Origin: Candidatus Levyibacteriota bacterium | GTDB taxonomy: Bacteria; Patescibacteriota; Microgenomatia; Levybacterales; UBA12049 | NCBI GenBank assembly: GCA_016182235.1 | Contig: JACOXT010000005.1 | Location: forward strand, 677-64,676 | DNA length: 64,000 nt | Direction: 5' to 3' | Shown: positions 1 to 64,000 of the stretch, piece after piece | How the letters are laid out: the number at the start of each line of letters is the position of its first letter | Numbering within the stretch: the stretch's first letter is position 1 | Notes under the pieces: model-generated | The model's database searches: none | Seen by the model: the letters and a program-made list of their open reading frames with translations, nothing else | What the model was told of the DNA's origin: nothing | Translations under genes and position numbers: made by a program

Positions 1-301
1 GATGAAAAAATCGGGAGTATTGATAAATATCGGAAGAGGCGGAGTAGTAAATGAAAAAGAATTAGTTAAGGCTTTAGCTTCTAAAATTATCGCGGGAGCG
101 GCTTTGGATGTAACAGAAGAGGAACCTCTTCCCAAACAAAGTAGGCTTTGGGAGATGGAAAATGTAGTCATAACTCCGCACCATTCTGGTTGGTCAGAAA
201 GATACATGGATCGCGCGATTGATATTTTTGTCCTTAACCTTAAAGCTTACCTCCGAGGAAAGCCCTTGCCAAATCTCGTTGACAAAAAACGGGGATATTA
301 A
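1..301 (+). CDS. D-isomer-specific 2-hydroxyacid dehydrogenase family protein, C-terminal part (5' end outside window)
   Basis: ORF 2-301; INIGRGGVV, AALDV..EEPLP and TPHHSGWS match the NAD-binding/catalytic C-terminal half of this family; first Met probably internal. Confidence 0.8.
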   Translation, partial: MKKSGVLINIGRGGVVNEKELVKALASKIIAGAALDVTEEEPLPKQSRLWEMENVVITPHHSGWSERYMDRAIDIFVLNLKAYLRGKPLPNLVDKKRGY

Positions 302-378
302 TGTCTGAAAATTTGATATTATTTGATGTTGTCTATGTTATTGACAACAAACTATAATAATTATAAAGTGAATAAACA

Positions 379-759
379 ATGAAAAAAACTCAACAAAAAC
401 AACAGGAGGCCATTCTAAGCATCCTTAAACCAATTGCTAAAAGAATAGAAGAAGCAACTGTAGACATACACGAAATGAAAACAGATCTCAAATGGGTAAA
501 TCTTAGACTTAGTAACCTAGAAGGGGACACAAAAATAATGAAAGTTGACATAATAAAAGTGCGCGGAGATATAGACAATATGCGAGGAGATATGAACCAG
601 ATGAGAAGTGTACTAGAAGACAAACTAATAGGAATTGAGAATAGGCTACATAAAAGAATTACTAATGTCGCAGATTTAATTGCAATGTCCCTTGTTAAAG
701 AGTTTAAAACTGTAGATAAGAGGATTAGAAAAATTGAGCTCGCACAGCAACCCGCATAA
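379..759 (+). CDS. hypothetical coiled-coil protein
   Basis: 126-aa ORF with heptad-like charged/hydrophobic pattern (NLEGDTKIMKVDIIKVRGDIDNMRGDMNQMRSVLEDKL); no family recognised. Confidence 0.5.
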   Translation: MKKTQQKQQEAILSILKPIAKRIEEATVDIHEMKTDLKWVNLRLSNLEGDTKIMKVDIIKVRGDIDNMRGDMNQMRSVLEDKLIGIENRLHKRITNVADLIAMSLVKEFKTVDKRIRKIELAQQPA

Positions 760-782
760 CTCTTTTCAAACTATCTTCAAAC

Positions 783-791
783 TGCTAAAAT
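783..791 (+). promoter_or_regulatory. extended -10 element (TGcTAAAAT) 8 nt upstream of the thrS ATG
   Basis: tgc+taaaat at 783-791, ATG at 800; same architecture recurs at about ten other genes in this window. Confidence 0.45.
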
Positions 792-799
792 AAGTTTCA

Positions 800-2026
800 A
801 TGGATAAATTAAAAAACAAAGACCACAAACAAATAGGCCAAGAATTGGAATTATTTTTCACGAACGATATCGCGCCAGGTGCTCCTTTTTGGCTACCAAA
901 GGGAATGACTATCTTTAAGGAACTGGAAAAATATATACGTGAGCTAACAGAAAAAGCAGGATATCAAGAGACTTCAACTCCAATAATGGTAAAATCTCAG
1001 CTTTTTAAAGAATCAGGCCATTGGTCAAAATTTGGCGAGCACAATATGTACAATCTTACTTTATCAGATGAGGCAGATGATACAAAACCAGTAAGTTACA
1101 CATTAAAACCCATGAATTGTCCTGAATCAACCCTTGTCTATAGATTCAGACCTCGAAGTTATAAAGAATTACCATTAAGGTTTTCCGAAATAGGAAGATT
1201 ACACAGGCGAGAAAAATCGGGTGAAGTTAACGGTCTATTAAGAGTAAGACAGCTAACAATGGACGATGCGCATATCTATGCTACAGAGGGTCAGATTTTT
1301 GATGAGGTTTCAAATATTCTAGATATGATGATTGCGTTTTATAAAAATTTTGGTTTTGAATATGAATTTAGATTTGCTACGCGCCCTGAGCAAAGAGCAG
1401 GGGGAGATGAAATATGGGATAAAGCCGAAAAGGATCTAGCGGAAGTGCTTAAAAAAAGGAGAATTAAAGCAGGAGACAAAAAAGGCGATGGGGCTTTTTA
1501 TGGACCAAAAATTGATGTTCATATAAAAGATTCTTTAGGCCGGGAATGGCAACTCGCAACAGTTCAGCTAGATTTTCATCAGCCAGAAGCATTCAGCCTT
1601 ACTTATATTGATAATGACGGTAAAGAGAGAAGACCTGTTATGATTCACAGAGCTATTTTTGGATCTTTTGAAAGATTTATCGCTATATTAACCGAACATT
1701 ATCAAGGCGCTTTCCCTTTGTGGCTATCTCCCATTCAAGTTTCAGTCCTGCCGATTGCGGATAGGCATAACGAACACGCAAAAAAAATAGCCGAAGAATT
1801 AGAAGATAACAACATAAGAGTTGCAATTGATAATAATCAAGAAACGCTGCAGTTAAAGATTCGTAACTCTACTTTACAAAAAGTACCCTATTTAGTTATA
1901 ATAGGGGATAGAGAAGTAGAGAATGGAAATGTCTCGATAAGAACTAGAGAAGGAAAGGACTTAGGACAATTAAAATTATCTTACTTTTTAAATAGATTAA
2001 AAGAAGAAATTGATAAGAAGATTTAG
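800..2026 (+). CDS. thrS: threonyl-tRNA synthetase, catalytic core plus anticodon-binding domain only
   Basis: 408-aa ORF; class II motifs YTLKPMNCP, FSEIGRLHRRE, RVRQLTMDDAHIY, HRAIFGSFERF and a C-terminal anticodon-binding domain; N-terminal TGS/editing region absent. Confidence 0.93.
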   Translation: MDKLKNKDHKQIGQELELFFTNDIAPGAPFWLPKGMTIFKELEKYIRELTEKAGYQETSTPIMVKSQLFKESGHWSKFGEHNMYNLTLSDEADDTKPVSYTLKPMNCPESTLVYRFRPRSYKELPLRFSEIGRLHRREKSGEVNGLLRVRQLTMDDAHIYATEGQIFDEVSNILDMMIAFYKNFGFEYEFRFATRPEQRAGGDEIWDKAEKDLAEVLKKRRIKAGDKKGDGAFYGPKIDVHIKDSLGREWQLATVQLDFHQPEAFSLTYIDNDGKERRPVMIHRAIFGSFERFIAILTEHYQGAFPLWLSPIQVSVLPIADRHNEHAKKIAEELEDNNIRVAIDNNQETLQLKIRNSTLQKVPYLVIIGDREVENGNVSIRTREGKDLGQLKLSYFLNRLKEEIDKKI

Positions 2027-2636
2027 CAAAAAAAGACAAGACAACAGAAGGTTCTATAGGATAAATGAGCGTATTTTTGCAAATACGCTTCGAATTTTGG
2101 ATGCAGAGGGAAAGCAAGTTGGGATTTTTTCTAGATTTGAGGCTTTAAAAAAGGCGCGTGAGAATGGTTTAGATTTGGTGGAAGTTGTTCCGATGGCAAA
2201 TCCGCCGATTGCAAAAATCATAGATTTCAAAAAATTCTTATACCAAGAAGCGAAAAAGAAGAAAGAAGAGAAAAAACGAAGTAAGATTTCAGAAACAAAA
2301 GAGATAAGATTAGGGCCTTTTATGAATGACCATGATCTTCAGGTCATGGTGAGACGAGGCACGGTATTTTTGACAAATAATGACAAAATTAGATTAATTG
2401 TAAAATTTGTCGGACGCCAGATTGCACATCCTGAATTTGGACAAGGTATAATACAAAAGGCAATTGATGGGCTGTCTGGTCTTTCAAAAATTGAAAGACC
2501 GCCTCATTTTGAGGGAAAACAGTTAATCGCGATATTATCACCAGAAAGGAAAGGAGCGCAGTCGCCCAAGGCGACGAGCTCGCCTGCAAGCGAACCCGCG
2601 TCAGACGCGGCGAAGCGGACAGGCGTGGAAACCTGA
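2010..2636 (+). CDS. infC: translation initiation factor IF-3
   Basis: RINERIFANTLRILDAEGKQVGIF, NGLDLVEVVPMANPPIAKIIDFKKFLY, IRLIVKFVGRQIAHPEFG; no in-frame ATG near the 5' end (track start TTG 2010), overlaps thrS by 17 nt; C-terminal tail encoded by a GC-rich hairpin block. Confidence 0.92.
   Translation: MIRRFSKKRQDNRRFYRINERIFANTLRILDAEGKQVGIFSRFEALKKARENGLDLVEVVPMANPPIAKIIDFKKFLYQEAKKKKEEKKRSKISETKEIRLGPFMNDHDLQVMVRRGTVFLTNNDKIRLIVKFVGRQIAHPEFGQGIIQKAIDGLSGLSKIERPPHFEGKQLIAILSPERKGAQSPKATSSPASEPASDAAKRTGVET
2556..2630. repeat. GC-rich block of three consecutive hairpins, translated as the IF-3 C-terminal tail
   Basis: gtcgcc-caa-ggcgac (2561-2575), gctcgcctg/caagcgaac (2578-2595, 7 of 9 pairs), ccgcgtc-a-gacgcgg (2596-2610); compositionally unlike the AT-rich surroundings. 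Confidence 0.6.
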
Positions 2637-2647
2637 TAATAAAGTAA

Positions 2648-2845
2648 ATGAAAAAGAAGAAAATAAAGAGCTCAGTGTCAAAAAGATTTAGAGTAACAAA
2701 AACGGGCAAGGTAATGTTTTCGCATCAATACAAATCTCATTTGAAAATAAATAAGTCGGGAGCAAGACTTCGAAGACAGAAGGAGCCAGGAGTTCTAAAA
2801 GGAAAGTTCGCCAAAAAAATAAAGCAGATGATGGGAAAGGCATAA
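2648..2845 (+). CDS. rpmI: 50S ribosomal protein L35
   Basis: 65-aa basic ORF, KSSVSKRFRVTKTGKV..HQYKSHL; conserved position between infC and rplT. Confidence 0.93.
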   Translation: MKKKKIKSSVSKRFRVTKTGKVMFSHQYKSHLKINKSGARLRRQKEPGVLKGKFAKKIKQMMGKA

Positions 2846-2846
2846 T

Positions 2847-3197
2847 ATGGCTAGAGTTAAAAGGGGAGTAGTATCCCGAAGAAAACATAGGAAAATTTTA
2901 GAGCAAGCCAGTGGCTATCGGGGACTAAGAAGCCGAGCACAAAGAAAAGCTCATGAGGCAATTCTCCATTCGGGAGCTTACGCTTACCATGGAAGAAAAC
3001 TTAGAAAAAGAAATTTCAGAAATCTTTGGAATCTAAGAATAGGGGAGGCGGCAAAGCAAAATGGGTTATCTTACAGCGTCTTTATAAATAAACTTAAAAA
3101 ATCAAAAATTGAGTTGGATCGAAAAATATTGAGTGATCTTGTTGTAAATGACTCAACGACTTTTAAATTCATTCTTGACAGCGTAAAAAATACGTGA
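2847..3197 (+). CDS. rplT: 50S ribosomal protein L20
   Basis: MARVKRGVVSRRKHRKIL..GYRG...AYAYHGRKLRKRNFRNLWNLRI. Confidence 0.95.
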   Translation: MARVKRGVVSRRKHRKILEQASGYRGLRSRAQRKAHEAILHSGAYAYHGRKLRKRNFRNLWNLRIGEAAKQNGLSYSVFINKLKKSKIELDRKILSDLVVNDSTTFKFILDSVKNT

Positions 3198-3210
3198 TAA
3201 AGTTGTTATT

Positions 3211-3242
3211 AACAATGAAGCAATATAGCAATATAACAATTT
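3211..3242. repeat. 8-nt period AT-rich array (aacaatga/agcaatat/agcaatat/aacaattt)
   Basis: caat recurs at 3213, 3221, 3229, 3237; overlaps the start of leader peptide 1. Confidence 0.6.
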
Positions 3243-3268
3243 TTGGTTTTTACTTTACCTTCGCATAA
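3215..3268 (+). CDS. Phe-rich leader peptide MKQYSNITIFGFYFTFA (pheM-like)
   Basis: ATG 3215, TAA 3266-3268; 4 Phe + 1 Tyr codons in the last 9 codons; stop codon abuts attenuator segment A. Confidence 0.6.
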   Translation: MKQYSNITIFGFYFTFA

Positions 3269-3344
3269 GCGGAGGTTGAGTTTAATAGAATAAACATTCA
3301 ACCTCCGGGTGTACTGAAAGGTGCATCAAAGCGGAGGTTTTTTT
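3269..3344 (+). promoter_or_regulatory. three-segment transcription attenuator (antiterminator A:B versus terminator B:C)
   Basis: A cggaggttga 3270-3279; B tcaacctccg 3298-3307; C cggaggtt 3332-3339 followed by T7; A:B and B:C are mutually exclusive. Confidence 0.6.
3300..3344 (+). terminator. intrinsic terminator of attenuator 1
   Basis: aacctccg (3300-3307) pairs with cggaggtt (3332-3339), inner tgtac/gtgca helix, then seven T (3338-3344). Confidence 0.55.
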
Positions 3345-3464
3345 ATGCAGACCTTGTCAAGCGTAAGCGAGACTTAGAGCTGCATAATCCCGCCGAAGTC
3401 CAAAAGGACGAAGGGGGATGTTTATAAAATTGAACTGAGTTCGGTGAAAAGGAGGTGAAAATAT

Positions 3465-3725
3465 ATGTCAGTTGAAAGAAGATGGAGAATGCCAATTCCA
3501 AGACCTTATGTATTAGAGAATGATGTCAAACCAGTTAAGTTAGATTATCATTCAGACAACATTCCTAAATCGCATAGAACTCTCTCAAAGAAAAAACGCT
3601 ATGGCTTTAAAGAAAACTTTCGGCAAGGACTAAGACTGTATGGGGGTAATGTAAGGGTTGATGTTGACCTCACGCAATTGCGACTTAGTCCAACTGTACT
3701 ATTTGGAAAAAGTCCTAATTCATAA
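3465..3725 (+). CDS. hypothetical small basic protein (86 aa)
   Basis: strong Shine-Dalgarno aaaggaggtg 7 nt upstream of ATG 3465, which is rare in this window; no family recognised. Confidence 0.45.
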   Translation: MSVERRWRMPIPRPYVLENDVKPVKLDYHSDNIPKSHRTLSKKKRYGFKENFRQGLRLYGGNVRVDVDLTQLRLSPTVLFGKSPNS

Positions 3726-3776
3726 AAGTCTAAAAACCATTTCTTTAACGTGAAAAGAGGGTAGTTTTGTGTTATT

Positions 3777-3826
3777 CTAAAAGTATGGAAGAAAGCCTGA
3801 TGCAGATCAAAAACTCTGCGGTTTGA
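3777..3826 (+). pseudogene. duplicated 5' fragment of pheS (upstream 9 nt plus first 13 codons, then stop)
   Basis: 36 nt tatggaagaaagcctgatgcagatcaaaaactctgc identical to 8010-8045; ctaaaagtatg also shared with 7987-7997; copy 1 lacks the 17 nt ataatcttatatttatg of the real locus. Confidence 0.8.
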
Positions 3827-3858
3827 CAACCATAAAGCAATCTGATATTATAACAATA

Positions 3859-3942
3859 ATGAAAATCAATTACAGCACTAACCATTTTTGGTTTCATTTT
3901 TATCCTCTCAATGGGGAGGTCGTTGCTGTTTTGAATTCATAA
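3859..3942 (+). CDS. second Phe-rich leader peptide MKINYSTNHFWFHFYPLNGEVVAVLNS
   Basis: ATG 3859, TAA 3940-3942; HFWFHFY block (3 Phe, Trp, Tyr) just upstream of segment A; ORF reads through segment A. Confidence 0.5.
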   Translation: MKINYSTNHFWFHFYPLNGEVVAVLNS

Positions 3943-3995
3943 CAGCATAAGCAAGATAACTTGCGTAACGAACCTCCCAAACGGGAGGTTTTTTT
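3913..3995 (+). promoter_or_regulatory. second three-segment attenuator, upstream of the 962-aa gene
   Basis: A gggaggtcgtt 3914-3924; B aacgaacctccc 3967-3978 (one bulged A); C gggaggtt 3983-3990 followed by T7. Confidence 0.55.
3971..3995 (+). terminator. intrinsic terminator of attenuator 2
   Basis: aacctccc-aaac-gggaggtt then seven T (3989-3995); 8-bp GC-rich stem, 4-nt loop. Confidence 0.65.
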
Positions 3996-4006
3996 GTGAT
4001 AAAAAA

Positions 4007-6895
4007 GTGAATTATATGAGCAGGGAAACTTTAGATATAAATACAAATAATTCAAACTCTGAGAACCCATTTTCTAATGAAGTTGGGAAACGTCAAAGAC
4101 TTATTGCTTCTGTGCAAAAGTTAGGTGACTTGAGAGAGTACACAGAAAGTAGCGCAAATGCCATAGGATCTTTAGAAGCTGAGGAGACGATAATAGCCAA
4201 CGCTCCATCTCTGGGACTTATTATTAATGGATCCCTTAAAGCTGCTAAAGGTGGCAGAATTAATGGAAACTCGGGTTTAGAGTCTCGTGTTGCCTCATTA
4301 CCACCTACGCAAGTAGATCAGGCTCAAGCACAAATTGATCTGCTGCTAAATACCATATCAGTTATCGGTAGTCTTGCTTCCGCCAGACGACTAGAACCAT
4401 ACTTGCCAGTTGTACTCCCTAGAACTCAAGCAGGATTTAAAACTTTAAGGCAGATCGCTGAGCAGTATGCTGAAACAATACCTCTTCCGGATAATGGATC
4501 AGGGGATATTCCTACGGCATTAAGGGTGTTAATGAATCTCGATGAGCAGTTAAGGATTGAAGGTTTAAAAGATCCAATTGTCGTTGAGGCTTTAAGTGTT
4601 TCTGCGAGACAACTAGCACAGGTGAGGTTGGAAAAGTCAAAAATAGATGGATCTGAACAAGTTTCTAAAATTAGGGCAGAACTAGCTCAACAGAGAATTT
4701 ATGCTTTGAAAAGAGAACCCGTTGAAGTACCTGGCACTCGTGGATTTTCAAGATATGAAGTTTTAGCGAATCAAATTATTGAAAGAGAGGGTTTATTTGC
4801 TCAAACTGACTCTGCTAGAGCCGAAGCAGAAGCCAGACTCAAAAGAGAGCAAGAAACAGTTTTAAATGTTATTGCTAAGAAGAGAGCAATTGGAACTGTA
4901 ATATCTTTAATTGATCAAGATCCTCTTTTATGCCAAGTATTAGCTCAAAGATCACGCCTTAATCCTGATGATTTATTAACAGCTGATCTGGGTAAAAAGA
5001 GACTGATTGCCAACAATGCTCTAAACGCTAAAAAGATTATTCTGTCCGTTGAAGATCGAAGGATGTTTAATGGACAGACTGTGATCGCAGAGGAAAGAGC
5101 AAAATTGACACAAGCCTTACTCGATCCATTATCTTTTATCGCTAGACTTACTGATGATGAATTATTAGTTATTCGGACGGGAATCTCTAAGATTTCAGAT
5201 GAGCGTTCGATATACGAATTAGCCGGTGAAAGGCTAAAAAAACAATTAGAGGATGAGGTTACAGATAGTGAGATAATTTCTGCTCTCACAGGAATACTTT
5301 CAGAACAAATACTCGTTGCCAGAGCCCCAGATGCTGTAAATGCTGCAATAGCAGAGTTGGGTATTGATGGAAGTTCGGTACTGAAAGATCCTAGCAAGCT
5401 TGATCAGTTGAAGGATGAAATAATTGCTCGTGGATTAGAATTAGTGGTTTCCGCTTCACAGGAAGAAACAAATGTAGGAAGAGCGCTTACCATAACAGAT
5501 TCCGAGAGGAGAAGGCAAAGAGAAGTCTCTCTAGCTTTAATGAGGGCACGAGAGTCAAATAGTAGAGCCTCAGATACAGAAGCTAGGTTACTTTTGGATC
5601 AAAGTATTGAAGAACCTGGCACTGATAGTTTAGGTGTTATAAAGCTAAGAGAGGATATTAAATCTACTTTAGGTCCATTCCAAACTTATCCAGAATATAA
5701 AACTACATATCCACGAGTAGTTACTCAGGCTTTAGAAAATTTGTATGGGGAATATAATCAGGCTTTTCGTCGTTTGGTCGCTGCCAATAAAGAATTCGAT
5801 ACAGAGTATCAATATTGTCTTTCACCCGATGGAACGCCTATAAACAGCTTCGTTCAAATTGATATGGTTGGATTACCAGCTGGGTTTTTGGAGCAAGCAG
5901 AAACTTTAAGAGAAGAGGATGTTAGGGAAGCTTTAAGAGGCCGAATCTTTGAAATAGAAAATTCTATAGCAATGTATTCGCTTTTAGAATACTTCTTTTC
6001 AGATGGAACACAAGATACTCTTTTTAAGAGGCAATTCCGCGGCGGTTTAGACGACATTAGACAAAAATATGGGCGACCAATCGCCCTATTGGCTGCTACT
6101 GATCAAAAATATCAGGCAATGAGAGAGACTGAATTCGGCAAAAGAGATGGTGAGCCATTAACCGATGACGAGGTGAGTGAGTATTCAGGATTTGATAAGT
6201 TCTTTTCTCCTGAGGAGTTCAAAAAATATTTAGAGGAAAATGGTGGGGAGTCTAGCTATCTTCTATATGTGCGCTCTTCCGATCCTGTAGCGAAGATGAA
6301 AAGGCCAGATTTGGTAATTGATGAGGAGCTTTTAGCAGATGAAAACTTAAGAAGAATAATTAAAGCAAATGCGCTTACTTTTAACATTGATAATCCTAAC
6401 TTGCCAATCGGAGATAGTAGACGCATAAATGATACCAAGGAATATCTTGGTGCAATGGGCATGGCTTTTCCAGTTTTTTATGGAGAGGATCTTACTTCTC
6501 CTGAGTTTAACTCCTATTTGAGATCGCAAGGTGTAGATCCAACACAAGTGGAATCCGGAGAGAGACTTTTGCGTGCTAAACCTATGAAAGGAACTTATGG
6601 AGGATATGGTCATTTTCGAGGAACCCCAGGAGATGCAAGGTTTAGACGGGAATTAAGAGACGCTTTGTTAAAAAGAGGCTCGTACGTTGTCCAGCCTGAG
6701 TTACAAAATCCTACGATAACAAACCAAGACGATGGACGCTCTTATATGTATATCGATAGAGTCTTTTTCTCCAATGATGGTCAAAATTATCGATTTATGG
6801 GTGGCGAAAGAACACTAATGCCTATTGATTCTATTGAGGCTCAAAATAATAGGGTTCATGGAAATAGTTCCTCAGTTTATGCTGAAATAATATAG
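4007..6895 (+). CDS. large hypothetical protein (962 aa) with C-terminal ATP-grasp-like domain
   Basis: GTG 4007 or ATG 4016; long helical N-terminal two thirds unassigned; C-terminus has LRAKPMKGTYGGYGHFRG, GSYVVQPELQ, YIDRVFF..YRFMGGERTLMP..NNRVHGNSSSVYAEI, resembling ATP-grasp (glutathionylspermidine-synthase/circularly-permuted type) motifs; looks G+C-richer than its neighbours. Confidence 0.6.
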   Translation: MNYMSRETLDINTNNSNSENPFSNEVGKRQRLIASVQKLGDLREYTESSANAIGSLEAEETIIANAPSLGLIINGSLKAAKGGRINGNSGLESRVASLPPTQVDQAQAQIDLLLNTISVIGSLASARRLEPYLPVVLPRTQAGFKTLRQIAEQYAETIPLPDNGSGDIPTALRVLMNLDEQLRIEGLKDPIVVEALSVSARQLAQVRLEKSKIDGSEQVSKIRAELAQQRIYALKREPVEVPGTRGFSRYEVLANQIIEREGLFAQTDSARAEAEARLKREQETVLNVIAKKRAIGTVISLIDQDPLLCQVLAQRSRLNPDDLLTADLGKKRLIANNALNAKKIILSVEDRRMFNGQTVIAEERAKLTQALLDPLSFIARLTDDELLVIRTGISKISDERSIYELAGERLKKQLEDEVTDSEIISALTGILSEQILVARAPDAVNAAIAELGIDGSSVLKDPSKLDQLKDEIIARGLELVVSASQEETNVGRALTITDSERRRQREVSLALMRARESNSRASDTEARLLLDQSIEEPGTDSLGVIKLREDIKSTLGPFQTYPEYKTTYPRVVTQALENLYGEYNQAFRRLVAANKEFDTEYQYCLSPDGTPINSFVQIDMVGLPAGFLEQAETLREEDVREALRGRIFEIENSIAMYSLLEYFFSDGTQDTLFKRQFRGGLDDIRQKYGRPIALLAATDQKYQAMRETEFGKRDGEPLTDDEVSEYSGFDKFFSPEEFKKYLEENGGESSYLLYVRSSDPVAKMKRPDLVIDEELLADENLRRIIKANALTFNIDNPNLPIGDSRRINDTKEYLGAMGMAFPVFYGEDLTSPEFNSYLRSQGVDPTQVESGERLLRAKPMKGTYGGYGHFRGTPGDARFRRELRDALLKRGSYVVQPELQNPTITNQDDGRSYMYIDRVFFSNDGQNYRFMGGERTLMPIDSIEAQNNRVHGNSSSVYAEII

Positions 6896-6904
6896 AATTA
6901 ACAT

Positions 6905-7978
6905 ATGTTAAATAAAATTGTAAATTTAACCAAAGAGTTTGTTTCCGTTAAATCAAACTCAGATAATCCAGCTGAATTAGATAAGATATTAGAAATTGCC
7001 TTGTCGAACCTGAAGGAATTTACGATTGAGCGATTTACGAACAAAGGTGTTAAAAGCGCCTTAGTTTACAATTCCAAAAAAAGACCCTCAAAATTTAGGA
7101 TTATCCTAAATGGACATTTAGATGTGATTCCAGGAAAAGATTATCAGTATTCGCCGAAGATTAAGAACGACAAACTTTATGGTGTCGGTTCGATGGATAT
7201 GAAAGCCAGCGTGGCTTGTCTTATCATGGTTTTTAAGGAAGTGGCAGAAAAGGTTGATTATCATCTTGCTTTACAGCTAGTTACTGACGAGGAAATTGGA
7301 GGATTTAACGGCACAAAATTTCAGATAGAAAAAGGTGTAAAAGCTGATTTTGTGATTGCCGGTGAGAGCACTGGCTTACAGATTGCAAATAGGGCGAAAG
7401 GGATTTTACAAGTAAAGATTTCTACCAAAGGTAAAACTGCTCATGGAGCCTACCCGTGGAAAGGAAAGAATGCCATTTGGAAAATGAACCAATTTCTCAA
7501 CTCACTATTAAAAAAGTATCCAATTCCTTCTCGTCAAGAATGGGTAACAACGGTTAATTTGAGTAGGATCAAAACAACAAATACGTCTTTGAATAAGATT
7601 CCAGATGACTGTGAAATCTTGCTCGACATTCGATATGTTCCAGAGGAAGCAGATACTATTGTTAATGACATAAAAGAATTTCTACCCAAAGGCTTTAAGA
7701 TGGATATCTTTGAAAAAGAACCATCTCTGTTTGTCGATGACAAAAACCAATACTTAAAAATGCTCCAGAGCGTAGTCAAGCAAACTACTAAGAAGAAAGT
7801 ACGATTTTATGGTGCGCAGGGATCTTCCGATGCAAGACATTTTACGCGGGTATGTATTGATGGAATTGAATTTGGACCAATAGGTGGAGGTATTGGAACC
7901 GACAACGAATGGGTAAGTATAGAAAGTATAAAAACATATTACGACATATTAAAAACTTTTTTGCTAAAGTTAAAATAG
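6905..7978 (+). CDS. M20 family metallohydrolase (ArgE/DapE/ACY1-like deacylase/peptidase)
   Basis: LNGHLDVIPG, GVGSMDMKAS, LVTDEEIGG, AGESTG, TAHGAYPWKG metal-binding and catalytic motifs. Confidence 0.85.
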   Translation: MLNKIVNLTKEFVSVKSNSDNPAELDKILEIALSNLKEFTIERFTNKGVKSALVYNSKKRPSKFRIILNGHLDVIPGKDYQYSPKIKNDKLYGVGSMDMKASVACLIMVFKEVAEKVDYHLALQLVTDEEIGGFNGTKFQIEKGVKADFVIAGESTGLQIANRAKGILQVKISTKGKTAHGAYPWKGKNAIWKMNQFLNSLLKKYPIPSRQEWVTTVNLSRIKTTNTSLNKIPDDCEILLDIRYVPEEADTIVNDIKEFLPKGFKMDIFEKEPSLFVDDKNQYLKMLQSVVKQTTKKKVRFYGAQGSSDARHFTRVCIDGIEFGPIGGGIGTDNEWVSIESIKTYYDILKTFLLKLK

Positions 7979-8011
7979 TGCAATAACTAAAAGTATGATA
8001 ATCTTATATTT

Positions 8012-9049
8012 ATGGAAGAAAGCCTGATGCAGATCAAAAACTCTGCTGTTTCAATGATAATTGAGGCAGAGGATCAGAAAGAACTTGAGGAAATCAAGCT
8101 CCAATTCTTGGGAAGAAGCGGAAAATTAACTCTCGCAATGAAGGGAATTACCAAACTTCCCACAGGAGATAGAAGAGAGGTTGGTCAGCTTGCAAACGAG
8201 GTCAAAAGAGTTCTTGAAGAATCTATCAACGAACGAAGCAATTCGCTTAAGACTCAAGAGTCAAAAAAAAGGCGCGAAAAAATTGACATAACCAATCCAG
8301 GAGTAAGACCTGACATTGGCCATATTCACCCAATGTCTCAAGTTCTTTACGAAGTAGTTGATGTATTTAAGGGAATTGGGTTTCAGGCGGCTGACGGACC
8401 AGAAATAGAAACCGATCATTACAATTTCGAGATGTTAAATATACCTTCTGACCATCCAGCAAGAGATACACAACAAACACTTTATCTTGATACAAGGCAG
8501 AGCAAAGTCACGCCAGGGGAAATAATTCTACGAACGCAAACTTCAAGTATGCAGGGAAGAATCATGGAAAAAGTAAAACCTCCTATAAGAATAGTTGTTC
8601 CAGGGAAAAATTTTCGATACGAGCAGGTTGATGCGTCTCATGGATTTGAATTTTGGCAGGTTGAAGGATTTGTGGTTGACTCAAATGTAAGACTAACTGA
8701 CCTATTCGGGACAATTGAATATGTGCTCAAAAAATTAATGGGGGAGAAAACTAAAATAAAATTTGCTACGACTAATTTCCCATTCGTTGAGCCCGGAGTT
8801 GATACATATATTTCATGTACTGTTTGTAACGGACGCGGATGCAGTTTTTGTAAATATAGCACTTGGAGTGAAATTATGCCTGCCGGAATGATCCATCCAA
8901 ATGTCCTTAAGGCAGTTGGATATGATCATCAAAAAGTGGCAGGCTTTGCCTTCGCAATCGGGCTTTCAAGACTGGTAACGCTAAGGTATCAAATGGATGA
9001 TTTAAGACTATTGACAAATCCAGATCTAAGAATTTTGGAACAATTTTAA
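8012..9049 (+). CDS. pheS: phenylalanyl-tRNA synthetase alpha subunit
   Basis: HPMSQV, SDHPARDTQQTLYL, LRTQTSSMQ, FRYEQVDASHGFEFWQVEG, GFAFAIGLSRL. Confidence 0.95.
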   Translation: MEESLMQIKNSAVSMIIEAEDQKELEEIKLQFLGRSGKLTLAMKGITKLPTGDRREVGQLANEVKRVLEESINERSNSLKTQESKKRREKIDITNPGVRPDIGHIHPMSQVLYEVVDVFKGIGFQAADGPEIETDHYNFEMLNIPSDHPARDTQQTLYLDTRQSKVTPGEIILRTQTSSMQGRIMEKVKPPIRIVVPGKNFRYEQVDASHGFEFWQVEGFVVDSNVRLTDLFGTIEYVLKKLMGEKTKIKFATTNFPFVEPGVDTYISCTVCNGRGCSFCKYSTWSEIMPAGMIHPNVLKAVGYDHQKVAGFAFAIGLSRLVTLRYQMDDLRLLTNPDLRILEQF

Positions 9050-9051
9050 CT

Positions 9052-10956
9052 ATGCTAGCGCCTTTATCTTGGCTAAAAGAATTTGTTGACATAACATTAA
9101 CGTCTGGTGAATTAGGGGAAAAATTAACCGAAATTGGCCTTGGAGTTGAAAGAATTACAAGGGTTGATAATGATACTATCTTTGAGTTTGAAATCACTCC
9201 TAATCGACCAGATCTACTTTCAATTATTGGGATAGCAAGAGAAATAGCAGCTATCGAAGGCAAGAGGATTAAGTCAAAATCATACGAAATTAAAGTTTCT
9301 CACGCAACAACTCTTCCAATAAAGTTAAATCCAAATTATAAATTATTTCATAGGTGGACCGGAATATCTATTGCAAATGTTTCTATTAAGCCATCTCCGC
9401 AATTTATAAAAGACAGGCTTATAAAAATAGGTCTTAGGCCAATTAATAACGTCATTGATATAACAAACTATGTAATGTTTGAGTTGGGAGTGCCTCTTCA
9501 TGCGTTTGACTATGACGAAATTAAAGGACACGAAATGACGGTTGATCTTGCAAAGGGAGGAGAAAAATTCACATCTGTTGATGAAAAATCCTATCATTTG
9601 CCAAAAGATGCGATTATTATTAAAGATAATGAAAGACTCATAGATCTTGCGGGAATTAAAGGCGGGCTTAATTCAGGTGTAAGTGGTAAGACGAAAAACG
9701 TTTTTCTTCATGTAACAATAGCTAACCCTATGCTAATTAGAAGGGCGTCCATCGCATTGAGCCTCAGAAGCGATGCATCCGCTATTTACGAACGGGGAAC
9801 TAATAAAGGCGGGACAATTGATACGCTAAAACGCGCTGCGACACTCATACAAGAACATGCAGATGGAAAAATAGCAAGTCATCTTTTTGATTTGAAAAAC
9901 CAAGAATTTAAACCATGGAAATTGGCATTGAGGATTTCACGCCTTAATCAAATTATCGGAATAAAAATAGACGAAAAGAAAATAATAGATATTTTAGATT
10001 CGCTGAACTTAAATCCTCATGTCGTCCTGAGCAAGCAAAGCGCGTCGAAAGATCTCATCCTCATAGAATGCACAATCCCAACTTACAGAAACGATCTTAA
10101 AATTGAAGAAGATCTAATTGAAGAAGTTGCGCGTTTATACGGATACAATAATTTTCCAAAAACAATGCCAGTTGGAGAAATTCCAACTAAACGTGTTCCA
10201 TATTTCAAGGATTTTAACATGGAAGAAAATGCAAAAAGTATTCTAACTGCGAGCGGATTTTCTGAAATTTATACTTATAGTTTGGTGGGGGAGGACGATT
10301 TGAAAAGCTTCAATATAAAATCTGAAAACTGCATCAGAGTCGATAACCCAGTAAGTCGTGAATTTGAATATCTAAGACCAACCCTTAAGACAAATCTTTT
10401 AAAAGCTCTAAGACTAAATATGCCAAACTTCAAAAACATAAATCTTTTCGAGCTTGGCAAAGTTTATATAGGAAAACATTTAGATAATGTGAAAGAACAA
10501 TATTTTCTTGCTGGCATCACGAATGTGAAAAACTACTTTGAAGTTAAAGGAACTATTGAGCAACTACTTGAAGATCTGGGAGTAAAGCTTGATCCGACAA
10601 AATATATTGAGGTGTTAGATGAAGGGATATTTTTTGAGTTAAACTTTTCGGAAATTTTGCCTCTTGTAAGTTTAAATAAAAAGTTCAAACCTCTTCCTAA
10701 ATACCCGCCGATTATTGAAGACATGGCAATCGTTGCGAATGCTTCAGTAAAAACTGACGAAATAATAAAAGAAATCAAAAATCAAAATTCGCTTATTGTA
10801 AATGTTTCGCTTTTGGATAGTTTTGAAGAATCACGAACATTTCATGTTGTCTATCAAGATCCCCAAAAAAACTTAACAACAGCTGAGGTCTCCAAAATAC
10901 GCGAAAAAATTATAAATAACCTTAGGGAAAAATTTAAGGTAACTCTGAAAGAATAA
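9052..10956 (+). CDS. pheT: phenylalanyl-tRNA synthetase beta subunit (short form)
   Basis: LSWLKEFV (B1), EITPNRPDLLS, B3/4 and B5 regions, C-terminal PKYPPIIEDMAIV (FDX-ACB-like); the OB-fold tRNA-binding domain usually after B1 seems absent. Confidence 0.92.
   Translation: MLAPLSWLKEFVDITLTSGELGEKLTEIGLGVERITRVDNDTIFEFEITPNRPDLLSIIGIAREIAAIEGKRIKSKSYEIKVSHATTLPIKLNPNYKLFHRWTGISIANVSIKPSPQFIKDRLIKIGLRPINNVIDITNYVMFELGVPLHAFDYDEIKGHEMTVDLAKGGEKFTSVDEKSYHLPKDAIIIKDNERLIDLAGIKGGLNSGVSGKTKNVFLHVTIANPMLIRRASIALSLRSDASAIYERGTNKGGTIDTLKRAATLIQEHADGKIASHLFDLKNQEFKPWKLALRISRLNQIIGIKIDEKKIIDILDSLNLNPHVVLSKQSASKDLILIECTIPTYRNDLKIEEDLIEEVARLYGYNNFPKTMPVGEIPTKRVPYFKDFNMEENAKSILTASGFSEIYTYSLVGEDDLKSFNIKSENCIRVDNPVSREFEYLRPTLKTNLLKALRLNMPNFKNINLFELGKVYIGKHLDNVKEQYFLAGITNVKNYFEVKGTIEQLLEDLGVKLDPTKYIEVLDEGIFFELNFSEILPLVSLNKKFKPLPKYPPIIEDMAIVANASVKTDEIIKEIKNQNSLIVNVSLLDSFEESRTFHVVYQDPQKNLTTAEVSKIREKIINNLREKFKVTLKE
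10021..10056. repeat. GC-rich element gtcgtcctgagcaagcaaagcgcgtcgaaagatctc read in frame inside pheT
   Basis: translated as VVLSKQSASKDL; shares the GTCRTYCTGRG..GATCTC-type ends with the purH element at 15537. Confidence 0.5.
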
Positions 10957-10995
10957 ATTATCTGCCGCAATATTCTTTTACCAAATAACTAAATC

Positions 10996-11397
10996 TTGAA
11001 AGAAAATCCAAAATATCAAGCTCTAAAAGAACTGGTTGACCCTACCAAAAGAGTCGTTAAAATAGCTATGGAAAAAGTACGAGAAGGAAAAGTTGATGAT
11101 TTAGGACGACAAAGCGTAATATTAAAAAGTAAAGATACTCATAAGCTCTTCGAAATTATTGATACCCACGTAAATCAAAAATCAGGAGATGTTATATCGG
11201 TAGGGCTGCTCAATATGGGGCTTTTCGTATATGAATTCTTACGTGGAGAAAACGAATCATTAACAAATGGAATTGGAATCCAAATACCAAGAAGCGTTGA
11301 TTATGTAAATCTACTCAGTATTTCTTTTTTACGCGGTTTGGATTCAACACAAATTGATCTCTTGGCAGAAGAGCTTTCATCCGCAACAGTTGTTTAA
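10996..11397 (+). CDS. hypothetical protein (133 aa)
   Basis: ORF with TTG start in the track; no motif recognised. Confidence 0.45.
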   Translation: MKENPKYQALKELVDPTKRVVKIAMEKVREGKVDDLGRQSVILKSKDTHKLFEIIDTHVNQKSGDVISVGLLNMGLFVYEFLRGENESLTNGIGIQIPRSVDYVNLLSISFLRGLDSTQIDLLAEELSSATVV

Positions 11398-11400
11398 TTT

Positions 11401-13782
11401 TTACGGAGCTAGAGTAGGAGTCGGTGTTGGGGTAGGAGTCAACGTAACCTCTGGCGTAGGTGTCGGAGTAGGGGTATCGGAAACGACTCGGGTAGATTGT
11501 TCTGTCGGCGGATGGTATAAAGGATCGTCTTTGTGATTTTCATTCACCCACTCATTAATTCCTTCCTGCCAGCGATTTTTCCCGTCCCCAGATATCGGGT
11601 CATTCTCGGAAAATACGACAAACTTGCGAGCTTCATATTCATTTTTGTCAATCTCGCTTTGACTGGCAAGCTTATTGGTATCTTCTTTTGAAACCTTAAC
11701 GTCTTTGTATATCGGGCTTAGTCCCTGAGGCTCTGTACCTTTTATAAAATATTCTGTTCTTGTAGGTCGCCCATCAACCGGCAATCCCCCTCCCAAAGCA
11801 TCAACAGTTACGGCAATTACATTTTCTGGTTGTTCAAAATCTTCTGCCGGTTTTCCTGACAAAGCTTCTATAATTATTCTACGCCAAATTGGAGCGGCCC
11901 CTGTAACTCCTGACGCCACATTTCCCATCGGGCTATTGTCATTATTTCCAACCCAGGTCGCGACCAGTATATTTGGCGTCCAGCCAATTGTCCAATTATC
12001 TCTTTTGTCATCCGTTGTTCCAGTTTTTACCGAAATCGGCCGGCCTCCAATATTTAAATAGCTATTTGGCCCAAATGTCAGAAGTCTTGCATTATTATCC
12101 AAAAGTATATGGGAAATTATAAAAGCTACTTCGCTACTTAATACTCTTCTTTTTGTAGTATCTTTCTTTTCAAATAAAATCTTTCCTTTTGGGTCAGTGA
12201 CCTTGAGGATTGCTATCGGATCACTTCTATATCCTCCATTCGCAAATGCCGTATAGGCCGAAGCAAGTTCCAAGGGCCTTACATCTCCACCTCCTAAGGT
12301 CAGAGACAAACCAAAACGATTTACATTATCATCTGTTGGAGCAAATGTAGAAATGCCCATATCATAAGAGGTGGCCAGCATATTTTTAACTCCAATTAAA
12401 GCCAGGAGTTTCACAGCAGGAACATTAATTGATGAGCCAAGAGCAAATCGAAGTTGCAATGGCCCCCGGAATTTATCATCATAGTTTTTAGGAATATAAT
12501 CCTCGTCTGTGGGATTTGGAAAAACAGTTCTGGTATCCATTATGAGAGTCGAAGCCGTATGCCCGCGATTGAGTGCTGTGGCATAAGCAACAGGTTTTAT
12601 TGAAGAGCCCGGCTGACGAAGACCCTGGGTGATTACGTTAAACTGTCCTTCAAATTCAGTGTTGTCTTTTAGATCCCCCGACCCTGTCGCAAAGAAATCG
12701 CGACTGCCAACCATCGTCAAAATTTCACCGCTTTTCGGATCCAAAACTACGCTTGCCCCATTTCCTACCTTTAAATTTCTTGCCTTTTCAACTTCTTCCA
12801 GAACAATTGCTTCAGCTTTTTCCTGCAGCCTATAATCAAGAGTTGTAGTAACTTGTAAACCTCCTTGCTCAACAAAATTCTCCCCAAACTGCTCAATCAA
12901 CAAATCTTTTACATAAAAAGAAAAATGAGGAGCTTTTATTGACTGATCCTTCACAATAAATACAACATCGGAAAGAGCCGAAACTGCATCTTTTTCCTGT
13001 TTTTTTGTTATATATTTATCTTCGTGCATGCGACGTAATACTTCCGTAGTTCGCGTGATATATGATTTTGGGTTTTGGCCAAAAGGAGAGTAATACGAGG
13101 GGCGCTGTGGAAGCCCGGCAAGAATCGCTGACTCAACTAAATTTAGGTCCTTTGCTTTCTTTCCGAAGTACCTTTCAGAACCCGCTTCAACTCCCACAGC
13201 TGTGCCTCCATAAGGGGTAGCGTTTAAATAAAGCTCTAAAATTTGATCTTTTGAATACTTGCGGTCAACCTGTATCGCTAAAATAAATTCCTTAATCTTT
13301 CTTGGGATTGTTCGCTCGGGAGATAAAAGCGTATTTTTAACAAGCTGTTGAGTTAAGGTTGACGCTCCTGTAATTCGCTGAAACAAAACAGCATCTCTTA
13401 AAGCCCTAAGATATCCCCAAATAGAAAACCCTTGATTTTGATAAAAATCCTTATCTTCGATAGCAATTGTTGCTTGCTGAAGTTGTTTTGGAATTTTGTC
13501 AAGCGTGACATACGTACGATTTTCTTCTTCAAAAATGTCATAAAGAAGTAAACCGTTTCGATCATAAATCCTTGTGGATTGGGGCAGATTGGCTCGCGAA
13601 AGTTTCTCTGGGGTAGGTAAATCACGCCCATACCAAAAGAATAAGACTACGGTTAAAATAAAAATCCCAATAATGCCAAAAAATGCAAATCTGGCAATTT
13701 TGCTGTAAATAAAGATCCGCGAAGAGTATCTAAACCTTATCTGTCTCCTACTTAACCCCCTATTTGTATTATAATAAACCAC
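11401..13782 (-). CDS. class A penicillin-binding protein (glycosyltransferase + transpeptidase)
   Basis: GT51 motifs IAIEDKDFYQNQGF, GASTLTQQLVKN; transpeptidase SSIKP, KTGTTDD; N-terminal TM; C-terminal (TP)n tail. Track ORF reaches 13797 (TTG), but that codon lies inside a TATAAT box; GTG 13782 fits the leaderless pattern. Confidence 0.9.
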   Translation of the reverse strand: MVYYNTNRGLSRRQIRFRYSSRIFIYSKIARFAFFGIIGIFILTVVLFFWYGRDLPTPEKLSRANLPQSTRIYDRNGLLLYDIFEEENRTYVTLDKIPKQLQQATIAIEDKDFYQNQGFSIWGYLRALRDAVLFQRITGASTLTQQLVKNTLLSPERTIPRKIKEFILAIQVDRKYSKDQILELYLNATPYGGTAVGVEAGSERYFGKKAKDLNLVESAILAGLPQRPSYYSPFGQNPKSYITRTTEVLRRMHEDKYITKKQEKDAVSALSDVVFIVKDQSIKAPHFSFYVKDLLIEQFGENFVEQGGLQVTTTLDYRLQEKAEAIVLEEVEKARNLKVGNGASVVLDPKSGEILTMVGSRDFFATGSGDLKDNTEFEGQFNVITQGLRQPGSSIKPVAYATALNRGHTASTLIMDTRTVFPNPTDEDYIPKNYDDKFRGPLQLRFALGSSINVPAVKLLALIGVKNMLATSYDMGISTFAPTDDNVNRFGLSLTLGGGDVRPLELASAYTAFANGGYRSDPIAILKVTDPKGKILFEKKDTTKRRVLSSEVAFIISHILLDNNARLLTFGPNSYLNIGGRPISVKTGTTDDKRDNWTIGWTPNILVATWVGNNDNSPMGNVASGVTGAAPIWRRIIIEALSGKPAEDFEQPENVIAVTVDALGGGLPVDGRPTRTEYFIKGTEPQGLSPIYKDVKVSKEDTNKLASQSEIDKNEYEARKFVVFSENDPISGDGKNRWQEGINEWVNENHKDDPLYHPPTEQSTRVVSDTPTPTPTPEVTLTPTPTPTPTLAP

Positions 13783-13788
13783 AAAGAT

Positions 13789-13794
13789 ATTATA
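13789..13794 (-). promoter_or_regulatory. -10 box TATAAT for the PBP gene, 6 nt before GTG 13782
   Basis: minus strand reads ttgTATAATatctttGTG. Confidence 0.4.
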
Positions 13795-13813
13795 CAACTT
13801 TAAATGCCTAATA

Positions 13814-13822
13814 TGCTATACT
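13814..13822 (+). promoter_or_regulatory. extended -10 (TGcTATACT) 6 nt before the tyrS ATG
   Basis: tgctatact 13814-13822, ATG 13829. Confidence 0.5.
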
Positions 13823-13828
13823 TTGGCT

Positions 13829-15040
13829 ATGGATAAGATTGGGGAATTATTGACTAGGGGAGTTGAAAAGATTTACCCATCAAAAGAAGAGCTTGAGAAA
13901 GCATTAAGAAGCGGGAGAAAATTAAAACTTTATCAAGGTTTTGATCCCACTGGTATTCAGCTTCATATCGGACACATGGTTGGACTTCGAAAACTAAGGC
14001 AGTGGCAGGATTTAGGACACCATGTTATTTTTTTAATAGGAGATGGGACAGGATTGGCAGGTGATCCCTCGGGAAAAAAACACAAAAGAGAAAAATTTCT
14101 AACTCGAGAGGAACTTCGCAAGAATTCTACTGATTATATAAAGCAAGCAGGAAAAATAGTAAGATTTGAGGAAGTAAATCCGGTTGAGATATTGTTCAAT
14201 GGTGACTGGTTAACCAAACTAATACTTTCTGACATTTTGGAAATTGCGGGACATTTTACACTTCAACAGCTCTCTGAAAGAGATTTGTTTACTGACCGAA
14301 TAAAAAGAGGAGAGGATGTTAATCTCCGCGAATTTTTGTATCCGCTACTTCAGGCATACGATTCAGTGGCGATGGATGTAGATTTAGAAATCGGCGGAAC
14401 GGACCAAACTTTCAATATGCTTTGCGGAAGATCATTAATAAAACAAATGAAGAATAAAGATAAATTTGTTATGACAACTCCACTCTTAACTGACTCAAAA
14501 GGTGTGAAAATCGGCAAAACCGAAGGCAATGTAATTGCCCTAACAGACAAGCCGGAAGATCTTTTTGGTAAAATCATGGCACTTCCTGACGATGTAACAT
14601 TAAAAGGATTTGAGTATTTAACGAGTGTGCCAATGGACGAGGTAAAAAAAATTGAACAAAAAATGGATTCCATGAGTCAAAAGAAACGCTTAGCATTTGA
14701 GATTGTAAAAGAATTAAATTCCGACAATGAAGCTAAAAAGGCACAGATTTATTTTGAAAAAACAGTCCAAGAAAAAGAAAAACCATCGGAAATAAAAGCA
14801 GTTGAGTTGCCCACAAGTTTCACATCATCCGCAACTATAGCAGAGGTTCTCAATGCCATAGGCACAGTAAGTAGTATATCTGAGGGCAAAAGGGTAACGA
14901 TTCAAGGAGGTACATCAATAAACGATCAGAGAATTACAGATCCAAATGAACCAATCTACCCCTTTCTAAAAACAGGAGAAGCTTTAGTTCAAACCGGCAA
15001 ACATAAATTTGTAAAAATCATAACTACTCCTGATTCATAA
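13829..15040 (+). CDS. tyrS: tyrosyl-tRNA synthetase
   Basis: HIGHMVGL (HIGH), KIGKTEG (KMSKS-like), C-terminal S4-like domain; track ORF starts at TTG 13823, ATG 13829 preferred. Confidence 0.93.
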   Translation: MDKIGELLTRGVEKIYPSKEELEKALRSGRKLKLYQGFDPTGIQLHIGHMVGLRKLRQWQDLGHHVIFLIGDGTGLAGDPSGKKHKREKFLTREELRKNSTDYIKQAGKIVRFEEVNPVEILFNGDWLTKLILSDILEIAGHFTLQQLSERDLFTDRIKRGEDVNLREFLYPLLQAYDSVAMDVDLEIGGTDQTFNMLCGRSLIKQMKNKDKFVMTTPLLTDSKGVKIGKTEGNVIALTDKPEDLFGKIMALPDDVTLKGFEYLTSVPMDEVKKIEQKMDSMSQKKRLAFEIVKELNSDNEAKKAQIYFEKTVQEKEKPSEIKAVELPTSFTSSATIAEVLNAIGTVSSISEGKRVTIQGGTSINDQRITDPNEPIYPFLKTGEALVQTGKHKFVKIITTPDS

Positions 15041-15067
15041 TTCTTGATTCATGATTCACAATTCATC
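15033..15067. repeat. 7-nt period array (attcNNN x5) across the tyrS stop / purH 5' region
   Basis: attc at 15033, 15040, 15047, 15054, 15061. Confidence 0.7.
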
Positions 15068-15070
15068 TTT

Positions 15071-16663
15071 ATGAAATACGCTCTCTTAAGTGTTTTTGAT
15101 AAAACAGGAATTATTGAACTTGCGAAAAAACTTTTAGATTTAGGGTACAAAATCATCTCAACTGGCGGAACTGCAAAAGAACTTATTAAAAAAAATATTA
15201 AAGTAATACCTGTTCAGGAAATTACTGGGAACCCGGAAAGCTTCGATGGTAGGATGAAGACAATTAGTTTTGAGATTGAATCGGGTATTCTTTTTGATCG
15301 AACAAATAAATCCCACGTTAAAGAAGCAAAAGACCTAAATATAAAGCCAATCGATATTGTTGTCTGCAATCTTTATCCATTTGAAAAAACGATTGCAAAT
15401 CCTAAAGTGTCAGTTGAAACTGCAGTTGAAAATATTGACGTTGGCGGTCCAACTATGATACGTGCTGCCGCGAAGAATTTTAAAAATGTCTTGGTCGTGG
15501 TCGATCCAAAGGATTATCAAAGAGTAATTTCGTTTTGTCATTCTGAGTCACGCCATAGGCGGACGAAGAATCTCGAGAGATCCTTCGCTAATGCTCAGGA
15601 TGACATCCGAAGAGAGCTTGCGGCAAAAGCCTTTGCCCATTTGTCTCTATATGATTCACAAATTGCAAAATTCTTAGAGAAAGAGATTTTTCCTTCGGAA
15701 ATAACCATTCCAGGAAGAAAAGTTAACGATCTTAGATATGGAGAAAATCCTCATCAAAAAGCCTCCTTCTATTTAGAACCAAACACAAACTCTCTCTTTA
15801 AAAACCTTAAAAAAATCGTCGGACGGGAATTATCCTTCGTCAATCTAACCGATATAAACGCAGGGTTAGAATCAGTGAGGCTATTTAGAGAACCTTGTGC
15901 TGCCATAATTAAGCATAATAGCCCATGCGGTATTGCATTAGGAAAAAACATTTCTCAGGCCTTAGAAAGGGCAATTGATGCAGATCCCGAGTCTGCGTTT
16001 GGTGGGACAACTGTACTGAATAAGCCCATGGATTTAAAAACAGCAAAAGTAATTGGAGAATTCAAAAATAAAAAGAGAGCGAATATTGATATAATTGCAG
16101 CGCCGCAAATTACAAAAGACGCCTTGGAATATTTAGTAGAGGTTAGAAAAAGTATGGGAATCTATTCCTTCGGAAAAACTATGAACTATGAACCAAGAGC
16201 TATGAACATCAAGCACATCGCTGGAGGATTTATTCTGCAAACACCTGATAACGATATTGAAAAAGGATTTAGGGCTTGGAAGGTGGTAACAAGGAAGAAA
16301 CCTTCTCCAGAAGAAATAAAACAGATGAAAATTGCTTGGAAATTTATTTCAAGAATTAGGTCGAATGCCGTCATCGTTGTTGACAAAGATTTGCCAATGA
16401 CTCGAGGAATAGGATCTGGACAAACTTCTAGAATTAAGTCTACGAGAATTGCTTTAGAACAGGGAGGAAAATATTCTCAAGACGGCATCCTTGCCAGTGA
16501 CAGCTTCTTTCCTTTCGATGATAGTGTAAAACTTGCTGCCAAATACGGCATTTCGGGAATTGTTCAGCAAGGGGGATCAATAAACGACATTCTCTCAATC
16601 GAAGCCGCAAACAACGCAAATGTCTCCATGGTTTTTACCGGCAGACGCGCCTTCTGGCACTAG
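15071..16663 (+). CDS. purH: bifunctional AICAR transformylase / IMP cyclohydrolase
   Basis: MKYALLSVFDKTGI, STGGTAK, DIVVCNLYPF, NIDVGGPTMIRAAAKN, RYGENPHQ, KHNSPCG, GSGQTSR, ASDSFFPF; track ORF begins at 15044 inside the heptad array. Confidence 0.93.
   Translation: MKYALLSVFDKTGIIELAKKLLDLGYKIISTGGTAKELIKKNIKVIPVQEITGNPESFDGRMKTISFEIESGILFDRTNKSHVKEAKDLNIKPIDIVVCNLYPFEKTIANPKVSVETAVENIDVGGPTMIRAAAKNFKNVLVVVDPKDYQRVISFCHSESRHRRTKNLERSFANAQDDIRRELAAKAFAHLSLYDSQIAKFLEKEIFPSEITIPGRKVNDLRYGENPHQKASFYLEPNTNSLFKNLKKIVGRELSFVNLTDINAGLESVRLFREPCAAIIKHNSPCGIALGKNISQALERAIDADPESAFGGTTVLNKPMDLKTAKVIGEFKNKKRANIDIIAAPQITKDALEYLVEVRKSMGIYSFGKTMNYEPRAMNIKHIAGGFILQTPDNDIEKGFRAWKVVTRKKPSPEEIKQMKIAWKFISRIRSNAVIVVDKDLPMTRGIGSGQTSRIKSTRIALEQGGKYSQDGILASDSFFPFDDSVKLAAKYGISGIVQQGGSINDILSIEAANNANVSMVFTGRRAFWH
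15537..15604. repeat. 68-bp GC-rich palindromic element read in frame inside purH
   Basis: termini gtcattctgag / ctcaggatgac (10 of 11 complementary), inner cgaagaatctc / gagatccttcg; translated as ..HSESRHRRTKNLERSFANAQDD.. in the inter-domain linker. Confidence 0.65.
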
Positions 16664-16674
16664 TAGACCTATTG

Positions 16675-16683
16675 TGGTAAAAT
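16675..16683 (+). promoter_or_regulatory. extended -10 (TGgTAAAAT) 6 nt before a small ORF
   Basis: tgtggtaaaat is identical to the gyrB element at 39394-39404. Confidence 0.45.
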
Positions 16684-16689
16684 ATTTTT

Positions 16690-16791
16690 ATGGAAATGTT
16701 TAATAAGCATAAGTGGATTTGGAAGATTATTGTAGTTATTTCAACTATTGCGCTTATTGCTACATCTTTTCTTCCATTCTTTAGCCTTTAG
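16690..16791 (+). CDS. small membrane peptide (33 aa), not in the ORF track
   Basis: MEMFNKHKWIWKIIVVISTIALIATSFLPFFSL: one TM helix; preceded by the recurrent leaderless promoter architecture; fills the purH-recG gap. Confidence 0.4.
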   Translation: MEMFNKHKWIWKIIVVISTIALIATSFLPFFSL

Positions 16792-16797
16792 CTTAGT

Positions 16798-18885
16798 ATG
16801 AACCTTCAAACACCTATTCCGAAAGGTGGATCTAACTTTAAGCTCTATGCGCGAAGACTGGAAAGGCTTGGAGTAAAGATTTTTGAAGATTTGCTTTATC
16901 ATATTCCTTCACGTTACGAAGACTACTCTTTAATTTCAAAAATTGGACAAGTGCAGGCCGGAGAAACCGTAACTGTAAGAGGTACGGTTTTGGAGATAAA
17001 AAATGAATACACAAGGGGGTTCAAAAATTTACAAAAAGCAAAGTTATCCGACGACACAGGAGAAATAAATATTGTTTGGTTTAACCAGCCTTATTTAGTA
17101 AGGATTATACACGCAAACGACAATATTTCTATCTCAGGGAAAGTGAACTGGTTTTCCAATAAACTGGTTCTGCAATCTCCTGAATATGAATTAGCTAATG
17201 AATCGTTTTCACTTCATACGGGAAGATTGGTCCCCATATATCCAGAGACTAAAGGAGTATCGTCTAAATGGTTACGCCGCCAAATATACAATGTATTGAA
17301 AGATAGCAGACAAAATTTGACTGAATATCTTCCGGACTCAATTATAAATAATTATGACTTATTAGGAGTAAATGAGGCAATTGAACAAATTCACTTTCCG
17401 AAAACCTTGGAAAATGCCGAAAAAGCGAAAAAAAGACTAGCTTTTGACGAATTTTTTTTAATGCACCTTTCTTCTATACAAAGAAGGTCAACTTGGAGAA
17501 AAACTCTAGTTAGCAATCCTTACTCAATCTCAAATTACAAGAAAGAAATTGAAGATTTTTGGAAAAAACTTCCCTTTACGCTTACAAATGCCCAGAAAAG
17601 GGGAGTGGGTGAGATATTTAAAGACTTGGCAGGAAAAAAACCAATGAACAGGCTTCTGGAAGGGGACGTAGGAAGCGGAAAAACAGTAGTATCTGCAATA
17701 GCGATGTTTCTAAATTTTCTTAATGGTTACCAGTCAGTCTTTATGGCGCCAACTGAAATATTAGCTATTCAACATTATAATACAATATCCAAACTCTTGT
17801 CACCCTTTGGGATTAAAGTCCAGTTATTTACATCTAGTTCAAATTTCAAGAAGAATAAAGATTTAAGATTAAAGATTAAAGAATCAGATCATAAATCATC
17901 CATCGTTAATCATAAATCTCCTACCAATTTTGGTGTAGCTGTCGGCACACATGCATTATTGTATGAAAAAATTGAATTTGAAAAATTAGGTTTGGTTGTA
18001 ATTGACGAACAGCAACGTTTTGGTGTTGAGCAAAGAGCAATTATAAGACGAAAGGGCAAAAATCCTCACCTTCTTACAATGACCGCAACTCCCATACCAA
18101 GAACTATTGCCTTGACTTTGTATGGAGATTTGGATCTTTCTCTTTTGGATGAGATGCCAAAAGGAAGAAAATATATTAAAACATGGCTTGTTGGAAGAGA
18201 AAAAAGAATATCAGCCTACCGATGGATTGAAAAACAAATAAAAGAAACGAATAGTCAAGTATTTATAATCTGTCCTTTTATAGAGGAATCTGAAACTATG
18301 CAGACAGTTAAAGCCGCAAGTCGAGAATATGAATACTTGAAAAAAGACGTTTTTAAAAAATTTAAGCTTGGACTTCTGCATGGAAAACTTAAAACAAGGG
18401 ATAAAGATAAAGTTCTTCAAGACTTTAGAGATAAAAAGATTGACATCTTGGTTGCAACACCGGTTGTTGAGGTCGGGATTGATATTCCAAACGCCACTAT
18501 TATTGTAATTGAAGCATCAGAGCGTTTCGGACTAGCACAGTTACATCAATTAAGAGGAAGGGTAGGAAGGGGAAACAAACAATCATATTGTCTTTTGTTT
18601 ACTGAAAGTAAAAACCAAGAAACTTTAGAAAGGCTTAAGGCGATGGAAAGATATCACGTTGGAGCAGAACTCGCGGAGCTTGATCTCAAGATGAGAGGAC
18701 CGGGAGAGATTTATGGAACCATGCAGCACGGAAGACGTATGCTTAAAGTCGCCAGCTTTTCAGACTTTGAATTAATCAAAAAAACGAGATTGTGCGCTCA
18801 AAAAATCTTCCCTAGTCTAGATGAATATCCACTCCTGAAAGAAAAACTAAAAACCCTAAACCTAAAACAAGTCTCCCCAGACTAA
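16798..18885 (+). CDS. recG: ATP-dependent DNA helicase RecG
   Basis: wedge/OB N-terminus, LTNAQKR, GDVGSGKT (Walker A), VIDEQQRFG (DEQH), TATPIPRT, QLHQLRGRVGRG. Confidence 0.93.
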   Translation: MNLQTPIPKGGSNFKLYARRLERLGVKIFEDLLYHIPSRYEDYSLISKIGQVQAGETVTVRGTVLEIKNEYTRGFKNLQKAKLSDDTGEINIVWFNQPYLVRIIHANDNISISGKVNWFSNKLVLQSPEYELANESFSLHTGRLVPIYPETKGVSSKWLRRQIYNVLKDSRQNLTEYLPDSIINNYDLLGVNEAIEQIHFPKTLENAEKAKKRLAFDEFFLMHLSSIQRRSTWRKTLVSNPYSISNYKKEIEDFWKKLPFTLTNAQKRGVGEIFKDLAGKKPMNRLLEGDVGSGKTVVSAIAMFLNFLNGYQSVFMAPTEILAIQHYNTISKLLSPFGIKVQLFTSSSNFKKNKDLRLKIKESDHKSSIVNHKSPTNFGVAVGTHALLYEKIEFEKLGLVVIDEQQRFGVEQRAIIRRKGKNPHLLTMTATPIPRTIALTLYGDLDLSLLDEMPKGRKYIKTWLVGREKRISAYRWIEKQIKETNSQVFIICPFIEESETMQTVKAASREYEYLKKDVFKKFKLGLLHGKLKTRDKDKVLQDFRDKKIDILVATPVVEVGIDIPNATIIVIEASERFGLAQLHQLRGRVGRGNKQSYCLLFTESKNQETLERLKAMERYHVGAELAELDLKMRGPGEIYGTMQHGRRMLKVASFSDFELIKKTRLCAQKIFPSLDEYPLLKEKLKTLNLKQVSPD
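17870..17928. repeat. 7-nt period AT-rich array read in frame inside recG
   Basis: gatt/gaat at 17870, 17877, 17884, 17891 then aatc at 17904, 17918, 17925; translated KDLRLKIKESDHKSSIVNHKS. Confidence 0.55.
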
Positions 18886-18903
18886 GACGACTAATTCAGA
18901 TCC

Positions 18904-18932
18904 TTGAAAGAATCTTATTAAACTGCTATAAT
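18904..18932 (+). promoter_or_regulatory. sigma70-type promoter TTGAAA-17-TATAAT, 6 nt before the rpmF ATG
   Basis: ttgaaa 18904-18909, 17-nt spacer, tataat 18927-18932, ATG 18939. Confidence 0.6.
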
Positions 18933-18938
18933 TTGTTT

Positions 18939-19160
18939 ATGCCGCAGGAACCAAAAAAAAGACATTCAAGGCAAAGAAAAGGCAAAAGAAGAGCCAGTAT
19001 AAAGCTTAAGAAATTAAGTTTTGTTTTATGTCAGAATTGTAAAAGCGTTATGCTTCCGCATATAGTGTGCAAAAAATGCGGGTTTTATGCCGGGCAAAAA
19101 GTATTAACTATTAATACGACTAAGGTCGTTCGAAAAGAAGGACAAGAAAAAATTGCGTAA
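18939..19160 (+). CDS. rpmF: 50S ribosomal protein L32
   Basis: MPQEPKKRHSRQRKGKRRA..CQNC..PHIVCKKCGFYAG zinc-ribbon pattern. Confidence 0.88.
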   Translation: MPQEPKKRHSRQRKGKRRASIKLKKLSFVLCQNCKSVMLPHIVCKKCGFYAGQKVLTINTTKVVRKEGQEKIA

Positions 19161-19163
19161 GCT

Positions 19164-19508
19164 ATGAAAACCCCCTTGGATCCTCGACATAAAAAAAGGC
19201 AACATCTCGTTGAAGAACTGTTTATGATAGATTTCCATAAGCAGAAAGTGAGTACCGACACAAAAAATATTTTAATTCATATTGACTTTATTGATAAAAA
19301 AATATCATCAGCCGCGCCGGAATTCTCTATAGATAAAATAAATAAGACCGACTTGGCAATATTAAGACTTGCAGTATACGAGCTTCTGGTTGAAAAAAAA
19401 GAGCCTTCAAAGGTAATTATTGACGAAGCAATTGAGCTAGCCAAAGAATATGGCGGAGACACGAGCCCCGCATTTATAAACGGCGCATTGGGGAATATTA
19501 AGATATGA
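19164..19508 (+). CDS. nusB: transcription antitermination factor NusB
   Basis: [13 protein letters not shown]...[26 protein letters not shown]. Confidence 0.85.
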
Positions 19509-19541
19509 GGCCTGCGATGTTAAAGTAAAGAGTAAATTATT

Positions 19542-20201
19542 ATGGAGCTCCCAAAACTAAAAAACACAAAACTTTTTGAAGAAGCGTTCACGCATAAGTC
19601 CTATCTTAACGAGGTAAAACAGAAAATACCCTCAAATGAAAGACTCGAGTTTTTGGGAGATAGCATCTTATCATTTGTAGTATCAAGTTTCTTATTCGAA
19701 AAGTACCCAAACTTCAATGAAGGGACACTCACCAACATTAGGTCTCTTTTGGTTAACACGAAGAGCTTATCTATGTTGGCTCGCGAACTAAATATCGGAA
19801 AACTTCTTAAACTCTCCCGCGGAGAAGAAGAGTCAAAAGGAAGAGAGAACGATGCGATTCTTGAAAATAGTTTCGAGGCTTTTGTTGGAGCATTTTTTCT
19901 AGATCAAGGAATCGAAGCCGTAAGGGATTTTTTAGAAAGAGTACTCCTTAATAAAATAAAAAATTTAATAAAAAGTAAATCTTTTAAGGACCCCAAAAGC
20001 ATATTGCAGGAGGTTGTACAGGCAAAAAAACAAAATTCTCCTATTTATAAGGTACTAGAAGAATCAGGACCTGCTCATTCAAAGACATTTAGAGTAGGTG
20101 TTTATGTTAATGAAATTATGGTCGGGGCGGGAATAGGGAAGTCAAAGCAAATCGCAGAATCGTCTGCTGCTAAAATCGCACTTGAGAGAGGAAGTTTTTA
20201 G
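19542..20201 (+). CDS. rnc: ribonuclease III
   Basis: signature ERLEFLGDSIL, ENSFEAFVGAFFLD, C-terminal dsRBD (DPKSILQE..GPAHSKTF). Confidence 0.93.
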   Translation: MELPKLKNTKLFEEAFTHKSYLNEVKQKIPSNERLEFLGDSILSFVVSSFLFEKYPNFNEGTLTNIRSLLVNTKSLSMLARELNIGKLLKLSRGEEESKGRENDAILENSFEAFVGAFFLDQGIEAVRDFLERVLLNKIKNLIKSKSFKDPKSILQEVVQAKKQNSPIYKVLEESGPAHSKTFRVGVYVNEIMVGAGIGKSKQIAESSAAKIALERGSF

Positions 20202-20210
20202 TGGTACAAT
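20202..20210 (+). promoter_or_regulatory. extended -10 (TGgTACAAT) 6 nt before the rpsP ATG
   Basis: tggtacaat 20202-20210, ATG 20217. Confidence 0.5.
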
Positions 20211-20216
20211 ACCTTC

Positions 20217-20444
20217 ATGTCTGTTGTAATTAGATTATCAAAAATAGGTAGGCGAGGAGAGGCAAGGTTTCGTGTTGTTGTGAGCGAGAAAAGAAGTAGA
20301 CGTGACGGGAAACCTATAGAGATACTTGGCTGGTATGAAAAAAGACAAGATTCACAGAATAAAAATGTAAACATGGAAAGATATAATTATTGGGTATCTA
20401 AAGGCGGCATACCCAGTCAGACAGTTCTAAAGATAGTGAAGTAA
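20217..20444 (+). CDS. rpsP: 30S ribosomal protein S16
   Basis: MSVVIRLSKIGRRGEARFRVVVSEKRSRRDGKPIEILGWY. Confidence 0.93.
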   Translation: MSVVIRLSKIGRRGEARFRVVVSEKRSRRDGKPIEILGWYEKRQDSQNKNVNMERYNYWVSKGGIPSQTVLKIVK

Positions 20445-20686
20445 TGAAAAAAGCATTGGAATATATTGTTATGTCTATTGTTGAGACTCCTCAAGAAGTA
20501 GAGATAAGTGAAAATGAGGATAACGGAATGGTAAATTTTACAATCAAGGTCGCTTCCTCTGATATGGGACGAATCATCGGTAAAAACGGTAAGGTAATAA
20601 GAGGCATCAGAAACGCAATAAAAATACTCGCAATAAAACAAAATAAAAGAATAAACATCGCTCTTTCTGAAACCCCTTCAGAGTAA
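20444..20686 (+). CDS. KH-domain RNA-binding protein (UPF0109/YlqC-like)
   Basis: IKVASSDMGRIIGKNGKVIRGIRNAIK (GxxG KH motif); conserved position between rpsP and trmD. Confidence 0.8.
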   Translation: MKKALEYIVMSIVETPQEVEISENEDNGMVNFTIKVASSDMGRIIGKNGKVIRGIRNAIKILAIKQNKRINIALSETPSE

Positions 20687-20687
20687 A

Positions 20688-21389
20688 ATGAAGATTTCGA
20701 TCTTAACGCTTTTCCCCGAAATGTTTTCAGGGCCTTTTGATTACTCCATTATAAAAAGAGCAAAAGAAAAAAATATTGTCAATATAGACTTCGTAAATAT
20801 TCGTGAATTTGGCATTGGCAGACATAAGATCGTTGACGACAAACCATACGGAGGAGGAACTGGCATGATATTAAGAGTGGATGTCTTAGAAAGAGCTATT
20901 TTGGCAGCAAAAGAAAATGGTCCCTCTGGAGCTGACGGACAAAAAGTTATTCTTTTAGGAGCGCAGGGCAAAACCTTTAATCAAAAATACGCGGAAAGCT
21001 TCTCTAAACTACAACATCTTATTCTTATTTGCGGACACTATGAAGGGGTTGACGAAAGAATCAAGAATTTTATAGATGAGGAGATATCTATTGGAGATTT
21101 CATAGTTACTGGAGGTGAGATCCCCGCAATGACTATTACAGATGCTGTAGTACGACTCAAAAAAGGGGTTCTAAAAGAAGGTGTCACTGGGTCAGAATCA
21201 TTTTCACCTCTTCTTGAATATCCTCAATACACAAGGCCAGAAGTTTTCAGAAATATGTCTGTACCAAAAGTATTAACAAGCGGAAACCACAAAGAAATTC
21301 TTAAATGGAGAGAGAAAATTGCGCTTCAAAATACTAAAAAACTTCGTCCGGATATTCTAAGATCGAGCATTACTCGAGAAAAGGATTAG
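20688..21389 (+). CDS. trmD: tRNA (guanine37-N1)-methyltransferase
   Basis: ILTLFPEMF, VDDKPYGGGTGMIL, ICGHYEGVDERI, GDFIVTGGEIPAM. Confidence 0.93.
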   Translation: MKISILTLFPEMFSGPFDYSIIKRAKEKNIVNIDFVNIREFGIGRHKIVDDKPYGGGTGMILRVDVLERAILAAKENGPSGADGQKVILLGAQGKTFNQKYAESFSKLQHLILICGHYEGVDERIKNFIDEEISIGDFIVTGGEIPAMTITDAVVRLKKGVLKEGVTGSESFSPLLEYPQYTRPEVFRNMSVPKVLTSGNHKEILKWREKIALQNTKKLRPDILRSSITREKD

Positions 21390-22119
21390 TGCTCTTTATA
21401 GCAGAAGATGTGGAGGGGGAAGGAGAAAAATCAATTAACGACGTGTTATTAAAACTTTCCATTTTACTTAGTAACGACAGTTTCTCTTGGGAAATGGAAT
21501 TTATGGTAAGATTTTTCAAAAGAGAGGCAACCGGCAAAACTTTGTAGTAAAATAGTAAAGTTACGGTTGATGAATTGCTGTCTGTCGTTACAGACCCAAT
21601 CTCAGATAAGGGCAAAGTTTTTTGAATCTCAGTTATAAAACTATTAACAGCTCCTATATCACTGTCTAAAGTAACAGTTAAGCCAGTGCTTGTTGACCCT
21701 TCTTCTTTTTGTTCCTCTTCTTGTTCTTCTTCCTGTTCGCCTTGAGTCAGTTCTCCAACTGCAAATGAAAATCTTCCTATTCTTACACCAGTTTTTTGTG
21801 AAGCAAAAAATATAGCATTTAATATTCCTCCAAAGTCTTTATTTATTGGGAGGGCAAGAGTTGAGGTTCTAAGCTGTGATTCAAGTAACCCTACATCAAG
21901 ATTTTCAAGTGTACCTAGATTATTTCTAAGCGTACTAAGCTTTTGAGAAGCGTTTCTCGCTTCCTCCTGGACTACAAATAGAGTCTTAATTTGGGGAATA
22001 ATAACTAATATAACAAGTGCCAAGCAAACAAAAACTACAATCGTTGGGACAATAAAATACTTGTTGCGGTTGTAGATAATTTTCAAAGATTGTATGTCTG
22101 TGTTTACTCTATTTTCCAT
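21370..22119 (-). CDS. PilO-like pilus assembly protein
   Basis: N-terminal TM (IVPTIVVFVCLALVILVII) plus coiled coil, directly downstream of pilM-pilN; acidic EQEEEQEEEQKEE insert; assignment by context. Confidence 0.5.
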   Translation of the reverse strand: MENRVNTDIQSLKIIYNRNKYFIVPTIVVFVCLALVILVIIPQIKTLFVVQEEARNASQKLSTLRNNLGTLENLDVGLLESQLRTSTLALPINKDFGGILNAIFFASQKTGVRIGRFSFAVGELTQGEQEEEQEEEQKEEGSTSTGLTVTLDSDIGAVNSFITEIQKTLPLSEIGSVTTDSNSSTVTLLFYYKVLPVASLLKNLTINSISQEKLSLLSKMESFNNTSLIDFSPSPSTSSAIKSTNPFLE

Positions 22120-22123
22120 ACTA

Positions 22124-22657
22124 TTAAAGATCCGATGTCAAAGAAACTGAATAACTATTTCCGCTGTCATCAAATGTCAGGGTACCTAATGAGATCGAAC
22201 TGATAACCTCTCTTTTCTCTGCCATAGCAATTAGATTATTAATAAGCTCATCAATTGCTCTTAGGGAAGTTGAGGAAACAGTCAAAGTAAGCCTTTTGTT
22301 ATCTATCTCCAAATTCTGAATAGCTATCTCAATAGGCATTATCGAAAGAAGGCTATTGATGCTTTCAGAAAGATCACCTCTATTTTTAAGAAGGCCGGAT
22401 ATATTATCAAGCCTATTATTTATAATAGAAAGCTTAATGCTTCTATCTTGAAGTTCGGATATTTGAGACATCGTATCTTCCTGCTGCCTTTTAATGCCCG
22501 TTGGATTAATCGATTGAGTAAATAGAAAAACGATTAACGACACAATGCCAATCATTATTGGGGAAGAAATCGCGATAATGTTTGCAATTCTTATCTTTTT
22601 TTGTTGCTCAAGAAAATCTTTATCCTGAGGCAAGACAAGATTTATGTTAGTATTCAT
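22124..22657 (-). CDS. pilN: PilN-like pilus assembly protein
   Basis: short cytoplasmic N-terminus, single TM (IAISSPIMIGIVSLIVFLF), coiled coil; follows pilM. Confidence 0.6.
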   Translation of the reverse strand: MNTNINLVLPQDKDFLEQQKKIRIANIIAISSPIMIGIVSLIVFLFTQSINPTGIKRQQEDTMSQISELQDRSIKLSIINNRLDNISGLLKNRGDLSESINSLLSIMPIEIAIQNLEIDNKRLTLTVSSTSLRAIDELINNLIAMAEKREVISSISLGTLTFDDSGNSYSVSLTSDL

Positions 22658-22663
22658 ATTCCG

Positions 22664-23692
22664 CTATAAATCTCTCATCGCAAGACCAACAGCAATAGTA
22701 AAATCAGATGCGCTAGAGACTATTTCCTGGGGTACCACTTGACTTGCAAGAATTTTCCACGGATTGGCAAGTGCCGTCTCAATTCCTAAGTTTTCTGCAA
22801 AAAAAAGATCAATTCCCGGAAGTCGCGCGGTGCCTCCAGATAGAAGTATTTGCTGTATTAAAGAATCGTCATGATACTTTTCTGAGTAAAAAGCTAACGT
22901 TTTTTTTACCTCGCCTAAAATTGAAGTCAATATAAGCTCCGTGGACTTACCAACTTTTTGTCCCATCCCTTCCTTGGATAATCCGTACGCTTTTTTATAC
23001 GCTTCCGATTGAGATAAAGTTAGCCCAAAATCCGATGAAATCGCGCGACTAATCGCGTTCCCGCCTGTTGGAATTGAGTATGTAAAAACTAAGATATTAT
23101 CCTTAACAATTGCCAGAGAAGTACTAATCGCGCCAATACTCAAAATAATTGTTGGAGGGAGGCCCGAATAAGACAATGCCCTGACTACAGATAATATCTC
23201 TGTCTCAATCGCGTAAAGGTTTAATCCGGAAGCCTCTATTATGTTTTGATATTTCTTAATAAGAGTCGTAGGCGCTCCTACCAACAAAACCCGCATTTTT
23301 TCATCCTTAGACTCTTTTGGCGGTTTTTTCAATACGTTCCATACAAGAGTTATGTCGGACAAAGATACTGGGATATTTTGCTCTGCTTCCCAATGAATGG
23401 CCAGAGCCAATTCTCTATCTGAAAGAGCAGGCATATCTATGACTTTTGTGTAAACTTGGGTATCATCCAGAGCAACATTTACGTTTTTACTGTCCGCTTT
23501 CAAATTGGATACTACTTTTTTTATTGCTTTGGCTATGTTCTCCTGGTCAAGAGGTGATTCTGAAAACATACCTCGCGGAGGGGTGGGTATGGAAAAAGCC
23601 GAATTCAAAAAAAAACCTTCTTTTTGCCGTGATAAAGACACTGCTTTAATGTTGGTTAAGCCGATATCCAAACCGATAGATTTCTTGCCCAT
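22664..23692 (-). CDS. pilM: type IV pilus assembly ATPase-fold protein PilM
   Basis: actin-like fold motifs IGLDIGLTNIKAV, LLSGGTARLPGI; 342 aa. Confidence 0.85.
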   Translation of the reverse strand: MGKKSIGLDIGLTNIKAVSLSRQKEGFFLNSAFSIPTPPRGMFSESPLDQENIAKAIKKVVSNLKADSKNVNVALDDTQVYTKVIDMPALSDRELALAIHWEAEQNIPVSLSDITLVWNVLKKPPKESKDEKMRVLLVGAPTTLIKKYQNIIEASGLNLYAIETEILSVVRALSYSGLPPTIILSIGAISTSLAIVKDNILVFTYSIPTGGNAISRAISSDFGLTLSQSEAYKKAYGLSKEGMGQKVGKSTELILTSILGEVKKTLAFYSEKYHDDSLIQQILLSGGTARLPGIDLFFAENLGIETALANPWKILASQVVPQEIVSSASDFTIAVGLAMRDL

Positions 23693-23697
23693 AGTAA

Positions 23698-24582
23698 TTA
23701 ATTCGAGGGTACAAATAAACCATATGAAATATATGGCAGGAAAGCTTGTGAAAATCCTTTAAAAACAGAAATCCTACGACTCGCTTCTCCGCTTTCTCCG
23801 GTTGAAGTGATCTGGTAACCTTGAGATGGGAAGGTCGCTCCTCCAACTTCCGCTCCAATAAAAGTACTTTTATAAACAGGAATTGCTCGAACAAATATTC
23901 CTTCTGTAATATTTAAGTTTGTTGTTTCAAATTGAAGAGTCTTTCCTCCAATAGGCGTAGGTGATGTCGATGCCGGACTAAACCCATTTCCCCTATGGGT
24001 ATTACATGGATCAAATACACTTCGTGTTGAAGATACATTGAGAGAAGAAGTTCCACGTATCACTATTACTTCTATAGCAGCTGGCCAATTTGATGGATTT
24101 GAATCATCTGCGCATATCTCACCCGCTACGCCCCAATGCAATGTTAAATCCAAAGTTGCCCCGGGTACAGAAAATTCGATTTCGTCATTAGTGGGATCTT
24201 GATTCGCCAGCCAAATGTCTACTCCCTCGCTTTGCGGAATCAGACTTCCTCCATTTACCAGGAGTAGATTTGCACCTGTGCCAACCTCAACCACATTGGT
24301 ATCGTATCCAGTTAAAGGGGAGAGGCTTCCGCTGCTCAATCCTACTTGAGTATCTTGCAAGGCCCTTTCTATCCCTGCCTCGGCTGCGGCTAGCGCTTTT
24401 TGAGATTCTGCCTCCTCGGTTGAAGTCCTTATGTTTGTGATGCTTCGTCCGGCAATAGACAAACCAATAGTTAATGAAACAATAATTACCAATATAACAA
24501 TCAAAAGAACCTGCCCACTCTCCCAACTTTGAACTTTGCATTTTGAACTTTGAACTGCTTGAAGCATATATTTAGAATACAA
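23698..24582 (-). CDS. PilX-like / minor-pilin-like protein
   Basis: N-terminal SGQVLLIVILVIIVSLTIGLSIAG hydrophobic segment as in PilX_N; located between the pilin genes and pilM; N-terminus encoded by a heptad array. Confidence 0.5.
   Translation of the reverse strand: MYSKYMLQAVQSSKCKVQSWESGQVLLIVILVIIVSLTIGLSIAGRSITNIRTSTEEAESQKALAAAEAGIERALQDTQVGLSSGSLSPLTGYDTNVVEVGTGANLLLVNGGSLIPQSEGVDIWLANQDPTNDEIEFSVPGATLDLTLHWGVAGEICADDSNPSNWPAAIEVIVIRGTSSLNVSSTRSVFDPCNTHRGNGFSPASTSPTPIGGKTLQFETTNLNITEGIFVRAIPVYKSTFIGAEVGGATFPSQGYQITSTGESGEASRRISVFKGFSQAFLPYISYGLFVPSN
24525..24557. repeat. 7-nt period array (aactttg-like x5) at the 5' end of the PilX-like ORF
   Basis: aac at 24525, 24532, 24546, 24553 (variant unit at 24539). 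Confidence 0.6.
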
Positions 24583-24609
24583 GTCTTTCTATGCTTTGTC
24601 AACAGTATT

Positions 24610-25236
24610 TTATCTTTGATAATTTCTCATTGTCACTGAAGTTTCAAAAAGGATCGGCGGATTGGAACTTTCAACAAGATTACTTGATCCTTTTGGTTTA
24701 AGCTCAAACTTTATTCCAATTACGGGCACATCGGATGTCCCTGACACAGTGCAAGTGAAAGAACAACTCGGCACCTCTATGGTAGATGTATCAATAAAAG
24801 ATCCGCTGTCTGAAGCAATAGTAATGGGAGTTCCAGCACAAGAATATATGATTGGAGTGCTATTAAATGGCTTTATTCTAATATATTTATAAGGTGTTGT
24901 TGCTCCTGCCGGACACTGCATGATAGCTGGAGTTGCGAAATTATCGTCACTAAATCCATTAAATGACTCTGCAAACCCTATTGTTCTCCCGATTTGGGAA
25001 ATCGCGTAATTGCCATTCTGTCTTATGTTCTCAATAGTATTTGTTTTATTTGTTCCGCGAAGAGAAAATGTGATAACACCTACTACGATTGACCCAATTG
25101 CGACTAGAACAGTTATTACTACAACAAGTTCGATTAGCGTAAAACCTTCGGTTTTAAGATTAATGATTGATGAATAATGATTAATGATCTCACCAGAATA
25201 TTTCTTTCTATTCATAAATCTTAAATCTTTAATCAT
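24610..25236 (-). CDS. type IV pilin-like protein (minor pilin)
   Basis: KTEGFTLIELVVVITVLVAIG prepilin cleavage/methylation motif plus hydrophobic helix; start uncertain (Met codons at 25236 and 25215, both inside a repeat array). Confidence 0.8.
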   Translation of the reverse strand: MIKDLRFMNRKKYSGEIINHYSSIINLKTEGFTLIELVVVITVLVAIGSIVVGVITFSLRGTNKTNTIENIRQNGNYAISQIGRTIGFAESFNGFSDDNFATPAIMQCPAGATTPYKYIRIKPFNSTPIIYSCAGTPITIASDSGSFIDTSTIEVPSCSFTCTVSGTSDVPVIGIKFELKPKGSSNLVESSNPPILFETSVTMRNYQR

Positions 25237-25244
25237 AAATCACT
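25210..25244. repeat. 7-nt period array (aatcNNN x5) covering the start region of the 24610 pilin gene
   Basis: attcata/aatctta/aatcttt/aatcata/aatcact. Confidence 0.65.
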
Positions 25245-25246
25245 TA

Positions 25247-25726
25247 TCAAGGTGTTGGTTTAACTTCAATATTATAAAAACAAGAAATAATTTCCACTTT
25301 ATGGCAATACGGATTGCCCGCGGGACATTTACCATCCGACCAGAATACAGTTGATGCAACCTTACTGCCGATTGGATTACCACCACTGTCAGGACATTCA
25401 GAACTAACATGATCAATATCTATTGCTCTTATAAAAATTCCAACTATACCATCCATTATACAGTTTGACGAAGCAGTTAAAATCTTCGACTGGGGAAGGC
25501 AATTATTTGAGGCAAGTCCAGAAAAAGTAGCCCAGCTTGAACTCTTGATCTGTCTTATGACTTCTAAGCCTTCCTGCGCATACTGATTTGCTAAATTCTG
25601 ATTTTTTGTGAAGGTAGTGTTGCTTAAGGAGGAAATGACAACAGATGTAATCGCACTTAATATGAAAACGGCAGCGCTTAGTGCCAACAATGTCTCCAAA
25701 AGTGTCTGTCCCTTTTGATTTTTCAT
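25247..25726 (-). CDS. type IV pilin-like protein (minor pilin)
   Basis: MKNQKGQTLLETLLALSAAVFIL: short basic leader, Gly, Glu at +5, hydrophobic helix. Confidence 0.7.
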   Translation of the reverse strand: MKNQKGQTLLETLLALSAAVFILSAITSVVISSLSNTTFTKNQNLANQYAQEGLEVIRQIKSSSWATFSGLASNNCLPQSKILTASSNCIMDGIVGIFIRAIDIDHVSSECPDSGGNPIGSKVASTVFWSDGKCPAGNPYCHKVEIISCFYNIEVKPTP

Positions 25727-26304
25727 TGAATTTTTATTCTTCCTAATTTGTCAATCACAATAAGCTTACTATCCGATCCTGATATTAGCTTAACTTGCCA
25801 CGGATAACAGATAGGTGGAGAGCAAGAGCATCCGCTGTTTTCAACGACCCCACCCTCTAACACCGGAAATAAAAACGAGTGGTCTGTTCCAGAACAAGCT
25901 TCCTCAAAATCAACAGAATCTGGAAGACTTCCTGCAGAAATTATATGAGTTGTTGTGCAATACGCAATCAGTTGATAGTCTTTGTTGCTTAACATATCTA
26001 CTCCGTATCCCTCAAGAGCATTAGCGCCACATGTGTTTGGCTTTACCTGAGACAAAGCGCGCGATTTTGCCAGATTAAGCGTATTTGCAACGTCAATGGC
26101 CGCATTCTGAAGAACTTTGGTCTCGTTATAGCTATTAAACGAAGCTATACCAAATGCGGACAAAATACTCATAACAGAAAAAACAACAATTAATTCGATC
26201 AACGTAAAACCTTGGGATTTTATATTGCCATATTGTTTTACTGTCGTATTGTTTTTTTTAGCAATGTAGCAATGTAGCAATGTAGCAATTTCTGTAAGGA
26301 TCAT
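25723..26304 (-). CDS. type IV pilin-like protein (minor pilin)
   Basis: KSQGFTLIELIVVFSVMSILSAF; long apparent leader encoded partly by the gcaatgta repeat, true start uncertain. Confidence 0.75.
   Translation of the reverse strand: MILTEIATLLHCYIAKKNNTTVKQYGNIKSQGFTLIELIVVFSVMSILSAFGIASFNSYNETKVLQNAAIDVANTLNLAKSRALSQVKPNTCGANALEGYGVDMLSNKDYQLIAYCTTTHIISAGSLPDSVDFEEACSGTDHSFLFPVLEGGVVENSGCSCSPPICYPWQVKLISGSDSKLIVIDKLGRIKIQ
26261..26290. repeat. 8-nt tandem repeat gcaatgta x3 (+gcaatt)
   Basis: gcaat at 26261, 26269, 26277, 26285; lies in the 5' end of the 25723-26304 ORF. Confidence 0.75.
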
Positions 26305-26777
26305 GGGTTATTAACAGTGAAAGACCAATTTGTAGTTCCTCCCGTGCAGAGAGCATCATTTGAAGGATCTTTTTGAGAGTCATTAACATTTTCTAAACAT
26401 GAGACTATGCTGTATGTAGCGCCTCCTCCTCCCACTGCATAAGTATATACATAATCACCTGTATTTAATGGGTCGCATGGAATTTCCCGCATGTAGATTA
26501 CTGCTCCTGCGCTATCGGTGAAAGGGTTAGTGGGATCATCGCAAGTATTTGGAAAATCGCCTGGATCACCACCAACCACAACTGGATATAAGCCACTATC
26601 TGATCTGTAAAATTCCAGAGCCGAACGAATTTGACCAAGGTCAGATTTACGCACTCCGTCTCTGGTTCTTTGCCTTACTCCAACAAAATTAGCCGTAAGA
26701 AGCCCAGCCAAAAGCCCGATGATGATAATTGCCACCAAAAGCTCAATCAAAGTAAATCCTCTGGATTTACGAATCAT
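26301..26777 (-). CDS. GspG/PulG-like pseudopilin / type IV pilin-like protein
   Basis: MIRKSRGFTLIELLVAIIIIGLLAG from ATG 26777 gives a canonical short leader; track ORF extends to 26846 through heptad repeats. Confidence 0.8.
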   Translation of the reverse strand: MIRKSRGFTLIELLVAIIIIGLLAGLLTANFVGVRQRTRDGVRKSDLGQIRSALEFYRSDSGLYPVVVGGDPGDFPNTCDDPTNPFTDSAGAVIYMREIPCDPLNTGDYVYTYAVGGGGATYSIVSCLENVNDSQKDPSNDALCTGGTTNWSFTVNNP

Positions 26778-26798
26778 GAATAACGAATCATGAATTAT
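26771..26798. repeat. 7-nt period array (gaatcat/gaataac/gaatcat/gaattat)
   Basis: gaat at 26771, 26778, 26785, 26792. Confidence 0.65.
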
Positions 26799-26819
26799 GG
26801 TTATTAGGTTCTTTTTTTT

Positions 26820-26851
26820 ATTCATAATTCTTAATTCCTGATTCATAATTC
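26820..26851. repeat. 7-nt period array (attcNNN x4-5) between two pilin genes
   Basis: attc at 26820, 26827, 26834, 26841, 26848. Confidence 0.65.
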
Positions 26852-26855
26852 AATA

Positions 26856-27335
26856 CTATGGAGAGACATTCGGACTCGTAACTCCATAATTGCAATCTCC
26901 ACCACAATTTAAAGTCCCAGCATTTGGACATACGCCACCGCATGATTGGGGATCATCTGCTCTCTCCAAACTAGCATAAAGACGATATGACTGTTCACCA
27001 GATGAGGAATCATATACATATGTATTTGTGGGGGATGAAGGATCTTCGGGTAGTTTGCTCATATAAGGTGTCCAAGGATCTCCCCAGTCAACCTCAGAAC
27101 CTGACAAATCAGTAATTTTGGAGTTTGTGGCTGACGGGTATCGGCCGATATCATTATAAAAAACTTCAAGCGCCCTTTGTATTTGCTCAAGATCGGATTT
27201 TCTTCTTGCGTCATTGGCTTTTTGGATTTGCGTAAGAGGATTCAATACTATCATAACAGCGGATACAAGCGCTCCAACAATACCTATAACTATCAATAAT
27301 TCTATTAAGGTAAACCCACGTTCAAGCAAATGCAA
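26856..27335 (-). CDS. type IV pilin-like protein
   Basis: LERGFTLIELLIVIGIVGALV; track ORF (to 27503) overlaps pilD by 145 nt; in-frame TTG 27335 would give MHLLERG-FTLIE and removes the overlap. Confidence 0.75.
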   Translation of the reverse strand: MHLLERGFTLIELLIVIGIVGALVSAVMIVLNPLTQIQKANDARRKSDLEQIQRALEVFYNDIGRYPSATNSKITDLSGSEVDWGDPWTPYMSKLPEDPSSPTNTYVYDSSSGEQSYRLYASLERADDPQSCGGVCPNAGTLNCGGDCNYGVTSPNVSP

Positions 27336-27358
27336 TATCTCTGGCCACTTTTGAGTCT

Positions 27359-28149
27359 TTATATAGGAAATAGGAATCCCAGCATTATCTGCATGATTTG
27401 CTCTCCTAAAAATATAGTTAATAATGTCCCAAAAACTAAAAAGGGACCAAAAGGAATTTTTGTTCCGTGAAGTCTTTTTCTCTTCCATATAATTAGTATG
27501 CACCCGACAATGGCTCCTGTCAAGAACGATATGTACAAGGCAACAGCTATCTTTGGGAATCCCAAAACCAGCCCTAGAAGAAATGACAACTTCACATCGC
27601 CAAACCCCATCCCGCGACCTTTGGTTATCAGAAATAAGAACAAGAAGAAAAGAAAAGCCCCACCCCCGGAAAGCAAATGATTTAAGATTAAAGAATAATG
27701 ATTAAAGAATAGATATGGAAAAGAAACGAAGATCGAGGGAGCTACGATCGCGTCGGGAATTATCCCGTATTTCAAATCAGTAAAAAAAACCACAATTAAT
27801 GACGAGATAATAATAAAATAGTAAACCAAAGTAATATAATCCAAAATTCTTAATTCCTGATTCATGATTCTTGCTCCGAGAAAAACAAATACTAACACGA
27901 ACAAGATTCCCGTTGTTAACTCAACTACCGGATAATACAGAGATAGGGGAGTATGGCAATAGCGGCATTTGCCTCTTAGGATCAAGAACGAAAATAAAGG
28001 AATAAGATCATACCATGCTAAATCTTTCTTGCATTTATCGCAGTGAGATCTTCCTCCAAATACTCCTTCGCCTCTTGGCAATCTGTCAACCAACACATTC
28101 AAAAAACTCCCAATTGCAGTTCCAACTAAAAAGATAAAAATAATCTCCA
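27359..28149 (-). CDS. pilD: prepilin peptidase / N-methyltransferase PilD
   Basis: GSFLNVLVDRLP, Cys-rich CDKCKKDL..CRYC, FTDLKYGIIPD, GMGFGDVKL (two catalytic Asp boxes); track ORF reaches 28243 and overlaps the RAYT gene and a REP; GTG 28149 is a plausible start. Confidence 0.85.
27679..27712. repeat. 7-nt period array read in frame inside pilD
   Basis: gatt/gaat at 27679, 27686, 27693, 27700, 27707; encodes ..NHYSLILNHLL.. Confidence 0.55.
27846..27873. repeat. 7-nt period array (attcNNN x4) read in frame inside pilD
   Basis: attc at 27846, 27853, 27860, 27867; encodes ..RIMNQELRIL.., nearly the same DNA as 26820-26851. Confidence 0.6.
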
Positions 28150-28187
28150 CATACTTAGAATACCATATTTCCTTACGAGTGATTTGA

Positions 28188-28200
28188 CAAGGTCCGACCT
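28188..28200. repeat. REP palindrome aaggtcCgacctt (copy 1, immediately upstream of the RAYT start)
   Basis: perfect 6+1+6 palindrome. Confidence 0.8.
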
Positions 28201-28871
28201 TGCTCTGTAATATATATCCTATGCCTGCCATAAATTCTGTCAAAATTTACGTTGAAAATGGCTATTATCACATTTACAATCGGGGAATTGATAAACGAGA
28301 AATTTTTATAGACCACAAGGATTATATGGTTTTGCTTAGTCTTTTGAAGCGATATCTTGTGCCTTGGGAAAATAGCAAGGTCCGACCTCGTTATAGGATA
28401 GATCTTCATGAAAAAATTCAGCTAATCTCATATTGTCTCATGCCCAACCATTTTCATCTTATGATGAAACAATTCACGAAAGACGCGATTACAGAATTTA
28501 TGCGAGCTTTAACCAATAGCTACGTACTATACTTTAACTCACGGTATGAACGAATTGGACCTCTTTTTCAAGGAAGATATAAGGCCGTTCTTATCGAAAA
28601 GGAGTCATACTTTCTTCATCTTACTCGCTATATTCACACAAATCCGCTGGATCTTGGCTTTACAAGGTCGGACCTTGCAAAGTATAGGTATTCGAGTTAC
28701 GGGGAATTTATTGGAGAAAGAAAGACAGAATGGATTCACTTTGGGGAAATATTAGATTATTTTAAAAGCAAACAAAAAATGAGCGAGCAAGATATACTTT
28801 CGTATCAAAGTTTCGTAGAAGACTCGATAGGGGATTCAAAAGAAATTCTTGAAACACTAAGTATTGATTGA
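28200..28871 (+). CDS. REP-associated tyrosine transposase (RAYT; IS200/IS605 TnpA-like Y1 HUH transposase)
   Basis: YHIYNRG, LMPNHFHLMM (HUH), LFQGRYK, LTRYIHTNPL (catalytic Tyr region), YRYSSYGEF; single gene, no tnpB partner; flanked by REPs. Confidence 0.85.
   Translation: MLCNIYPMPAINSVKIYVENGYYHIYNRGIDKREIFIDHKDYMVLLSLLKRYLVPWENSKVRPRYRIDLHEKIQLISYCLMPNHFHLMMKQFTKDAITEFMRALTNSYVLYFNSRYERIGPLFQGRYKAVLIEKESYFLHLTRYIHTNPLDLGFTRSDLAKYRYSSYGEFIGERKTEWIHFGEILDYFKSKQKMSEQDILSYQSFVEDSIGDSKEILETLSID
28377..28389. repeat. REP copy 2 (aaggtccgacctc, one mismatch) inside the RAYT ORF
   Basis: encodes ..SKVRPRY.. Confidence 0.7.
28663..28677. repeat. REP copy 3 (caaggtcGgaccttg) inside the RAYT ORF
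   Basis: perfect 15-nt palindrome; encodes ..TRSDLAK.. Confidence 0.8.
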
Positions 28872-28876
28872 TTGTC

Positions 28877-28949
28877 CTGCAAGGTCGGACCTTGTATATG
28901 AGAGAATACAGCTTTCCTCTTGAAAACCCTAATTAGGCCCCTAATAAAT
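28877..28949. repeat. 73-bp REP-containing module, copy A
   Basis: ctgcaaggtcggaccttgtatatgagagaatacagctttcctcttgaaaaccctaattaggcccctaataaat; includes REP copy 4 (28880-28894), hairpins tgtat..ataca and attag-gccc-ctaat. Confidence 0.8.
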
Positions 28950-29017
28950 CCATTACTTATTTATTGTACCATTATTTATAAGAGTCAGACTCCTTAGAAT
29001 TGTTTCTATTTCAAGCG

Positions 29018-29089
29018 CTGCAAGGTCGGACCTTGTATATGAGAGAATACAGCTTTCCTCTTGGAAGCCTAATTAGGCCCCTAATAAAT
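29018..29089. repeat. 72-bp REP-containing module, copy B
   Basis: same as 28877-28949 except cttggaagcc versus cttgaaaaccc; includes REP copy 5 (29021-29035). Confidence 0.8.
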
Positions 29090-29231
29090 TCAAGAAAAAA
29101 ACAGGAGTCAACATGTCAAAAATTTAAATCAGCAGGTATCTAGGCTATTTCACCTTTCAGGTGGCAAAGACACAAATAAACAAACAACATTTGAGCCGAT
29201 TATAGAAACTTATTCTTAGAGGATATTAAAC

Positions 29232-29777
29232 CTACTGGACAGCATTACAAGCGACAGCAAAACCTGGATCTGCTGCAGTACACACTAAACATGTTGTGCC
29301 CCTGTTCGCAACCCATTGAAAGAACGGAATATTACCTGCTGAACATTTAGCAATCTCTGCTTGTGACTCCAATCTCACATATACTTGACCATTAGTACCA
29401 GGAGCAGCACCTGCGCGATTATAACAGTAACCATTTTCTACCGCCCCACCCGTACCAGCACAGAATCCAGCCGTCATTGTAGGATTAGCAGGAACAGTTT
29501 GGATCTCACCCGCGGCGATCAATTCAGTTGTAATCCAAGTACCAGCATCATTCGGATAAGCCGATTGCCTGGTTGTAAGATAAGCTTGCACAGCCCTTGC
29601 TAACTGTCCCACACTGTTTTTTCTTCCCGCGTCTCTTGCTCTTGCCAACTGCTGAACTGGATCAATTAGCACTAATACTCCTGCTGCGAGTACTCCCAAA
29701 ATTGCGATTACGATAAGAAGTTCTATTAATGTGAAGCCCTTTCTGGAAGATAATTTTCTAAATAAATTCGTTTTCAT
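29232..29777 (-). CDS. pilA: type IV major pilin
   Basis: MKTNLFRKLSSRKGFTLIELLIVIAILGVLAAGV; Cys-containing C-terminal region; adjacent to pilC; visibly more G+C-rich than surrounding genes. Confidence 0.85.
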   Translation of the reverse strand: MKTNLFRKLSSRKGFTLIELLIVIAILGVLAAGVLVLIDPVQQLARARDAGRKNSVGQLARAVQAYLTTRQSAYPNDAGTWITTELIAAGEIQTVPANPTMTAGFCAGTGGAVENGYCYNRAGAAPGTNGQVYVRLESQAEIAKCSAGNIPFFQWVANRGTTCLVCTAADPGFAVACNAVQ

Positions 29778-29847
29778 TTTTTGAGTACTTATCTATTTAG
29801 ACATATTTTTTTTTACTTGTCAAGGGGGCAAAATGAAGCTGACTTTG

Positions 29848-31056
29848 CTATTGGATAGTATTTGTGAGTTGATAAATCGGCATTATGATAGAGAATACCA
29901 GAAACGCGACTCCAATACCCAAAGCTACCATAATGGCCGGTTCAAGGGCTGTTGTTAGTATTTTTACTGACTGGTCAACTTCGTTCTCGAAGTACTCCGA
30001 AGCCCTAACGAGTGTTTCATCGAGTTTCCCTGTTTGCTCTCCTATTTTGACGAGTTCCACAAGATTTTGCGGGAAAAGATTATAGATAGACATCGCATCC
30101 CCCATTGTTATGCCTTTTTCTATTCTCTTGGCGACATCCAAAACCGCATTTCTATAAAGAACATTTCCTGTGGCGTCCGATGCTTCTTTCAAAGATTCTA
30201 TAACAAGAGTGCCGGATCCCAGCATTGCCCCTAACGTTCTTGAAAATTCTGAAAGAATTGAGTTTTTTATAATTTTGCCAAAAATCGGCATTTTTAATAA
30301 GATGCCATCTATTACAATTTTGCCTTCCAATGTCCTATGCCAGCGCGTAAATAAATAAATGGAGATAATAATAATTCCCAAAACAATTGGCCAAAACATG
30401 ATAGTCCAATTTGAAAGAGTTATTAGTATTAGAGTAGGAAGAGGAAGTTCAACATTTAAGTTTTCATAAAGGCTCGAGAGCTGAGGAATTACAAAAATCA
30501 TCATAATAAAAGTTACAGCAATCATCATAGTAACAACTATAACAGGGTAGGCGAGTGCTGCCTTTATAGTCCCCTTAAGTTTCTGCTGTTTTTCCAGTGT
30601 ATCGGCAAGTCTGAGGAGCGCTTTGTCTAAAAGCCCCGAACTTTCTGATGCTCTTATTAGCGACACGTAGACTGGGGAGAAAATCTGCGGATACTTGGAT
30701 AAAGCCATAGAAAGACTCTTGCCTTCCTCAATGTCCGCTGTCATACTTTCTAAAACTTCTTTTAGAGCGTCGTTATTTACTTGATTTTTAATAATCTCCA
30801 AAGATCTGATAAGTGTAATCCCGGATGTAAGCATGGACGACAAATGCCTCGTAAATGCCACAATGTCTTTTGATTTAACGCGGCTTGAAAATATAGGAAT
30901 AAAATCCGATAATTTAGTTCCTTCTTGCCTTGATATTGTAATCGGAATAAAATCCTTGCTTCGAAGATATCCCGCCGCTTCTTTTTCGTCCCGCGCTTCA
31001 ATTAGTCCGTTTAGGAATTTGCCATCTCTGGTTACTGCCTTGTAATAAAGCGTCAT
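29848..31056 (-). CDS. pilC: type IV pilus platform protein PilC
   Basis: two GspF-type repeats, three TM regions, MTLYYKAVTRDGKFLNGLIEA N-terminus typical of PilC; track ORF (to 31110) extends into a palindromic element, ATG 31056 preferred. Confidence 0.9.
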   Translation of the reverse strand: MTLYYKAVTRDGKFLNGLIEARDEKEAAGYLRSKDFIPITISRQEGTKLSDFIPIFSSRVKSKDIVAFTRHLSSMLTSGITLIRSLEIIKNQVNNDALKEVLESMTADIEEGKSLSMALSKYPQIFSPVYVSLIRASESSGLLDKALLRLADTLEKQQKLKGTIKAALAYPVIVVTMMIAVTFIMMIFVIPQLSSLYENLNVELPLPTLILITLSNWTIMFWPIVLGIIIISIYLFTRWHRTLEGKIVIDGILLKMPIFGKIIKNSILSEFSRTLGAMLGSGTLVIESLKEASDATGNVLYRNAVLDVAKRIEKGITMGDAMSIYNLFPQNLVELVKIGEQTGKLDETLVRASEYFENEVDQSVKILTTALEPAIMVALGIGVAFLVFSIIMPIYQLTNTIQ

Positions 31057-31075
31057 AAGTAATATTGCACATACC

Positions 31076-31147
31076 GTCATTCTGGCTTGCCCAGAATCTC
31101 TCAGTGTCATGGGGATTCTGGATGCGCCTTCGGCTTACCAGAATGAC
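31076..31147. repeat. 72-bp nested palindromic element between pilT and pilC
   Basis: four mutually complementary arms: gtcattctgg 31076-85, ccagaatc 31091-98, gattctgg 31114-21, ccagaatgac 31138-47. Confidence 0.7.
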
Positions 31148-31165
31148 GAGAAAATCATAGTAGTT

Positions 31166-32233
31166 TTATTTAACCAATCTCAGAAAATCTTCCTGATGCA
31201 AAGAATAACTTTTTCCAACTTCCAAAGATATACTTCCGGACAATACTAGAGCCGATAATGAAGAATCCAGAGTAATCATTCCTTTGTCTTTGGATGTCTG
31301 TATAACCGAGTCTATAAGGTGTGTTTTTCCCTCCCTTACTATACTTGCCACAGCAGGCGTGCCAAGAAGAACCTCAACTGCCGGAACTCTTCCTCCATTT
31401 ATCATTGGCAGCAAACGCTGACTAACTATTCCTTTAAGAGTGGCCGCCAGCTGAATTTTTATCTGGGACTGCTGACTGGCTGGAAAACTATCTATTATTC
31501 TATCTATACTCTGAGAGGCCGAGTTCGTATGAAGACTTGAAAATACCAGATGACCTGTTTCAGCGATAGTAATAACAGTTGCCATTGTTTCAGGGTCCCT
31601 CATTTCTCCTACCAAAACCACATCCGGATCCTCCCTTAAAGCGGATCTTAGAGCAAAGTCCCAGGAATGAGTATCTTGATTCATTTCTCTTTGGGAGATT
31701 ATGCTTTTCCCGTTTGGATACACATATTCTATAGGGTCTTCTATAGTTAAAATATGAACCGCTCTATTAAGATTGATTTCGTTAATTATTGAGGCAATAG
31801 TTGTTGATTTTCCATGACCCGTCGGGCCTGTAACCAAGATTAGTCCTTGCTTCAACTCCGAGAAAGAGTGGAGAATGTTGGGCATATGGAGGTCTTCTAT
31901 TGTTAGAATAGACGGGGGGAACAAACGAAACGCGCCGGATATATATCTCCTTTGATAATATAAATTAGCTCGGAACCTTCCCAAATTGCCATATGCTCCT
32001 CCGCCAAAACCAAAGGAAAAATCCAATTCCTTATTGGCAAGTAGAAGCTCCTTTTGAGATGGGGTTAAAAGCGAAAAAACCATTATCTCAATGCTCTGAG
32101 GAGTCAGCGGAGCATGACCCGCCACATATTCAAGTGCGCCATCTACCCTGATGGTTGGAGGGATTCCAGCCAAAAGATGTAGGTCCGACGCGCCTCTTTT
32201 AATTGTTACCTTCAAAAGTTCCTGTATTTCCAT
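31166..32233 (-). CDS. pilT: twitching-motility retraction ATPase PilT
   Basis: GASDLHL, GPTGHGKSTT (Walker A), ILTIEDPIEY, VVLVGEMRD, GHLVFSSLHT. Confidence 0.92.
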   Translation of the reverse strand: MEIQELLKVTIKRGASDLHLLAGIPPTIRVDGALEYVAGHAPLTPQSIEIMVFSLLTPSQKELLLANKELDFSFGFGGGAYGNLGRFRANLYYQRRYISGAFRLFPPSILTIEDLHMPNILHSFSELKQGLILVTGPTGHGKSTTIASIINEINLNRAVHILTIEDPIEYVYPNGKSIISQREMNQDTHSWDFALRSALREDPDVVLVGEMRDPETMATVITIAETGHLVFSSLHTNSASQSIDRIIDSFPASQQSQIKIQLAATLKGIVSQRLLPMINGGRVPAVEVLLGTPAVASIVREGKTHLIDSVIQTSKDKGMITLDSSLSALVLSGSISLEVGKSYSLHQEDFLRLVK

Positions 32234-32251
32234 AATCGCTCCCTTCGGTCG

Positions 32252-33997
32252 CTATTCCTGCGCGACTCTTAATACCTCCTCAACAGTTGTAATTCCTTTC
32301 AAAACCTTTAGATAGCCGTCTTGCTTCATTGTAATCATACCTTCCAAAACTCCCTCCTTCTCTATAGTACCACTATCCGCACTCTGAAGTATAAGATTTG
32401 AAATTTTTTGTGTAACAGGAAGGGTTTCAAAAATTCCAACTCTGCCTATATATCCGGATAATGCGCACTTATCACAACCTTTACCTTTATAGAACTTGAC
32501 CTCACTTTTTGATGTTGGAAAAAGCGGTCCTAATACTCTTTTCATCTCTTCGACAATCTGAGGTAAAGGTGTCTGCTCTTGCAAACAATTCTTACAAATC
32601 TTACGAGCTATTCTTTGCCCTACTATCGCATTCACTGTTGAGGCAAGCAAAAAATTCTCAGCGTCCAAATCCAAAAGACGGGGAAGCGCATTTGACGCGT
32701 TTGAAGTATGGAGGGTTGAAAAAACCAAATGCCCTGTTAGCGCCGCCTGAAGGGCAAGATCTGTCGTTTCCTTGTCTCTTATTTCTCCAACCAGAATTAT
32801 ATTTGGGTCTTGACGAAGAAATGCCCTAAGCCCCGTGGCGAAGGTCAAGCCGACTCCCGGATTTATCGCGACCTGATTAATGCCTGGTATTTCGTATTCA
32901 ACAGGATCTTCAAGCGACATGATGTTGACGCGCGTAGTATTAAGTTTGGTCAAAATTGAATAGAGAGTAGTTGTCTTACCGCTTCCTGTTGGTCCGCAGA
33001 CAATAATAATTCCATGCGGCCTTAATATCGCGGTCTCCAGGCTTCGAAGGCTAGTACCATTAAGCCCCAATTCTCCAAGGCTCGGCACTCCTCCTGACTT
33101 TCGAAGCAGTCTCATAACTATTTTCTCACCATGGGTAGTGAGAAGCACTGATATACGAAGATCAACTTCTTGCTTTTCCACCGTGAAATTAAATCTGCCG
33201 TCTTGGGGAATTCGATGCTCATCAATTTTCATTTCTGAAAGAATTTTTATTCTGGAGATCACTCCTTCCTGAACATTTTTAGGCAAACTCAGTCTGTCAT
33301 ACAAAATTCCATCAATTCTAAATCTGACTCTTACCCTATCTTCCTGAGGCTCTATGTGAACATCTGAAGCACGGCTGGACACTGCGTACTCCAAAATAGT
33401 CGACACGATATTCGCGATAGGAGCTTCTTTAATAATGTCTTTTATCTCCTTGCTGTCAATCGTCCGAGTCTTAGTAAGCTCCTCCGTCTCTTTCAAAGCT
33501 TTGCCGACTTCTCCGACTATTTCCTGACGGTATTGCTGCTCAATAGCTTTAGTTACGTCTTCCTTGGATACGGCAAAAGATTTTATCGCAAGACCAGTTT
33601 TTTGGGCGACGAACTGAAGCGCTTCTAGATCGGAAGGTTCGCTCATCGCGATTGAGAGAGTTTTTGTCTTTTCATCATACATAAATGGAATTAACGAAAA
33701 TCTCTCAGCGACTGCTCGAGAAATAAGACTTAAGGCCTGCGGGGCAAAAGAAGTTGCCTCAAGGGAGATAAAAGGCACCCCAATAATTTTTGCCTTGACT
33801 TCGGCAAGCTTTTTCGCTGGAACCAAATTTAAGTTTTTTATAACAGTCTCCTGCGATACTCCCTGGCTTGCGCTTTTCACTTTTATCTCGTCGTACTGTT
33901 CTTTCGTTACTAAATTCGAAGAAAACAAAATGTCCAAAAGCGTTTTTTTCTCTCCAAGAGTCGGCGGATTCAAATCTGAGTTAGGCATTACTTTCAT
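32252..33997 (-). CDS. pilB: type IV pilus assembly ATPase PilB (GspE family)
   Basis: N-terminal GSPII_E_N region, ASDVHIEP, GPTGSGKTTTLYS, NIILVGEIRD, GHLVFSTLHT, CxxC..CxxC (CKNC, CDKC). Confidence 0.92.
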   Translation of the reverse strand: MKVMPNSDLNPPTLGEKKTLLDILFSSNLVTKEQYDEIKVKSASQGVSQETVIKNLNLVPAKKLAEVKAKIIGVPFISLEATSFAPQALSLISRAVAERFSLIPFMYDEKTKTLSIAMSEPSDLEALQFVAQKTGLAIKSFAVSKEDVTKAIEQQYRQEIVGEVGKALKETEELTKTRTIDSKEIKDIIKEAPIANIVSTILEYAVSSRASDVHIEPQEDRVRVRFRIDGILYDRLSLPKNVQEGVISRIKILSEMKIDEHRIPQDGRFNFTVEKQEVDLRISVLLTTHGEKIVMRLLRKSGGVPSLGELGLNGTSLRSLETAILRPHGIIIVCGPTGSGKTTTLYSILTKLNTTRVNIMSLEDPVEYEIPGINQVAINPGVGLTFATGLRAFLRQDPNIILVGEIRDKETTDLALQAALTGHLVFSTLHTSNASNALPRLLDLDAENFLLASTVNAIVGQRIARKICKNCLQEQTPLPQIVEEMKRVLGPLFPTSKSEVKFYKGKGCDKCALSGYIGRVGIFETLPVTQKISNLILQSADSGTIEKEGVLEGMITMKQDGYLKVLKGITTVEEVLRVAQE

Positions 33998-34014
33998 AAT
34001 AGGTAAAACTCCGA

Positions 34015-34020
34015 TATAAT
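34015..34020 (+). promoter_or_regulatory. -10 box TATAAT 6 nt before the holB ATG
   Basis: tataat 34015-34020, ATG 34027. Confidence 0.45.
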
Positions 34021-34026
34021 GTCAAC

Positions 34027-34686
34027 ATGCAAAGCATTTTATTAATATCGGAAAGTAGAAAAAAAGCCGAAGAATATGTAGCCAAACTTTTGATTCATGA
34101 AAAAATTGATCCTATAGATATCAGTACCAATTCTTTTGAAAAAGCACTTGGAATCGAAGACGTGAGAAATATTCAGAAAAAAATCTTTTTAAAACCTCTT
34201 CGAAGTAAATCTAAAGCTGTTGTCTTCGAAGTCTATGAGGGAATAACTACTGAATCCCAAAACGCACTATTGAAAATCCTTGAAGAGCCGCCAAAAAACA
34301 CTACTATAATAATTGTAGCAAATAAAATCACTCTGTTTCTGCCAACTATTCTCTCTAGATGCAAAATTATTGTGCTTAAGGAAAATAATATCCAACTTTC
34401 TAAAGAAGATGCGTCTCTGTATCTTAATATTTTAAAATCTTTAGAGATTGGCGGGGTAGGGGAAAGACTAAAAATAGCTCAGGATCTCACTAAGAACAGC
34501 GAAAATGTGATTCCCTGGCTTGAAAAAATGACTCTTGTTGTTAGACAAGAATTGATTGAAAATTATAACGATCCCAGATATTTAAACCTCTTAAAACAAT
34601 TCCAAAACACCTTTGAAGTTATTAAAAATACAAATGTCAATAAGAGGATTGCCTTAGAAAATCTTTTTCTTTCTCTGTGGGAATAA
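34027..34686 (+). CDS. holB: DNA polymerase III delta-prime-like subunit (short)
   Basis: ESQNALLKILEEPPKNTTIIIVA, LPTILSRCKII (sensor/SRC motif); lacks a Walker A at the N-terminus as in delta-prime. Confidence 0.7.
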   Translation: MQSILLISESRKKAEEYVAKLLIHEKIDPIDISTNSFEKALGIEDVRNIQKKIFLKPLRSKSKAVVFEVYEGITTESQNALLKILEEPPKNTTIIIVANKITLFLPTILSRCKIIVLKENNIQLSKEDASLYLNILKSLEIGGVGERLKIAQDLTKNSENVIPWLEKMTLVVRQELIENYNDPRYLNLLKQFQNTFEVIKNTNVNKRIALENLFLSLWE

Positions 34687-34690
34687 ACTT

Positions 34691-35071
34691 TTATAGGGCG
34701 CTCTCTAACCAAGTGGCTTTTGGCAAATAATCAAATATTTCGGCACGCACAAATATCTCAACTGAGTTTCCCCCAATTCCGTCAATTTTATCTAAAACAA
34801 GTTCTCTACGCTCAAGAATCTCTCTCCAATTAGAAGGTAAGCCTGATAATGATAAGCTAGAAATCCCATATTTTACATCAAGTTTAACTCTGGCTCTGCC
34901 CGAAGCAACATCCTCTACAGTTAGGTAATGAATCCAATTTTTACCATTTAACGTCATCCCAATTATTTCTTTACCGCCTGGAGATTTAGTAATGCCAATT
35001 ACTGCTTTATTCAACTTGCTAGGCAATTTCTCAAACAATCTATTTTTTCCTGACTCCTTCATGGCAAACAT
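34691..35071 (-). CDS. hypothetical protein (126 aa)
   Basis: ORF only; no motif recognised. Confidence 0.45.
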   Translation of the reverse strand: MFAMKESGKNRLFEKLPSKLNKAVIGITKSPGGKEIIGMTLNGKNWIHYLTVEDVASGRARVKLDVKYGISSLSLSGLPSNWREILERRELVLDKIDGIGGNSVEIFVRAEIFDYLPKATWLESAL

Positions 35072-35180
35072 TATACTAAAAAAAGTCCAAGAATATCAAC
35101 ATGCTATAGGATAAAATGTTCATGATTTTTATAGAATATTGCACCTATACCTGCTAAAATATATATGTTGATAACCTATT

Positions 35181-36433
35181 GTGATAAGTAAACTCAAAAA
35201 ATTACTTTATTTTCCAGTTGCCCAATATTTTAGATTTTTTGCAAACATACAACTTGGGAAGTGGAAGCCAAGGATAATTGTTATAACAGGATCAAGCGGG
35301 AAGACAACTTTACTTCATCTTATCGAATCTCAAATTGGGGAAGAAGCTCGCTATTCTCATAACGCAAACAGCAGCTTCGGAATTCCATTTGATATCTTGG
35401 GATTAAAGCGTACAAAATTAACGCTTGATGAATGGCCATATCTTTTTCTGAAAGCTCCGTTTAGAGCTTTCAAGAAATCTTACAAAGAAAAACTTTATGT
35501 TGTTGAGGCAGATTGCGATAGACCAAATGAAGGTAAATTCTTGGCAAGCTTACTAAAACCAGAGGTTACGCTTTTGACAAACGTGGGAAGAACACATAGT
35601 CAAAATTTCGACTATCTTGTGGCAAATAAAAAATTCTCTTCAGTTGAGGAGGCGATTGCTCATGAGTTTGGTTATTTTCTAGAACACACGTCTGATTTAG
35701 TAATTTTAAATTCCGACAATGAATTGATAAGAAAAGAGTCCCACAGATCAAAAGTAAAAATTAAACATGTTAGCCTAACGAACTTAGCCAGTTATAAAGT
35801 GTCCAATGACCATACAGAGCTTAAAATTAATACTAAAGATTATTTGATTAAAGCATTGCTTCCAAAAGAAGCATCAATCTCTATTCAAATGACTCTTGAT
35901 TTACTTGAATTTCTAAGAATCAAGCTTGATTTTTCTTTCTCAAAGTTTAGCCTTCCACCTGGAAGGTGTAGCCTCATGAAAGGGGTTCGGGATACTACTA
36001 TAATAGATAGCTCTTACAATGCGACACCGGATGGGGTAAAGTCTATTCTCTCGATGTTTGATAAATATCCAAGCAATGGCTGGTTTTGGGAGATATGATT
36101 GAGCTTGGAGAGGAAGAAAAAGAAGAGCATGAGAAACTCGCCGACGTAATCGCAACAATGAGTTTAGAAAAAATTGTACTAGTTGGCCCAAGGGTATCAA
36201 AATACACGTATCCCAAATTAAAACAGATGGGAACATTGGAAAAGTTTCTTATGCCAAAAGATGCCTTAAATTATTTATTAAACAAGTTAGAGGGCGGGGA
36301 AACAATACTTTTCAAAGGTGCAAGGTTTTTGGAAGGGATTATAGAACATCTGCTCGCAAACAAAAATGATATTGAGAAATTATGCAGACGAGAAAAAATC
36401 TGGCAAGAAAGGAGAGAAAAGTGGGGACTATGA
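35181..36433 (+). pseudogene. MurF-like Mur ligase, split into two overlapping ORFs by a 1-nt frame change
   Basis: ORF1 35181-36098: ITGSSGKTT (P-loop), VVEADCDRPNEG, IIDSSYNATP; frame shifted by -1 from about 36065: SKQWLVLGDMIELG..VLVGPR (ORF2 36086-36433). Together one Mur ligase; the break could be real, an assembly error or recoding. Confidence 0.65.
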
Positions 36434-36439
36434 TAGAAT
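36431..36439 (+). promoter_or_regulatory. extended -10 (TGaTAGAAT) 8 nt before the ATG at 36448
   Basis: tgatagaat 36431-36439. Confidence 0.4.
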
Positions 36440-36441
36440 TC

Positions 36442-36465
36442 TGAAGTATGAAGTTTGAAGTATAT
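36442..36465. repeat. 7-nt period array (tgaagta/tgaagtt/tgaagta) spanning a start codon
   Basis: gaag at 36443, 36450, 36457. Confidence 0.55.
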
Positions 36466-37143
36466 ATATTACCTGGCTGGGCCTACTCAATAGAGAAATG
36501 GGAACCTTTTGTCCGCTTATTAAAACAAAAAGGGGTTGAAGTAAATCTTCTCAAAATTCCCGGCTTAACTGAAAAACTCGATAAAGTTTGGAATGTTAAT
36601 GATTATGTTGAATGGTTGAGAAAAAAAACTAACAATAAAATAATTCTCATCGGTCATTCAAATGGCGGGCGAATCGCTCTTAATTTTGTAGCAAAATATC
36701 CAAATCTGGTTCCGAACTTAGTTTTAATAGACAGCGCTGGGATTTATCATGATGATCTAGCTATTCGGCTGAAGCGGCTGATTTTTAAAAGCATTGCAAA
36801 AACTGCCAAAAAAATAACCAACACTCAAAAGCTTAAAGATTTCTTATATAAAATAGTAGGGGAGAACGATTACAGAAATGCAACTCAAAATATGAAACAA
36901 ACTATGCTTAATCTTATTAATTCCGATAAACTCCTAAGCTTTGGTAATATCACAACGCCAACTTTAATTATCTGGGGGAAAAACGATAAAATTACTCGTC
37001 TCTCTGACGCAAAACTCATAAATAAGCTAATTAAAAATTCAACGCTTCATATCATAGATGGCGCAAGACACTCGCCCCAGTTTACAAATCCGGTTGAGGT
37101 AGTCAACACTATAGTCAAAGAAATTAACAATAAAACAATCTAA
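36448..37143 (+). CDS. alpha/beta-fold hydrolase
   Basis: nucleophile elbow GHSNGG, C-terminal DG..H (IIDGARHSP) catalytic pattern. Confidence 0.75.
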   Translation: MKFEVYILPGWAYSIEKWEPFVRLLKQKGVEVNLLKIPGLTEKLDKVWNVNDYVEWLRKKTNNKIILIGHSNGGRIALNFVAKYPNLVPNLVLIDSAGIYHDDLAIRLKRLIFKSIAKTAKKITNTQKLKDFLYKIVGENDYRNATQNMKQTMLNLINSDKLLSFGNITTPTLIIWGKNDKITRLSDAKLINKLIKNSTLHIIDGARHSPQFTNPVEVVNTIVKEINNKTI

Positions 37144-37157
37144 CAATATAACAATTA
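37126..37157. repeat. 8-nt period array (acaatNNN x4)
   Basis: acaat at 37126, 37134, 37142, 37150; spans the stop of the hydrolase gene; related to the array at 3211-3242. Confidence 0.6.
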
Positions 37158-37161
37158 CTCT

Positions 37162-38325
37162 ATGAATATATTTAACTCCCTTGGCTCAAACTACAATTTG
37201 AAATTTGTTTTATCATCTCTTTTTGCAAATGGTAGCGATAAAGACCGTCAAGATCTTATTCATCTTCTTGAAAAAAAATATAATGGCAAAGCCATACTAT
37301 TATATAAGGGCAGAGAAGCACTCACTCTTGCTATTAAGACTCTTAACCTTCCCCCAAAAACAGAAGCTGCTATAAATGGATTTACATGTTTTGCAGTGTA
37401 TAAAGCTATTGAGAAGGCTGGCTATAAACCAGTTTGCCTTGATCTTGACTCCGATAAATTTGATCTAAACTTTAGCACTTCAGTGCTTGAGGCAGAAGTC
37501 AAAAAAAACCCAAATTTAAAAGTAGTAATTGTACAAAATACGCTTGGGTATCCATGCGATATCGAAGGTATCCTTGAAATTTGCAAGAAAAAAAACCTTG
37601 TCTTAATTGAAGATTTAGCCCATTGTGTAGGAACAAAATACTCCAACGGAAAAGAGGCGGGGACAGTTGGACCTATTGCGGTGTTATCTTTTAGCCAAGA
37701 CAAGGTCATCGATGCGGTTTCCGGAGGAGCTTTAATTATAAGAGAAAGAACTTTAGCTTCGCAAGGCGAGGCCTTGCAGAGTAAAAAGATCAATTTCAGA
37801 CAACAATTAAAAGACAAATTTTATCCAATACTTACTTACAAAATTAGAACATTTTATAGTTTTGGATTAGGAAAACTCCTTCACTTTCTCCTAAAAAAAT
37901 TAGACCTTTTATCAAAGCCTATGGAAGAAAATTTATATGAATTACTTTCTCTTCCTAATTGGTATTGTTATTTAGCCATGATTGGGTTTAATAATTTGTC
38001 TCAAAATCTAAATCACAGAAGAAGAATTGCCCAAATTTACATAGACAATTTAAACAAAAGCGCACAATCAAAAGAAATCGCGCAAAACTTAGATTTATCG
38101 TCTAACTTAAGATTTCCAATTTTTGTTGAGAAACGAGCACAGTTATTAGAATATCTAAAAGACTACGGCATTCATGTTTCAGATATATGGTACGAAGATG
38201 TTTCGCCCGATTGCCCGAACGCACAAAAAGTCTCTCGCAAAGTTCTTAATTTACCAACTCATATCAATGTCAGCGAAAGAGACGCAAGGCTAATCTGCGA
38301 AAGGATTAATGAATTGATCCAATGA
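37162..38325 (+). CDS. DegT/DnrJ/EryC1/StrS-family PLP-dependent aminotransferase-like protein
   Basis: GREALTLAIKTL, INGFTCFAVYKAI, LIEDLAHCVG, VLSFSQDKVI (PLP Lys), LNLPTH. Confidence 0.75.
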   Translation: MNIFNSLGSNYNLKFVLSSLFANGSDKDRQDLIHLLEKKYNGKAILLYKGREALTLAIKTLNLPPKTEAAINGFTCFAVYKAIEKAGYKPVCLDLDSDKFDLNFSTSVLEAEVKKNPNLKVVIVQNTLGYPCDIEGILEICKKKNLVLIEDLAHCVGTKYSNGKEAGTVGPIAVLSFSQDKVIDAVSGGALIIRERTLASQGEALQSKKINFRQQLKDKFYPILTYKIRTFYSFGLGKLLHFLLKKLDLLSKPMEENLYELLSLPNWYCYLAMIGFNNLSQNLNHRRRIAQIYIDNLNKSAQSKEIAQNLDLSSNLRFPIFVEKRAQLLEYLKDYGIHVSDIWYEDVSPDCPNAQKVSRKVLNLPTHINVSERDARLICERINELIQ

Positions 38326-39338
38326 TAGCAAAACCGATAATAGATAAAAAAACCTGGGAATCTTTCCTGGATCTTCATGAAGAAGCAAACTTTTTGCAAT
38401 CATGGTATTGGGGAGAATTTCATAAAAGTCTAAGTAACGAAATTCAGCGAATGGGATTTTATGAAAATAATAAGCTTGTTGGCGTTATGCTTTCTATTGT
38501 TGAAAACGCGAAGCGCGGGCGATATCTAGCAGTTCCAGGAGGACCAATTATCGATTGGACAAGGTCCGACCTTGTCGAGCATTTCGTGCAGGAATGTAAA
38601 AAGATTGCGAAAACATACAAGTGTGTTTTCGTAAGAGTCCGCCCTCAGCTTGTTTCAGATGACTTTTCGAAAAGCTTGTCTAAAAGACAAGGATTTACTA
38701 ACGCCCCAATGCACTTACACGCTGAGTTAACATCACAACTTGATATAAGAAAAACCGAAGATGAACTTCTAGGTCAAATGAGAAAAACAACCAGATACGA
38801 GATTAAAAAAGCAATTAATTTAGGTATAAAAGTAGTTGCCTCCAAAGACCCCGGTCAAATAAAAGACTTTTATGATTTACAGATTGAAACCTCAAAAAGG
38901 CAAGGATTCATACCATTTTCCTACAAATATTTATATGAGCAATTTAAAATATTTGCGCTTAATGATAAAGCGGTTTTATATACAGCTTATTATGACAGAA
39001 AAATTCTTGCTCAGGCTTTTATAATTTTTTATGGGCAGGAAGCTGTTTATCATTATGGGGTAAGTACAGAGGAAGGGAGAAGATATCCTGGCGCCTATTT
39101 AATACAATGGGAGGCAATTAAAGAAGCACAGAAAAGAGGAATGACGCGATATAACTTTTGGGGGGTTTCTCCTGAGATGAGCAAAAACCATAGGTTTAGA
39201 GGTTTATCTCTTTTCAAAAGAGGCTTTGGAGGACAAGATATAGAATATCTTCATGCACAAGATTTAATAATAAATTACCCAAGATATATTATTAACTACG
39301 TAGTCGAAACCATAAGAAAAAAAACAAGAAACGTTTAA
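38322..39338 (+). CDS. FemAB-family peptidoglycan peptide-bridge transferase (FemX/MurM-like)
   Basis: FLQSWYWGEF, TRYEIKKA, YHYGVSTEEGRRYPGAYLIQWEAIKEAQKRGMTRYNFWGV. Confidence 0.85.
   Translation: MIAKPIIDKKTWESFLDLHEEANFLQSWYWGEFHKSLSNEIQRMGFYENNKLVGVMLSIVENAKRGRYLAVPGGPIIDWTRSDLVEHFVQECKKIAKTYKCVFVRVRPQLVSDDFSKSLSKRQGFTNAPMHLHAELTSQLDIRKTEDELLGQMRKTTRYEIKKAINLGIKVVASKDPGQIKDFYDLQIETSKRQGFIPFSYKYLYEQFKIFALNDKAVLYTAYYDRKILAQAFIIFYGQEAVYHYGVSTEEGRRYPGAYLIQWEAIKEAQKRGMTRYNFWGVSPEMSKNHRFRGLSLFKRGFGGQDIEYLHAQDLIINYPRYIINYVVETIRKKTRNV
38558..38576. repeat. REP copy 6 (gacaaggtc-c-gaccttgtc, 19-nt perfect palindrome) inside the FemAB-family ORF
   Basis: same core as the RAYT-flanking palindrome, 9.7 kb away; encodes ..WTRSDLVE.. 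Confidence 0.8.
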
Positions 39339-39378
39339 ATTTAATAAATAACTCATCTATACCGCTTTCCAGTACTAG

Positions 39379-41361
<1,983 letters not shown>

Positions 41362-41370
41362 AAAAATTTT

Positions 41371-42138
41371 ATGGACAACATAAGCGAAGCAAAAGAAAAC
41401 CAAAAACTGCCGGAGAGAAGAGTTATTCGTCTTAATGAAGACTTTCACCCTTTTGATCACGACGTAAACCTCATAGTAAAGAGAACGTTTTCCCAAAGAG
41501 AATCTCCTGACTTTGACGCTCTAGAGACTCGTATCGAGTTAGCTACGGAAAATGATCTAAGAATTCCAATAGATATGCTGTTATTCTCCGTTTCTTTTTG
41601 GCAACATGGTCATACTGTCCTTCCATTCGATAGTGAAAAAGGGTATCGGATTGATTCTGATGACTTTAATCTAGAAAACAGAATAGCAAAATTGAACCGA
41701 CTCGGTGAAGAAAAGCTAAGTAAATTCATGGATTTCTCAAAAAGACATTACGAATTATTTGTGGCGGGTAATGTGCCTTCTCTTATTGAAAACGCTATTG
41801 TTAAAAAAGTAAGCGGAGATCGTTATAGATTTCCACAGGAGAAGCTTAGCCTTTTAGGAAAATTAAGACTACTCTTACGACTTCCAGATGAATCCTTTGA
41901 GGCAAAACCTTTTGAGCCTTCGTTAACTCGCGGAGATCTATGGTTCAAAGATTTTTATCCAACCGACTCAGGTCCTCTTTCTGCTTCAACTGATGGTCTC
42001 CAATCACCGATCTTGCAATTGATAATGCAACGTGAAGGGTTTAATATACTCCTACCCGATGATCCGGAAAAACTCAAACAAATTAAAATGCGCTTTGTCC
42101 TTGCTGAAGAAAAACCAGATAGGGGAGGTGAGAATTAA
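41371..42138 (+). CDS. hypothetical protein (255 aa)
   Basis: ORF between gyrB and ppa; no motif recognised. Confidence 0.5.
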
Positions 42139-42659
42139 TGGACATTAAGAAATTAAACGCCGGGAAAAATGCGCCGGAAGAAATAAATGTTTTTATAGAA
42201 ATCCCCCAAGGAGTAAGTGTAAAGTATGAATTAGATAAAGATAGCGGCGTAATCTTTGTGGATAGATTTCTTTTTACAGAAATGGAATATCCATTTAATT
42301 ATGGTTTTGTGCCGGGAACTTTGGCCATGGATGGAGATCCTGTAGATGTTTTAGTGTTATCAAGCAAACCTGTAATACCAGGCGTTGTAATTCTTTCAAA
42401 ACCAATCGGAATGCTTGAGATGGAGGACGAGAAGGGAATTGATAACAAGGTAATTGCAGTTCCTGTTCCAAAAGTCGACCAAAAATTCAAAAATTATAAT
42501 GATATCAATGATATCCCAATCAAAACAAAAGAGGAAATCAAATACTTTTTCGAAAATTACAAAAAAACCGAACCGGGAAAATGGGTCAAGGTAAAAGAGT
42601 GGAAAGGAAGGGAAGCGGCGATTGAAGAAATAAGAAAAGCCATTGGAAACAAAAGTTAA
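42138..42659 (+). CDS. ppa: inorganic pyrophosphatase (family I)
   Basis: [35 protein letters not shown]. Confidence 0.92.
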
Positions 42660-42772
42660 AAGTCAAAGGTTAAAATTCAAAATTACAAGTAAAAATTCAA
42701 AAGTAAAGAATCTGAAAATTTTAACTTTTAAGTTGTATTTTTGACTTTTGATTTTTGAGTTTTGAGTTTATT
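42652..42772. repeat. about 120-bp array of 17 heptads, A-rich half then T-rich half (imperfect long inverted repeat)
   Basis: aaagtta/aaagtca/aaggtta/aaattca/aaattac/aagtaaa/aattcaa/aagtaaa/gaatctg/aaaattt/taacttt/taagttg/tattttt/gactttt/gattttt/gagtttt/gagttta; between ppa and gyrA. Confidence 0.7.
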
Positions 42773-42775
42773 ATT

Positions 42776-45274
42776 ATGCAAATTGGTAAATTACAACAAA
42801 CTGGAATTAGCGCAGAGGTCAAGAGGGCATACCTTGACTATGCAATGTCTGTTATTGTTTCCCGCGCGCTTCCTGATGTTAGAGATGGACTTAAACCAGT
42901 CCATAGACGTATTCTTTTCGCGATGCACGAGTTAAATCTAACGCACAACGCGAAATATGCAAAATCAGCAAAGATTGTTGGGGAGGTAATGGGAAAATAC
43001 CATCCTCATGGAGATTTACCAATATACGATGCATTAGTTCGCTTGGCTCAGGATTTCTCGATGCGTTATCCTTTGGTTGATGGCCAAGGAAATTATGGCT
43101 CAACTGATGGAGATCCGCCGGCTGCTATGCGTTATACAGAAGCGCGTCTGGCCGCAATCACCGCCGAGATGCTTTTGGATTTGGATAAAGAAACAGTTAG
43201 CCATCTGCCGAATTTTGACGCGACGCTTCAGGAACCGGCATATCTTCCTGCCAGACTCCCCAATCTTCTTTTGATGGGGTCTGAGGGTATCGCGGTTGGT
43301 ATGGCTACAAAAATTCCTCCTCACAATCTTGGTGAATTGGTAGACGCGATTATTTTTACGATTGGCAAAACAAAAGTATCAAAATCGTTGAATGGTGAAT
43401 CAAAATCTTTAACGCTGACGAGTAACGTCACTGTTGGTGAGCTCTTGGAATATATTAAAGGCCCGGATTTCCCAACGGCCGGGGCAATTTATGACATTTC
43501 TGAAATTACAAATGTGTATACAACCGGACGGGGAAGAATAATTATCCGAGGACGCGCAGAGATCGAAGATATAGGGCAGGGTAAATCGGCAATTATTATT
43601 ACCGAACTCCCTTATCAAGTCAACAAAGCTCTTATGGTTGCTCGTATTGCTGATTTAGCCCGTGAAAAGAAGATAGAAGGAATCTCGGATCTAAGGGATG
43701 AATCTGACAGACACGGAATAAGAGTGGTTGTGGAACTCAAGCGTGACACCGCGCCAAAAAGAGTATTGAATAACCTATTTAAACACACGAGTCTTCAATC
43801 AATTTTTCCCGCTAATATTGTTGCTTTGGTTGACGGTACACCTCAAACGTTAAATCTTAAAACTATTCTTGAGGAATATCTTAAACATAGATATATTGTT
43901 GTCACCAAACGTTCCGAATTTGAGTTAAAGCAGGCCAAGGCAAGGCTTCATATTCTTGAGGGACTAAAAACTGCAGTCGATCAAATAGATGCTGTTATAA
44001 GAACAATTCGTGAATCCAAAGACCAAGATTCCGCAAAGAAGAATTTGATCATTAAATTTAAACTTACCGAGATCCAAGCGGTTGCGATTTTGGATATGCA
44101 GCTTCGCCGACTCGCGGCTTTGGAACGGCAAAAAATAGAAGACGAGCTTATCATGATAAAAGAAGCAATTGCTTATTTGGAAGACCTGCTTTCTCATTCA
44201 GAAAAAATACTAAGCGTAATCAAAGAAGAATTGAAAGTTCTAAAAGAAAGGTATCAGGACCAGAGGCGCACAAAGGTATATAAAAGTAAAGTCGGAGAGT
44301 TTTCCGATGAAGATCTTATTCCAAATGAATCAACGGTTATAACTATTACCGATACCGGATATATAAAGCGCCAAAGCCTCAGTAGTTTCAGAGTCCAGCA
44401 TAGGGGAGGAAAAGGAGTTAAGGGAATGACTACCAAAGAGGAGGATGGAATTTTGAATATTCGCTATGCGCAAACCCATGATAATATTTTGTTTTTTACA
44501 AACAAAGGAAAAGTCTACCAGCTCAGGGCCTTTGAAATTGCGGAGTCCCAAAGAACAAGTAAGGGCACCGCCATTGTGAATCTTATCAATATAGAACAAA
44601 ATGAGAGAGTCGAATCCTTTATAAATTACAGCGTGGGAAAAGGAAGCGAAGAGTTCCCATATAAATATGTGTTTCTTACCACCAAAAATGGGACTGTTAA
44701 AAAGACCGCGTTATCAGAATTTGAAAATATAAGGAGAAATGGGATTATCGCAATTAAACTAGACAAAGGAGATGAGCTTGTGTGGAGTAAGTTAACCAAC
44801 GGCGATAATGAAGTTATTCTCACGACTCACGACGGAAAGGCAATAAGATTTTCTGAGAAGTCTGTAAGACCTTTGGGCAGAAGTACCACAGGAGTTCACG
44901 GGATAAAGCTAAAAGAGGGCGACCAAGTAACGGGAATGGACATTATCAAAAAATCAGATAAAGCAGACCTCCTTACAATAATGGAGAATGGGCTGGGTAA
45001 AAAAACTTCTGTCGACCAGTTCAGAGGACAAACTAGGGCCGGACAAGGCGTAAAAGTCGCAAAGGTAACATCGAAAACAGGAAAGGTCGCATTCGCTCAG
45101 GTAATTCCGCCAAATTGCAAAAGCTTAATTATTACATCCAAAAAAGGACAAGTCGTAAAGCTTGAAATTTCTTCAGTACCAAAACGTTCTCGAAACACAC
45201 AGGGAGTGTTTTTAATGAGATTCTCAAACAAAACACCCGACCATATAACTTCTGCAACTTGCATTGAAGAATGA
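42776..45274 (+). CDS. gyrA: DNA gyrase subunit A
   Basis: [44 protein letters not shown] (catalytic Tyr), C-terminal beta-pinwheel repeats; track start TTG 42755 lies in the heptad array, ATG 42776 preferred. Confidence 0.95.
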
Positions 45275-46131
45275 AAATCAATGGATCGGAAATCGCAAAT
45301 AAGATTCACATCGAACTTCGAAAAAAGGTAAAAAAGCTAAAAGAGAAAAAAATCACGCCCCATCTTGCGGTAATTCTCATCGGCAGTGATCCCGCATCAA
45401 CTGCGTATGTTCGGCAAAAAGAATTAAAATCAAAAGCAATTAGTGTTAATACAACAATAGCAAAATTTCCTTCCGGTGTCTCCCAAAAAAATATTTTGAA
45501 AACAATTCAGCAATATAACAATGATAACAATATTCACGGAATTATTGTTCAGCGTCCTCTGCCTTCGCATATTGATTCGAATGTAATCTCAAAATCCATA
45601 GATCCCAAAAAGGATGTGGATGGCTTTCACCCAAAATCCAAATTTCAACCACCTCTCGCTCTGGCGGTATTGAAGATTTTGAAAAATATATTCGTCCACC
45701 TTCGAGGTGGGGTTGCGCCTGCGGCACACCTCGAAGGTGAATTTCGTGAATGGTTAATCCTCCAAAATATTGTCGTTATTGGCAAGGGTGAAACCGGTGG
45801 TAAACCTGTAATTGAAATGCTTAAAAAAATAGGAGCAAAGCCTTTGATTGTCGACAGTAAAACTCAAAATCCCCCTAACATAACTAAAACTGCAGATATA
45901 ATAATCTCTGCGGTTGGCAAAGAAAATACAATAAAGCCAGAAATGATCAAAAAAAATTCTATTTTAATTAGCATTGGTTTGTCAAAAGGAAAAGACGGAA
46001 AACTTCACGGGGATTATGATGAAGACAAGATCAAAAACATTGCATCCTTTTACACCCCAACCCCAGGAGGAGTAGGCCCCATCAATGTAGCTATGCTTTT
46101 GAAAAATTTAGTAAAAGCGTCCGAAAGTTAA
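45271..46131 (+). CDS. folD: bifunctional methylenetetrahydrofolate dehydrogenase / methenyl-THF cyclohydrolase
   Basis: [40 protein letters not shown]; carries an in-frame 44-bp GC-rich element. Confidence 0.9.
45696..45739. repeat. 44-bp GC-rich hairpin element, in frame in folD
   Basis: ccaccttcgaggtggggttgcgcctgcggcacacctcgaaggtg; 13-bp arms caccttcgaggtg / cacctcgaaggtg; exact reverse complement of 48008-48051. Confidence 0.9.
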
Positions 46132-46383
46132 GATCCTCTTTGATGTTGTTTTGCAGCATATAGATTGTAAGTTTTCTTACAGAAAGCTTGCGCGTCTCTA
46201 TTTGATACTTTTTCATAACTTTCAAACAAATGGGTGCCATCGGGAAATAATGGCCCTGAGTATGTGGAAAATTTTTAACCTTCAAGGTATGCCACTACAT
46301 AGCAAGATACTTTAGACAAAAAATGAATTTACTTAAATGTTTCAAAACATTTAAACAATTAGTCCTAATTGATTTTTTAGCTG

Positions 46384-46445
46384 TTGACAGGAAACATATC
46401 CTTCTGTTAAAGTTAGTTCCCAGAACAAAAGTGTTCTGGTTTTTT
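46384..46445 (+). promoter_or_regulatory. candidate pyr promoter plus leader hairpin with U-tract ending at the pyrB ATG
   Basis: ttgaca 46384-46389, 18-nt spacer, taaagt 46408-46413; ccagaac-aaaagt-gttctgg 46420-46439 followed by six T (46440-46445), then ATG 46446. Confidence 0.45.
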
Positions 46446-47405
46446 ATGGATAACCCACAAAAAATTAATGGTGACTTCAAAGGAAAAGATATTGTTTCTC
46501 TTGATCAATTCTCCAAAAAAGATATCTATATTCTCTTCTCTAATACATCCAAAATGAAGAATCTCGTCCAAAAAAAAGGAGGTTCAACTCTACTTAAGGG
46601 TAAAATTATGTGCGCCATATTTTATGAACCATCTTCAAGAACTTTTGGGTCTTTTATTACTTCTATGCAACGTTTGGGAGGAGGATTTATCCCTTTACAA
46701 GGAATGGGAAATTCTTCTGTTGCTAAAGGAGAAACTTTAGAAGACACTATGCAAACATTTTCCTCATATAGTGATGTCATTGTCATTCGTCATCCAGAAA
46801 GAGGAACGGCAAAAATCGCAGCAAATGCTACAGAAATTCCCGTTATTAATGCCGGTGACGGAATAGGCGAGCACCCAACGCAAGCACTTTTAGATCTTTA
46901 TACCATTCAAGAAGAATTTGGAAAACTTGATAACTTAACTGGCGTTTTCGCGGGTGACATGCTTCATGGACGAACAGTAAAATCACTTCTTCGCGGTCTT
47001 TCGCTTTTCAAGAATAACACCTGCTATTTATTGTCCCCAAAAGAATTAAAGCTTTCAAGGGAAGATTTTAACGATTTCCAAAGAAGAGGGATAAAAATTA
47101 TTGAAATTAAAAATTATAGCGATATCCCCAAAAATGCTCATTTTTGGTACTGGACAAGAATTCAAAAAGAACGATTTGAAAATTTCAAAGATTATGAAAA
47201 AGTAAAGAATATTTTTATATTAACAAAACGTCTATTAGACACTTATGGAAATTCCAAAATGATTCTTATGCACCCTTTGCCAAGAGTAAATGAAATAGAA
47301 AAAGAAATCGACAGTGATACGCGAGCGGTTTACCTAAAGCGTCAGATGAAAAACGGAATGTATTTAAGAATGGCGCTTTTGGCATTAGTCTTGGGAAAAA
47401 TATGA
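46446..47405 (+). CDS. pyrB: aspartate carbamoyltransferase catalytic subunit
   Basis: FYEPSSRTFGSF, HPTQALLDLYTI, LMHPLPRVNEI; track ORF begins at 46323 but the homologous region starts at MDNPQK (ATG 46446). Confidence 0.9.
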   Translation: MDNPQKINGDFKGKDIVSLDQFSKKDIYILFSNTSKMKNLVQKKGGSTLLKGKIMCAIFYEPSSRTFGSFITSMQRLGGGFIPLQGMGNSSVAKGETLEDTMQTFSSYSDVIVIRHPERGTAKIAANATEIPVINAGDGIGEHPTQALLDLYTIQEEFGKLDNLTGVFAGDMLHGRTVKSLLRGLSLFKNNTCYLLSPKELKLSREDFNDFQRRGIKIIEIKNYSDIPKNAHFWYWTRIQKERFENFKDYEKVKNIFILTKRLLDTYGNSKMILMHPLPRVNEIEKEIDSDTRAVYLKRQMKNGMYLRMALLALVLGKI

Positions 47406-48517
47406 TTGGAAAACTTATTCTGGAGGATGCTTCGGAATTTGAAGGCATAAGCTTAGGAGCTCCTCGCTCAATTTCTGGCGAGGTAGTTTTCTCAACAGGA
47501 ATGGTAGGATATCCAGAAAGTTTAACTGATCCTTCATACAAAGGACAAATTTTAATATTTACTTATCCTTTGATTGGAAATTACGGAATTCCCGACAAGA
47601 AGTATTGGGAGTCGGATAAAATCCAAGTCTCAGGATTTATCGTCTCAAATTATATTGATACTCCTTATCATCAAGAAATGACTTTGACTCTAAGAAAATG
47701 GGCAGTTAAAGAGAACGTACCTTTTCTTGAAATTACAGATACAAGATTATTAACTCAAAAAATAAGGACAAAAGGAACAATGCTCGGGAAAATAATCACT
47801 AAGGACAATATTAATTTTTATGATCCAAATAAAGAAAACCTTGTCGCCCAAGTTTCAACAAAAAAAGTTATTCAAAAAGGCAACGGTAAAAAAACGGTTA
47901 TTTTAATAGATTGTGGAGCAAAACAAAACATAGAAAGATCTTTGTTGAAAAGGGGAGTAAGAGTCATAACTGTTCCGTGGAATTTCGATCCATTCGACCC
48001 GAAGGTACACCTTCGAGGTGTGCCGCAGGCGCAACCCCACCTCGAAGGTGGCAGGCTGAAGCAAAGCGAAAGCCATGACTCCTTCGAGGTGAAATTCGAT
48101 GGGATTGTCGTCTCCAATGGTCCGGGTGACCCGAAAATGGCAACAAAAACAATCGAAACCATCCGAAAAGCTCTTGCCTCCAAAATCCCAGTTCTTGGAA
48201 TTTGCCTTGGACATCAATTACTTGCATTGGCGGGAGGAGGGGATACCCAAAAATTAAAATTTGGCCACAGAAGCCAAAATCAGCCTTGCGTATTGGAAAA
48301 AACAAAAAGGTGCTATATCACAACTCAAAACCATGGTTTTGAAGTTTCTAAAATTCCCAAGGGATTTCATAAATGGTTTACGAACGCAAATGATAATTCA
48401 AATGAGGGCATAATCCACCAAAAACTCCCATTTATGTCAGTGCAATTTCATCCTGAAGCCGCCCCCGGCCCCGAAGATACAGGATGGATATTCGACTATT
48501 TCCTGGAAAAAATATGA
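47402..48517 (+). CDS. carA: carbamoyl-phosphate synthase small (glutaminase) subunit
   Basis: GEVVFSTGMVGYPESLTDPSY, GICLGHQLLALA (catalytic Cys), FGHRSQNQP, QFHPEA; carries an in-frame GC-rich insertion. Confidence 0.92.
   Translation: MIGKLILEDASEFEGISLGAPRSISGEVVFSTGMVGYPESLTDPSYKGQILIFTYPLIGNYGIPDKKYWESDKIQVSGFIVSNYIDTPYHQEMTLTLRKWAVKENVPFLEITDTRLLTQKIRTKGTMLGKIITKDNINFYDPNKENLVAQVSTKKVIQKGNGKKTVILIDCGAKQNIERSLLKRGVRVITVPWNFDPFDPKVHLRGVPQAQPHLEGGRLKQSESHDSFEVKFDGIVVSNGPGDPKMATKTIETIRKALASKIPVLGICLGHQLLALAGGGDTQKLKFGHRSQNQPCVLEKTKRCYITTQNHGFEVSKIPKGFHKWFTNANDNSNEGIIHQKLPFMSVQFHPEAAPGPEDTGWIFDYFLEKI
48008..48051. repeat. 44-bp GC-rich hairpin element, in frame in carA (inverted relative to the folD copy)
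   Basis: caccttcgaggtgtgccgcaggcgcaaccccacctcgaaggtgg, 44/44 identical to the reverse complement of 45696-45739; extra arm copies at 47999-48007 and 48083-48093. Confidence 0.9.
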
Positions 48518-51500
48518 AAAAAATCAACAAAGTATTGATACTGGGTTCTGGAGCTCTAAAGATAGGAGAGGCGGGGGAATTTGATTACTCCGGCTCTCAA
48601 GCAATTAAAGCTCTTAAAGAAGAAGGAGTAAAAACAATTCTAGTCAATCCCAATATCGCAACTATCCAAACGTCGGATCTTTTGGCGGATAAGGTTTATT
48701 TTTTGCCTATATATAAATACTTTGCTGAAAAAGTCATAGAAAAAGAAAAGCCTGACGGAATATTGCTTTCCTTTGGTGGACAAACTGCGCTTAACTGCGG
48801 CATTGATTTGTACAAAAGTGGAGTTCTCGCCAAACACAATTTGCAAATACTTGGAACTTCAATTTCGGCAATCTTATTAACTGAAGACAGAGAAAAATTT
48901 GCAATGCATTTAAGAAAGATAAATATTCCAACTCCGAAAAGCATGGCGGCAAGAAATTTAAATGAAGCAATTAAATATGCAAAAGAAATTGGATTTCCAA
49001 CTATGGTAAGATCAGGGTTTGCTTTGGGAGGACAAGGAAGCGGAATAGCCCAAAACTTAAAAGAGCTGGAAGAAATCGTAAAACATGCGTTGTCTTTTTC
49101 TCCTCAAGTTCTTATCGAACAATATCTTCACCATTTCAAGGAAATCGAATACGAGGTTGTCAGAGATAAATATGACAATTGTATTACTGTTTGTAACATG
49201 GAAAATATGGATCCCCTGGGAATCCATACCGGAGAGTCTGTTGTTGTAGCACCAAGTCAAACATTAAACAACTTCGAATATCAAACATTAAGAAATATCT
49301 CTATAAAAATTGTCAGAAGTCTGGGAATTGTAGGCGAGTGTAATGTCCAGTTCGCGCTAAATCCTGAACCTACTCATAACACCCCTATTGACCTCTACGT
49401 CATCGAAGTAAACGCGCGTCTCTCAAGAAGCTCTGCTCTTGCTTCCAAAGCAACCGGTTATCCCTTGGCATATGTTGCTGCCAAATTATCGCTTGGGAAG
49501 AATTTAACCGAAATCAAAAATAAAATTACTGGAGTAACTCAGGCATGTTTTGAGCCGGCAATGGATTATGTTGTAGTTAAAATTCCTAGATGGGATATTG
49601 AGAAATTTAAAGGTGCTGACGAAAAGATTGGAAGCAGTATGAAAAGTGTTGGAGAGGTAATGGGTATCGGAAGAAGATTTGAAGAAGCATACCAAAAAGC
49701 AATTAGAATGCTTGACCTGGACTTCGATGGGGGAACATCTGATATTCTTTTAGGAAATGGTAAAACTATAAAAAATCTTCTTGAAGTCCCAACACCCAAA
49801 AGAATTTTTGCTATAGCACAAGCAATAAAAGAAAATATTTCAATATCTACAATTTATACTCTTACCGGAATAAATCCCTGGTATCTTGAGAGGATAAAAA
49901 ATATTGTTTTAGCTGAAAAAAATATACCAAAAAACATAAAAAATCTTACAAAGGACCAACTCCTGTATTTAAAAAAACTTGGCTTCTCAGATAAAAGAAT
50001 TGGACAATTCATGGGGCAGACTGGGCTCAAAATAAGAAGTTTAAGAAAAAAATATAAAATAACTCCTTCAATATTCCAAATAGATACACTTGCAGGAGAA
50101 TTTGAGGCCAAAACAAATTATTTGTATCTTACTTACAATGGAAATCATAATGACATAACTCCCGAAAAGGAAAAAGGCGTAATTGTTTTGGGGTCTGGAC
50201 CTTACAGAATTGGCTCTTCGGTAGAGTTCGATTGGACATGTGTAAATGTAGCAAACAATTTAAAAAAATATAAAAAGTCATCAATCATTATTAATTGTAA
50301 TCCGGAAACAGTATCAACCGATTATGATATCTCCGATAGGCTTTACTTCGAAGAGCTGACGTTTGAAAGAATTGCAGATATCTATGATTTTGAGAAGCCA
50401 TACGGCGTAGTAATTTCTGTAGGAGGACAAACTCCCAACAACAGAGCTTCTTCTCTCAAAGCGTATGGCGCCCGCATTCTTGGCACTGACCCTGCCAATA
50501 TTGATAAGGCTGAGAACAGAAGCAAATTTTCAAAACTTTTGGATAACCTTGCAATCTCACAACCCTCGTGGGAAAAAGTATCAAATATAATTGCCGCTAT
50601 TAAATTTTGCGATAGAGTAGGATATCCTGTCTTACTAAGACCTTCTTACGTACTCTCAGGCACACTAATGAGAATATGTCATAACAAAGAAGAATTAACT
50701 AGATTTATAGAAGAAGCGGCTCATATATCTAAAGAGTATCCCCTCACGATATCTAAATTTATTGAGAAAGCAAAAGAGATAGAGCTAGATGCTGTTTCCC
50801 AAAAAGGAGAACTTATTACATCAATAATAACAGAACACATAGAAAATGCAGGCGTTCATTCCGGAGACTCAAGCATTGTTCTTCCAACTCAAAGAGTGTA
50901 CTCCAAAACAGAAAGAAATATTGAGCGTATCGGCATAATGCTCGCAAAAGAGCTAAATATATCTGGGCCTTTCAATATCCAGTTTTTAGCAAAGGATAAT
51001 AGACTTCAAGTCATAGAAATAAATCTTCGTTCATCAAGAACATTTCCTTTCATTTCCAAGGTTACTAAAGTTAATTTCATAGGACTTGCGACAGACTCTT
51101 TTTTTGGAAAAGCAAGAAAACATGAGATTAAAATGCCAGATTTTACTGCTGTTAAAGTAGCACAATTTTCTTTCGCCAGAATAACTGGAGCAGATCCGAT
51201 GCCGGGAGTTGAGATGGCCTCTACCGGAGAGGTTGCCTGTTTTGGAGACGATGTCGAAGAAGCTTTTCTTAAAGCAGAGATTGCTGTAGGGGGTAAGATC
51301 CCTGAAAAAGGTATATTTATTTCACTGGGGGGAGAGAAGAATAAAATCAATTTCTTAGAGAGTGCGGAGCTTATTGCCAAATTAAATATTTCTATATATG
51401 CCACTGAAAAAACATCAAAATTTTTAAGTCAAAATGGAATTAAAACCGAAAAACTCTATAAACTGCATGAGAAAAAATCACCTAACATTCTTGAATATTT

Positions 51501-51708
51501 TCTGAAAAACAAAGTAGATCTTGCCATCAATATAGTGGATGCAAATCTTAGTAAAGACATCGACGATGATCTGGCCTTAAGAAGAGCAGCAATAGATCAC
51601 AATATACAGCTTTTTACAAATATTAAAAAAGCATCGCTTTTCGCAAGAGCGCTTTCTTCAAAAAATTTAGACAACCTCGCAATCAAATCCTGGGACGAAT
51701 ATACCTGA
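48514..51708 (+). CDS. carB: carbamoyl-phosphate synthase large subunit
   Basis: MKKINKVLILGSGALKIGEAGEFDYSGSQA, two ATP-grasp halves, C-terminal MGS-like domain; ATGA overlap with the carA stop at 48514-48517. Confidence 0.95.
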   Translation: MKKINKVLILGSGALKIGEAGEFDYSGSQAIKALKEEGVKTILVNPNIATIQTSDLLADKVYFLPIYKYFAEKVIEKEKPDGILLSFGGQTALNCGIDLYKSGVLAKHNLQILGTSISAILLTEDREKFAMHLRKINIPTPKSMAARNLNEAIKYAKEIGFPTMVRSGFALGGQGSGIAQNLKELEEIVKHALSFSPQVLIEQYLHHFKEIEYEVVRDKYDNCITVCNMENMDPLGIHTGESVVVAPSQTLNNFEYQTLRNISIKIVRSLGIVGECNVQFALNPEPTHNTPIDLYVIEVNARLSRSSALASKATGYPLAYVAAKLSLGKNLTEIKNKITGVTQACFEPAMDYVVVKIPRWDIEKFKGADEKIGSSMKSVGEVMGIGRRFEEAYQKAIRMLDLDFDGGTSDILLGNGKTIKNLLEVPTPKRIFAIAQAIKENISISTIYTLTGINPWYLERIKNIVLAEKNIPKNIKNLTKDQLLYLKKLGFSDKRIGQFMGQTGLKIRSLRKKYKITPSIFQIDTLAGEFEAKTNYLYLTYNGNHNDITPEKEKGVIVLGSGPYRIGSSVEFDWTCVNVANNLKKYKKSSIIINCNPETVSTDYDISDRLYFEELTFERIADIYDFEKPYGVVISVGGQTPNNRASSLKAYGARILGTDPANIDKAENRSKFSKLLDNLAISQPSWEKVSNIIAAIKFCDRVGYPVLLRPSYVLSGTLMRICHNKEELTRFIEEAAHISKEYPLTISKFIEKAKEIELDAVSQKGELITSIITEHIENAGVHSGDSSIVLPTQRVYSKTERNIERIGIMLAKELNISGPFNIQFLAKDNRLQVIEINLRSSRTFPFISKVTKVNFIGLATDSFFGKARKHEIKMPDFTAVKVAQFSFARITGADPMPGVEMASTGEVACFGDDVEEAFLKAEIAVGGKIPEKGIFISLGGEKNKINFLESAELIAKLNISIYATEKTSKFLSQNGIKTEKLYKLHEKKSPNILEYFLKNKVDLAINIVDANLSKDIDDDLALRRAAIDHNIQLFTNIKKASLFARALSSKNLDNLAIKSWDEYT

Positions 51709-51733
51709 GAATATTTTATAAATAAAATAAATT

Positions 51734-52816
51734 ATGTCTTTAATAACTTTGCTTGGTCTTATTGACCCCCATGTTCACCTAAGGGATCCAAGACAAACCC
51801 ATAAGGAAGATTTTTATACAGGCACTTGTGCTGCATTGGCCGGAGGCTTTACAACAATCCTTGATATGCCAAACAATAAAACTCCCATAACAACTTTCAG
51901 GGTCTTGAATGAGAAAATCAAAATTGCCAAAGAAAAAATAGTTTGCGATGTGGGATTTTATTTTGGCTCTCTCGGAGATAATCTAGATGAATTTGAGAAA
52001 GTTAAAAATAAAGTTTTAGGTCTTAAGTTATATCTCAACGAAACCACTGGAAATCTTTTAATAGATAAAATGGAATTAGAAAAAATATTTCTTGCCTGGT
52101 CTCAAAGTATGTCACTACATAGTAACATACTTTCGACCAAACCAATTCTTATACACGCGGAAGAAAAAATGCTAAATGTTGTTATTGATTTAGTTAAGAA
52201 ATTGGGAAACAAAATTCATGTCTGCCATATAAGCACTGTTTCTGATTTAACACAAATTATTAAAGCAAAAGAGGAAGGCTTACCAATTACTTGCGGCGTC
52301 ACTCCTCACCATTTATTTTTAACTGAAAACGATGTCAAAACTCTTGGTCCATTTGGCAAAATGAAACCAGGATTAAAAAGTAAAAAAGATCAGGATTTTT
52401 TGTGGAAAAATTTAAAATATATTGATGTAATAGAATCTGATCATGCTCCGCATACGGTCAATGAAAAGAGGGGAGAGGGGACAACCTACGGCGTTCCCGG
52501 GCTTGAGACTACGCTTCCGCTTTTATTAACTGCAGTTTCTGAGAAACGAATAGAGATTGATGATATTATGCGACTCTGCCACAAAAACACAGCCAAAATC
52601 TTTGGCATCAAATCTGACCCGCAAACAAAAATCGAGATTAATCTTCATACTTCATACTTCATACTTCATACTTCATTATTTACGAAATGCGGCTGGTCAC
52701 CATTTGAAGGTTGGAAAGTGAAAGGAAAAATAGAAAGAGTTTTTATAAGAGGAGAAAAAGTTTTTGAAGACGGTAAGGTCTTAGTAAAACCAGGATTTGG
52801 AAAAATTCTTATCTAG
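51734..52816 (+). CDS. pyrC: dihydroorotase
   Basis: DPHVHLRDP, TILDMPN, ESDHAPH; contains an in-frame heptanucleotide array. Confidence 0.88.
   Translation: MSLITLLGLIDPHVHLRDPRQTHKEDFYTGTCAALAGGFTTILDMPNNKTPITTFRVLNEKIKIAKEKIVCDVGFYFGSLGDNLDEFEKVKNKVLGLKLYLNETTGNLLIDKMELEKIFLAWSQSMSLHSNILSTKPILIHAEEKMLNVVIDLVKKLGNKIHVCHISTVSDLTQIIKAKEEGLPITCGVTPHHLFLTENDVKTLGPFGKMKPGLKSKKDQDFLWKNLKYIDVIESDHAPHTVNEKRGEGTTYGVPGLETTLPLLLTAVSEKRIEIDDIMRLCHKNTAKIFGIKSDPQTKIEINLHTSYFILHTSLFTKCGWSPFEGWKVKGKIERVFIRGEKVFEDGKVLVKPGFGKILI
52643..52677. repeat. heptanucleotide tandem repeat cttcata x4 + cttcatt, in frame inside pyrC
   Basis: units start at 52643, 52650, 52657, 52664, 52671; translated ..LHTSYFILHTSLF.. 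Confidence 0.85.
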
Positions 52817-52825
52817 CTTAAATCT

Positions 52826-53419
52826 CTAGAACTCCATATTTGACGCGAATCCAGAGTAGACGGCATAGGCTTTTCTACAAAAATCTTGTGCTATTTTCTC
52901 AGTTACATACTCCGAACGGCTATTCCTGACTTCTCCCTCTGGAAACACAGGATTAGATTTCCCAGTCACGTAAGAGTTAAACATAATGTCTTTTGGTACT
53001 GGAACGGTAAAAGAAATTGTTAAATATGGTCTGGGCTCACTCGATCCCCCGGTCGGTTCTTCATATGAGAGCGATTCGTAATTTGTCTCAGTTGTTCGTT
53101 CTACATTACCTAAATTTCTAGGTTTACTTCTACTACTTCTAATAGTGATCAAAGATCTGCCGTTTTTTAAATAATCAAATTTTATATTTCTTCCTGCAAC
53201 TTCGTCCTTCAATATGAATGCATTTTGCATATTTGATGTCCTTAAGAGGCTTTGCATATTATGGGTAAATCTACCGAAATCTTCAATCCCAAAGCCTACT
53301 TTATTTACAATTTCTTCACATTCGCTTTCTAGTTTTAGTCTTATCTCCTCTGGAGTAAAAGATCGTTCAACATGAGATCTCTGCTTGAACAAACCCGTAA
53401 ATCTTTCAGCTAATCTCAT
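52826..53419 (-). CDS. hypothetical protein (197 aa)
   Basis: ORF only; no motif recognised. Confidence 0.5.
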   Translation of the reverse strand: MRLAERFTGLFKQRSHVERSFTPEEIRLKLESECEEIVNKVGFGIEDFGRFTHNMQSLLRTSNMQNAFILKDEVAGRNIKFDYLKNGRSLITIRSSRSKPRNLGNVERTTETNYESLSYEEPTGGSSEPRPYLTISFTVPVPKDIMFNSYVTGKSNPVFPEGEVRNSRSEYVTEKIAQDFCRKAYAVYSGFASNMEF

Positions 53420-53465
53420 AGCCGTAATCTAACACACAGCCAATTCCTTGTCAAATATTGAATTT

Positions 53466-53812
53466 TTATAATTTATGCTGTGGTTTTGAAAAAGCAATTT
53501 TAGCAAAACGCACAGTCATCTCGGTTAAACCTAATACTCTTAATTCCTCTTCATTGGCATTCCTGATCTGTCCTATAAAACACCCAGCTCTTGCCAGTTT
53601 TCCTATGGAAATATTATAGGCACTCTTGACCTGCCTGGGTAACAACTCATATCCCCTCCAACCCTTATTAACAAGATATTCTTGGCTACTTCTTTAACTA
53701 AATTATTAAACTCCTGACCTTGTTTTGGATTTACCCCAGAAAGACATTCTACTATCTGCCTTCTAATATCCCTAATATCATGGATTTTCTCAGTTGCACG
53801 CTGTTCTATCAT
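53466..53812 (-). pseudogene. possible frameshifted small gene next to the recombinase
   Basis: track ORF 53603-53812 (69 aa) overlaps a second open frame 53466-53693 (..QEYLVNKGWRGYELLPRQVKSAYNISIGKLARAGCFIGQIRNANEEELRVLGLTEMTV..); together about 115-130 aa; family not recognised. Confidence 0.3.
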
Positions 53813-53827
53813 AACAAAACGATAATT

Positions 53828-54760
53828 CTATTTATTTCCACTATGAAATGATTTGTGAACTTCCTGCAATTTTATATTAGTTACATGAGTATAAATTTGG
53901 GTTGTGGAAATATTTTTGTGTCCGAGCATTTCCTGCACGCTCCTTAAATCGGCACCGTTACTTAAAAGATCAGTAGCGAACGAATGCCGAAGCGTATGAA
54001 CTGTTGCGTCAACGGGAAGTCTTGCCAGCCTAACATACTTTTTAACAATTCTCTCAACACTTCTTGCGGTTAACCTCATTCTTTCCCCATTATCTTGCTC
54101 ATCAACTCTTCCTGAATATCGAATAAAAAGCGGGGCAAAACGATCTTTTCTTTTCTCAAGATATCGTTTTATCCACCCAACAGCTCTCTCTGAGACAAAA
54201 ACAACACGCGCCCTCCCTCCTTTCCCAATAACTCCAAATTCTTTTCTTTCTAAATTTACCTGGGTTATATTTAGCTTCACAAGCTCGGACACTCTTAGTC
54301 CTGTTGAAAACAACAGCTCAAGAATTGCCCGATCCCTAAGTCCTTCCTCTTTTGAAGTATCAGCATAGGATGCTAACCGATCAATTTGATTTTTATCCAA
54401 AAACTTCAAAGATCTGCTTTCTGTTTTTGGCAAGTCTATCTTCGAAGGCTCAAGCGTCTGGAAGTCGTTTTTTATAAGAAATCTTAAAAAAGACCGAAGA
54501 GCGATAACATAATAGTTTTGTGTTACTCGTTTTAGTGTCAGGCCCCTCTTATCTTCCTTATTCGCCAAATATACTCTGTATTTCCTAATAGTCTGTAAAT
54601 CCAACTCATTAATTTTTTTAGAAGGAAGGGAAGTCGTAAGCCAGCTGTTAAAAACCTCTAAATAGTGTCTATAATCGCGGATAGTAAGCTTGGAACAATT
54701 CTTCTCAATTTCCAAATATTCTAAGAATTGGTCAATAAGCTGCGATAGGGAATTATTCAT
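53828..54760 (-). CDS. tyrosine site-specific recombinase (XerC/XerD-like)
   Basis: N-terminal SAM-like domain (FLEYLEIEKNCSKLTIRDY), catalytic R..HTLRHSFAT..LGHKNISTTQIYTHV. Confidence 0.88.
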   Translation of the reverse strand: MNNSLSQLIDQFLEYLEIEKNCSKLTIRDYRHYLEVFNSWLTTSLPSKKINELDLQTIRKYRVYLANKEDKRGLTLKRVTQNYYVIALRSFLRFLIKNDFQTLEPSKIDLPKTESRSLKFLDKNQIDRLASYADTSKEEGLRDRAILELLFSTGLRVSELVKLNITQVNLERKEFGVIGKGGRARVVFVSERAVGWIKRYLEKRKDRFAPLFIRYSGRVDEQDNGERMRLTARSVERIVKKYVRLARLPVDATVHTLRHSFATDLLSNGADLRSVQEMLGHKNISTTQIYTHVTNIKLQEVHKSFHSGNK

Positions 54761-54766
54761 ACTAAA

Positions 54767-54775
54767 AATATATCA
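54767..54775 (-). promoter_or_regulatory. extended -10 (TGaTATATT) 6 nt before the recombinase ATG
   Basis: minus strand reads ctgatatatttttagtATG. Confidence 0.45.
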
Positions 54776-54793
54776 GATTTTCTCAATTTTTGC

Positions 54794-54822
54794 TTGACAG
54801 ATATATCCTTTTAACTCATACT
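54794..54822 (+). promoter_or_regulatory. sigma70-type promoter TTGACA-17-CATACT, 7 nt before the GH18 ATG
   Basis: ttgaca 54794-54799, catact 54817-54822, ATG 54830. Confidence 0.55.
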
Positions 54823-54829
54823 AAATGCA

Positions 54830-56320
54830 ATGAGGAATGACTACGTCAAGGTAATTAAAGATTATATTGCTCAAAAACCGGAATATAAATTCACTCTTAA
54901 TGAACTGAAGAATGATGTTGTCAGTGCGGGGGCAACAGAAGAAGAGTTTGAAGAAGCAGTTAAACAGGCAACTGGTTATCATCCTTCAATGCTTCAGCAA
55001 TCGTTAAATAACCTTCAAGAGCCGTTAGCGCAAAAACAATATAAAGCCACATCGCTTATCTCAAAAATTATTCATTCGATTTCATTGAGAGAGCGTTTGC
55101 TTATCTATTTATTCGCGTCTATTTTACTTTTCGTATCGTCTTTAATTAACGTGTTTGGCTCTTATACCAGGATGAAGCCTCAAGAAAACCTTGTAAGTAT
55201 ACCTACGCCCACTTTAGTACAACATCCTCTCAACATTGTTAGGGAAGTCTATGCCAACCTAAGACCTATTGACCCCTCAAGAGCATTTTCTACCCCAAAA
55301 TCCAATGTGCCCCTAGCAGTAAACTCCAAACCCAAAAAAGAAGTATTTGGTTTTCTCCCATATTGGATGCTTCCTAAGGGAGGAGAGATTGACTTAAGTC
55401 TTTTGACGTCTGTCAGCATATTTGGACTAGAAGTGGATGGGGAAGGAAACATAGTTACAGTTGGCTCAACAAACGAGGTAGATAAAGGATGGGAAATGTG
55501 GAAAGACCCGACGCTTGATCAATTTATAGGAAGAGCCCGAGACAAAAATATTAAGATTTTTCTAACTATAAAAGCATTCAGCAATAATAATATCGAAAAA
55601 CTTGTCCTTTCTGATGACGCGCAAAAAGCCTTAATTGCCAACTCGCTGTATTTATTTAGCTCCAAAAATCTAAATGGAATAAATCTTGACTTTGAGTATG
55701 TTGGAAAGCCAGGGGAAAATATAAGAGATGGATTCACTCGCCTGGTAACAAATTTAAATGCCGAATTAAAACGCCAATACCCTAAATCTCAGCTAACGCT
55801 AGATACCTACATTAGAGAAGGTAATGTACCTGGACTTTTTGATCTGAAGCTTCTGGAAGCTCAAGTAGACGCATTTGTAGTTATGGGTTACGATTTTAAT
55901 ACTCCTGATGGGACTGCCGGACCTATTGCTCCAATGGGAGGAGAGATAAATATGGTGGGATCAATGCAGGGTTATCTAGAGAAGGTGCCAGCTGACAAAC
56001 TTATACTTGCTGTTCCCTATTATGGATATGGCTGGCCAACAAAGGATGCCGGCGACGTGGCAATTCTTCCGTATTCCGTAATCATAGCCGAAAGTAAAAA
56101 ACATACGACAATTTGGAACGAGACCTGGCAAACTCCCTCATTTACTTATGTTGACAATGGAGTTGAGCGTACCGCGCATTTTGATAATGTCCGATCTATG
56201 GGAATTAAATTCGATTATGTGAACGCCAAAAACCTAAAAGGTATTGGGATCTGGGCTCTTGGATACGATGGCTATAATTCGGACTTACAAAGATTAATAA
56301 TTGACAAATTCGCGAATTAG
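54830..56320 (+). CDS. membrane-anchored glycoside hydrolase family 18 protein
   Basis: TM (LLIYLFASILLFVSSLINVF), GH18 core VFGFLPYW, LNGINLDFEYV (DxxDxDxE-type catalytic box), MGYDF, PYYGYGW, GIGIWALGYD. Confidence 0.85.
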   Translation: MRNDYVKVIKDYIAQKPEYKFTLNELKNDVVSAGATEEEFEEAVKQATGYHPSMLQQSLNNLQEPLAQKQYKATSLISKIIHSISLRERLLIYLFASILLFVSSLINVFGSYTRMKPQENLVSIPTPTLVQHPLNIVREVYANLRPIDPSRAFSTPKSNVPLAVNSKPKKEVFGFLPYWMLPKGGEIDLSLLTSVSIFGLEVDGEGNIVTVGSTNEVDKGWEMWKDPTLDQFIGRARDKNIKIFLTIKAFSNNNIEKLVLSDDAQKALIANSLYLFSSKNLNGINLDFEYVGKPGENIRDGFTRLVTNLNAELKRQYPKSQLTLDTYIREGNVPGLFDLKLLEAQVDAFVVMGYDFNTPDGTAGPIAPMGGEINMVGSMQGYLEKVPADKLILAVPYYGYGWPTKDAGDVAILPYSVIIAESKKHTTIWNETWQTPSFTYVDNGVERTAHFDNVRSMGIKFDYVNAKNLKGIGIWALGYDGYNSDLQRLIIDKFAN

Positions 56321-56332
56321 AATGATTTATCA

Positions 56333-57142
56333 TCATCCATTATTGTTGAGACGTGGATTAATAAGCATATATCCGATTCCATTTACTGCAACTAAGTACT
56401 CAGAGCTTCTTCCTTTTTTATCTGGATCCAACTTGTCTCTCAAGAGCTGGATTTGTTTTCTTACATTAATTTTAGGATCACGACCGTTGCCCTCGTCTTC
56501 CCACAAATCGTTAAGTTTCTCATGCGTTACAGTTGTGTTAGAGTGTCTAGACAAAAAATCCAGAATTGCATTTTCTATTGGGGTCAAAAAAGTCTCTGTC
56601 TCTCCTATAACCGCAAGATGTTTTTCTGGATAATATGTAAATCCGGGATGATGATATACCTCCTCTTCCAAACTTTCCTGCGATAACTCCTTTTCTATAG
56701 GCGGTCTGCTTGAGTCATTAAGCATATAACCGGCTTTAGCACGCGACGTGATAATTCTGGGGTTTTGGGGATCAGCTTCAATCTTATCTCTCAATCTATC
56801 AATATTTTTTTTTACACTATCTAATGAGTATCCTTCACCAAATACGCTTTCAAGTAACTCCGCTTTGCTTCTAAATTTATTTGGCATTTTTTCCAATTCA
56901 ATCAAAAGCTCGTTTTCTCTGGACGAAAGAAGACTTTTTCCTCCTGACCCAAAAACGACATTTCGGGTTTCGTGATTATGAGAAAACAGCGGATGATAGT
57001 AAATTCCTTCAATGTCTTTCAGCTGTTCGGGAGTTGTGCCTTTTTTTCGCATTTCCGAAGCCGCATCCATCAATAGTCTTTGAGCATCTTTAAAACCACG
57101 CAAGCCAAACTGACCTGCTAGCGCTTCTACATTACTAACCAT
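56333..57142 (-). CDS. DNA-binding protein with two tandem OmpR/PhoB-type winged-helix domains, no receiver domain
   Basis: repeat 1 ..SSRENELLIELEKMP..SKAELLESVFGE..VKKNIDRLRDKIE..PRIITSRAKAGYML; repeat 2 ..TPIENAILDFLSRH..THEKLNDLWED..VRKQIQLLRDKLD..YLVAVNGIGYMLI. Confidence 0.65.
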   Translation of the reverse strand: MVSNVEALAGQFGLRGFKDAQRLLMDAASEMRKKGTTPEQLKDIEGIYYHPLFSHNHETRNVVFGSGGKSLLSSRENELLIELEKMPNKFRSKAELLESVFGEGYSLDSVKKNIDRLRDKIEADPQNPRIITSRAKAGYMLNDSSRPPIEKELSQESLEEEVYHHPGFTYYPEKHLAVIGETETFLTPIENAILDFLSRHSNTTVTHEKLNDLWEDEGNGRDPKINVRKQIQLLRDKLDPDKKGRSSEYLVAVNGIGYMLINPRLNNNG

Positions 57143-57757
57143 AAATCAATCGGAAGATTATAGCAAAAAACAATCTGATTTACAAACCCCTAACTTGTCC
57201 CCCGATATTAAAAAATTTAAAATATTTGGAGAATTAAGAGTATGCAAATTTAAGGCTAAAAGTCCCATAGTAGGGGATTGATGACAAACTCGTTTTTAGA
57301 AGAATAATATGATGCAAAGAGAGTGTCTCGAATTACAGAGCTAAAAATTAACAATATTTCGGTCTAATTAAAAAGAAGGAAAAAAGGTCTTCTCCGGCAT
57401 CTTAGCCTACGCTACGTCGTAAAAGTATTATTGTGCGACATAATCAATTTCCCTCCTATTATTGCTAACGTCAGTTAAATTTTAAAAGCGTTAACGTCTT
57501 CCGGTAGAGAACGATTTATCTCAACACTGCTAAGCCCTTCTACCTCTATAAAGCTCAGTCTTTGTCTGATAAATCTTTTTATATTACATCTCTTTGTGGG
57601 CGTGCTTCTCCTTCTCTCAAATACATGTTGATTTAGCTTGAATTATCAGTCTAAACGTATCATTTAAGCTTCGAAAATACTGAAAAACAACATTCGTATT
57701 TTTTTCTTTAGAAATAGTTTACGATTTACAAGGTAGAGAGTAAATATTGTTTCTTAT

Positions 57758-57826
57758 GTCCGCCATAGCTCGCTCTTTAAGCCGCGTTACGAATAGTAGC
57801 TAAGGCGAAAACAAGAGCTGGCGGAC
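57758..57826. repeat. 69-bp GC-rich palindromic element in the long non-coding gap
   Basis: gtccgccatagctc (57758-57771) pairs with gagctggcggac (57815-57826) with a 2-nt bulge; similar size class to the elements at 15537 and 31076. Confidence 0.55.
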
Positions 57827-58029
57827 TAACAAGAAGTATAGTCTTTGTGAAAATTTACCTAAAAGTCCGTGAAAATTACAAGTTATCCACATTCTGCGAA
57901 GCAAAATTTTGACTAATTAAGTCCTATAATATAATTTACCGACTACATCAGACTATATCACCTTCTCTATTTCCTGCGCGGTGTAAATTCGAACCCTATC
58001 CTCTCCTCTATCATGAGGTCACATGTATT

Positions 58030-58896
58030 TTATGAGGCTCTTAAGCTAAAAGTTACAAATACAATAAAAACAATTACAGCCACCCAAACATACTCCCACA
58101 TAACAGCCTTAAAAAGCCTCCTATCAATCCAGTTCTGCGATAAGCCAATAAATATATAAAACAAACTGCTTAAGAAAAGAGCGATTATAGTTGGTGATGC
58201 AGGCCAAAACCACAATGCTAATGCTGTCTCAACCAAGCTTACTGACAGTAAGGATATCCATAGAAACCTCGAGAACAAATTACTGTCCAAGACGTGAGTC
58301 CAAAGTGAGTACAAAACAAGAGGAATGGTGAAGCAAAAAATTAAAGCTAGTGTCAAAAAAATATTTAGACGCAAAGATATAACTACATTCGATAGGAAAA
58401 AATAGGATACAAGTGTAACTGAGAAAGAGACTGTCCGAGCAGAAGAAAGGAGAGCGATTGTCCTAACCGAAGATACAATAAAGATGTTGACGCTCAAAAG
58501 TAGAGAATAAAGACCTATCGCGTAAAAAGAAGTCATGATAATTCTTGTTAGGAAGCGAGCAGGGACTAGAAAATAAAATAATGAAACCGAAAGGCTGTAC
58601 AGAAAAGGAAGAATAAAAATTTGAGGATAAAATTTATTCTTGAGATCGGGTGCTAAAATCCAAAATATAAATAAATCCGTTAGGATAGGAAGAATGATTG
58701 CAACATATACTCCCGATTTCCCGAATAATTGTTCCGACCAAAATAGTACAAGGGATAAAAATACAACAACAATTATAAATTTTTGCCTTTTTGAAATTAT
58801 AAAAATGGGGTTATTCTTTTTTGAGATTCTGCTTAATGAGAAATTTCTCTTTAAAGAACTATTCCTTGAGATTCGAATAAACTTTTTGAACATCAT
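58030..58896 (-). CDS. polytopic integral membrane protein, unknown function
   Basis: 288-aa ORF with about 8 hydrophobic segments; overlaps the yebC-like gene end by 38 nt, so the start is uncertain. Confidence 0.6.
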   Translation of the reverse strand: MMFKKFIRISRNSSLKRNFSLSRISKKNNPIFIISKRQKFIIVVVFLSLVLFWSEQLFGKSGVYVAIILPILTDLFIFWILAPDLKNKFYPQIFILPFLYSLSVSLFYFLVPARFLTRIIMTSFYAIGLYSLLLSVNIFIVSSVRTIALLSSARTVSFSVTLVSYFFLSNVVISLRLNIFLTLALIFCFTIPLVLYSLWTHVLDSNLFSRFLWISLLSVSLVETALALWFWPASPTIIALFLSSLFYIFIGLSQNWIDRRLFKAVMWEYVWVAVIVFIVFVTFSLRAS

Positions 58897-59587
58897 CTAA
58901 TTCCTCTATCTTTCTTATAAAACCATGTATTCTCTCCAACTTTTCTCTATCTGAAACTGGTATGAGAACTAAAGGCTTCCTAACAATTGAAGCCCCTTCT
59001 ATCTTTATACCTTTTGCCAAAAGTTTATCCCGAACCTGCGAAAGGTCAGAAAAAGACGTAGTTATTATTGCTTTATCAGCATCCCCATTCTCTATATCCT
59101 CAGCCCCGCTCTCGGCAGCCGCCTCGAATAATTCATCCATAGATCTGCCTTCCAATGCAACAGTAATTTGCCCCTTTTGCTCAAACTGGTGAGAAACTGA
59201 GCCCGGTTGGCCAAAGCTTGCCCCTTCCCTATTGAAAATGCTTTTAATCTCACTAGTCGTTCTTTGGGAATTATCTGTCGCGGCCTCAATAATAAGACTT
59301 ACCCCCTCAGGGGCAAAACCTTCATATATTACTTCTTCAACCGCCTCAGTACCCTTCCCAGTTCCCCTATCTATAGCTCTTTCAATATTCTCTTTGGGCA
59401 TGTTCGCTCCCCTAGCTTCATCCATTGCAAGCCGAAGTCTGAAATTATTGTCTGGATCTGTAATTCCGCCTCCCCTTTTCACTGCAATTGTAATTGCGTT
59501 AGATAGTTTGGTGAAAGTCAATCCCCTTTTAAGATCTGCCGCTCCTTTTTGTCTTTTTATAGTTGCCCACTTTGAATGTCCACTCAT
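58859..59587 (-). CDS. yebC: YebC/PmpR-family transcriptional regulator
   Basis: MSGHSKWATIKRQKGAADLKRGLTFTKL, RLAMDEARGANMPKENIERAI. Confidence 0.92.
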   Translation of the reverse strand: MSGHSKWATIKRQKGAADLKRGLTFTKLSNAITIAVKRGGGITDPDNNFRLRLAMDEARGANMPKENIERAIDRGTGKGTEAVEEVIYEGFAPEGVSLIIEAATDNSQRTTSEIKSIFNREGASFGQPGSVSHQFEQKGQITVALEGRSMDELFEAAAESGAEDIENGDADKAIITTSFSDLSQVRDKLLAKGIKIEGASIVRKPLVLIPVSDREKLERIHGFIRKIEELDDVQKVYSNLKE

Positions 59588-59630
59588 AAGTCTCTAACTA
59601 GTTTAGACTCTTTATTATATAGCTAGTTTA

Positions 59631-59659
59631 TTGACTTTTGCAAGAAATGGGAGTATTAT
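59631..59659 (+). promoter_or_regulatory. sigma70-type promoter TTGACT-17-TATTAT
   Basis: ttgact 59631-59636, tattat 59654-59659, ATG 59679 (19-nt gap, so short leader rather than leaderless). Confidence 0.45.
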
Positions 59660-59678
59660 TGTTTCATCTTACACCCAA

Positions 59679-60404
59679 ATGACACTGAAAGATAAAGCAA
59701 TTGAAGCAATGCTTTTAGGCAACTGGCAAAATGCAACCTCACTAAACAAAAGCCTTCTTAAAGAAGACCCCGACAACATAGATACTCTTAATCGTCTTGC
59801 TTATGCATTTACGGTTCTTGGTAAATTTAAAGACGCAAAATCTATCTACAGAAAAGTGCTTCGGCTTGATAATTTGAATCAAATAGCGATCAGGAACATA
59901 AAGAGATTGTCAGAGGTAAGTGTTAAAAAACGTCTTAAAAACGGAGCAAGTAACTTTAGATATGTAAATCATGCTTTCCTTGAAGAAACTGGAAAGACAA
60001 AAATAATTTCTCTAGTAAATTTAGCTCCTCCTAAAATTATTGGATTACTGACGGCTGGTCAATCTCTTATAATTTGTATAAAACGATCCAAGATATTCGT
60101 CCAAGACCACTATAAGCAGTATTTAGGGGTATTGCCAGACGACATTGGAAGAAGACTTATCAAACTGATAAAAGGCGGAAATCAATATACGGCGTATGTC
60201 AAATCTGCAAACGAACACAATGTTACTATTTTCATAAAAGAAGTGAAAAGAGCCTCTCGCTACAAAGATCACCCTTCCTTTCTGCAGACAAGCGATCAGG
60301 ACCTTAATTTATCAAAAGGCAAAGGTAAAATAAAAAATTACAAAAAACCTAAAGTAGACTATAATGAAAGAGATCATTTTTTGGAAGACGAAGATGTGTC
60401 TTGA
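59679..60404 (+). CDS. TPR-repeat protein
   Basis: AIEAMLLGNWQNATSLNKSLLKEDPDNIDTLNRLAYAFTVLGKFKDAKSIYRKVLRLD is a TPR-like pair; the track start TTG 59631 coincides with a -35 box, ATG 59679 preferred. Confidence 0.6.
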   Translation: MTLKDKAIEAMLLGNWQNATSLNKSLLKEDPDNIDTLNRLAYAFTVLGKFKDAKSIYRKVLRLDNLNQIAIRNIKRLSEVSVKKRLKNGASNFRYVNHAFLEETGKTKIISLVNLAPPKIIGLLTAGQSLIICIKRSKIFVQDHYKQYLGVLPDDIGRRLIKLIKGGNQYTAYVKSANEHNVTIFIKEVKRASRYKDHPSFLQTSDQDLNLSKGKGKIKNYKKPKVDYNERDHFLEDEDVS

Positions 60405-60542
60405 TATAAAACTCGTCCTCTTTCCAATTTCTTCTTAACATCATCGATATGAGACTTATTATTCAAATTTTTAAGTGAGACCAATGATAATACTACAGAG
60501 ATAACAGCAATTATAATAATTATAACCCAGATATTCATAAAA

Positions 60543-61349
60543 CTAGAAAGGAAGAGACTCTATGTTGTCCTCCCCTATCATTATGGTAATATCCGCAATC
60601 GTCCCATCTGAAATTTTAGCTGTTTTAAAATTCAATATTTTACTTAGCCTTTCAACAGTATAGCCTTTTTCATCAACATACGAAATTATTGAAGAACGCT
60701 TTAGATCATTTCCTGTCGCAACAAGTATTACATCACCGCCCATATTGGTAATAAGTCTTGCCAATCTATTTCCCAAACCCGCAACGTCAGTCGCGTTAAT
60801 AATCTGTATTGTTTTTCGATCTTTTGCTATCAACTCATCCTTAAATAGTTCTCCTACAATATTATCAACTCTATCCTTACTTAAATCTTGAGAAATTGTT
60901 CTTTCATAAATCCCACTTTCCGGTAATTGCTTAGCAAATGCAAAAAGTTTTAATATGTCTAATATTGTAAGATTTGTTTGTAATTTAGAATAATTTAAGA
61001 TCATCTTAAGAAGTATTGAATCCAACTTTTGATCAATTTCCAAAGATTTTTCAAGAACAAAAGCGTCAACGGGGATCGCCAAAGACTTACTTAAGGTTTT
61101 GGAATCTAAACTCTCATTCAATTTCAATATTGACATAGAACGAGACATTGGCGAGAAAGAAAAAACGCGAGTACTTTTACTGTCTGAAACTGTCATCGTA
61201 AATCTTTGTCGATCGTCAAATTGGCTTTGTCGAACTATTAAAATTAATTTTGATACCAAAGAAATTGCTATAATAAATACAACAAATCCGACAAATATTA
61301 TCGCGACTTTTGTGTTATTTTTTTTCCTGAGGTGTTTTTTTTTCCTCAT
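60543..61349 (-). CDS. LytR_C-domain membrane-anchored protein
   Basis: N-terminal TM (VAIIFVGFVVFIIAISLV); C-terminal IQIINATDVAGLGNRLARLITNMGGDV resembles the LytR C-terminal domain. Confidence 0.55.
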   Translation of the reverse strand: MRKKKHLRKKNNTKVAIIFVGFVVFIIAISLVSKLILIVRQSQFDDRQRFTMTVSDSKSTRVFSFSPMSRSMSILKLNESLDSKTLSKSLAIPVDAFVLEKSLEIDQKLDSILLKMILNYSKLQTNLTILDILKLFAFAKQLPESGIYERTISQDLSKDRVDNIVGELFKDELIAKDRKTIQIINATDVAGLGNRLARLITNMGGDVILVATGNDLKRSSIISYVDEKGYTVERLSKILNFKTAKISDGTIADITIMIGEDNIESLPF

Positions 61350-61370
61350 AGGCAGTTAGACTCTGACCAC

Positions 61371-61514
61371 TTATTTAGGCGGATTTTTTTTAGAGATTAT
61401 TTCCGGCATCGAAAAAGTTGGCGCGCCCATACCTATAGAAGTTGAAATTTTTTTGACTTCGTCTTTTTTCTTTTTCTTTTTTTCGCCTTTGTAAAATCCC
61501 CCAAAACTCCCCAT
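61371..61514 (-). CDS. small Lys-rich protein (47 aa), not in the ORF track
   Basis: ggaggtg SD 5 nt upstream of ATG 61514; MGSFGGFYKGEKKKKKKDEVKKISTSIGMGAPTFSMPEIISKKNPPK; directly upstream of the LytR_C gene. Confidence 0.4.
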   Translation of the reverse strand: MGSFGGFYKGEKKKKKKDEVKKISTSIGMGAPTFSMPEIISKKNPPK

Positions 61515-61574
61515 ATAATCACCTCCTAAGCTTAAATTATCCATTATTAATAATAACAGATTGATTCATTTTGA

Positions 61575-62321
61575 TCAATTAACCACAGAAGATAGGCGTG
61601 AAATGAAATCTTGAAGCTCTTGAGGCAAATTAGACTCGAATGAAATCATCTTACCATTTTTTGGATGGTAAAAGGAGATTTTGGATGCATGTAAAAATAT
61701 GCGGGATAAGAGCTTTCTGTCAACTTTTGATGTCTTTCTTCCTGCATAAAGAGGGTCAGCAAAAACCGGGTGGTTTATGTATTTTAAATGCACCCTAATC
61801 TGATGCGTCCTCCCAGTCTTAGGATAAAGTTCAAGCAAACTTAAAGGCTCTCTATTTTTTCCCGATACATAATACATAATACTTAATACTTTATACTTCG
61901 TCACGGCTTCTCTTCCCCCGGCAACTACCCCAAATCTTCTCCTATTCCATGGCAACCTCCCTACCGAAACATTAATCTCACCCTCATTTTTTTCTATTTT
62001 TCCATGAACTAATGCAAGATATGTTTTTTTGACTTTTCTCTCTTTAAATTGAGATTGCAGATTATCAAAGCTATCAGGAGTTTTGGCGACAATCAGAATT
62101 CCCGAGGTCTCCTTATCAAGCCTATGAACAATCCCTGCCCGTTTATAAAAATCCGATTCCTCATCAATTGAAAATTGAAAATTGAAAATTGAAAATTTAT
62201 CTTCCACCCAATCCTGTACCGTCCTCTCCCCTTTTGTTGTATCAGATCTATTCACAACAACTCCTGACGGCTTGTCCAAAACCAAAATATCATGATCCTC
62301 GTACAAAATCTTTATCTCCAT
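61575..62321 (-). CDS. RluA-family pseudouridine synthase (RluD-like, no S4 domain)
   Basis: ILYEDHDILVLDKPSG, HRLDKETSGILIVAK (catalytic Asp), THQIRVHL; contains an in-frame heptanucleotide array. Confidence 0.88.
   Translation of the reverse strand: MEIKILYEDHDILVLDKPSGVVVNRSDTTKGERTVQDWVEDKFSIFNFQFSIDEESDFYKRAGIVHRLDKETSGILIVAKTPDSFDNLQSQFKERKVKKTYLALVHGKIEKNEGEINVSVGRLPWNRRRFGVVAGGREAVTKYKVLSIMYYVSGKNREPLSLLELYPKTGRTHQIRVHLKYINHPVFADPLYAGRKTSKVDRKLLSRIFLHASKISFYHPKNGKMISFESNLPQELQDFISRLSSVVN
62166..62198. repeat. heptanucleotide tandem repeat aaaattg x4, in frame inside the RluA-family gene
   Basis: ttg at 62168, 62175, 62182, 62189; translated (minus strand) ..FSIFNFQFSID.. Confidence 0.8.
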
Positions 62322-63025
62322 TAATTTTTTCTAATTTTAAAAACCTTCGACAGCAAATTTTCCTGCATTATCAAAAAGACTAGGGACGAAATCAGCATAA
62401 TCAAAAAAATAACGTTTTCCAAAGTCAATATTTCTTTAAAATCCCTTACTGTATTTGAAATAATACTTACTAATGAAAAACATACGAGAAATAAGAATGT
62501 AATTGTTCCATCCTTGAATTTATGGTTAAGCATTTGAGGCAGAAATATTTTCCAAAAAATTGCAAATAAGATTATGTAAACAGCCATAAGACTAATCGTT
62601 CTTATAAGTGAGGACATTTCTTCTGCGAACATAAAATAGCCCAGAAATCCAACCGGCAGTGTAATCAAAAATCCTACTGAAAAAAAATCAGACATCCTTC
62701 CTAACGGCAAAGGGTTCTTCTTATTGAGTGAGAGAATCAAGTAAAATACTACAGCCCCAATTACACCCCCAACAAGAGAAAGTCCCGGAAAATAAGGAAA
62801 AAGTAAAAAAACAAAAGGGTTTAGCAGAATTTGTTTTGCGTGAAACAAACCATAAAAAAAACGAGCTCCCAAAAGACAAAACAGGCTTCCTATAAAAATT
62901 ATATTAAAAAATCTCTCCATAGATATGTTCTTTCTAAGAAAAACAAGATCATCTTTAGCCAGATAATATTCACAAAATAAGAAAATGAAAAGACAAACTA
63001 CCAAAAAGAAAATGAAAAATTGCAT
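62321..63025 (-). CDS. Lgt-like integral membrane protein (possible prolipoprotein diacylglyceryl transferase)
   Basis: LLGARFFYGL and GLSLVGGVIGAVVF resemble Lgt N-terminal motifs, but the GR.GN..N.E box was not seen. Confidence 0.4.
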   Translation of the reverse strand: MQFFIFFLVVCLFIFLFCEYYLAKDDLVFLRKNISMERFFNIIFIGSLFCLLGARFFYGLFHAKQILLNPFVFLLFPYFPGLSLVGGVIGAVVFYLILSLNKKNPLPLGRMSDFFSVGFLITLPVGFLGYFMFAEEMSSLIRTISLMAVYIILFAIFWKIFLPQMLNHKFKDGTITFLFLVCFSLVSIISNTVRDFKEILTLENVIFLIMLISSLVFLIMQENLLSKVFKIRKN

Positions 63026-63028
63026 ATG

Positions 63029-64000
63029 TTATTTTGAAAAAAAGAAGACTATGCTTAAAATTACCATTAGAATTCCAACCCCCAGTATAACAGTTCCAAC
63101 ACCAAGGATATCTGCCAATCCCCCTGAAAGAATAACGGGAATAAATGATACGGCGCCAACCAATGCGTTTAGAAATCCATATATTCTTCCTCTCATCTCT
63201 TGTCCCGTCTCGATCTGAATAGTTGCGTTGGAGGGAATAAACACAAGAGAAATCGAGAAACCGATTATAAAAGCCAAAGCTATGATTATATGTAAAATTG
63301 TAATATGTAGTATTGAAGGGAGATAGGAATTCAGAACGTAAACAAACTCACGAGACGCGAACTGACTGCCAAACGGCAGCAAAATAAAAGCAATCCCAAC
63401 CATCAAAAACCCTATAGCGCTCAAACGTGTTTGCTTATATTTTTTGCCAATACTGCCCAGGAGAATAACGCCAATGCCCATTCCAACTCCTGCTGGAGCA
63501 ATAAGAATCCAAGAGAGACTCTCTAAGGGTGAAGAAAGGATTGTCGTGACGTATCCAGGACCAAGTACCGCGAATGTGAACATTACAGCTTGAGCAATGG
63601 TCAGCATCAAAAGAGCGTGCATAACTTTTCTAGCACGCCTTATAAAAGAGAATATTTCTCTTGTTTCGTAAGCTATAGAAATAGATTTGGAGACATATTG
63701 CTCTCGGACGTAGCTTTTGTTTCTAGTTGAAAATTTAATAGCAGCAACAAAAATGGTACTTATAAAAAAGAATAGCGATAGAAAAATAATTGTGTTATTT
63801 TTTCCTATCAGAATAAGTATGGGTCCAGATAATATATATCCTAAAAGTACCGTAGAATAAAGCCCAAACACAAATACCGCGTTGCCCGGGATTATAAGTT
63901 TTTTTGGAATCAGTTGCGGGATGATTGCGGTTTCTGCTGGAATAAAAAATTGGGTCGCAATAGCAATCAAAAACACTAATATGTACATGTATCCTATATG
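63029..64000 (-). CDS. MFS-type transporter, C-terminal portion (5' end probably beyond the window edge)
   Basis: multiple TM helices; ATQFFIPAETAIIPQLIPKKLIIPGNAV resembles the TM3-4 region of MFS_3/EntS-like exporters, so Met 63988 is probably internal. Confidence 0.65.
   Translation of the reverse strand, partial: HIGYMYILVFLIAIATQFFIPAETAIIPQLIPKKLIIPGNAVFVFGLYSTVLLGYILSGPILILIGKNNTIIFLSLFFFISTIFVAAIKFSTRNKSYVREQYVSKSISIAYETREIFSFIRRARKVMHALLMLTIAQAVMFTFAVLGPGYVTTILSSPLESLSWILIAPAGVGMGIGVILLGSIGKKYKQTRLSAIGFLMVGIAFILLPFGSQFASREFVYVLNSYLPSILHITILHIIIALAFIIGFSISLVFIPSNATIQIETGQEMRGRIYGFLNALVGAVSFIPVILSGGLADILGVGTVILGVGILMVILSIVFFFSK

What the first reader, a model, noticed from the sequence alone, without database searches (positions are those of the whole stretch)
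28188..29089. REP-associated tyrosine transposase (RAYT) with its cognate palindrome flanking and inside the gene
The 223-aa ORF has the Y1/HUH transposase motifs of the IS200/IS605 TnpA-RAYT family (NHFHLMM, RYIHTNP) and no tnpB. The palindrome aaggtc(c/g)gacctt occurs immediately upstream of its start (28188, central C) and twice downstream (28880 and 29021, central G, so inverted). Known RAYT genes are flanked by their REPs in this way. Unusually, two more copies lie inside the RAYT coding sequence itself (28377, 28663), and one lies in a cell-wall gene 9.7 kb away (38558). The window also contains at least four other families of GC-rich palindromes sitting in frame in essential genes. The overall picture is a REP/RAYT-like system in a reduced AT-rich genome whose palindromes colonise coding sequence without disrupting it. 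That combines features of gammaproteobacterial REP/RAYT systems and of Rickettsia palindromic elements, and I believe it is undescribed for this type of organism.
Basis: partly seen in the sequence, partly recalled or inferred. Interest (0 to 1): 0.78.

Follow-up and report, generated by a model that had tools for sequence, protein, structure and literature searches.

The report
Domesticated transposase carrying own target hairpins
In an ultra-small (CPR, Levybacteria) bacterium, a single-copy transposase-derived gene is flanked, and twice interrupted in frame, by the short DNA hairpin it most likely recognises; this layout is shared and co-evolving across the whole gene family, so it is a noteworthy variant of the known REP/RAYT systems, not a new kind of element.

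Summary
CAAGGTC[C/G]GACCTTG occurs at 28188, 28376 (one mismatch), 28663, 28880, 29021 and 38558, against 0 expected by chance. The gene (true start ATG 28221, 216 aa) encodes a Y1/HUH enzyme of the Y-x-x-x-N-P class. Its best fold match is E. coli TnpA-REP.

Main results:
- In about 80 homologous loci, each gene has its own hairpin, shared by the 5' and 3' flanks.
- The same locus-specific hairpin recurs inside the gene at only two places, both variable loops: nt ~120-210 and ~420-510.
- Six orthologues lie in an identical pilD | gene | pilin-pilC-pilT-pilB | holB neighbourhood. Their hairpin triloops differ (CCG, TAA, CCA, GCA) and have changed in concert in the flanks and in the gene.
- The 5' hairpin lies inside a promoter whose -10 box ends 7 nt before the ATG, which implies a leaderless mRNA.
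- Copies elsewhere are few, about 3 per 100 kb.

The locus is a vertically inherited RAYT/TIRYT-like system (Quentin subclass 2.1-like), not an IS. REPs inside tnpA-REP genes and inside other ORFs were already described in other phyla, so this is a new variant of a known kind. The femAB copy is not an insertion. A separate 45-nt doublet element is inserted in frame in carA and folD.

The parts
28184..28213 (+). Promoter-like site: -35 TTGACA (28184-28189), 18-nt spacer, -10 TAATAT (28208-28213). The 5' palindrome fills the -35 and spacer. The -10 ends 7 nt before the ATG, which implies a leaderless mRNA.
   Evidence: Consensus scan. In 52 of 79 homologous loci a TANNNT box ends 6-9 nt before the ATG, with a peak of 32 at -7. 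TTGACA with <=1 mismatch lies at 16-19 nt spacing in 16 of those 52 and forms the outer arm of the palindrome.
28188..28202 (.). 5' cognate hairpin CAAGGTCCGACCTTG, in the intergenic region between divergent pilD and the Y1 gene.
   Evidence: DNA hairpin -4.6 kcal/mol, z = -3.3. It sits at the same position (-29 to -35) in orthologues.
28221..28871 (+). Y1/HUH single-strand DNA endonuclease/transposase gene, RAYT/TIRYT-like, 216 aa. HUH = H77/H79, catalytic Y137, YIHTNP, YSSY tail.
   Evidence: Pfam Y1_Tnp 36.7 bits. NCBIfam REP_Tyr_transpos 43.7 bits, below the cut-off of 80. Invariant N76 H77 F78 H79 Y137 N141 P142 in 30 homologues. AlphaFold core matches 4ER8, E = 4.6e-7.
28376..28390 (.). 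In-gene copy 1 (CAAGGTCCGACCTCG, one mismatch), encoding KVRP in the loop between helix A and strand 2, upstream of the HUH motif. It is decaying.
   Evidence: The same loop holds the locus-specific palindrome in 26 of 75 homologous loci. It folds weakly here.
28663..28677 (.). In-gene copy 2 (CAAGGTCGGACCTTG), encoding TRSDL just after the catalytic-tyrosine helix (NP...YxYSSY loop).
   Evidence: DNA hairpin -6.6 kcal/mol, z = -4.5. The same loop holds the locus-specific palindrome in 26 of 75 loci. It co-varies with the flanks in orthologues.
28877..28952 (+). 3' repeat unit 1: cognate hairpin (28880-28894), a tail, and a second small palindrome ATTAGGCCCCTAAT. It starts 6 nt after the stop codon.
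29018..29092 (+). 3' repeat unit 2: a direct duplicate of unit 1 (141-nt period) with the cognate hairpin at 29021-29035.
38558..38576 (.). Dispersed copy GACAAGGTCCGACCTTGTC inside femAB (codons W-T-R-S-D-L-V). It is in frame with no length change.
   Evidence: DNA hairpin -7.2 kcal/mol.

Best explanation
This is a domesticated, vertically inherited HUH/Y1 single-strand DNA endonuclease of the RAYT/TIRYT branch, together with its cognate DNA hairpins: a CPR version of a 'REPtron'.

Shown:
- The enzyme keeps the metal-binding HUH histidines and the nucleophilic tyrosine.
- Its target family is a hairpin with a 5-8 bp stem ending in ..RGGT/ACCY.. and a 3-5 nt cap.
- Each gene carries its own version of this hairpin about 30 nt upstream of the ATG, just past the stop codon, and often in frame in two loops of the protein.
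- The cap sequence differs between orthologues and has changed in concert at all these sites.
- The locus has stayed between pilD and the pilin gene while neighbouring proteins diverged to 50-70% identity.

Inferred:
- The enzyme binds the folded hairpin on single-stranded DNA (lagging-strand template or transcription bubble), reads the cap bases, and cuts and rejoins next to it, as TnpA-REP and IS608 TnpA do.
- It acts mostly in cis. It therefore seeds and homogenises copies within a few hundred bases of its own gene and only rarely elsewhere (femAB here).
- Copies that land in the gene survive only in two tolerant loops and only when they preserve the reading frame.
- Because the 5' copy forms the -35 and spacer of the gene's leaderless promoter, binding or hairpin extrusion there probably feeds back on the gene's own transcription.
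For: Protein:
- Pfam Y1_Tnp is above its cut-off.
- HUH, Y and NP residues are invariant in 30 homologues.
- The best fold match is TnpA-REP 4ER8, ahead of ISDra2 and IS608 TnpA.
- The motifs NHFH / FQ / YIH(T/L)NP / SS and the length match subclass 2.1 in Table 1 of PMC6006769.

Cognate hairpins:
- 66 of 75 loci share a >=9-mer between the 5' and 3' flank.
- The same 9-mers recur in the locus's own CDS in 42 of 75 loci, against 7.6% in cross-locus controls.
- These internal hits fall at nt 120-210 and 420-510 in all but 3 loci.
- GG at positions -4/-3 from the centre is invariant in 26 perfect palindromes, while the inner 5 nt vary.

Concerted change in orthologues:
- Window, L200 and L202 have the cap CCG/CGG; L204 has TAA/TTA; L206 has CCA/TGG; L207 has GCA/TGC.
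- In each genome the same cap is found in the flanks and at in-gene site 2.

Vertical inheritance:
- The order pilD | Y1 | pilin pilC pilT pilB | holB is identical in six genomes whose Y1 proteins are 59-67% identical.
- The window holds a single copy.

Insertions in loops:
- Homologues exist with short loops and no palindrome.
- The same palindrome is read in different frames in different homologues (KVRP, KVGP, RSDL, QGPTL).

Promoter.

Experimental precedent: triloop bases are specificity determinants for group-3 TnpA-REP (PMC8266576).
Against: - No biochemical data exist for this family. Binding, cleavage and copying are all inferred.
- Dispersal is weak: 10 copies in 291 kb outside the loci. 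Mobilisation is therefore barely visible.
- The canonical 5' GT[AG]G foot of REPs is absent.
- The protein scores below NCBI's RAYT equivalog cut-off.
- The sequence profile matches ISDra2 TnpA weakly and does not match 4ER8.
- The centre base flips freely between orthologues. This fits a symmetric double-stranded site as well as it fits a hairpin.
- The femAB copy shows paired changes at a fixed site without any insertion. Simple transposition does not explain this.
- The promoter reading rests on consensus positions only.
Confidence: 0.7

Rival explanations
1. The protein works mainly as a sequence-specific DNA-binding autoregulator. The palindromes are double-stranded operators bound by a dimer. 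The 5' site represses the promoter, and the in-gene and 3' sites are auxiliary operators (looping or roadblock), as with lac O2 inside lacZ. Nuclease activity would be secondary or lost.
For: - The 5' palindrome fills the -35 and spacer of a promoter at a fixed distance from the ATG across the family.
- The sites are perfect two-fold palindromes whose centre base flips without consequence.
- Four or more sites lie within ~900 bp, with regular 17-nt arrays in orthologues.
- Subclass 2.1 proteins elsewhere carry HTH-like C-terminal domains (PMC6006769).
- There are few copies elsewhere in the genome.
Against: - The HUH and Tyr catalytic residues are invariant over the whole family. This argues for retained catalysis.
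- Pfam finds no HTH in the C-terminal tail, and that tail is modelled with low confidence.
- Many homologues lack one or both in-gene sites, so those sites are dispensable.
- The same palindrome occurs in unrelated genes and, in other CPR, as dispersed doublets.
Confidence: 0.15
2. It is an ordinary mobile IS200/IS605-type insertion sequence, and the flanking palindromes are its subterminal left-end and right-end hairpins.
For: - Y1_Tnp domain.
- Hairpins lie on both sides of the gene.
- There is weak sequence similarity to ISDra2 TnpA.
- More distant homologues sit in other contexts, for example between uvrB and uvrA.
Against: - The tyrosine motif is Y-x-x-x-N-P, not Y-x-x-x-Q.
- The protein is 216 aa with a C-terminal tail, against about 150 aa for IS200 TnpA.
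- There is no tnpB.
- The window holds one copy.
- The chromosomal position is identical in six genomes whose neighbouring genes have diverged to 50-70% identity.
- The two flanks carry the same palindrome, not distinct left-end and right-end structures.
Confidence: 0.04
3. The palindromes are produced and kept perfect by a process that does not need this enzyme. One candidate is template-switch correction of quasi-palindromes. Another is an unidentified CPR-wide palindrome-spreading system. In either case the Y1 gene would merely be a frequent landing or retention site.
For: - Genomes of this clade hold several unrelated perfect-palindrome families with flipping centres, some in ORFs.
- The femAB site changes by paired substitutions in place.
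- The exact 15-mer is found in many CPR classes, mostly far from any Y1 gene: only 7 of 119 loci have one within 8 kb.
Against: - This does not explain why each Y1 gene has its own palindrome at four fixed positions, with flank-to-gene matches 7-fold or more above cross-locus controls.
- It does not explain why the GG..CC frame is invariant across the family while the caps vary.
- It does not explain why the cap changes track orthologues.
Confidence: 0.08
4. The in-gene 'palindromes' are a by-product of conserved peptide motifs (VRP, RSDL), and their resemblance to the flanks is coincidental.
For: R149 and L152 are over 90% conserved among the 30 closest homologues. RSDL could correspond to the RAGL of NPVRAGL in classical RAYTs (the RAGL comparison is from memory).
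Against: - In more distant homologues the peptides at both loops are entirely different and follow the flank palindrome of that locus: GDS, GSRPV, TGIIPV, QGEAL and others.
- Some homologues lack the segments altogether.
- GC-rich rare codons are used in an AT-rich genome.
Confidence: 0.02

Closest known systems
TIRYT / 'TIRtron' (Di Nocera et al. 2013, PMC3733652) = TnpA-Y1 subclass 2.1 (Quentin et al. 2018, PMC6006769) = RAYT Group 1 (Bertels et al. 2017, PMC5581495)
   Same: - The motif set matches: NH[YF]H, FQ in place of WQ/WE, Y[IV]HLNP, an SS motif in the tail, and a length of ~220-240 aa.
- The gene is low-copy.
- It is flanked on both sides by the same inverted or self-complementary repeat.
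- Flank sequences are only moderately repeated elsewhere (Group 1: ~12 occurrences per replicon).
   Different: - Quentin et al. found no REP-like structures for subclass 2.1, and the published TIRs share GGGGWSAS. Here the flanks are short perfect hairpins on an RGG-N5-CCY frame.
- Copies also sit in two loops of the ORF, and the 5' copy is part of the promoter.
- No HTH or DnaA-like C-terminal domain is detected.
- The host is CPR (Microgenomates), which was not sampled in those studies.
E. coli TnpA-REP (YafM) with REP/BIME, the REPtron (subclass 2.2; PDB 4ER8)
   Same: - It is the best structural match.
- It is a single-copy domesticated Y1 enzyme flanked by its cognate hairpins.
- Enzyme and hairpin co-evolve.
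   Different: - The CPR hairpins have no GTAG foot and no bulged long stem.
- There are tens rather than hundreds of copies.
- The CPR protein has a longer tail and is not matched by the 4ER8 sequence.
Subclass 2.4 tnpA-REP genes with REPs inserted in the gene (Cyanobacteria, Bacteroidetes; PMC6006769)
   Same: Cognate REPs are inserted in frame within the transposase gene itself, in a peripheral variable region.
   Different: [quoted passage not shown] Here they lie before HuH (alphaA-beta2 loop) and after the Y helix.
- The protein subclass and the hairpin type differ.
- Concerted change in syntenic orthologues was not reported there.
IS200/IS605 TnpA (IS608, ISDra2)
   Same: The HUH/Y1 fold is shared. 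Recognition of subterminal hairpins on single-stranded DNA is the mechanistic model used here.
   Different: IS200/IS605 TnpA has a Y-x-x-x-Q motif, is ~150 aa, often has a tnpB partner, and is multi-copy and mobile. None of these applies here.
Rickettsia palindromic elements (RPE) and intragenic REPs (PMC3733652)
   Same: Palindromic repeats are inserted in frame in housekeeping genes without destroying them (here carA and folD).
   Different: RPEs are 100-150 bp, CGTC-tagged, and have no associated transposase. The elements here are 15-46 nt.

Membership tests
Y1_Tnp / HUH single-strand DNA transposase superfamily (PF01797) | Profile match above the curated cut-off | tested here: met
   36.7 bits against a gathering score of 23, E = 5.1e-9.
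Y1_Tnp / HUH single-strand DNA transposase superfamily (PF01797) | HUH metal-binding motif and a single catalytic tyrosine on the following helix; ferredoxin-like core | tested here: met
   N76-H77-F78-H79 and Y137 are invariant in 30 homologues. The model core (pLDDT 76-93) matches 4ER8, 2XM3 and 2VJV.
TnpA-Y1 class 2 (TnpA-REP/RAYT sensu lato; PMC6006769) | Tyrosine motif Y-x-x-x-N-P (not Y-x-x-x-Q) | tested here: met
   The motif is YIHTNP here. Y137, N141 and P142 are invariant.
Subclass 2.1 / TIRYT / RAYT Group 1 | Motifs NH[YF]H, FQ, Y[IV]HLNP; SS-containing proximal tail; median length ~238 aa | tested here: met
   NHFH, LFQG, YIH(T/L)NP and YSSY are present, and lengths are 216-247 aa. 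They were compared with Table 1 of PMC6006769. The authors' own HMMs were not available, so this assignment rests on motifs only.
Subclass 2.1 / TIRYT / RAYT Group 1 | C-terminal HTH-like domain (Bac_DnaA_C, HTH_23/28) and flanking TIRs with GGGGWSAS | tested here: not met
   Pfam reports only Y1_Tnp. The flanks are RGG-N5-CCY hairpins, not GGGGWSAS.
RAYT (NCBIfam NF047646 REP_Tyr_transpos, equivalog) | Score at or above the curated cut-off | tested here: not met
   43.7 bits against a cut-off of 80.
RAYT/REPIN system (Bertels & Rainey) | Single copy, vertically inherited | tested here: met
   The window holds one copy. Synteny is identical in six genomes. Genome-wide copy number was not testable.
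RAYT/REPIN system (Bertels & Rainey) | Flanking extragenic sequence highly over-represented across the replicon (Groups 2 and 3: 57-140 copies) | tested here: inconclusive
   There is 1 copy outside the locus in 63 kb, and 10 copies in 291 kb across 29 loci. This extrapolates to a few tens per ~1 Mb genome, close to Group 1 values (12). No whole genome could be scanned.
Canonical REP | 5' GT[AG]G tetranucleotide at the foot of the hairpin | tested here: not met
   The bases 5' of the six copies are GA, AG, TA, TG, TG and GA before CAAGG. None is GTAG or GTGG.
IS200/IS605 insertion sequence | Y-x-x-x-Q motif, tnpB partner, multiple near-identical copies, distinct left-end and right-end hairpins | tested here: not met
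Subclass 2.4 'REP inserted in tnpA-REP' | [quoted passage not shown] | tested here: not met
   The insertions lie before HuH and after the Y helix. The motifs differ.

The most novel reading that the evidence does not exclude
The in-gene and promoter hairpins are not passengers. They would be working parts of a self-referential circuit. In this reading the enzyme reads the cap of its own hairpin in its promoter and within its own coding strand, and this sets its expression or nicks its own gene. Hairpin caps and enzyme specificity are then forced to change together. The conserved seat between pilD and the major pilin gene would further mean that the enzyme acts on single-stranded DNA handled by the type IV pilus / competence machinery of these episymbiotic bacteria.
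Probability: 0.12. Interest if true: 0.8.

Novelty: new variant of a known kind. Interest (0 to 1): 0.55.

Why it matters
RAYT/REP systems are the best example of a transposase kept by its host for millions of years, yet what they do is still unknown. Almost all knowledge comes from Proteobacteria.

This CPR branch has several useful properties:
- It offers a very compact natural experiment. The hairpins are short (11-15 nt) with a 3-nt cap that has visibly switched (CCG, TAA, CCA, GCA) between orthologues at one fixed chromosomal site, and every copy at the locus followed.
- That makes the specificity code of a Y1 enzyme, and the mechanism that homogenises its targets, directly testable with a handful of oligonucleotides and orthologous proteins.
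- It gives subclass 2.1/TIRYT enzymes, for which no hairpin partner was known, a candidate substrate.
- It shows that small palindromic elements are a source of in-frame insertions in core genes of minimal genomes.

Tried and rejected
- Peptide-motif explanation for the in-gene palindromes (VRP/RSDL). Rejected, because the peptides follow each locus's flank palindrome.
- A meaningful C-upstream / G-downstream 'inverted' arrangement. Rejected, because the centre base differs at every site between orthologues.
- The femAB copy as an in-frame insertion. Rejected, because 120 homologues have the same length there. Three homologues carry other (near-)perfect palindromes at the same codons. This remains unexplained.
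- Genome-wide census of the 15-mer. It shows only strong enrichment in CPR: 79 of 119 loci by record title.
- Linking the femAB palindrome to the Y1 hairpin in a second genome. The 10-kb look-up around a femAB orthologue (L212) reached pilC-pilT-pilB-holB, but a response-regulator gene sits where pilin/Y1/pilD would be.
- Rfam search of 27800-29400 on both strands found no match at E <= 1.
- The sequence profile against PDB gave only weak ISDra2 TnpA hits and not 4ER8. The TnpA-REP relationship therefore rests on fold and motifs.
- The terminator scan found no T-run after the 3' hairpins.
- The C-terminal 75 residues are modelled below pLDDT 50. No statement on an HTH is possible.
Full report
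**1. What is in the window**

The 13-mer AAGGTCSGACCTT occurs five times exactly (28189, 28664, 28881, 29022, 38561). None of 100 dinucleotide-preserving shuffles gave a match. A sixth copy at 28377 has one mismatch.

The full unit is the 15-nt palindrome CAAGGTC[C/G]GACCTTG. The distant copy at 38558-38576 is a 19-nt palindrome. As single-stranded DNA the copies fold into 6-8 bp stems with a 3-nt loop:

| Copy | Free energy |
|---|---|
| 5' flank (28188) | -4.6 kcal/mol |
| In-gene site 1 (28376, mismatched) | -1.6 kcal/mol, no better than shuffles |
| In-gene site 2 (28663) | -6.6 kcal/mol |
| 3' flank (28880) | -4.7 kcal/mol |
| femAB (38558) | -7.2 kcal/mol |

The ORF is listed from TTG 28200. 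The deposited 100%-identical protein (216 aa, 'transposase, Candidatus Levybacteria', 78.8-kb contig) and all homologues start at ATG 28221. The upstream palindrome is therefore intergenic. It lies 19 nt before the start, between the gene and the divergent prepilin peptidase gene.

The two downstream copies lie in a duplicated ~75-nt unit (28877-28952 and 29018-29092). Rfam finds nothing in the region.

**2. The protein**

- Pfam Y1_Tnp scores 36.7 bits against a cut-off of 23.
- NCBIfam's RAYT equivalog model matches at E = 2.4e-11 but reaches only 43.7 bits against its cut-off of 80.
- In an alignment of 30 homologues (54-82% identity), N76-H77-F78-H79, Y137, N141-P142 and S158-S159 are invariant.
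- The AlphaFold model has mean pLDDT 65. The core (residues 10-130) scores 76-93 and the last 75 residues are poor.
- The model's best solved match is E. coli TnpA-REP bound to a REP hairpin (4ER8, E = 4.6e-7). ISDra2 and IS608 TnpA follow.
- The sequence profile reaches only ISDra2 TnpA weakly and not 4ER8.

The Y-x-x-x-N-P signature places the protein in class 2 of Quentin et al. NHFH, 'FQ', YIH(T/L)NP, the SS tail and the length fit their subclass 2.1. That subclass corresponds to the TIRYTs of Di Nocera et al. and to RAYT Group 1 of Bertels et al..

The neighbours are pilD and a pilin gene. There is no tnpB, and no second copy in the window.

**3. The in-gene copies are a family-wide, co-varying feature**

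I fetched 80 homologous loci from metagenomes (38-57% identity), several from genomes, and orthologues by exact look-up.

| Measure | Own locus | Cross-locus control |
|---|---|---|
| Flanks share a >=9-mer | 66/75 | n/a |
| Flank 9-mers recur in the CDS | 42/75 | 7.6% |
| At site 1 | 26/75 | 3.3% |
| At site 2 | 26/75 | 2.4% |
| At both sites | 13/75 | 1.1% |

The shared flank sequence differs from locus to locus..AGGTCSGACCT....GGAGACTCC....GGGTCTCGCCC....GGTATCATACC....GGCCAGGCC.. and others. Internal hits fall only at nt 120-210 and 420-510 of the gene, apart from 3 loci.

- Site 1 is the variable loop between helix A and strand 2, upstream of HUH.
- Site 2 is the loop between the NP of the tyrosine helix and the Y-x-Y-SS motif.

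Some homologues have short loops with no palindrome. The same palindrome is read in different frames in different homologues (KVRP, KVGP, RSDL, QGPTL). The encoded peptides simply follow the local palindrome. The constraint is therefore on nucleic acid, not on peptide. The segments are insertions into two tolerant loops.

Across 26 loci with perfect odd palindromes, G at positions -3 and -4 from the centre is essentially invariant (25/26 and 26/26). Position -5 is a purine. The inner five bases and the outer arms vary.

**4. Vertical inheritance and concerted change**

Homologues of 59-67% identity (L040/L200/L201, L202/L203, L204, L206, L207) all lie in the same neighbourhood as the window's gene. 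The order is pilD (minus strand) | Y1 (plus strand) | pilin, pilC, pilT, pilB (minus strand) | holB (plus strand). In L040, PilD, PilC and PilT are 52%, 58% and 73% identical to the window's proteins. The gene has therefore sat at one chromosomal site through deep divergence. That is the opposite of an active IS.

Within this orthologous set the hairpin stem ..RGGT/ACCY.. is kept, but the 3-nt cap differs:

| Genome | Cap |
|---|---|
| Window, L200, L202 | CCG/CGG |
| L204 | TAA/TTA |
| L206 | CCA/TGG |
| L207 | GCA/TGC |

In each genome the flanks and in-gene site 2 carry the same cap.

- L204 site 2 is a perfect 30-nt palindrome, GAGGTTAAACCTGGTACCAGGTTTAACCTC, encoding EVKPGTRFNL.
- L206 site 2 holds three direct copies.
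- Units occur in arrays with an exact 17-nt period: upstream at -29, -46, -63, -82; in site 2; and downstream.
- The copy nearest the gene is always at -29 to -35.
- The centre or cap orientation at a given site is not conserved between orthologues.

Experiments on group-3 TnpA-REP show that triloop bases and a perfect stem are specificity determinants (PMC8266576). This supports reading the cap changes as enzyme-target co-evolution.

**5. Promoter**

In the window, TTGACA (28184-28189) is the outer arm of the 5' palindrome. It is followed after 18 nt by TAATAT (28208-28213), which ends 7 nt before the ATG.

Across the family a TANNNT box ends 6-9 nt before the start codon in 52 of 79 loci, with 32 exactly at -7. 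Every other offset has 0-8. TTGACA with <=1 mismatch lies 16-19 nt upstream in 16 of those 52, usually as the palindrome arm. Many others have TTGCAA or TTGCAG from the arm.

I infer a leaderless mRNA and a promoter whose -35 and spacer are the 5' hairpin. This gives an obvious route to feedback. It is inference from consensus positions, not a mapped transcription start.

**6. Dispersal**

Outside the gene +/-300 nt, the locus-specific 11-mers occur 10 times in 291 kb over 29 loci, or 3.4 per 100 kb. The window has one such copy in 63 kb. This is far below classical REP densities but similar to RAYT Group 1.

By record title, 79 are Patescibacteria of many classes, 32 are single hits in large non-CPR genomes, and 8 are unnamed. 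Only 7 loci have a Y1 homologue within the 8 kb held. In Parcubacteria the unit often forms doublets of opposite centre 12-13 nt apart.

**7. The other claims in the finding**

*femAB.* The femAB copy adds no residues. It aligns without gaps to FemA and FemX, and 120 homologues have the same length there. The same codons in three other genomes are a different perfect 19-nt palindrome (GACCACGTCTGACGTGGTC), a one-mismatch version (GACAGGGTCAGACCTTGTC) and a perfect 13-mer. This is an old palindrome that changes by paired substitutions in place. I cannot explain it with certainty.

*Second family.* A second family is real. A 45-nt doublet element is present in folD (45696-45740) and, inverted, in carA (48007-48051). 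It reads CCACCTTCGAGGTGG-GGTTGCGCCTGCGGC-ACACCTCGAAGGTG(T/A), and 44 nt are exact between the two copies. It folds at about -17.7 kcal/mol.
- carA has a clean 28-residue insert there relative to solved CPS small subunits.
- folD has about 9 extra residues.

*Singletons.*
- GCAAGGCGAGGCCTTGC at 37761, in a DegT-type aminotransferase gene, equals the flank palindrome of two Y1 loci from other organisms (L164 and L190).
- The remaining 'families' (2561-2610 in the IF3 tail; 35951 in a Mur ligase gene) are also singletons.

**8. Comparison with the literature**

- Y1 enzymes flanked by cognate REPs or by self-complementary TIRs, and their co-evolution, are known (PMC3733652, PMC6006769).
- REPs in other ORFs are known.
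- For subclass 2.1 no REP-like partner was found.
- Full-text searches found no paper linking RAYT/REP systems to CPR/Patescibacteria.

This is therefore a new variant of a known kind. What is new is the CPR lineage and the short capped hairpins on an RGG-N5-CCY frame. The copies in two other loops of the protein, the promoter-embedded 5' copy, the fixed seat in the type IV pilus cluster and the documented concerted cap switching are also new.

**9. Verdict**

The best explanation (confidence 0.7) is a domesticated, cis-acting Y1 hairpin endonuclease. It seeds and homogenises its target hairpins around and within its own gene.

The main rival is an operator/autoregulator reading (0.15). An enzyme-independent origin of the palindromes (0.08), an active IS (0.04) and a peptide-motif artefact (0.02) are unlikely.

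Noticed in passing
window 45696-45740 (folD) and 48007-48051 (carA): The same 45-nt doublet element (two CACCT-TCG/CGA-AGGTG palindromes with a 15-nt spacer) is present in opposite orientations, with 44 nt exact. It sits in frame in two housekeeping genes. carA gains 28 residues and folD about 9. There is no cognate Y1 gene in the window. A Y1 locus from another organism (L197) is flanked by the similar core CACCTGAGAGGTG.
   Followed up: partly
window 38558-38576; L209/L212 10254; L210; L211: The femAB palindrome is not an insertion. The same codons in other genomes hold different (near-)perfect palindromes, so this fixed site evolves by paired substitutions. The cause is unresolved: in-place conversion, quasi-palindrome correction, or a selected hairpin.
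   Followed up: partly
window 37761-37777: GCAAGGCGAGGCCTTGC lies in frame in a DegT/EryC1-type aminotransferase gene. It is identical to the palindrome flanking Y1 genes in loci L164 and L190 from other organisms.
   Followed up: no
L204, L206, L207 (around the Y1 gene): Hairpin units are arrayed with an exact 17-nt start-to-start spacing upstream, inside site 2 and downstream. Three units (51 nt) keep the reading frame, and each unit is read in a different frame (EVQP / RSNL / GPTS).
   Followed up: partly
L208 4001-4711; L204 12617-12687; L206 5614-6012 and L207 5509-5877: - A 53%-identical homologue in Curtissbacteria (L208) sits between uvrB and uvrA, with lexA nearby.
- L204 has a second Y1_Tnp gene right after holB.
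- L206 and L207 have a 23S_rRNA_IVP/bAvd-like gene between the pilin gene and pilC.
   Followed up: no
window 26826-26846 and 27845-27865 (minus strand): A 21-nt exact repeat, ATGAATCAGGAATTAAGAATT, encodes IMNQELRI. One copy is at the start of a pilin-like ORF and the other is inside the prepilin peptidase gene.
   Followed up: no
window 3784-3819 and 8011-8046: A 36-nt exact direct repeat gives two genes the same first 12 codons (MEESLMQIKNSA).
   Followed up: no
window 2561-2610: The IF3 gene ends in a ~30-residue GC-rich tail beyond the IF3_C domain. The tail contains three small GC-rich palindromes (GTCGCCCAAGGCGAC, AGGCGACGAGCTCGCCT, CCGCGTCAGACGCGG).
   Followed up: no
L212 4851, 6752, 11037, 11061, 11360, 7554, 9897: A related Microgenomates contig carries further perfect-palindrome families with flipping centres:
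- GTCCCGCT[G/C]AGCGGGAC in the holB and Mur ligase ORFs.
- CAAACC[A/T]GGTTTG, three copies, intergenic.
- TCAGGC-GAA/TTC-GCCTGA, two copies.
Such families therefore seem common in this clade.
   Followed up: no
L002, L003, L012, L034, L064, L069, L092, L100, L102 (Parcubacteria genomes): The exact window palindrome forms ~41-nt doublets (CAAGGTCCGACCTTG-N13-AAGGTCGGACCTT) that recur in several contigs of one Lloydbacteria genome. Many of these sit inside long ORFs. ORF calls in these GC-richer genomes were not verified.
   Followed up: no

Follow-up and report, generated by a model that had tools for sequence, protein, structure and literature searches.

The ppa–gyrA junction and its heptad hairpin

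The DNA analyzed here, a 64,000-nt stretch (the window) from a Candidatus Levybacteria (CPR) MAG, contains an apparent operon, gyrB–hyp–ppa–gyrA–folD. Its genes are co-directional and lie 0–10 nt apart, save for a ppa–gyrA spacer of 116 bases that is wholly taken up by a hairpin of 7-nt units. The features of this locus, together with an RNase III gene in the same window, are as follows.

19542–20201, + strand: RNase III gene (Pfam Ribonuclease_3 and dsrm)
39396–39404, + strand: extended −10-like sequence TGgTAAAAT upstream of gyrB, read directly in the spacer 39339–39411
39412–41361, + strand: gyrB (Pfam DNA_gyraseB, Toprim and HATPase_c)
42138–42659, + strand: ppa, soluble inorganic pyrophosphatase (Pfam Pyrophosphatase, PF00719)
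42650–42702, + strand: 5′ arm of the hairpin, about 7–8 A-rich heptads with the word NTYAAAA/AAAAGTY and one register slip, paired in the RNA minimum-free-energy structure
42703–42718, + strand: non-periodic apical region or loop, from the fold and arm analysis
42719–42769, + strand: 3′ arm, about 7 T-rich heptads running from TTTTAAC to TTTTGAC/T/G, with the last paired base at about 42764
42765–42775, + strand: U/A-rich linker AGTTTATTATT, unpaired, from the hairpin foot to the gyrA AUG, without a Shine-Dalgarno sequence
42776–45274, + strand: gyrA, opening with ATG (Pfam DNA_topoisoIV and GyrA_C)

Judged from the sequence, TGgTAAAAT is likely the promoter of the gyrB–hyp–ppa–gyrA–folD transcription unit, and the RNase III is a candidate processor of long double-stranded RNA stems. 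A strong Shine-Dalgarno sequence, GGGGAGGTGAG, lies upstream of ppa. The TAA stop of ppa (42657–42659) and its last three codons (NKS) fall inside the first heptads, and the Ppa C-terminus carries a 3-residue extension relative to six homologues. The gyrA start matches those of homologues, which open M-x-I-G.

The periodic run spans 42650–42769 and begins within the final three ppa codons. The lag-7 autocorrelation at 42652–42772 was 0.667 (lag-14, 0.626), whereas 2000 shuffles, in which each half was dinucleotide-shuffled separately, gave a mean of 0.392 (sd 0.042; z = 6.5), and at none of the lags 2–14 did a shuffle attain 0.667 (0/2000). TRF reported two arrays, one at 42651–42704 (period 7, 7.9 copies, 68% matches, 4% indels) and the other at 42739–42769 (4.4 copies, 91% matches). 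These results indicate that the periodicity proposed in the preliminary description exceeds that of shuffled sequence, and that the element, like a heptanucleotide LSSR, consists of head-to-tail 7-nt copies beyond chance. The division into 17 clean heptads proposed there holds as far as heptad parsing is concerned, but a one-base register slip follows the fourth or fifth unit, and roughly 16–20 bases in the center have no periodicity.

The A-rich first half and the T-rich second half, which had been described as approximate reverse complements, form an imperfect inverted repeat with arms of 51 nt each (42652–42702 and 42719–42769), 76% Watson-Crick complementary and separated by 16 nt. The word NTYAAAA occurs about 7 times on the top strand and then about 6 times on the bottom strand, giving direct and inverted 7-bp units.

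The sense RNA of the element folded at −31 kcal/mol (z = −4.7 to −5.9), and its predicted minimum-free-energy structure is an A-U/G-U stem of about 45 bp, including an uninterrupted helix of 20 bp, in agreement with the long imperfect hairpin suggested earlier. The predicted fold thus offers the near-continuous double-stranded RNA of about 20 bp or more that RNase III recognizes as a substrate. The antisense RNA gave −15.9 (z = −1.3), and the element folded as DNA gave −16.7 kcal/mol (z = −1.8), with 9/200 shuffles folding equally well. Permuting the unit order of the 3′ arm did not weaken the fold and revealed no sign of unit-to-unit matching, indicating that pairing acts between repeat words rather than between matched pairs.

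Stronger folding of the sense than of the antisense strand was observed in three hairpin families (the window, AATTAG and octad families), was absent in the CTAG and L004-type families, and was reversed in L011 and L014. Because the families are inconsistent, we rejected this bias as a universal mark of RNA-level selection. The excess of G·T over A·C mismatches (21:11) is no more than suggestive, and G>C skew confounds it. Double changes were found at 3/51, 5/13, and 2/13 pairs in tiny, repeat-confounded alignments; no covariation was detected in these too few sequences, the AATTAG family showing double changes at 0/21 pairs. No known RNA families or tRNAs were found: Rfam gave no match in the window at gathering thresholds, and at E ≤ 10 the region 42500–42900 yielded only a chance CRISPR-DR match (E = 9.3).

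Heptad arrays in the window and at gyrA junctions of relatives

The window contains 22 period-7 arrays, whereas a mean of 2.6 was expected from 30 block-wise dinucleotide shuffles. The preliminary description had placed the gyrA element, as the largest member, in a family of 7-nt arrays with 8-nt relatives, and every site that it listed proved real (7-nt arrays at 15031, 17851, 24525, 25212, 26771, 26820, 27679, 27846, 36442, 52643, and 62166; 8-nt arrays at 3219, 26259, and 37125), as did the rank of the gyrA element. Four additional arrays lie at 16177, 17888, 25154, and 61865. The unit words differ among the arrays, and those that fill or overlap spacers include the following.

15031–15066, + strand: single-orientation heptad array that fills the spacer upstream of purH and ends 4 nt before the ATG
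25150–25255, − strand: third heptad hairpin, at a pseudopilin–pseudopilin junction, its 3′ arm translated within a long prepilin leader
26755–26860, − strand: second heptad hairpin, which fills a pseudopilin–pseudopilin gene spacer and overlaps the downstream start (sense RNA −26.8 kcal/mol, z = −5.6)
37125–37155, + strand: single-orientation 8-nt array, TAACAATA, which fills an intercistronic spacer and ends 6 nt before the ATG

Arrays were also found inside prepilin leader peptides, in variable protein segments (purH, recG, pilD, pyrC, and rluD), and in other spacers. For both the 7- and the 8-nt period, array lengths cluster tightly at about 31 nt, and the protein length is unchanged in PyrC and PurH, which makes fixed-length patch synthesis conceivable; the arrays could thus have been made by reiterative synthesis of such patches rather than by ordinary slippage. 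The gyrA hairpin itself is single-copy in the 64-kb window, with no dispersed copy. Kinship with the hairpin at L011:3900–3985, with which it has CAAAATTACA and TTTTAACTTTTAA in common, was rejected since the blastn match is not significant; word sharing between arrays is expected by chance because few A+T-rich heptad words exist.

In about half of the sampled Levybacteria-like loci, a hairpin of 7- or 8-nt units lies directly upstream of gyrA, and its repeat word varies by lineage. The hairpin in 17 or more related spacers begins 0–12 nt past the upstream stop and ends 0–15 nt before the gyrA ATG. Spacers that are periodic and at least 40 nt long occupy 13/36 gyrA junctions as compared with 5/164 other junctions (12-fold, p = 1e-7). 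A CTAG-word hairpin precedes gyrA both downstream of ppa (L002 and L008) and downstream of a membrane H+-PPase (L173), and in L175 a heptad hairpin still adjoins gyrA despite a second inserted palindrome. These results indicate that the location upstream of gyrA, to which attention had been drawn from the window alone, is meaningful across Levybacteria. Arrays at gyrA junctions are nearly all inverted pairs, whereas those in coding sequences have a single orientation. Small ORFs and palindromes of other kinds likewise gather at the gyrA junction.

About a quarter of the relatives have no spacer, and the element is therefore dispensable. In relatives that lack a hairpin, the stop and start codons overlap or abut in a coupling arrangement. 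A Shine-Dalgarno sequence was never found at gyrA, whereas ppa is preceded by GGAGGTGA in about 85% of the loci; where other species have the ppa Shine-Dalgarno sequence, L066 and L093 have a heptad array.

The hairpins of the sister loci L004 and L093 are 91–92% identical (blastn E = 6e-34) and constitute the most conserved stretch of the ppa–gyrA region, at four-fold site identities of 0.41–0.45 and with a differing gene order. Likewise, the L163 and L166 hairpins are 92% identical with 1 gap, at a four-fold site identity of 0.49. Within these lineages, ppa and gyrA have reached saturation at four-fold sites (0.41–0.49), and a neutral origin of the conserved sister hairpins was rejected on this comparison. 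For the window's own spacer, no close homologue was found except one identical contig, so that constraint is demonstrated solely for sister elements at the gyrA junction. The nearest relatives found (nearest Ppa, 85% identical; nearest GyrA, 87%) have spacers of other families, spacers of 15 nt, or a different upstream gene.

The copy number of the units was unchanged between independent samples, as shown by the identical spacers of the window and L001, L085 and L086, L093 and L094, L163 and L164, and L166, L167, and L168. Unit numbers differed only between species, by one or two (L175 versus L163). The copy-number instability of LSSRs was thus not seen among the sampled pairs with identical spacers.

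Comparison with known systems and rival explanations

TIGR guide-RNA arrays have longer units with guides between the repeats and were dismissed, since this layout is unlike tandem 7-nt units. Intergenic heptamer LSSRs are known from Xanthomonas (GGGAATC) and from Nostoc and Calothrix (Mrazek et al., 2007, via PMC4679880 and PMC4692102). Such LSSRs resemble the present arrays in having tandem 7-nt units, mostly in about 4–5 copies, in being over-represented and mainly intergenic, in occasionally forming inverted pairs capable of a stem-loop, and in lying between matching genes of related species. In contrast to the LSSRs so described, the arrays here have no dominant word, are A+T-rich rather than G-rich without G-quadruplex potential, and also lie within coding sequences and leader peptides, and at gyrA inverted pairs are the rule and conservation is far above that of synonymous sites.

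The TAACTGA direct repeats before start codons in Beggiatoaceae, Cyanobacteria, and Bacteroidetes, for which a translational role has been proposed (PMC4679880), are likewise heptamer arrays that end a few nt before the starts of genes without a canonical ribosome-binding site, as do the arrays abutting the starts of purH, gyrA, and the gene at 37162; here, however, there are many words, which commonly form hairpins with a complementary arm. In the 5′-UTR of H. influenzae hmw1A, a transcribed (7-nt)n array supplies one of the two arms of a long hairpin; this leader hairpin controls the downstream gene and is processed by RNase III (PMC12721329), an enzyme also encoded in the window. Only one arm of that hairpin is a repeat and its copy number is hypervariable (phase variation), whereas here both arms are repeats, copy number does not vary between samples, and the gene is a housekeeping gene inside an operon. 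The gyrA RNA motif RF01740 of Pseudomonas, a candidate cis-regulatory RNA upstream of gyrA (PMC2864571), has no repeat architecture, comes from an unrelated taxon and gave no match here even at E ≤ 10.

The element might be a non-adaptive by-product, which we regard as unlikely: 7-nt slippage or reiterative synthesis, followed by template-switch inverted duplication, would have produced a self-folding insertion that the junction tolerates, with the hairpin idle. Similar arrays in prepilin leaders, variable protein segments, and other spacers, the diversity of their words, the overrun of the ppa end by the first heptads, and the many relatives without the spacer are all consistent with this origin, as are the other palindromes and small ORFs collecting at the junction and a unit order not optimised for pairing. 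Polymerase slippage has, moreover, been held responsible for the known excess of bacterial heptamer SSRs (Mrazek, 2007, via PMC4679880 and PMC4692102). However, neutral DNA would be unalignable at the saturated synonymous distances over which the sister hairpins have stayed 91–92% identical, and both the 12-fold enrichment at gyrA and the contrast between inverted pairs there and single orientation in coding sequence argue against an idle by-product. Action at the DNA level appears rather improbable. In one form, a DNA-binding protein would occupy the roughly 13 converging NTYAAAA copies cooperatively and block or tune read-through into gyrA; in the other, an A+T-rich cruciform extruded under high negative supercoiling would provide homeostatic control of gyrase. 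One word in both orientations at a 7-bp pitch, conservation of the primary sequence without covariation, the irrelevance of unit order to pairing, and enrichment specific to gyrA would fit such an element, and several families are near-perfect Watson-Crick palindromes without sense-strand bias (the CTAG family and L014). Heptads of 7 bp, in both direct and inverted arrays, are the binding sites of the omega repressor of pSM19035, a precedent for the protein-bound form. The gyrA element has the same direct and inverted 7-bp units, and its 3′ arm literally reads TTTTGAC/TTTTGAT/TTTTGAG, but operators of the omega and ctxAB type lie at promoters and have one conserved shared word and a known binder, whereas here there is no promoter and the words vary. 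The second precedent comes from V. cholerae, where TTTTGAT heptads within the promoter of ctxAB recruit regulators (10.1101/2021.05.14.444153). Against the protein-bound form, periods of both 7 and 8 nt occur, the words vary within the genome and between lineages at one junction so that many cognate proteins would be needed, and no candidate binding protein was identified. The earlier suggestion of a supercoiling-sensitive cruciform is not favored, since the window arms, 76% Watson-Crick complementary, are far from a near-perfect inverted repeat, their poor fold as DNA is unfavorable for extrusion, and about a quarter of the relatives have no spacer at all.

An intrinsic terminator or attenuator that ends the gyrB–ppa transcript and limits read-through into gyrA, which had also been proposed as a terminator for ppa, is improbable. 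It would account for a long hairpin with a U-rich stretch behind it; at least four consecutive T within −15 to −1 are present in 12/21 hairpin-bearing gyrA leaders versus 6/44 ordinary genes (p = 7e-4), the more distant relatives L017 and L035 have a compact hairpin and a T-run at the corresponding place, and the window's pyrB leader is a hairpin with T6 abutting the ATG. The window hairpin, however, has an A-U foot and the tail UUUAUUAUU (TTTATTATT) in place of a G+C-rich stem with a T-run, a terminator scan of 42400–43000 returned 0 sites, T-runs occur in only about 5/11 independent families, and canonical terminators are not enriched in the genome (60 kb of the window scanned). In addition, no promoter of its own was found for gyrA, so that strong termination here would shut off an essential gene. 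Insertion of a REP- or MITE-like mobile palindrome between ppa and gyrA seems to us equally doubtful. REPs have been proposed to bind gyrase. REP/BIME palindromes with their RAYT transposases, for which roles in mRNA stability and termination have been proposed (PMC3733652 and PMC3479197), share with the element an intercistronic position within operons and variable occupancy of orthologous sites. An octad hairpin in L020 is present in two copies flanking ppa (93% over 71 nt), a G+C-rich palindrome is nested in the heptad-hairpin apex of L011, L175 carries two elements in tandem, and the window encodes a RAYT-like Y1 transposase.

28222–28871: RAYT-like Y1_Tnp gene, flanked by AAGGTCSGACCTT palindromes

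The palindrome flanking this gene is its own and differs from the heptads, and the REP–RAYT link was rejected on this ground. REPs are 20–40 nt long, G+C-rich, tagged with GTAG/CGTC and present in many near-identical copies, whereas the gyrA element is about 120 nt long, A+T-rich, 7-periodic and single-copy in the window; neither a target-site duplication nor conserved termini were seen.

A candidate cis element in the gyrA leader

A functional element in the gyrA leader is probable, because the hairpin is present in about half of the relatives and, where sister loci can be compared, is more conserved than the flanking genes. We tentatively favor, at somewhat less than even confidence, a repeat-built cis element that acts on the polycistronic mRNA and is kept at the junction. 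Its origin most likely lies in expansion of a 7-nt repeat and inverted duplication, in line with the product of repeat expansion envisaged in the preliminary description; the expansion process would scatter arrays of about 31 nt throughout the genome, of which the product at the gyrA junction would have been retained.

The element would be transcribed with the operon and fold into the A-U/G-U hairpin of about 45 bp, whose foot would hold the ppa stop and end 11 nt before the SD-less gyrA AUG. No consistent sigma-70-like promoter was found inside the hairpins of 20 related leaders, and the sole match in the window, TTGATT-18-TATTAT, was rejected as a gyrA promoter because it overlaps the start codon and transcripts from it would begin within gyrA itself.

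The most likely action of this leader element would be post-transcriptional control of gyrA, for which we consider two versions. In the first, the stem would sequester or organize the U-rich initiation region, and gyrA translation would depend on ribosomes completing ppa, that is, on translational coupling across the collapsed spacer. In the second, RNase III would cut the long double-stranded stem, and the ppa and gyrA segments of the mRNA would then part fates.

More speculatively, and with low confidence, 7-nt-repeat hairpins in Levybacteria, and perhaps in other low-SD CPR bacteria, may form a class of leaders, concentrated on gyrA, that is modular and quickly replaceable yet maintained by selection. 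Such leaders might set the output of the gyrase A subunit via translational coupling, via processing by RNase III, or via a factor that binds the repeats (of the cold-shock-domain or S1 type, with a footprint of about 7 nt).

Heptamer repeats between genes have been described for decades from several bacterial phyla, almost none with an assigned function. Here, one architecture recurs at a defined junction upstream of the essential, dosage-sensitive gyrA in an uncultivated phylum, with lineage-specific words, and the conservation of each comparable word family goes well past that of synonymous sites. This recurrence and conservation make it directly testable whether such arrays serve as signals or are junk. 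The finding bears on translation within operons of CPR bacteria with few Shine-Dalgarno sites, on the balance of gyrase subunit expression, and on whether an unusual mutational process shapes small CPR genomes.

Gene setting and predicted fold of the element

The window belongs to a metagenome-assembled genome of Candidatus Levybacteria (Microgenomates, CPR). The genes from gyrB to folD run in one direction with gaps of 0–10 nt, the exception being the 116-nt ppa–gyrA gap filled by the element.

Genes and tandem arrays around the element
39412–41361, gyrB, upstream of ppa
between gyrB and ppa, unassigned gene (hyp)
42138–42659, ppa, soluble inorganic pyrophosphatase
42651–42704, tandem array found by TRF, 7.9 copies
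42739–42769, tandem array found by TRF, 4.4 copies
42776–45274, gyrA
downstream of gyrA, folD, overlapping gyrA by 4 nt

Because these genes are co-directional and tightly spaced, and an extended -10-like site (TGgTAAAAT) lies upstream of gyrB, gyrB-hyp-ppa-gyrA-folD probably forms a single transcription unit. The Ppa C-terminus carries three extra residues (NKS) that are absent from six homologues, and the initial heptads extend into the 3' end of ppa. A 109-nt divergent spacer at 35072–35180, where gene orientation and cumulative GC skew switch, contains a DnaA-box-like inverted pair (TTATCAACA … TGTTGATA) and is a possible replication origin, ~4 kb from gyrB.

The lag-7 autocorrelation of 42652–42772 was 0.667, compared to 0.392 ± 0.042 for half-wise dinucleotide shuffles, and 0 of 2000 shuffles attained 0.667 at lags 2–14. 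The 7-nt periodicity noted in the preliminary description thus exceeds that of shuffled sequence, whereas its parse into 17 heptads is approximate, as the register slips by one base and the central part is non-periodic. The two halves do form an inverted repeat, as it proposed, with imperfect 51-nt arms (76% Watson-Crick) separated by 16 nt. The gene-strand RNA (42645–42780) has a predicted energy of -31 kcal/mol (z = -4.7; z = -5.9 in our own shuffles) and a stem of ~45 bp with an uninterrupted 20-bp helix, compared to -15.9 kcal/mol (z = -1.3) for the RNA of the opposite strand and -16.7 kcal/mol (z = -1.8) under DNA parameters; the sense RNA folds better because of G·U pairs. The ppa stop codon sits in the foot of the predicted stem, which ends 11 nt short of the gyrA AUG, leaving AGUUUAUUAUU unpaired. 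These results indicate that the element is real and not an artefact.

Hairpins at the gyrA junction of related loci

Genome and metagenome collections supplied 160 ppa loci, to which contigs of close Ppa/GyrA homologues were added. The ppa–gyrA order is kept in ~46 distinct Levybacteria-like loci, with spacers of four classes.

Spacer classes
a, 0–15 nt, stop and start often overlapping: ~11 loci
b, hairpins with repeat units of 7 or 8 nt: ~22 loci
c, palindromes of other kinds that fold strongly, part of them G+C-rich: ~10 loci
d, small zinc-ribbon ORF with flanking palindromes: ~4 loci

The class b hairpins occupy the whole spacer in all cases, starting 0–12 nt past the upstream stop and ending 0–15 nt before the gyrA ATG, and their words (repeated units) vary by lineage.

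Words of class b hairpins (L numbers denote fetched loci)
AATTAG/CTAATT: L026, L058, L066, L162, L163, L166, L175
CTAGNNG: L002, L008, L173
AAATTTGG/CCAAATT: L004, L087, L093
CAATG octads: L003, L020, L082
GATAGAG, purine-rich: L085
AAGACTT: L014
AAAAGTY: the window alone

Periodic spacers, defined by a minimum length of 40 nt and a minimum autocorrelation of 0.45 at lag 7 or 8, were counted at 200 junctions of 36 loci. They were found at 13 of 36 junctions upstream of gyrA versus 5 of 164 others (Fisher p = 1e-7), with crude ORF calls that miss the window's two pilin hairpins. The hairpin of L173, which has a membrane H+-pyrophosphatase gene upstream, contains an 18-nt stretch identical to one common to the L002 and L008 hairpins, which follow ppa. 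In L175, the heptad hairpin still adjoins gyrA, with a G+C-rich palindrome inserted behind ppa. These results indicate that the hairpins belong to gyrA, an association firmer than the preliminary description could know. In the closest GyrA relatives (L169–L173, 86–87% identity), the membrane H+-pyrophosphatase gene (PF03030) directly precedes gyrA in place of soluble ppa, and the pyrophosphatase-gyrA linkage is retained with a non-homologous enzyme.

For L004 and L093, which differ in gene content since L093 lacks a gene between gyrB and ppa, the ppa and gyrA DNA is 76–77% identical and four-fold degenerate sites are saturated (0.41–0.45). Their hairpins, aligned over ~125 nt with gaps at 5 positions, are 91–92% identical (blastn E = 6e-34) and form the best-conserved stretch in the entire ppa–gyrA interval. 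The L163 and L166 hairpins are 92% identical with one gap (four-fold sites, 0.49), compared to 65–72% identity and 30–39 gaps for unrelated hairpin pairs under the same alignment scheme. As neutral repeat DNA would be lost at such divergence, the sister hairpins are under constraint. In five sets of two or three independent samples, all spacers of the set are identical, and the arrays are therefore not hypervariable. The window's element has no detectable homologue beyond one identical contig, so that we infer constraint on it from its neighbours only.

Level of action and alternative identities

We tentatively regard the element as an RNA hairpin that acts in cis from the leader of gyrA within a polycistronic mRNA, a reading that falls somewhat short of probable. 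It is favoured by folding that differs strongly between the strands in three families (window, AATTAG and octad), by a 21:11 ratio of G·T to A·C mismatches, by U-rich tails, and by the absence of any consistent promoter inside the hairpins of gyrA leaders. It is also favoured by L066 (3930–4003) and L093 (2440–2500), which clearly lack the ppa Shine-Dalgarno (SD) sequence and have an array of AATNGTN heptads at its site. SDs are scarce in the window (8 of 46 genes, loose motif), but a strong SD, GGAGGTGA, precedes ppa in ~85% of the ~45 Levybacteria loci examined, and in L011, L020 and L008 heptad or octad arrays or hairpins lie upstream of it; in L020 an octad hairpin flanks ppa on both sides. 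Conversely, the CTAG and L004 families, which show no strand folding asymmetry, and L011 and L014, where the bias is opposite, speak against action as RNA or for action as DNA (an operator or cruciform). The same holds for the lack of covariation in small alignments confounded by repeats, for a predicted stability independent of unit order, and for conservation of primary sequence, the apex included. The cruciform or supercoiling-sensitive element of the preliminary description is not favoured, given imperfect arms (76% Watson-Crick) and a DNA fold of z = -1.8.

As an RNA hairpin, the element would draw the ppa stop and the gyrA start together, and a ribosome terminating at ppa would open its foot. 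Such translational coupling fits because ppa has a strong SD, gyrA in the window has none and spacerless relatives have overlapping stop and start codons. Alternatively, RNase III would process the stem, which is long enough, and an RNase III gene lies in the window (19542–20201); the heptad-repeat hairpin of H. influenzae hmw is a worked precedent (PMC12721329).

Less likely rivals, besides a DNA-level operator or cruciform, are a neutral by-product, an attenuator and a mobile palindrome. A ppa terminator, suggested earlier, is not supported: no canonical terminator was found at the element, and the genome shows no enrichment of terminators of this kind. Rfam gave no match to the element, including RF01740, the gyrA motif of Pseudomonas (PMC2864571). 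The element does not serve as REP to the RAYT-like transposase, whose own flanking palindrome differs from it, and within the window it occurs as a single copy.

Transposase gene and its palindrome
28222–28871, RAYT-like IS200-family Y1 transposase gene (Pfam PF01797; NCBIfam REP_Tyr_transpos below cut-off)
28189, 28377, 28664, 28881 and 29022, copies of AAGGTCSGACCTT flanking or interrupting the gene (region 28186–29090)
38561, further copy of AAGGTCSGACCTT
28877–28949 and 29018–29089, 73-nt direct repeat after the gene

Elsewhere, a 44-nt G+C-rich palindrome occurs in two perfect copies of opposite orientation (45696–45739 in folD; 48008–48051 in carA), read in frame in each of these unrelated genes; it resembles Rickettsia-type palindromic elements, which insert into coding sequence. 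The 809-nt gap after rplT (3198–4006), for which Rfam gave no leader match, contains a 41-nt copy (97.6%) of the pheS 5' end (3784–3824 versus 8011–8051), a strong promoter-like site (3823–3851) and the window's best terminator-like hairpin (3970–3991), just before a gene starting at 4007. The pyrB leader (46384–46446) has a promoter-like TTGACA-18-TAAAGT, then a hairpin and T6 reaching the probable ATG (…CCAGAACAAAAGTGTTCTGGTTTTTTATGG), an arrangement that looks attenuator-like.

Arrays across the genome and known repeats

Every other array listed in the preliminary description was recovered, and four more were found. The window contains 22 period-7 arrays, compared to 2.6 in shuffles; Levybacteria-like loci (168 kb) contain 21 period-7 and 12 period-8 arrays, and other taxa (420 kb) 6 and 4. 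This genome-wide family supports repeat expansion as the origin of the element, as had been suggested. In the window, 15 of 19 period-7/8 arrays span 29–36 nt (median 31), irrespective of unit length, which differs from the decaying distribution expected under simple slippage.

Arrays within or near coding sequence
24525, 25154/25212, 26259 and 26769/26820, minus strand, within or just ahead of prepilin leader peptides
27679 and 27846, pilD (prepilin peptidase gene)
16177–16207, purH
17851–17918, recG
52643–52676, pyrC
61865–61898 and 62166–62197, rluD-like gene

Five successive pseudopilin-like genes of the region 23698–27503 (minus strand) and 27359–28243, which includes pilD, each carry 7-/8-nt arrays, and the prepilin leaders with arrays are unusually long (as many as ~32 aa ahead of the G|FTLIEL cleavage site). 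Pilins could conceivably be phase-variable, because gaining or losing a single unit would change the frame. Two of the arrays in purH, recG, pyrC and the rluD-like gene are perfect repeats. Compared with solved homologues, segment length is unchanged in PyrC and PurH, whose arrays replace native sequence and are not insertions; those in RecG and RluD are accompanied by small insertions.

An excess of heptamer repeats in several settings, and Xanthomonas and Nostoc arrays that at times form inverted pairs, are described in two earlier reports, as are TAACTGA arrays that adjoin the start codons of genes lacking a ribosome-binding site (PMC4692102, PMC4679880). The searchable literature yielded no description of heptad hairpins at the gyrA junction. 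Four features appear to be new: such hairpins are concentrated at a single junction, the one preceding gyrA; a hairpin is the norm at that junction; the words differ by lineage, and each is conserved past synonymous sites; and the hairpins occur in CPR bacteria.

What the first reader, a model, noticed from the sequence alone, without database searches (positions are those of the whole stretch)
45696..45739. Identical 44-bp GC-rich hairpin element inserted in frame in folD and, inverted, in carA
folD 45696-45739 (ccaccttcgaggtggggttgcgcctgcggcacacctcgaaggtg) is the exact reverse complement (44/44) of carA 48008-48051. The element has 13-bp perfectly complementary arms (caccttcgaggtg / cacctcgaaggtg). 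Because of this symmetry both orientations are stop-free in the frames actually used, and both give related peptides: [16 protein letters not shown] in FolD and [16 protein letters not shown] in CarA. Two unrelated essential enzymes 2.3 kb apart carrying the same foreign 44-mer in opposite orientation is hard to explain except by a mobile palindromic element that can insert into ORFs without inactivating them.
Basis: seen in the sequence. Interest (0 to 1): 0.82.

Follow-up and report, generated by a model that had tools for sequence, protein, structure and literature searches.

The report
In-frame REP-doublet hairpins in CPR genes
The identical 44-base hairpin in folD and carA is real and is a copy of a tiny mobile palindromic repeat (a REP doublet of the kind spread by RAYT transposases) that is common in Microgenomates/CPR bacteria and, unusually, sits mostly inside protein-coding genes, where it is read through as a short extra surface loop.

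Summary
In detail: 45696-45739 is the exact reverse complement of 48008-48051, with none expected by chance. The repeated unit is 43 nt: 13-nt arm, 17-nt loop, 13-nt arm. Each arm is itself a small palindrome, CACCT-NNN-AGGTG. The carA insertion is 84 nt (48008-48091) and carries a third arm.

The same arms occur in more than 130 places in CPR metagenomes and genomes. 79% lie in long open frames of unrelated proteins, in two reading frames, with lengths quantised to keep frame. Orthologous FolD, CarA and TsaD genes exist with and without the insert, and the two arms co-vary between genomes.

Y1/IS200-like, RAYT-like transposase genes in other CPR contigs are flanked by this palindrome. The window has its own RAYT-like gene (28200-28871), flanked by a different palindrome. 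AlphaFold models place both inserts in low-confidence surface excursions.

My best reading is a REPIN-like non-autonomous element, mobilised in trans and tolerated in permissive loops. The kind is known (REP/REPIN-RAYT, intragenic REPs, Rickettsia RPEs). The CPR setting, the 13-nt untagged REP and the mainly intragenic lifestyle appear undescribed. Mobility and translation are inferred, not shown.

The parts
45697..45739 (+). REP doublet (REPIN-like hairpin) inside folD. Arm CACCTTCGAGGTG is at 45697-45709, the 17-nt loop GGGTTGCGCCTGCGGCA at 45710-45726, and arm CACCTCGAAGGTG at 45727-45739. It encodes FolD residues 143-156 ([14 protein letters not shown]).
   Evidence: The loop belongs to a conserved 17-nt loop family. 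The AF2 insert region has pLDDT 75-79.
48008..48091 (+). 84-nt insertion inside carA (residues 203-230). The REP doublet is at 48008-48050, with the same arms and the loop TGCCGCAGGCGCAACCC, which is the folD loop flipped. A 28-nt spacer follows at 48051-48078, then a third arm CTCCTTCGAGGTG at 48079-48091.
   Evidence: the empty ortholog L013 is exactly 28 codons shorter. AF2 pLDDT is below 50 at residues 205-228.
45271..46131 (+). folD host gene (bifunctional methylene-THF dehydrogenase/cyclohydrolase). The insert lies between the catalytic and NAD(P)-binding domains, at a site that is hypervariable among Microgenomates FolD homologs.
47402..48517 (+). carA host gene (carbamoyl-phosphate synthase small subunit). 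The insert lies in the loop PW(D/N)FDPF^KFD(A/G)IV of the glutamine amidotransferase domain, which is also a hypervariable hot spot.
28200..28871 (+). RAYT-like Y1 (IS200-like, HUH) transposase gene. The probable ATG is near 28221. The motifs MPNHFHLMM and RYIHTNPL are present. It is evidence that this genome has the enzyme class. Its own flanking palindrome differs from the folD/carA arms.
   Evidence: Pfam PF01797 scores 36.7 bits against a cut-off of 23. The best NCBIfam hit is REP-associated tyrosine transposase, at 43.7 bits against a cut-off of 80.
28188..29035 (.). Cluster of 15-nt palindromes CAAGGTC[C/G]GACCTTG around and inside the RAYT-like gene. Copies are at 28188-28202, 28376-28390 (1 mismatch, in frame), 28663-28677 (in frame), 28880-28894 and 29021-29035. 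This is a second REP family, the one cognate to the window's RAYT.
   Evidence: 7 matches against 0.08 expected.
38560..38574 (+). A further copy of CAAGGTCCGACCTTG, in frame inside a FemAB-like ORF (38322-39338, peptide WTRSDLV).
29151..29163 (+). Solo arm-like site CACCTTTCAGGTG. It is intergenic, 280 nt downstream of the RAYT-like gene.
35956..35968 (+). Solo arm-like site CACCTGGAAGGTG, in frame in ORF 35181-36098. The same arm variant forms a doublet in Daviesbacteria TsaD (L008).

Best explanation
The 43/44-mer is a REP doublet, that is a REPIN-like non-autonomous mobile element. It consists of two copies of a 13-nt palindromic site (CACCT-NNN-AGGTG; here CACCTTCGAGGTG and CACCTCGAAGGTG) in inverted orientation around a 17-nt spacer. 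Single-stranded DNA or RNA of the element folds into a long hairpin.

Such sites are the cognate flanking repeats of a clade of RAYT-like Y1 (HUH, IS200-like) transposases that is widespread in Microgenomates. The inferred mechanism is as follows.
1. The transposase recognises the small hairpins on single-stranded DNA.
2. It copies or moves the doublet in trans to new places, in either orientation, without a detectable target duplication.
3. New copies often land next to or into an existing copy. This would explain the three-armed carA insert and the nested inserts seen in other loci.
4. These genomes are about 80-90% coding, so most landings are in genes.
5. Selection keeps only landings that preserve the frame, lack stops and fall in permissive surface loops. 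The FolD interdomain loop and the CarA amidotransferase loop are such sites.
6. The survivors are translated as 14-28 extra, poorly ordered residues.

Within a genome the copies stay identical (44/44 here), through recent copying or gene conversion. Between genomes both arms change together.

Shown here:
- the repeat and the predicted hairpin;
- insertion status relative to orthologs;
- spread over unrelated genes and two reading frames;
- frame-quantised lengths;
- arm co-variation;
- association of this palindrome with RAYT-like genes in other contigs.

Inferred:
- that a RAYT moves the element;
- that the window's genome has or had the matching RAYT;
- that the inserts are translated and harmless.
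For: 1. Exact inverted 44-mer, 0 expected by chance. Strong predicted hairpins.

2. Each arm is a palindrome on its own. The long stem stops sharply at 13 nt: complementarity at the flanking position is 23/125.

4. Census: there are 124 non-redundant elements, and 98 (79%) lie in open frames of at least 150 aa. In the same loci, 81% of bases lie in such frames.

5. Host proteins are unrelated: FolD, CarA, NadE, TsaD, RecJ-like, Fmt and many others. Frame use is 53 HLRG..HLGG, 41 TSEV..TSEV and 4 in the third frame.

6. Lengths: 84 of 98 in-ORF elements have length 1 mod 3, against 13 of 26 outside ORFs.

7. Presence/absence at orthologous sites:
- CarA is empty in L013, L138 and L139, and filled in the window, L017 and L015.
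- The second TsaD site is empty in L001, holds a 34-nt element in L002 and a 43-nt element in L008.
- FolD is empty in L139, and the arm has decayed in L140.

8. Compensatory arm variants occur with the same loop: TCG/CGA (window), CCG/CGG (L017, L015) and TCC/GGA (L008).

9. The 17-nt loop is shared by 24 of 30 elements of that size, 11 in one orientation and 13 in the other.

10. RAYT-like genes are flanked by this palindrome:
- L040, both sides.
- L143, doublets on both sides.
- L039, a doublet inside the ORF and 3 sites downstream.
- L142 (Levybacteria), CACCTGGGAGGTG upstream and CACCTCCCAGGTG downstream.
Other RAYT-like genes each have their own palindrome: the window, L036, L094, L075 and L141.

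11. The window encodes a Y1 transposase.

12. The AF2 models are confident overall (pLDDT 92.9 and 84.7). The inserts score 75-79 (FolD) and below 50 (CarA).

13. The architecture matches the published REPIN definition: REP doublets in inverted orientation with a spacer, forming hairpins, flanking single-copy RAYTs (PMC3116915; bioRxiv 10.1101/119735).
Against: - The RAYT-like gene in the window is flanked by a different palindrome (CAAGGTCSGACCTTG). No RAYT with CACCT-TCG-AGGTG flanks was seen in the 64 kb, and the rest of the genome could not be read.
- The window's RAYT scores below the NCBIfam RAYT cut-off (43.7 against 80). It has no sequence-detectable relative with a solved structure.
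- Copy number is low: 2 doublets, one extra arm and 2 solo sites in 64 kb. Classical REPINs number in the tens to hundreds per genome.
- No GTAG or CGTC tag is present, and classical REPs are extragenic.
- The exact insertion boundaries could not be resolved for the 43-nt unit. A 43-nt insertion alone would shift the frame, so 2 nt must be gained or 1 nt lost.
- All collection hits were selected with fixed arms. Arm conservation and the predominance of doublets are therefore partly ascertainment.
- No transposition intermediate, transcript or peptide was observed.
Confidence: 0.72

Rival explanations
1. Transposase-independent spread. The palindromes are copied between sites by ectopic gene conversion or replication template switching. 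This would be seeded by microhomology between an arm and arm-like words already in the target, and arrays would grow or shrink by slippage between the nearly identical arms.
For: - Arms A and A' differ only in their centre base, so they also act as direct repeats.
- Empty sites carry arm-like words. TsaD in L001 has GGAGGTA where L008 ends in GAAGGTGTA. CarA in L013 has ACCTTG.
- Single-arm remnants (..HLEG..) are common at the CarA site.
- The loop is flipped between otherwise identical WWE3 repeats.
- Arms are homogeneous within a genome but differ between genomes.
Against: - It does not explain why this palindrome consistently flanks Y1 transposase genes, or why each transposase has its own cognate palindrome.
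- The microhomologies are short and could be chance.
- This process may well act alongside transposition rather than instead of it.
Confidence: 0.15
2. A functional, selected feature rather than selfish DNA. The hairpin would be an mRNA structure or peptide module kept for its effect on the host gene. One candidate effect is translational pausing at domain boundaries. The commoner arm variant contains CACCTCC (identical to the 16S rRNA anti-Shine-Dalgarno tail) paired with GGAGGTG (a perfect Shine-Dalgarno).
For: - Compensatory changes keep the stem in orthologous inserts.
- The FolD insert lies at the boundary between two domains.
- The elements persist across lineages whose host proteins are only 60-70% identical.
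- The SD/anti-SD resemblance is visible in the sequences listed.
Against: - Many close orthologs lack the insert altogether.
- One ortholog has an uncompensated decayed arm (L140).
- The elements are read in two frames, sit in unrelated proteins and also occur in intergenic DNA.
- Their distribution matches coding density, with no site logic.
- The inserts are predicted to be disordered.
- The window's own variant (CGAGGTG/GAAGGTG) weakens the SD match.
Confidence: 0.06
3. A classical MITE: a deletion derivative of a DDE-type insertion sequence, moved by that transposase through its terminal inverted repeats with a target-site duplication.
For: - The arms are perfect terminal inverted repeats.
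- In WWE3 genomes the hairpin sits inside a ~135-bp intergenic repeat with its own ends ATATAGC.../...GCTATAT.
- DDE and IS110-type transposase genes occur near folD in L140 and L015.
Against: - No target-site duplication is seen. The carA insertion is bounded exactly by arms.
- The units are 31-61 nt, far below usual MITE sizes.
- Each arm is itself a hairpin site, as for Y1-type elements.
- No DDE transposase was found flanked by these arms, whereas Y1 genes are.
Confidence: 0.04
4. Assembly or binning artefact: a chimeric join or a collapsed repeat placed the same 44-mer in two genes.
For: The sequence is a metagenome-assembled contig. Only one contig on record carries these exact FolD and CarA proteins. 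Read support could not be examined.
Against: - Both ORFs stay in frame and are homologous on both sides of the insert.
- Orthologous inserts at the same codon positions occur in independent assemblies from other samples: FolD in L005 and L140, CarA in L017 and L015.
- An independent Logan contig matches another part of the window at 100%.
Confidence: 0.02

Closest known systems
REPINs (REP doublets forming hairpins) with RAYT transposases of Pseudomonas and Enterobacteria (Bertels & Rainey 2011, PMC3116915; Bertels et al. 2017, bioRxiv 10.1101/119735)
   Same: - Two short palindromic REP units lie in inverted orientation around a spacer and fold into a hairpin.
- Spacer length falls into classes.
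- The same palindromes flank a Y1/HUH transposase gene, and each transposase has its own cognate palindrome.
- The element is non-autonomous and over-represented relative to chance.
   Different: - The REP unit is only 13 nt (15 nt for the window's other family). The whole doublet is 31-61 nt, against roughly 70-110 nt.
- There is no GTAG tag.
- About 79% of copies are inside genes, whereas classical REPINs are extragenic.
- Lengths are quantised by 3 (mostly by 6).
- Apparent copy number per genome is low.
- The hosts are CPR/Microgenomates.
- The transposase ORFs themselves carry in-frame cognate palindromes.
Intragenic GTAG/CGTC REPs and REP dimers (Di Nocera et al. 2013, PMC3733652)
   Same: REPs and REP dimers lie entirely within ORFs of known proteins and encode about 20-30 extra residues. 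The authors argue they are tolerated rather than functional.
   Different: There, intragenic copies are a minority of families that are mainly intergenic and carry a tetranucleotide tag. Here intragenic copies are the majority, there is no tag, and the same loops of FolD and CarA are hit repeatedly by different palindromes.
Rickettsia palindromic elements (RPEs; Ogata et al. 2000, recalled from memory and cited in PMC3733652)
   Same: Palindromic repeats are inserted in frame into many unrelated, functional protein genes of a small, AT-rich, gene-dense genome. They are thought to sit in surface loops.
   Different: RPEs are about 100-150 bp and no transposase has been linked to them. No sequence similarity to them was tested. 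They are confined to Rickettsia. The present element is 43 nt and is linked by context to Y1 transposases.
IS200/IS605-family elements and their miniature derivatives (TnpA Y1 transposases acting on subterminal hairpins in single-stranded DNA; established knowledge, PMC6006769)
   Same: The enzyme superfamily is the same (Pfam PF01797). Recognition is of small imperfect hairpins, and no target-site duplication is made.
   Different: IS200/IS605 ends are asymmetric (left and right hairpins with distinct cleavage sites), and the transposase moves itself in multiple copies. Here the gene looks single and immobile, and the short symmetric doublets are what is dispersed.

Membership tests
REP/REPIN-RAYT system | The basic unit is a short (imperfect) palindrome, the REP. 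| tested here: met
   Each arm is CACCT-NNN-AGGTG (in the C/G variant a 6+1+6 palindrome). It is sharply bounded at 13 nt and often extended by A..T.
REP/REPIN-RAYT system | [quoted passage not shown] | tested here: met
   Hairpins of -30 kcal/mol are predicted. There are 143 C-centre/G-centre doublets in the held loci, although the search pattern selected for doublets.
REP/REPIN-RAYT system | Preferred inter-REP distances, with the spacer less conserved than the REPs. | tested here: met
   Start-to-start distances cluster at 24, 30 and 36 nt. Element lengths of 37, 43 and 49 dominate. Loops are diverse, but recurrent families exist; 24 of 30 loops of 17-18 nt are alike.
REP/REPIN-RAYT system | The same REPs flank a RAYT gene. 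| tested here: inconclusive
   Met elsewhere: L040, L143, L039 and L142 carry CACCT-NNN-AGGTG sites on the flanks of Y1 transposase genes. Not met in the window: its RAYT-like gene is flanked by CAAGGTCSGACCTTG. The rest of the genome was not available.
REP/REPIN-RAYT system | The transposase is a RAYT: a Y1 HUH enzyme of the REP-associated clade, single copy. | tested here: inconclusive
   Pfam Y1_Tnp is above its cut-off. NCBIfam REP_Tyr_transpos is the best hit but below its cut-off, at 43.7 against 80. The HUH and Y motifs are visible. There is no PDB relative by sequence. Copy number per genome could not be tested.
REP/REPIN-RAYT system | High copy number or over-representation in the genome. 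| tested here: inconclusive
   The window has 7 arm sites against 0.63 expected, so the motif is over-represented. These comprise only 2 doublets, one extra arm and 2 solo sites in 64 kb.
REP/REPIN-RAYT system | Predominantly extragenic location. | tested here: not met
   98 of 124 non-redundant elements lie in open frames of at least 150 aa. This equals the coding fraction of the same loci, 81%.
REP/REPIN-RAYT system | A conserved GTAG (or CGTC) tetranucleotide at one end of the REP (PMC3733652). | tested here: not met
   Flanking bases are variable: A 61, T 31, C 29 and G 4 at position -1. Some RAYT-flanking copies have GTAA/TTAC next to the palindrome (L143), but this is not general.
Rickettsia palindromic elements (RPE) | In-frame insertion into functional protein-coding genes. 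| tested here: met
Rickettsia palindromic elements (RPE) | Element of about 100-150 bp belonging to the RPE sequence families of Rickettsia. | tested here: not met
   The unit is 43 nt, the hosts are CPR bacteria, and the named hits are all Microgenomates or WWE3. Sequence comparison with RPEs was not run.
MITE (DDE-transposon derivative) | Terminal inverted repeats plus a target-site duplication, with a related full-length IS. | tested here: not met
   Inverted repeats are present. No duplication is seen at filled against empty sites, and no IS with these ends was found. The only linked transposases are Y1-type.

The most novel reading that the evidence does not exclude
Microgenomates and related CPR bacteria carry a previously undescribed form of the REPIN-RAYT partnership.
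- The REP is a minimal, untagged 13-nt palindrome.
- The doublets live mainly inside protein-coding genes.
- Their lengths are quantised so that they are read through. They thereby act as a lineage-wide generator of short peptide insertions at recurrent hot-spot loops of essential enzymes, and even inside the transposase ORFs themselves.

A further, more speculative layer concerns the commonest arm. It pairs the 16S anti-Shine-Dalgarno sequence (CACCTCC) with a perfect Shine-Dalgarno (GGAGGTG). This hints at an interaction with translating ribosomes.
Probability: 0.45. Interest if true: 0.7.

Novelty: new variant of a known kind. Interest (0 to 1): 0.58.

Why it matters
REPs and REPINs are defined as extragenic, and their biology has been worked out almost entirely in Proteobacteria. 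These results suggest three things.

- Ultra-small, gene-dense CPR genomes host the same kind of transposase-repeat partnership, but with the repeats living in genes at about the coding-density rate.
- This gives a concrete, testable source for the many unexplained short insertions seen in CPR proteins.
- The element is a practical caveat for annotation, alignment and assembly of CPR MAGs. Identical 43-mers in different genes break de Bruijn graphs and inflate apparent divergence in loops.

The data also offer natural experiments in how much random peptide essential enzymes tolerate. FolD, CarA and TsaD each exist with no insert, or with one, two or three arms.

Finally, the cognate pairs of transposase and palindrome found here (at least six different palindromes) are ready-made substrates for biochemical tests of how RAYT-like enzymes recognise their hairpins.

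Tried and rejected
- Rfam, on the whole window at gathering thresholds and on four WWE3 loci at E up to 1: nothing relevant. No described RNA family accounts for the element.
- Stop-free in all six frames: true, but 13% of composition-matched shuffles share the property, so I dropped it as an argument.
- Viral contigs scanned for the arm pattern: 0 hits, so no sign of a phage vector.
- PDB sequence search with the window's transposase: no hit.
- Literature searches for the arm sequences, for palindromic in-frame elements in Patescibacteria/CPR, and for REP plus Candidate Phyla Radiation: nothing on this element. A survey of HUH endonucleases does not mention CPR.
- Extending the window to the rest of its 78.8-kb contig: one look-up found nothing, and the other returned only a 1.8-kb Logan contig identical to window 2014-3813.
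- Search for target-site duplications or exact insertion boundaries. The carA insert is bounded exactly by arms (84 nt). For the 43-nt unit the flanks of filled and empty orthologs are too diverged to decide.
- Stem extension beyond 13 nt: rejected.
- A protein-level motif (HLRG...HLEG as a functional peptide): rejected, because the same DNA is read as TSEV...TSEV or TFEV...TSKV in other genes and also occurs between genes.
- The similarity of the right flank between window folD and L009 nadE (AATTTYGTGAAT): noted but not pursued, and it may be chance.
Full report
**1. The observation**

The 44-mer at 45696-45739 is the exact reverse complement of 48008-48051. No further copy exists in the window at up to 3 mismatches, and none is expected by chance. 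It lies in folD (45271-46131) and carA (47402-48517). These belong to a gyrA-folD-pyrB-carA-carB block in a 37% GC genome. Database names for the identical proteins assign them to Candidatus Levybacteria (Microgenomates, CPR).

The arms are 13 nt and the loop is 17 nt. The predicted hairpins are far more stable than shuffles. All six frames are stop-free, but so are 13% of shuffles, so that point carries little weight.

Against the empty ortholog L013 (CarA 77% identical), the window has exactly 28 extra codons (48008-48091). The layout is arm, loop, arm, 28-nt spacer, third arm CTCCTTCGAGGTG.

**2. Both segments are insertions at hot spots**

In an alignment of 40 FolD homologs, the segment between LKILxxIF and [17 protein letters not shown] is hypervariable.
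- Some proteins have nothing there (P0078, P0079, P0103).
- Several proteins only 59-68% identical to the window's FolD share [15 protein letters not shown].
- Others carry different palindrome-derived peptides.

In 119 CarA homologs, 57 have a short loop at PWDFDPF^KFDAIV with no arm-like peptide. The other 62 have longer loops, and 43 of these contain arm-like peptides.

AlphaFold2 models are confident overall (mean pLDDT 92.9 for FolD, 84.7 for CarA).
- The FolD insert sits at the tip of a helical hairpin between the two domains, with pLDDT 75-79.
- The CarA insert is an unstructured loop, with pLDDT below 50 at residues 205-228.

**3. The element elsewhere**

Scanning one genome per species for the two arms with a 5-35 nt gap gave 12 loci. 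All are CPR by their record titles or, for four mislabelled ones, by gene content: Daviesbacteria, Beckwithbacteria, Curtissbacteria, Microgenomates OLB22, WWE3, and a Levybacteria-like MAG.

After removing duplicates there are 124 elements.
- 98 (79%) lie in open frames of at least 150 aa. In the same loci, 81% of all bases lie in such frames. The elements therefore do not avoid genes.
- Host proteins are unrelated: FolD, CarA, NadE, TsaD, RecJ-like, Fmt and many large unknown ORFs.
- The element is read in two main frames: HLRG...HLGG 53 times, TSEV...TSEV 41 times, and the third frame 4 times.
- This rules out a protein-level motif. It shows that the conserved object is DNA or RNA.

Element length is 1 mod 3 in 84 of 98 in-ORF copies, and mostly 1 mod 6 (37, 43 or 49 nt). 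Outside ORFs the figure is 13 of 26. This is what selection for frame preservation would give.

The window's 17-nt loop is not private. 24 of 30 elements with a 17-18 nt loop carry GTGTTGCGCCTGCGGCA within 3 mismatches, 11 in one orientation and 13 in the other. They occur in different genes and in both arm variants.

**4. Signs of mobility and of concerted change**

Orthologous sites occur in several states.
- CarA is empty in L013, L138 and L139, and filled in the window, L017 and L015.
- A second TsaD site is empty in L001, holds a 34-nt element in L002 and a 43-nt element in L008.
- The genome that supplies the empty CarA (CAYJRY01) nevertheless carries the element in its FolD (L005) and NadE (L009).

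Arms change together.

| Genome / locus | Arm pair | Where |
|---|---|---|
| window | CACCTTCGAGGTG / CACCTCGAAGGTG | folD and carA |
| L017 and L015 | CACCTCCGAGGTG / CACCTCGGAGGTG | L017: carA; L015: carA and folD |
| L008 | CACCTTCCAGGTG / CACCTGGAAGGTG | TsaD, with the same loop |

Decay also occurs. The FolD element in L140 has two uncompensated changes in one arm.

In WWE3 genomes the hairpin sits inside a ~135-bp intergenic repeat. In one copy the loop is flipped relative to conserved flanks, so the loop can invert between the arms. The 'opposite orientation' in folD and carA may therefore reflect either insertion orientation or a later flip.

**5. What kind of element**

Each arm is itself a palindrome (CACCT-NNN-AGGTG; in the common variant CACCTC-S-GAGGTG). 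The long stem stops exactly at 13 nt, whereas the arm's own palindrome is often extended by A...T. The element is therefore a doublet of a small palindromic site.

The window contains, at 28200-28871, a Y1 (IS200-like) transposase gene.
- Pfam PF01797 scores above its cut-off.
- The best NCBIfam model is 'REP-associated tyrosine transposase', though below its cut-off.
- It is flanked by, and contains in frame, a different 15-nt palindrome, CAAGGTC[C/G]GACCTTG.
- That palindrome also occurs in frame in a FemAB-like ORF at 38560.

Homologs of this transposase in the collected loci are each flanked by their own palindrome of the same design. Four of them are flanked by the arm of our element.
- L040: sites on both sides.
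- L143: doublets on both sides.
- L039: a doublet inside the ORF and three sites just downstream.
- L142 (Levybacteria): CACCTGGGAGGTG upstream and CACCTCCCAGGTG downstream.

The L040-type protein has more than 5,500 homologs at E up to 1e-10. Among the 120 best that are listed, all named ones are Microgenomates.

This is the architecture that defines REPINs and RAYTs: REP doublets in inverted orientation that form hairpins and flank single-copy Y1 transposases (PMC3116915; bioRxiv 10.1101/119735).

**6. Mechanism proposed**

A RAYT-like enzyme recognises the small hairpins on single-stranded DNA. It disperses the doublets in trans, in either orientation, without a target duplication. The carA insert is bounded exactly by arms, which fits this.

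In a genome that is 80-90% coding, most insertions hit genes. Only in-frame, stop-free copies in permissive loops survive, and these are translated as short disordered excursions.

Existing copies may attract new ones or seed gene conversion. Slippage between the near-identical arms adds or removes units. Together these would give:
- hot spots;
- three-armed arrays;
- nested hairpins (the L015 carA loop holds GGGACGTCAAACGTCCC);
- solo remnants.

The enzymatic steps, the existence of a matching RAYT in this particular genome, and translation of the inserts are all inferred.

**7. Comparison with what is known**

In-frame palindromic insertions are known from Rickettsia (RPEs). Intragenic REPs and REP dimers encoding 20-30 residues have been catalogued in several bacteria (PMC3733652). 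The kind of object is therefore not new.

The differences are:
- the minimal 13-nt untagged REP;
- doublets of only 31-61 nt;
- a distribution that follows coding density rather than being extragenic;
- length quantisation;
- recurrent hot-spot loops shared by different palindrome families;
- cognate palindromes inside the transposase ORFs at equivalent positions (window, L036, L039);
- the CPR hosts.

I found no paper on this in the library searched.

**8. Verdict**

The element is best filed as a new variant of the REP/REPIN-RAYT kind with an RPE-like intragenic lifestyle.

The main weaknesses are:
- the cognate transposase for the window's arm variant was not seen in the 64 kb;
- the collection hits were selected with fixed arms;
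- nothing was tested at the level of reads, RNA or protein.

Noticed in passing
window 28200-28871 and 28188-29092: A RAYT-like Y1 transposase gene is flanked by CAAGGTC[C/G]GACCTTG palindromes. Two copies lie in frame inside its own ORF (peptides NSKVRPRY and GFTRSDLAKY). Downstream there is a 52-nt direct repeat (28877-28928 and 29018-29069, 96% identical). Each repeat holds the palindrome plus a second one, ATTAGGCCCCTAAT.
   Followed up: partly
window RAYT ~aa 59 and ~aa 155; L036 8498 and 8811; L039 8046-8081: Different RAYT-like ORFs carry their own cognate palindrome in frame at equivalent positions, just before the HUH motif and after the catalytic Tyr motif. This could be hot-spot insertion or autoregulation. 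It is unexplained.
   Followed up: partly
window 2544-2637: A GC-rich stretch (up to 72% GC in a 37% GC genome) with small hairpins (GTCGCC-CAAG-GCGAC, CGCGTC-AGA-CGCG) encodes the C-terminal tail of IF3 (ERKGAQSPKATSSPASEPASDAAKRTGVET). It may be another palindrome-derived extension. An independent Logan contig (L144) is identical across it.
   Followed up: partly
window 31075-31148: A 74-nt hairpin with an 11-bp stem (CGTCATTCTGG...CCAGAATGACG) lies between a PilT-like ORF (31166-32233) and a PilC-like ORF (29848-31110). It overlaps the annotated 5' end of the latter.
   Followed up: no
window 3784-3824 and 8011-8051: A 41-nt direct repeat, 98% identical, with copies 4.2 kb apart. The Logan contig L144 ends just inside the first copy, as expected if it breaks assembly graphs.
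   Followed up: no
L003 4190-4330, L007, L010, L011, L049 (two copies 11 kb apart): In WWE3 genomes the same hairpin is the core of a ~135-bp intergenic repeat with ends ATATAGCAAC.../...GCTATAT. In L007 the 18-nt loop is inverted relative to flanks that are otherwise conserved.
   Followed up: partly
FolD homologs P0006-P0120 (variable loop); L138 9750-9800: The FolD interdomain loop carries many other palindrome-derived peptides in different lineages, for example TRSHLARLQGET, YTPRVEPQF, PSRWPNGLLEGG and TRSDLVKV...GRTS. The last corresponds to the window's own RAYT palindrome. L138 shows GCAAGGTCTCACCTTGC at the DNA level.
   Followed up: partly
L015 6932-7129 (carA) and 830-1024 (folD): The carA loop has a nested perfect hairpin, GGGACGTCAAACGTCCC, inside the 17-nt loop of the element. 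folD carries three to four arm copies. An IS110-family transposase lies between folD and pyrB in this contig.
   Followed up: no
arms of most metagenome copies (e.g. L017 1359-1401): The common arm variant contains CACCTCC, identical to the anti-Shine-Dalgarno end of 16S rRNA. It is paired with GGAGGTG, a perfect Shine-Dalgarno sequence, inside coding regions. The significance is unknown.
   Followed up: no
L002, L005, L009, L010 (records CAZKCV01, CAYJRY01, CAZGDO01): These MAGs are titled 'uncultured Gammaproteobacteria'. They carry Microgenomates-type genes and about 36-41% GC, and their FolD and CarA are closest to Levybacteria. The taxonomic label is probably wrong.
   Followed up: no
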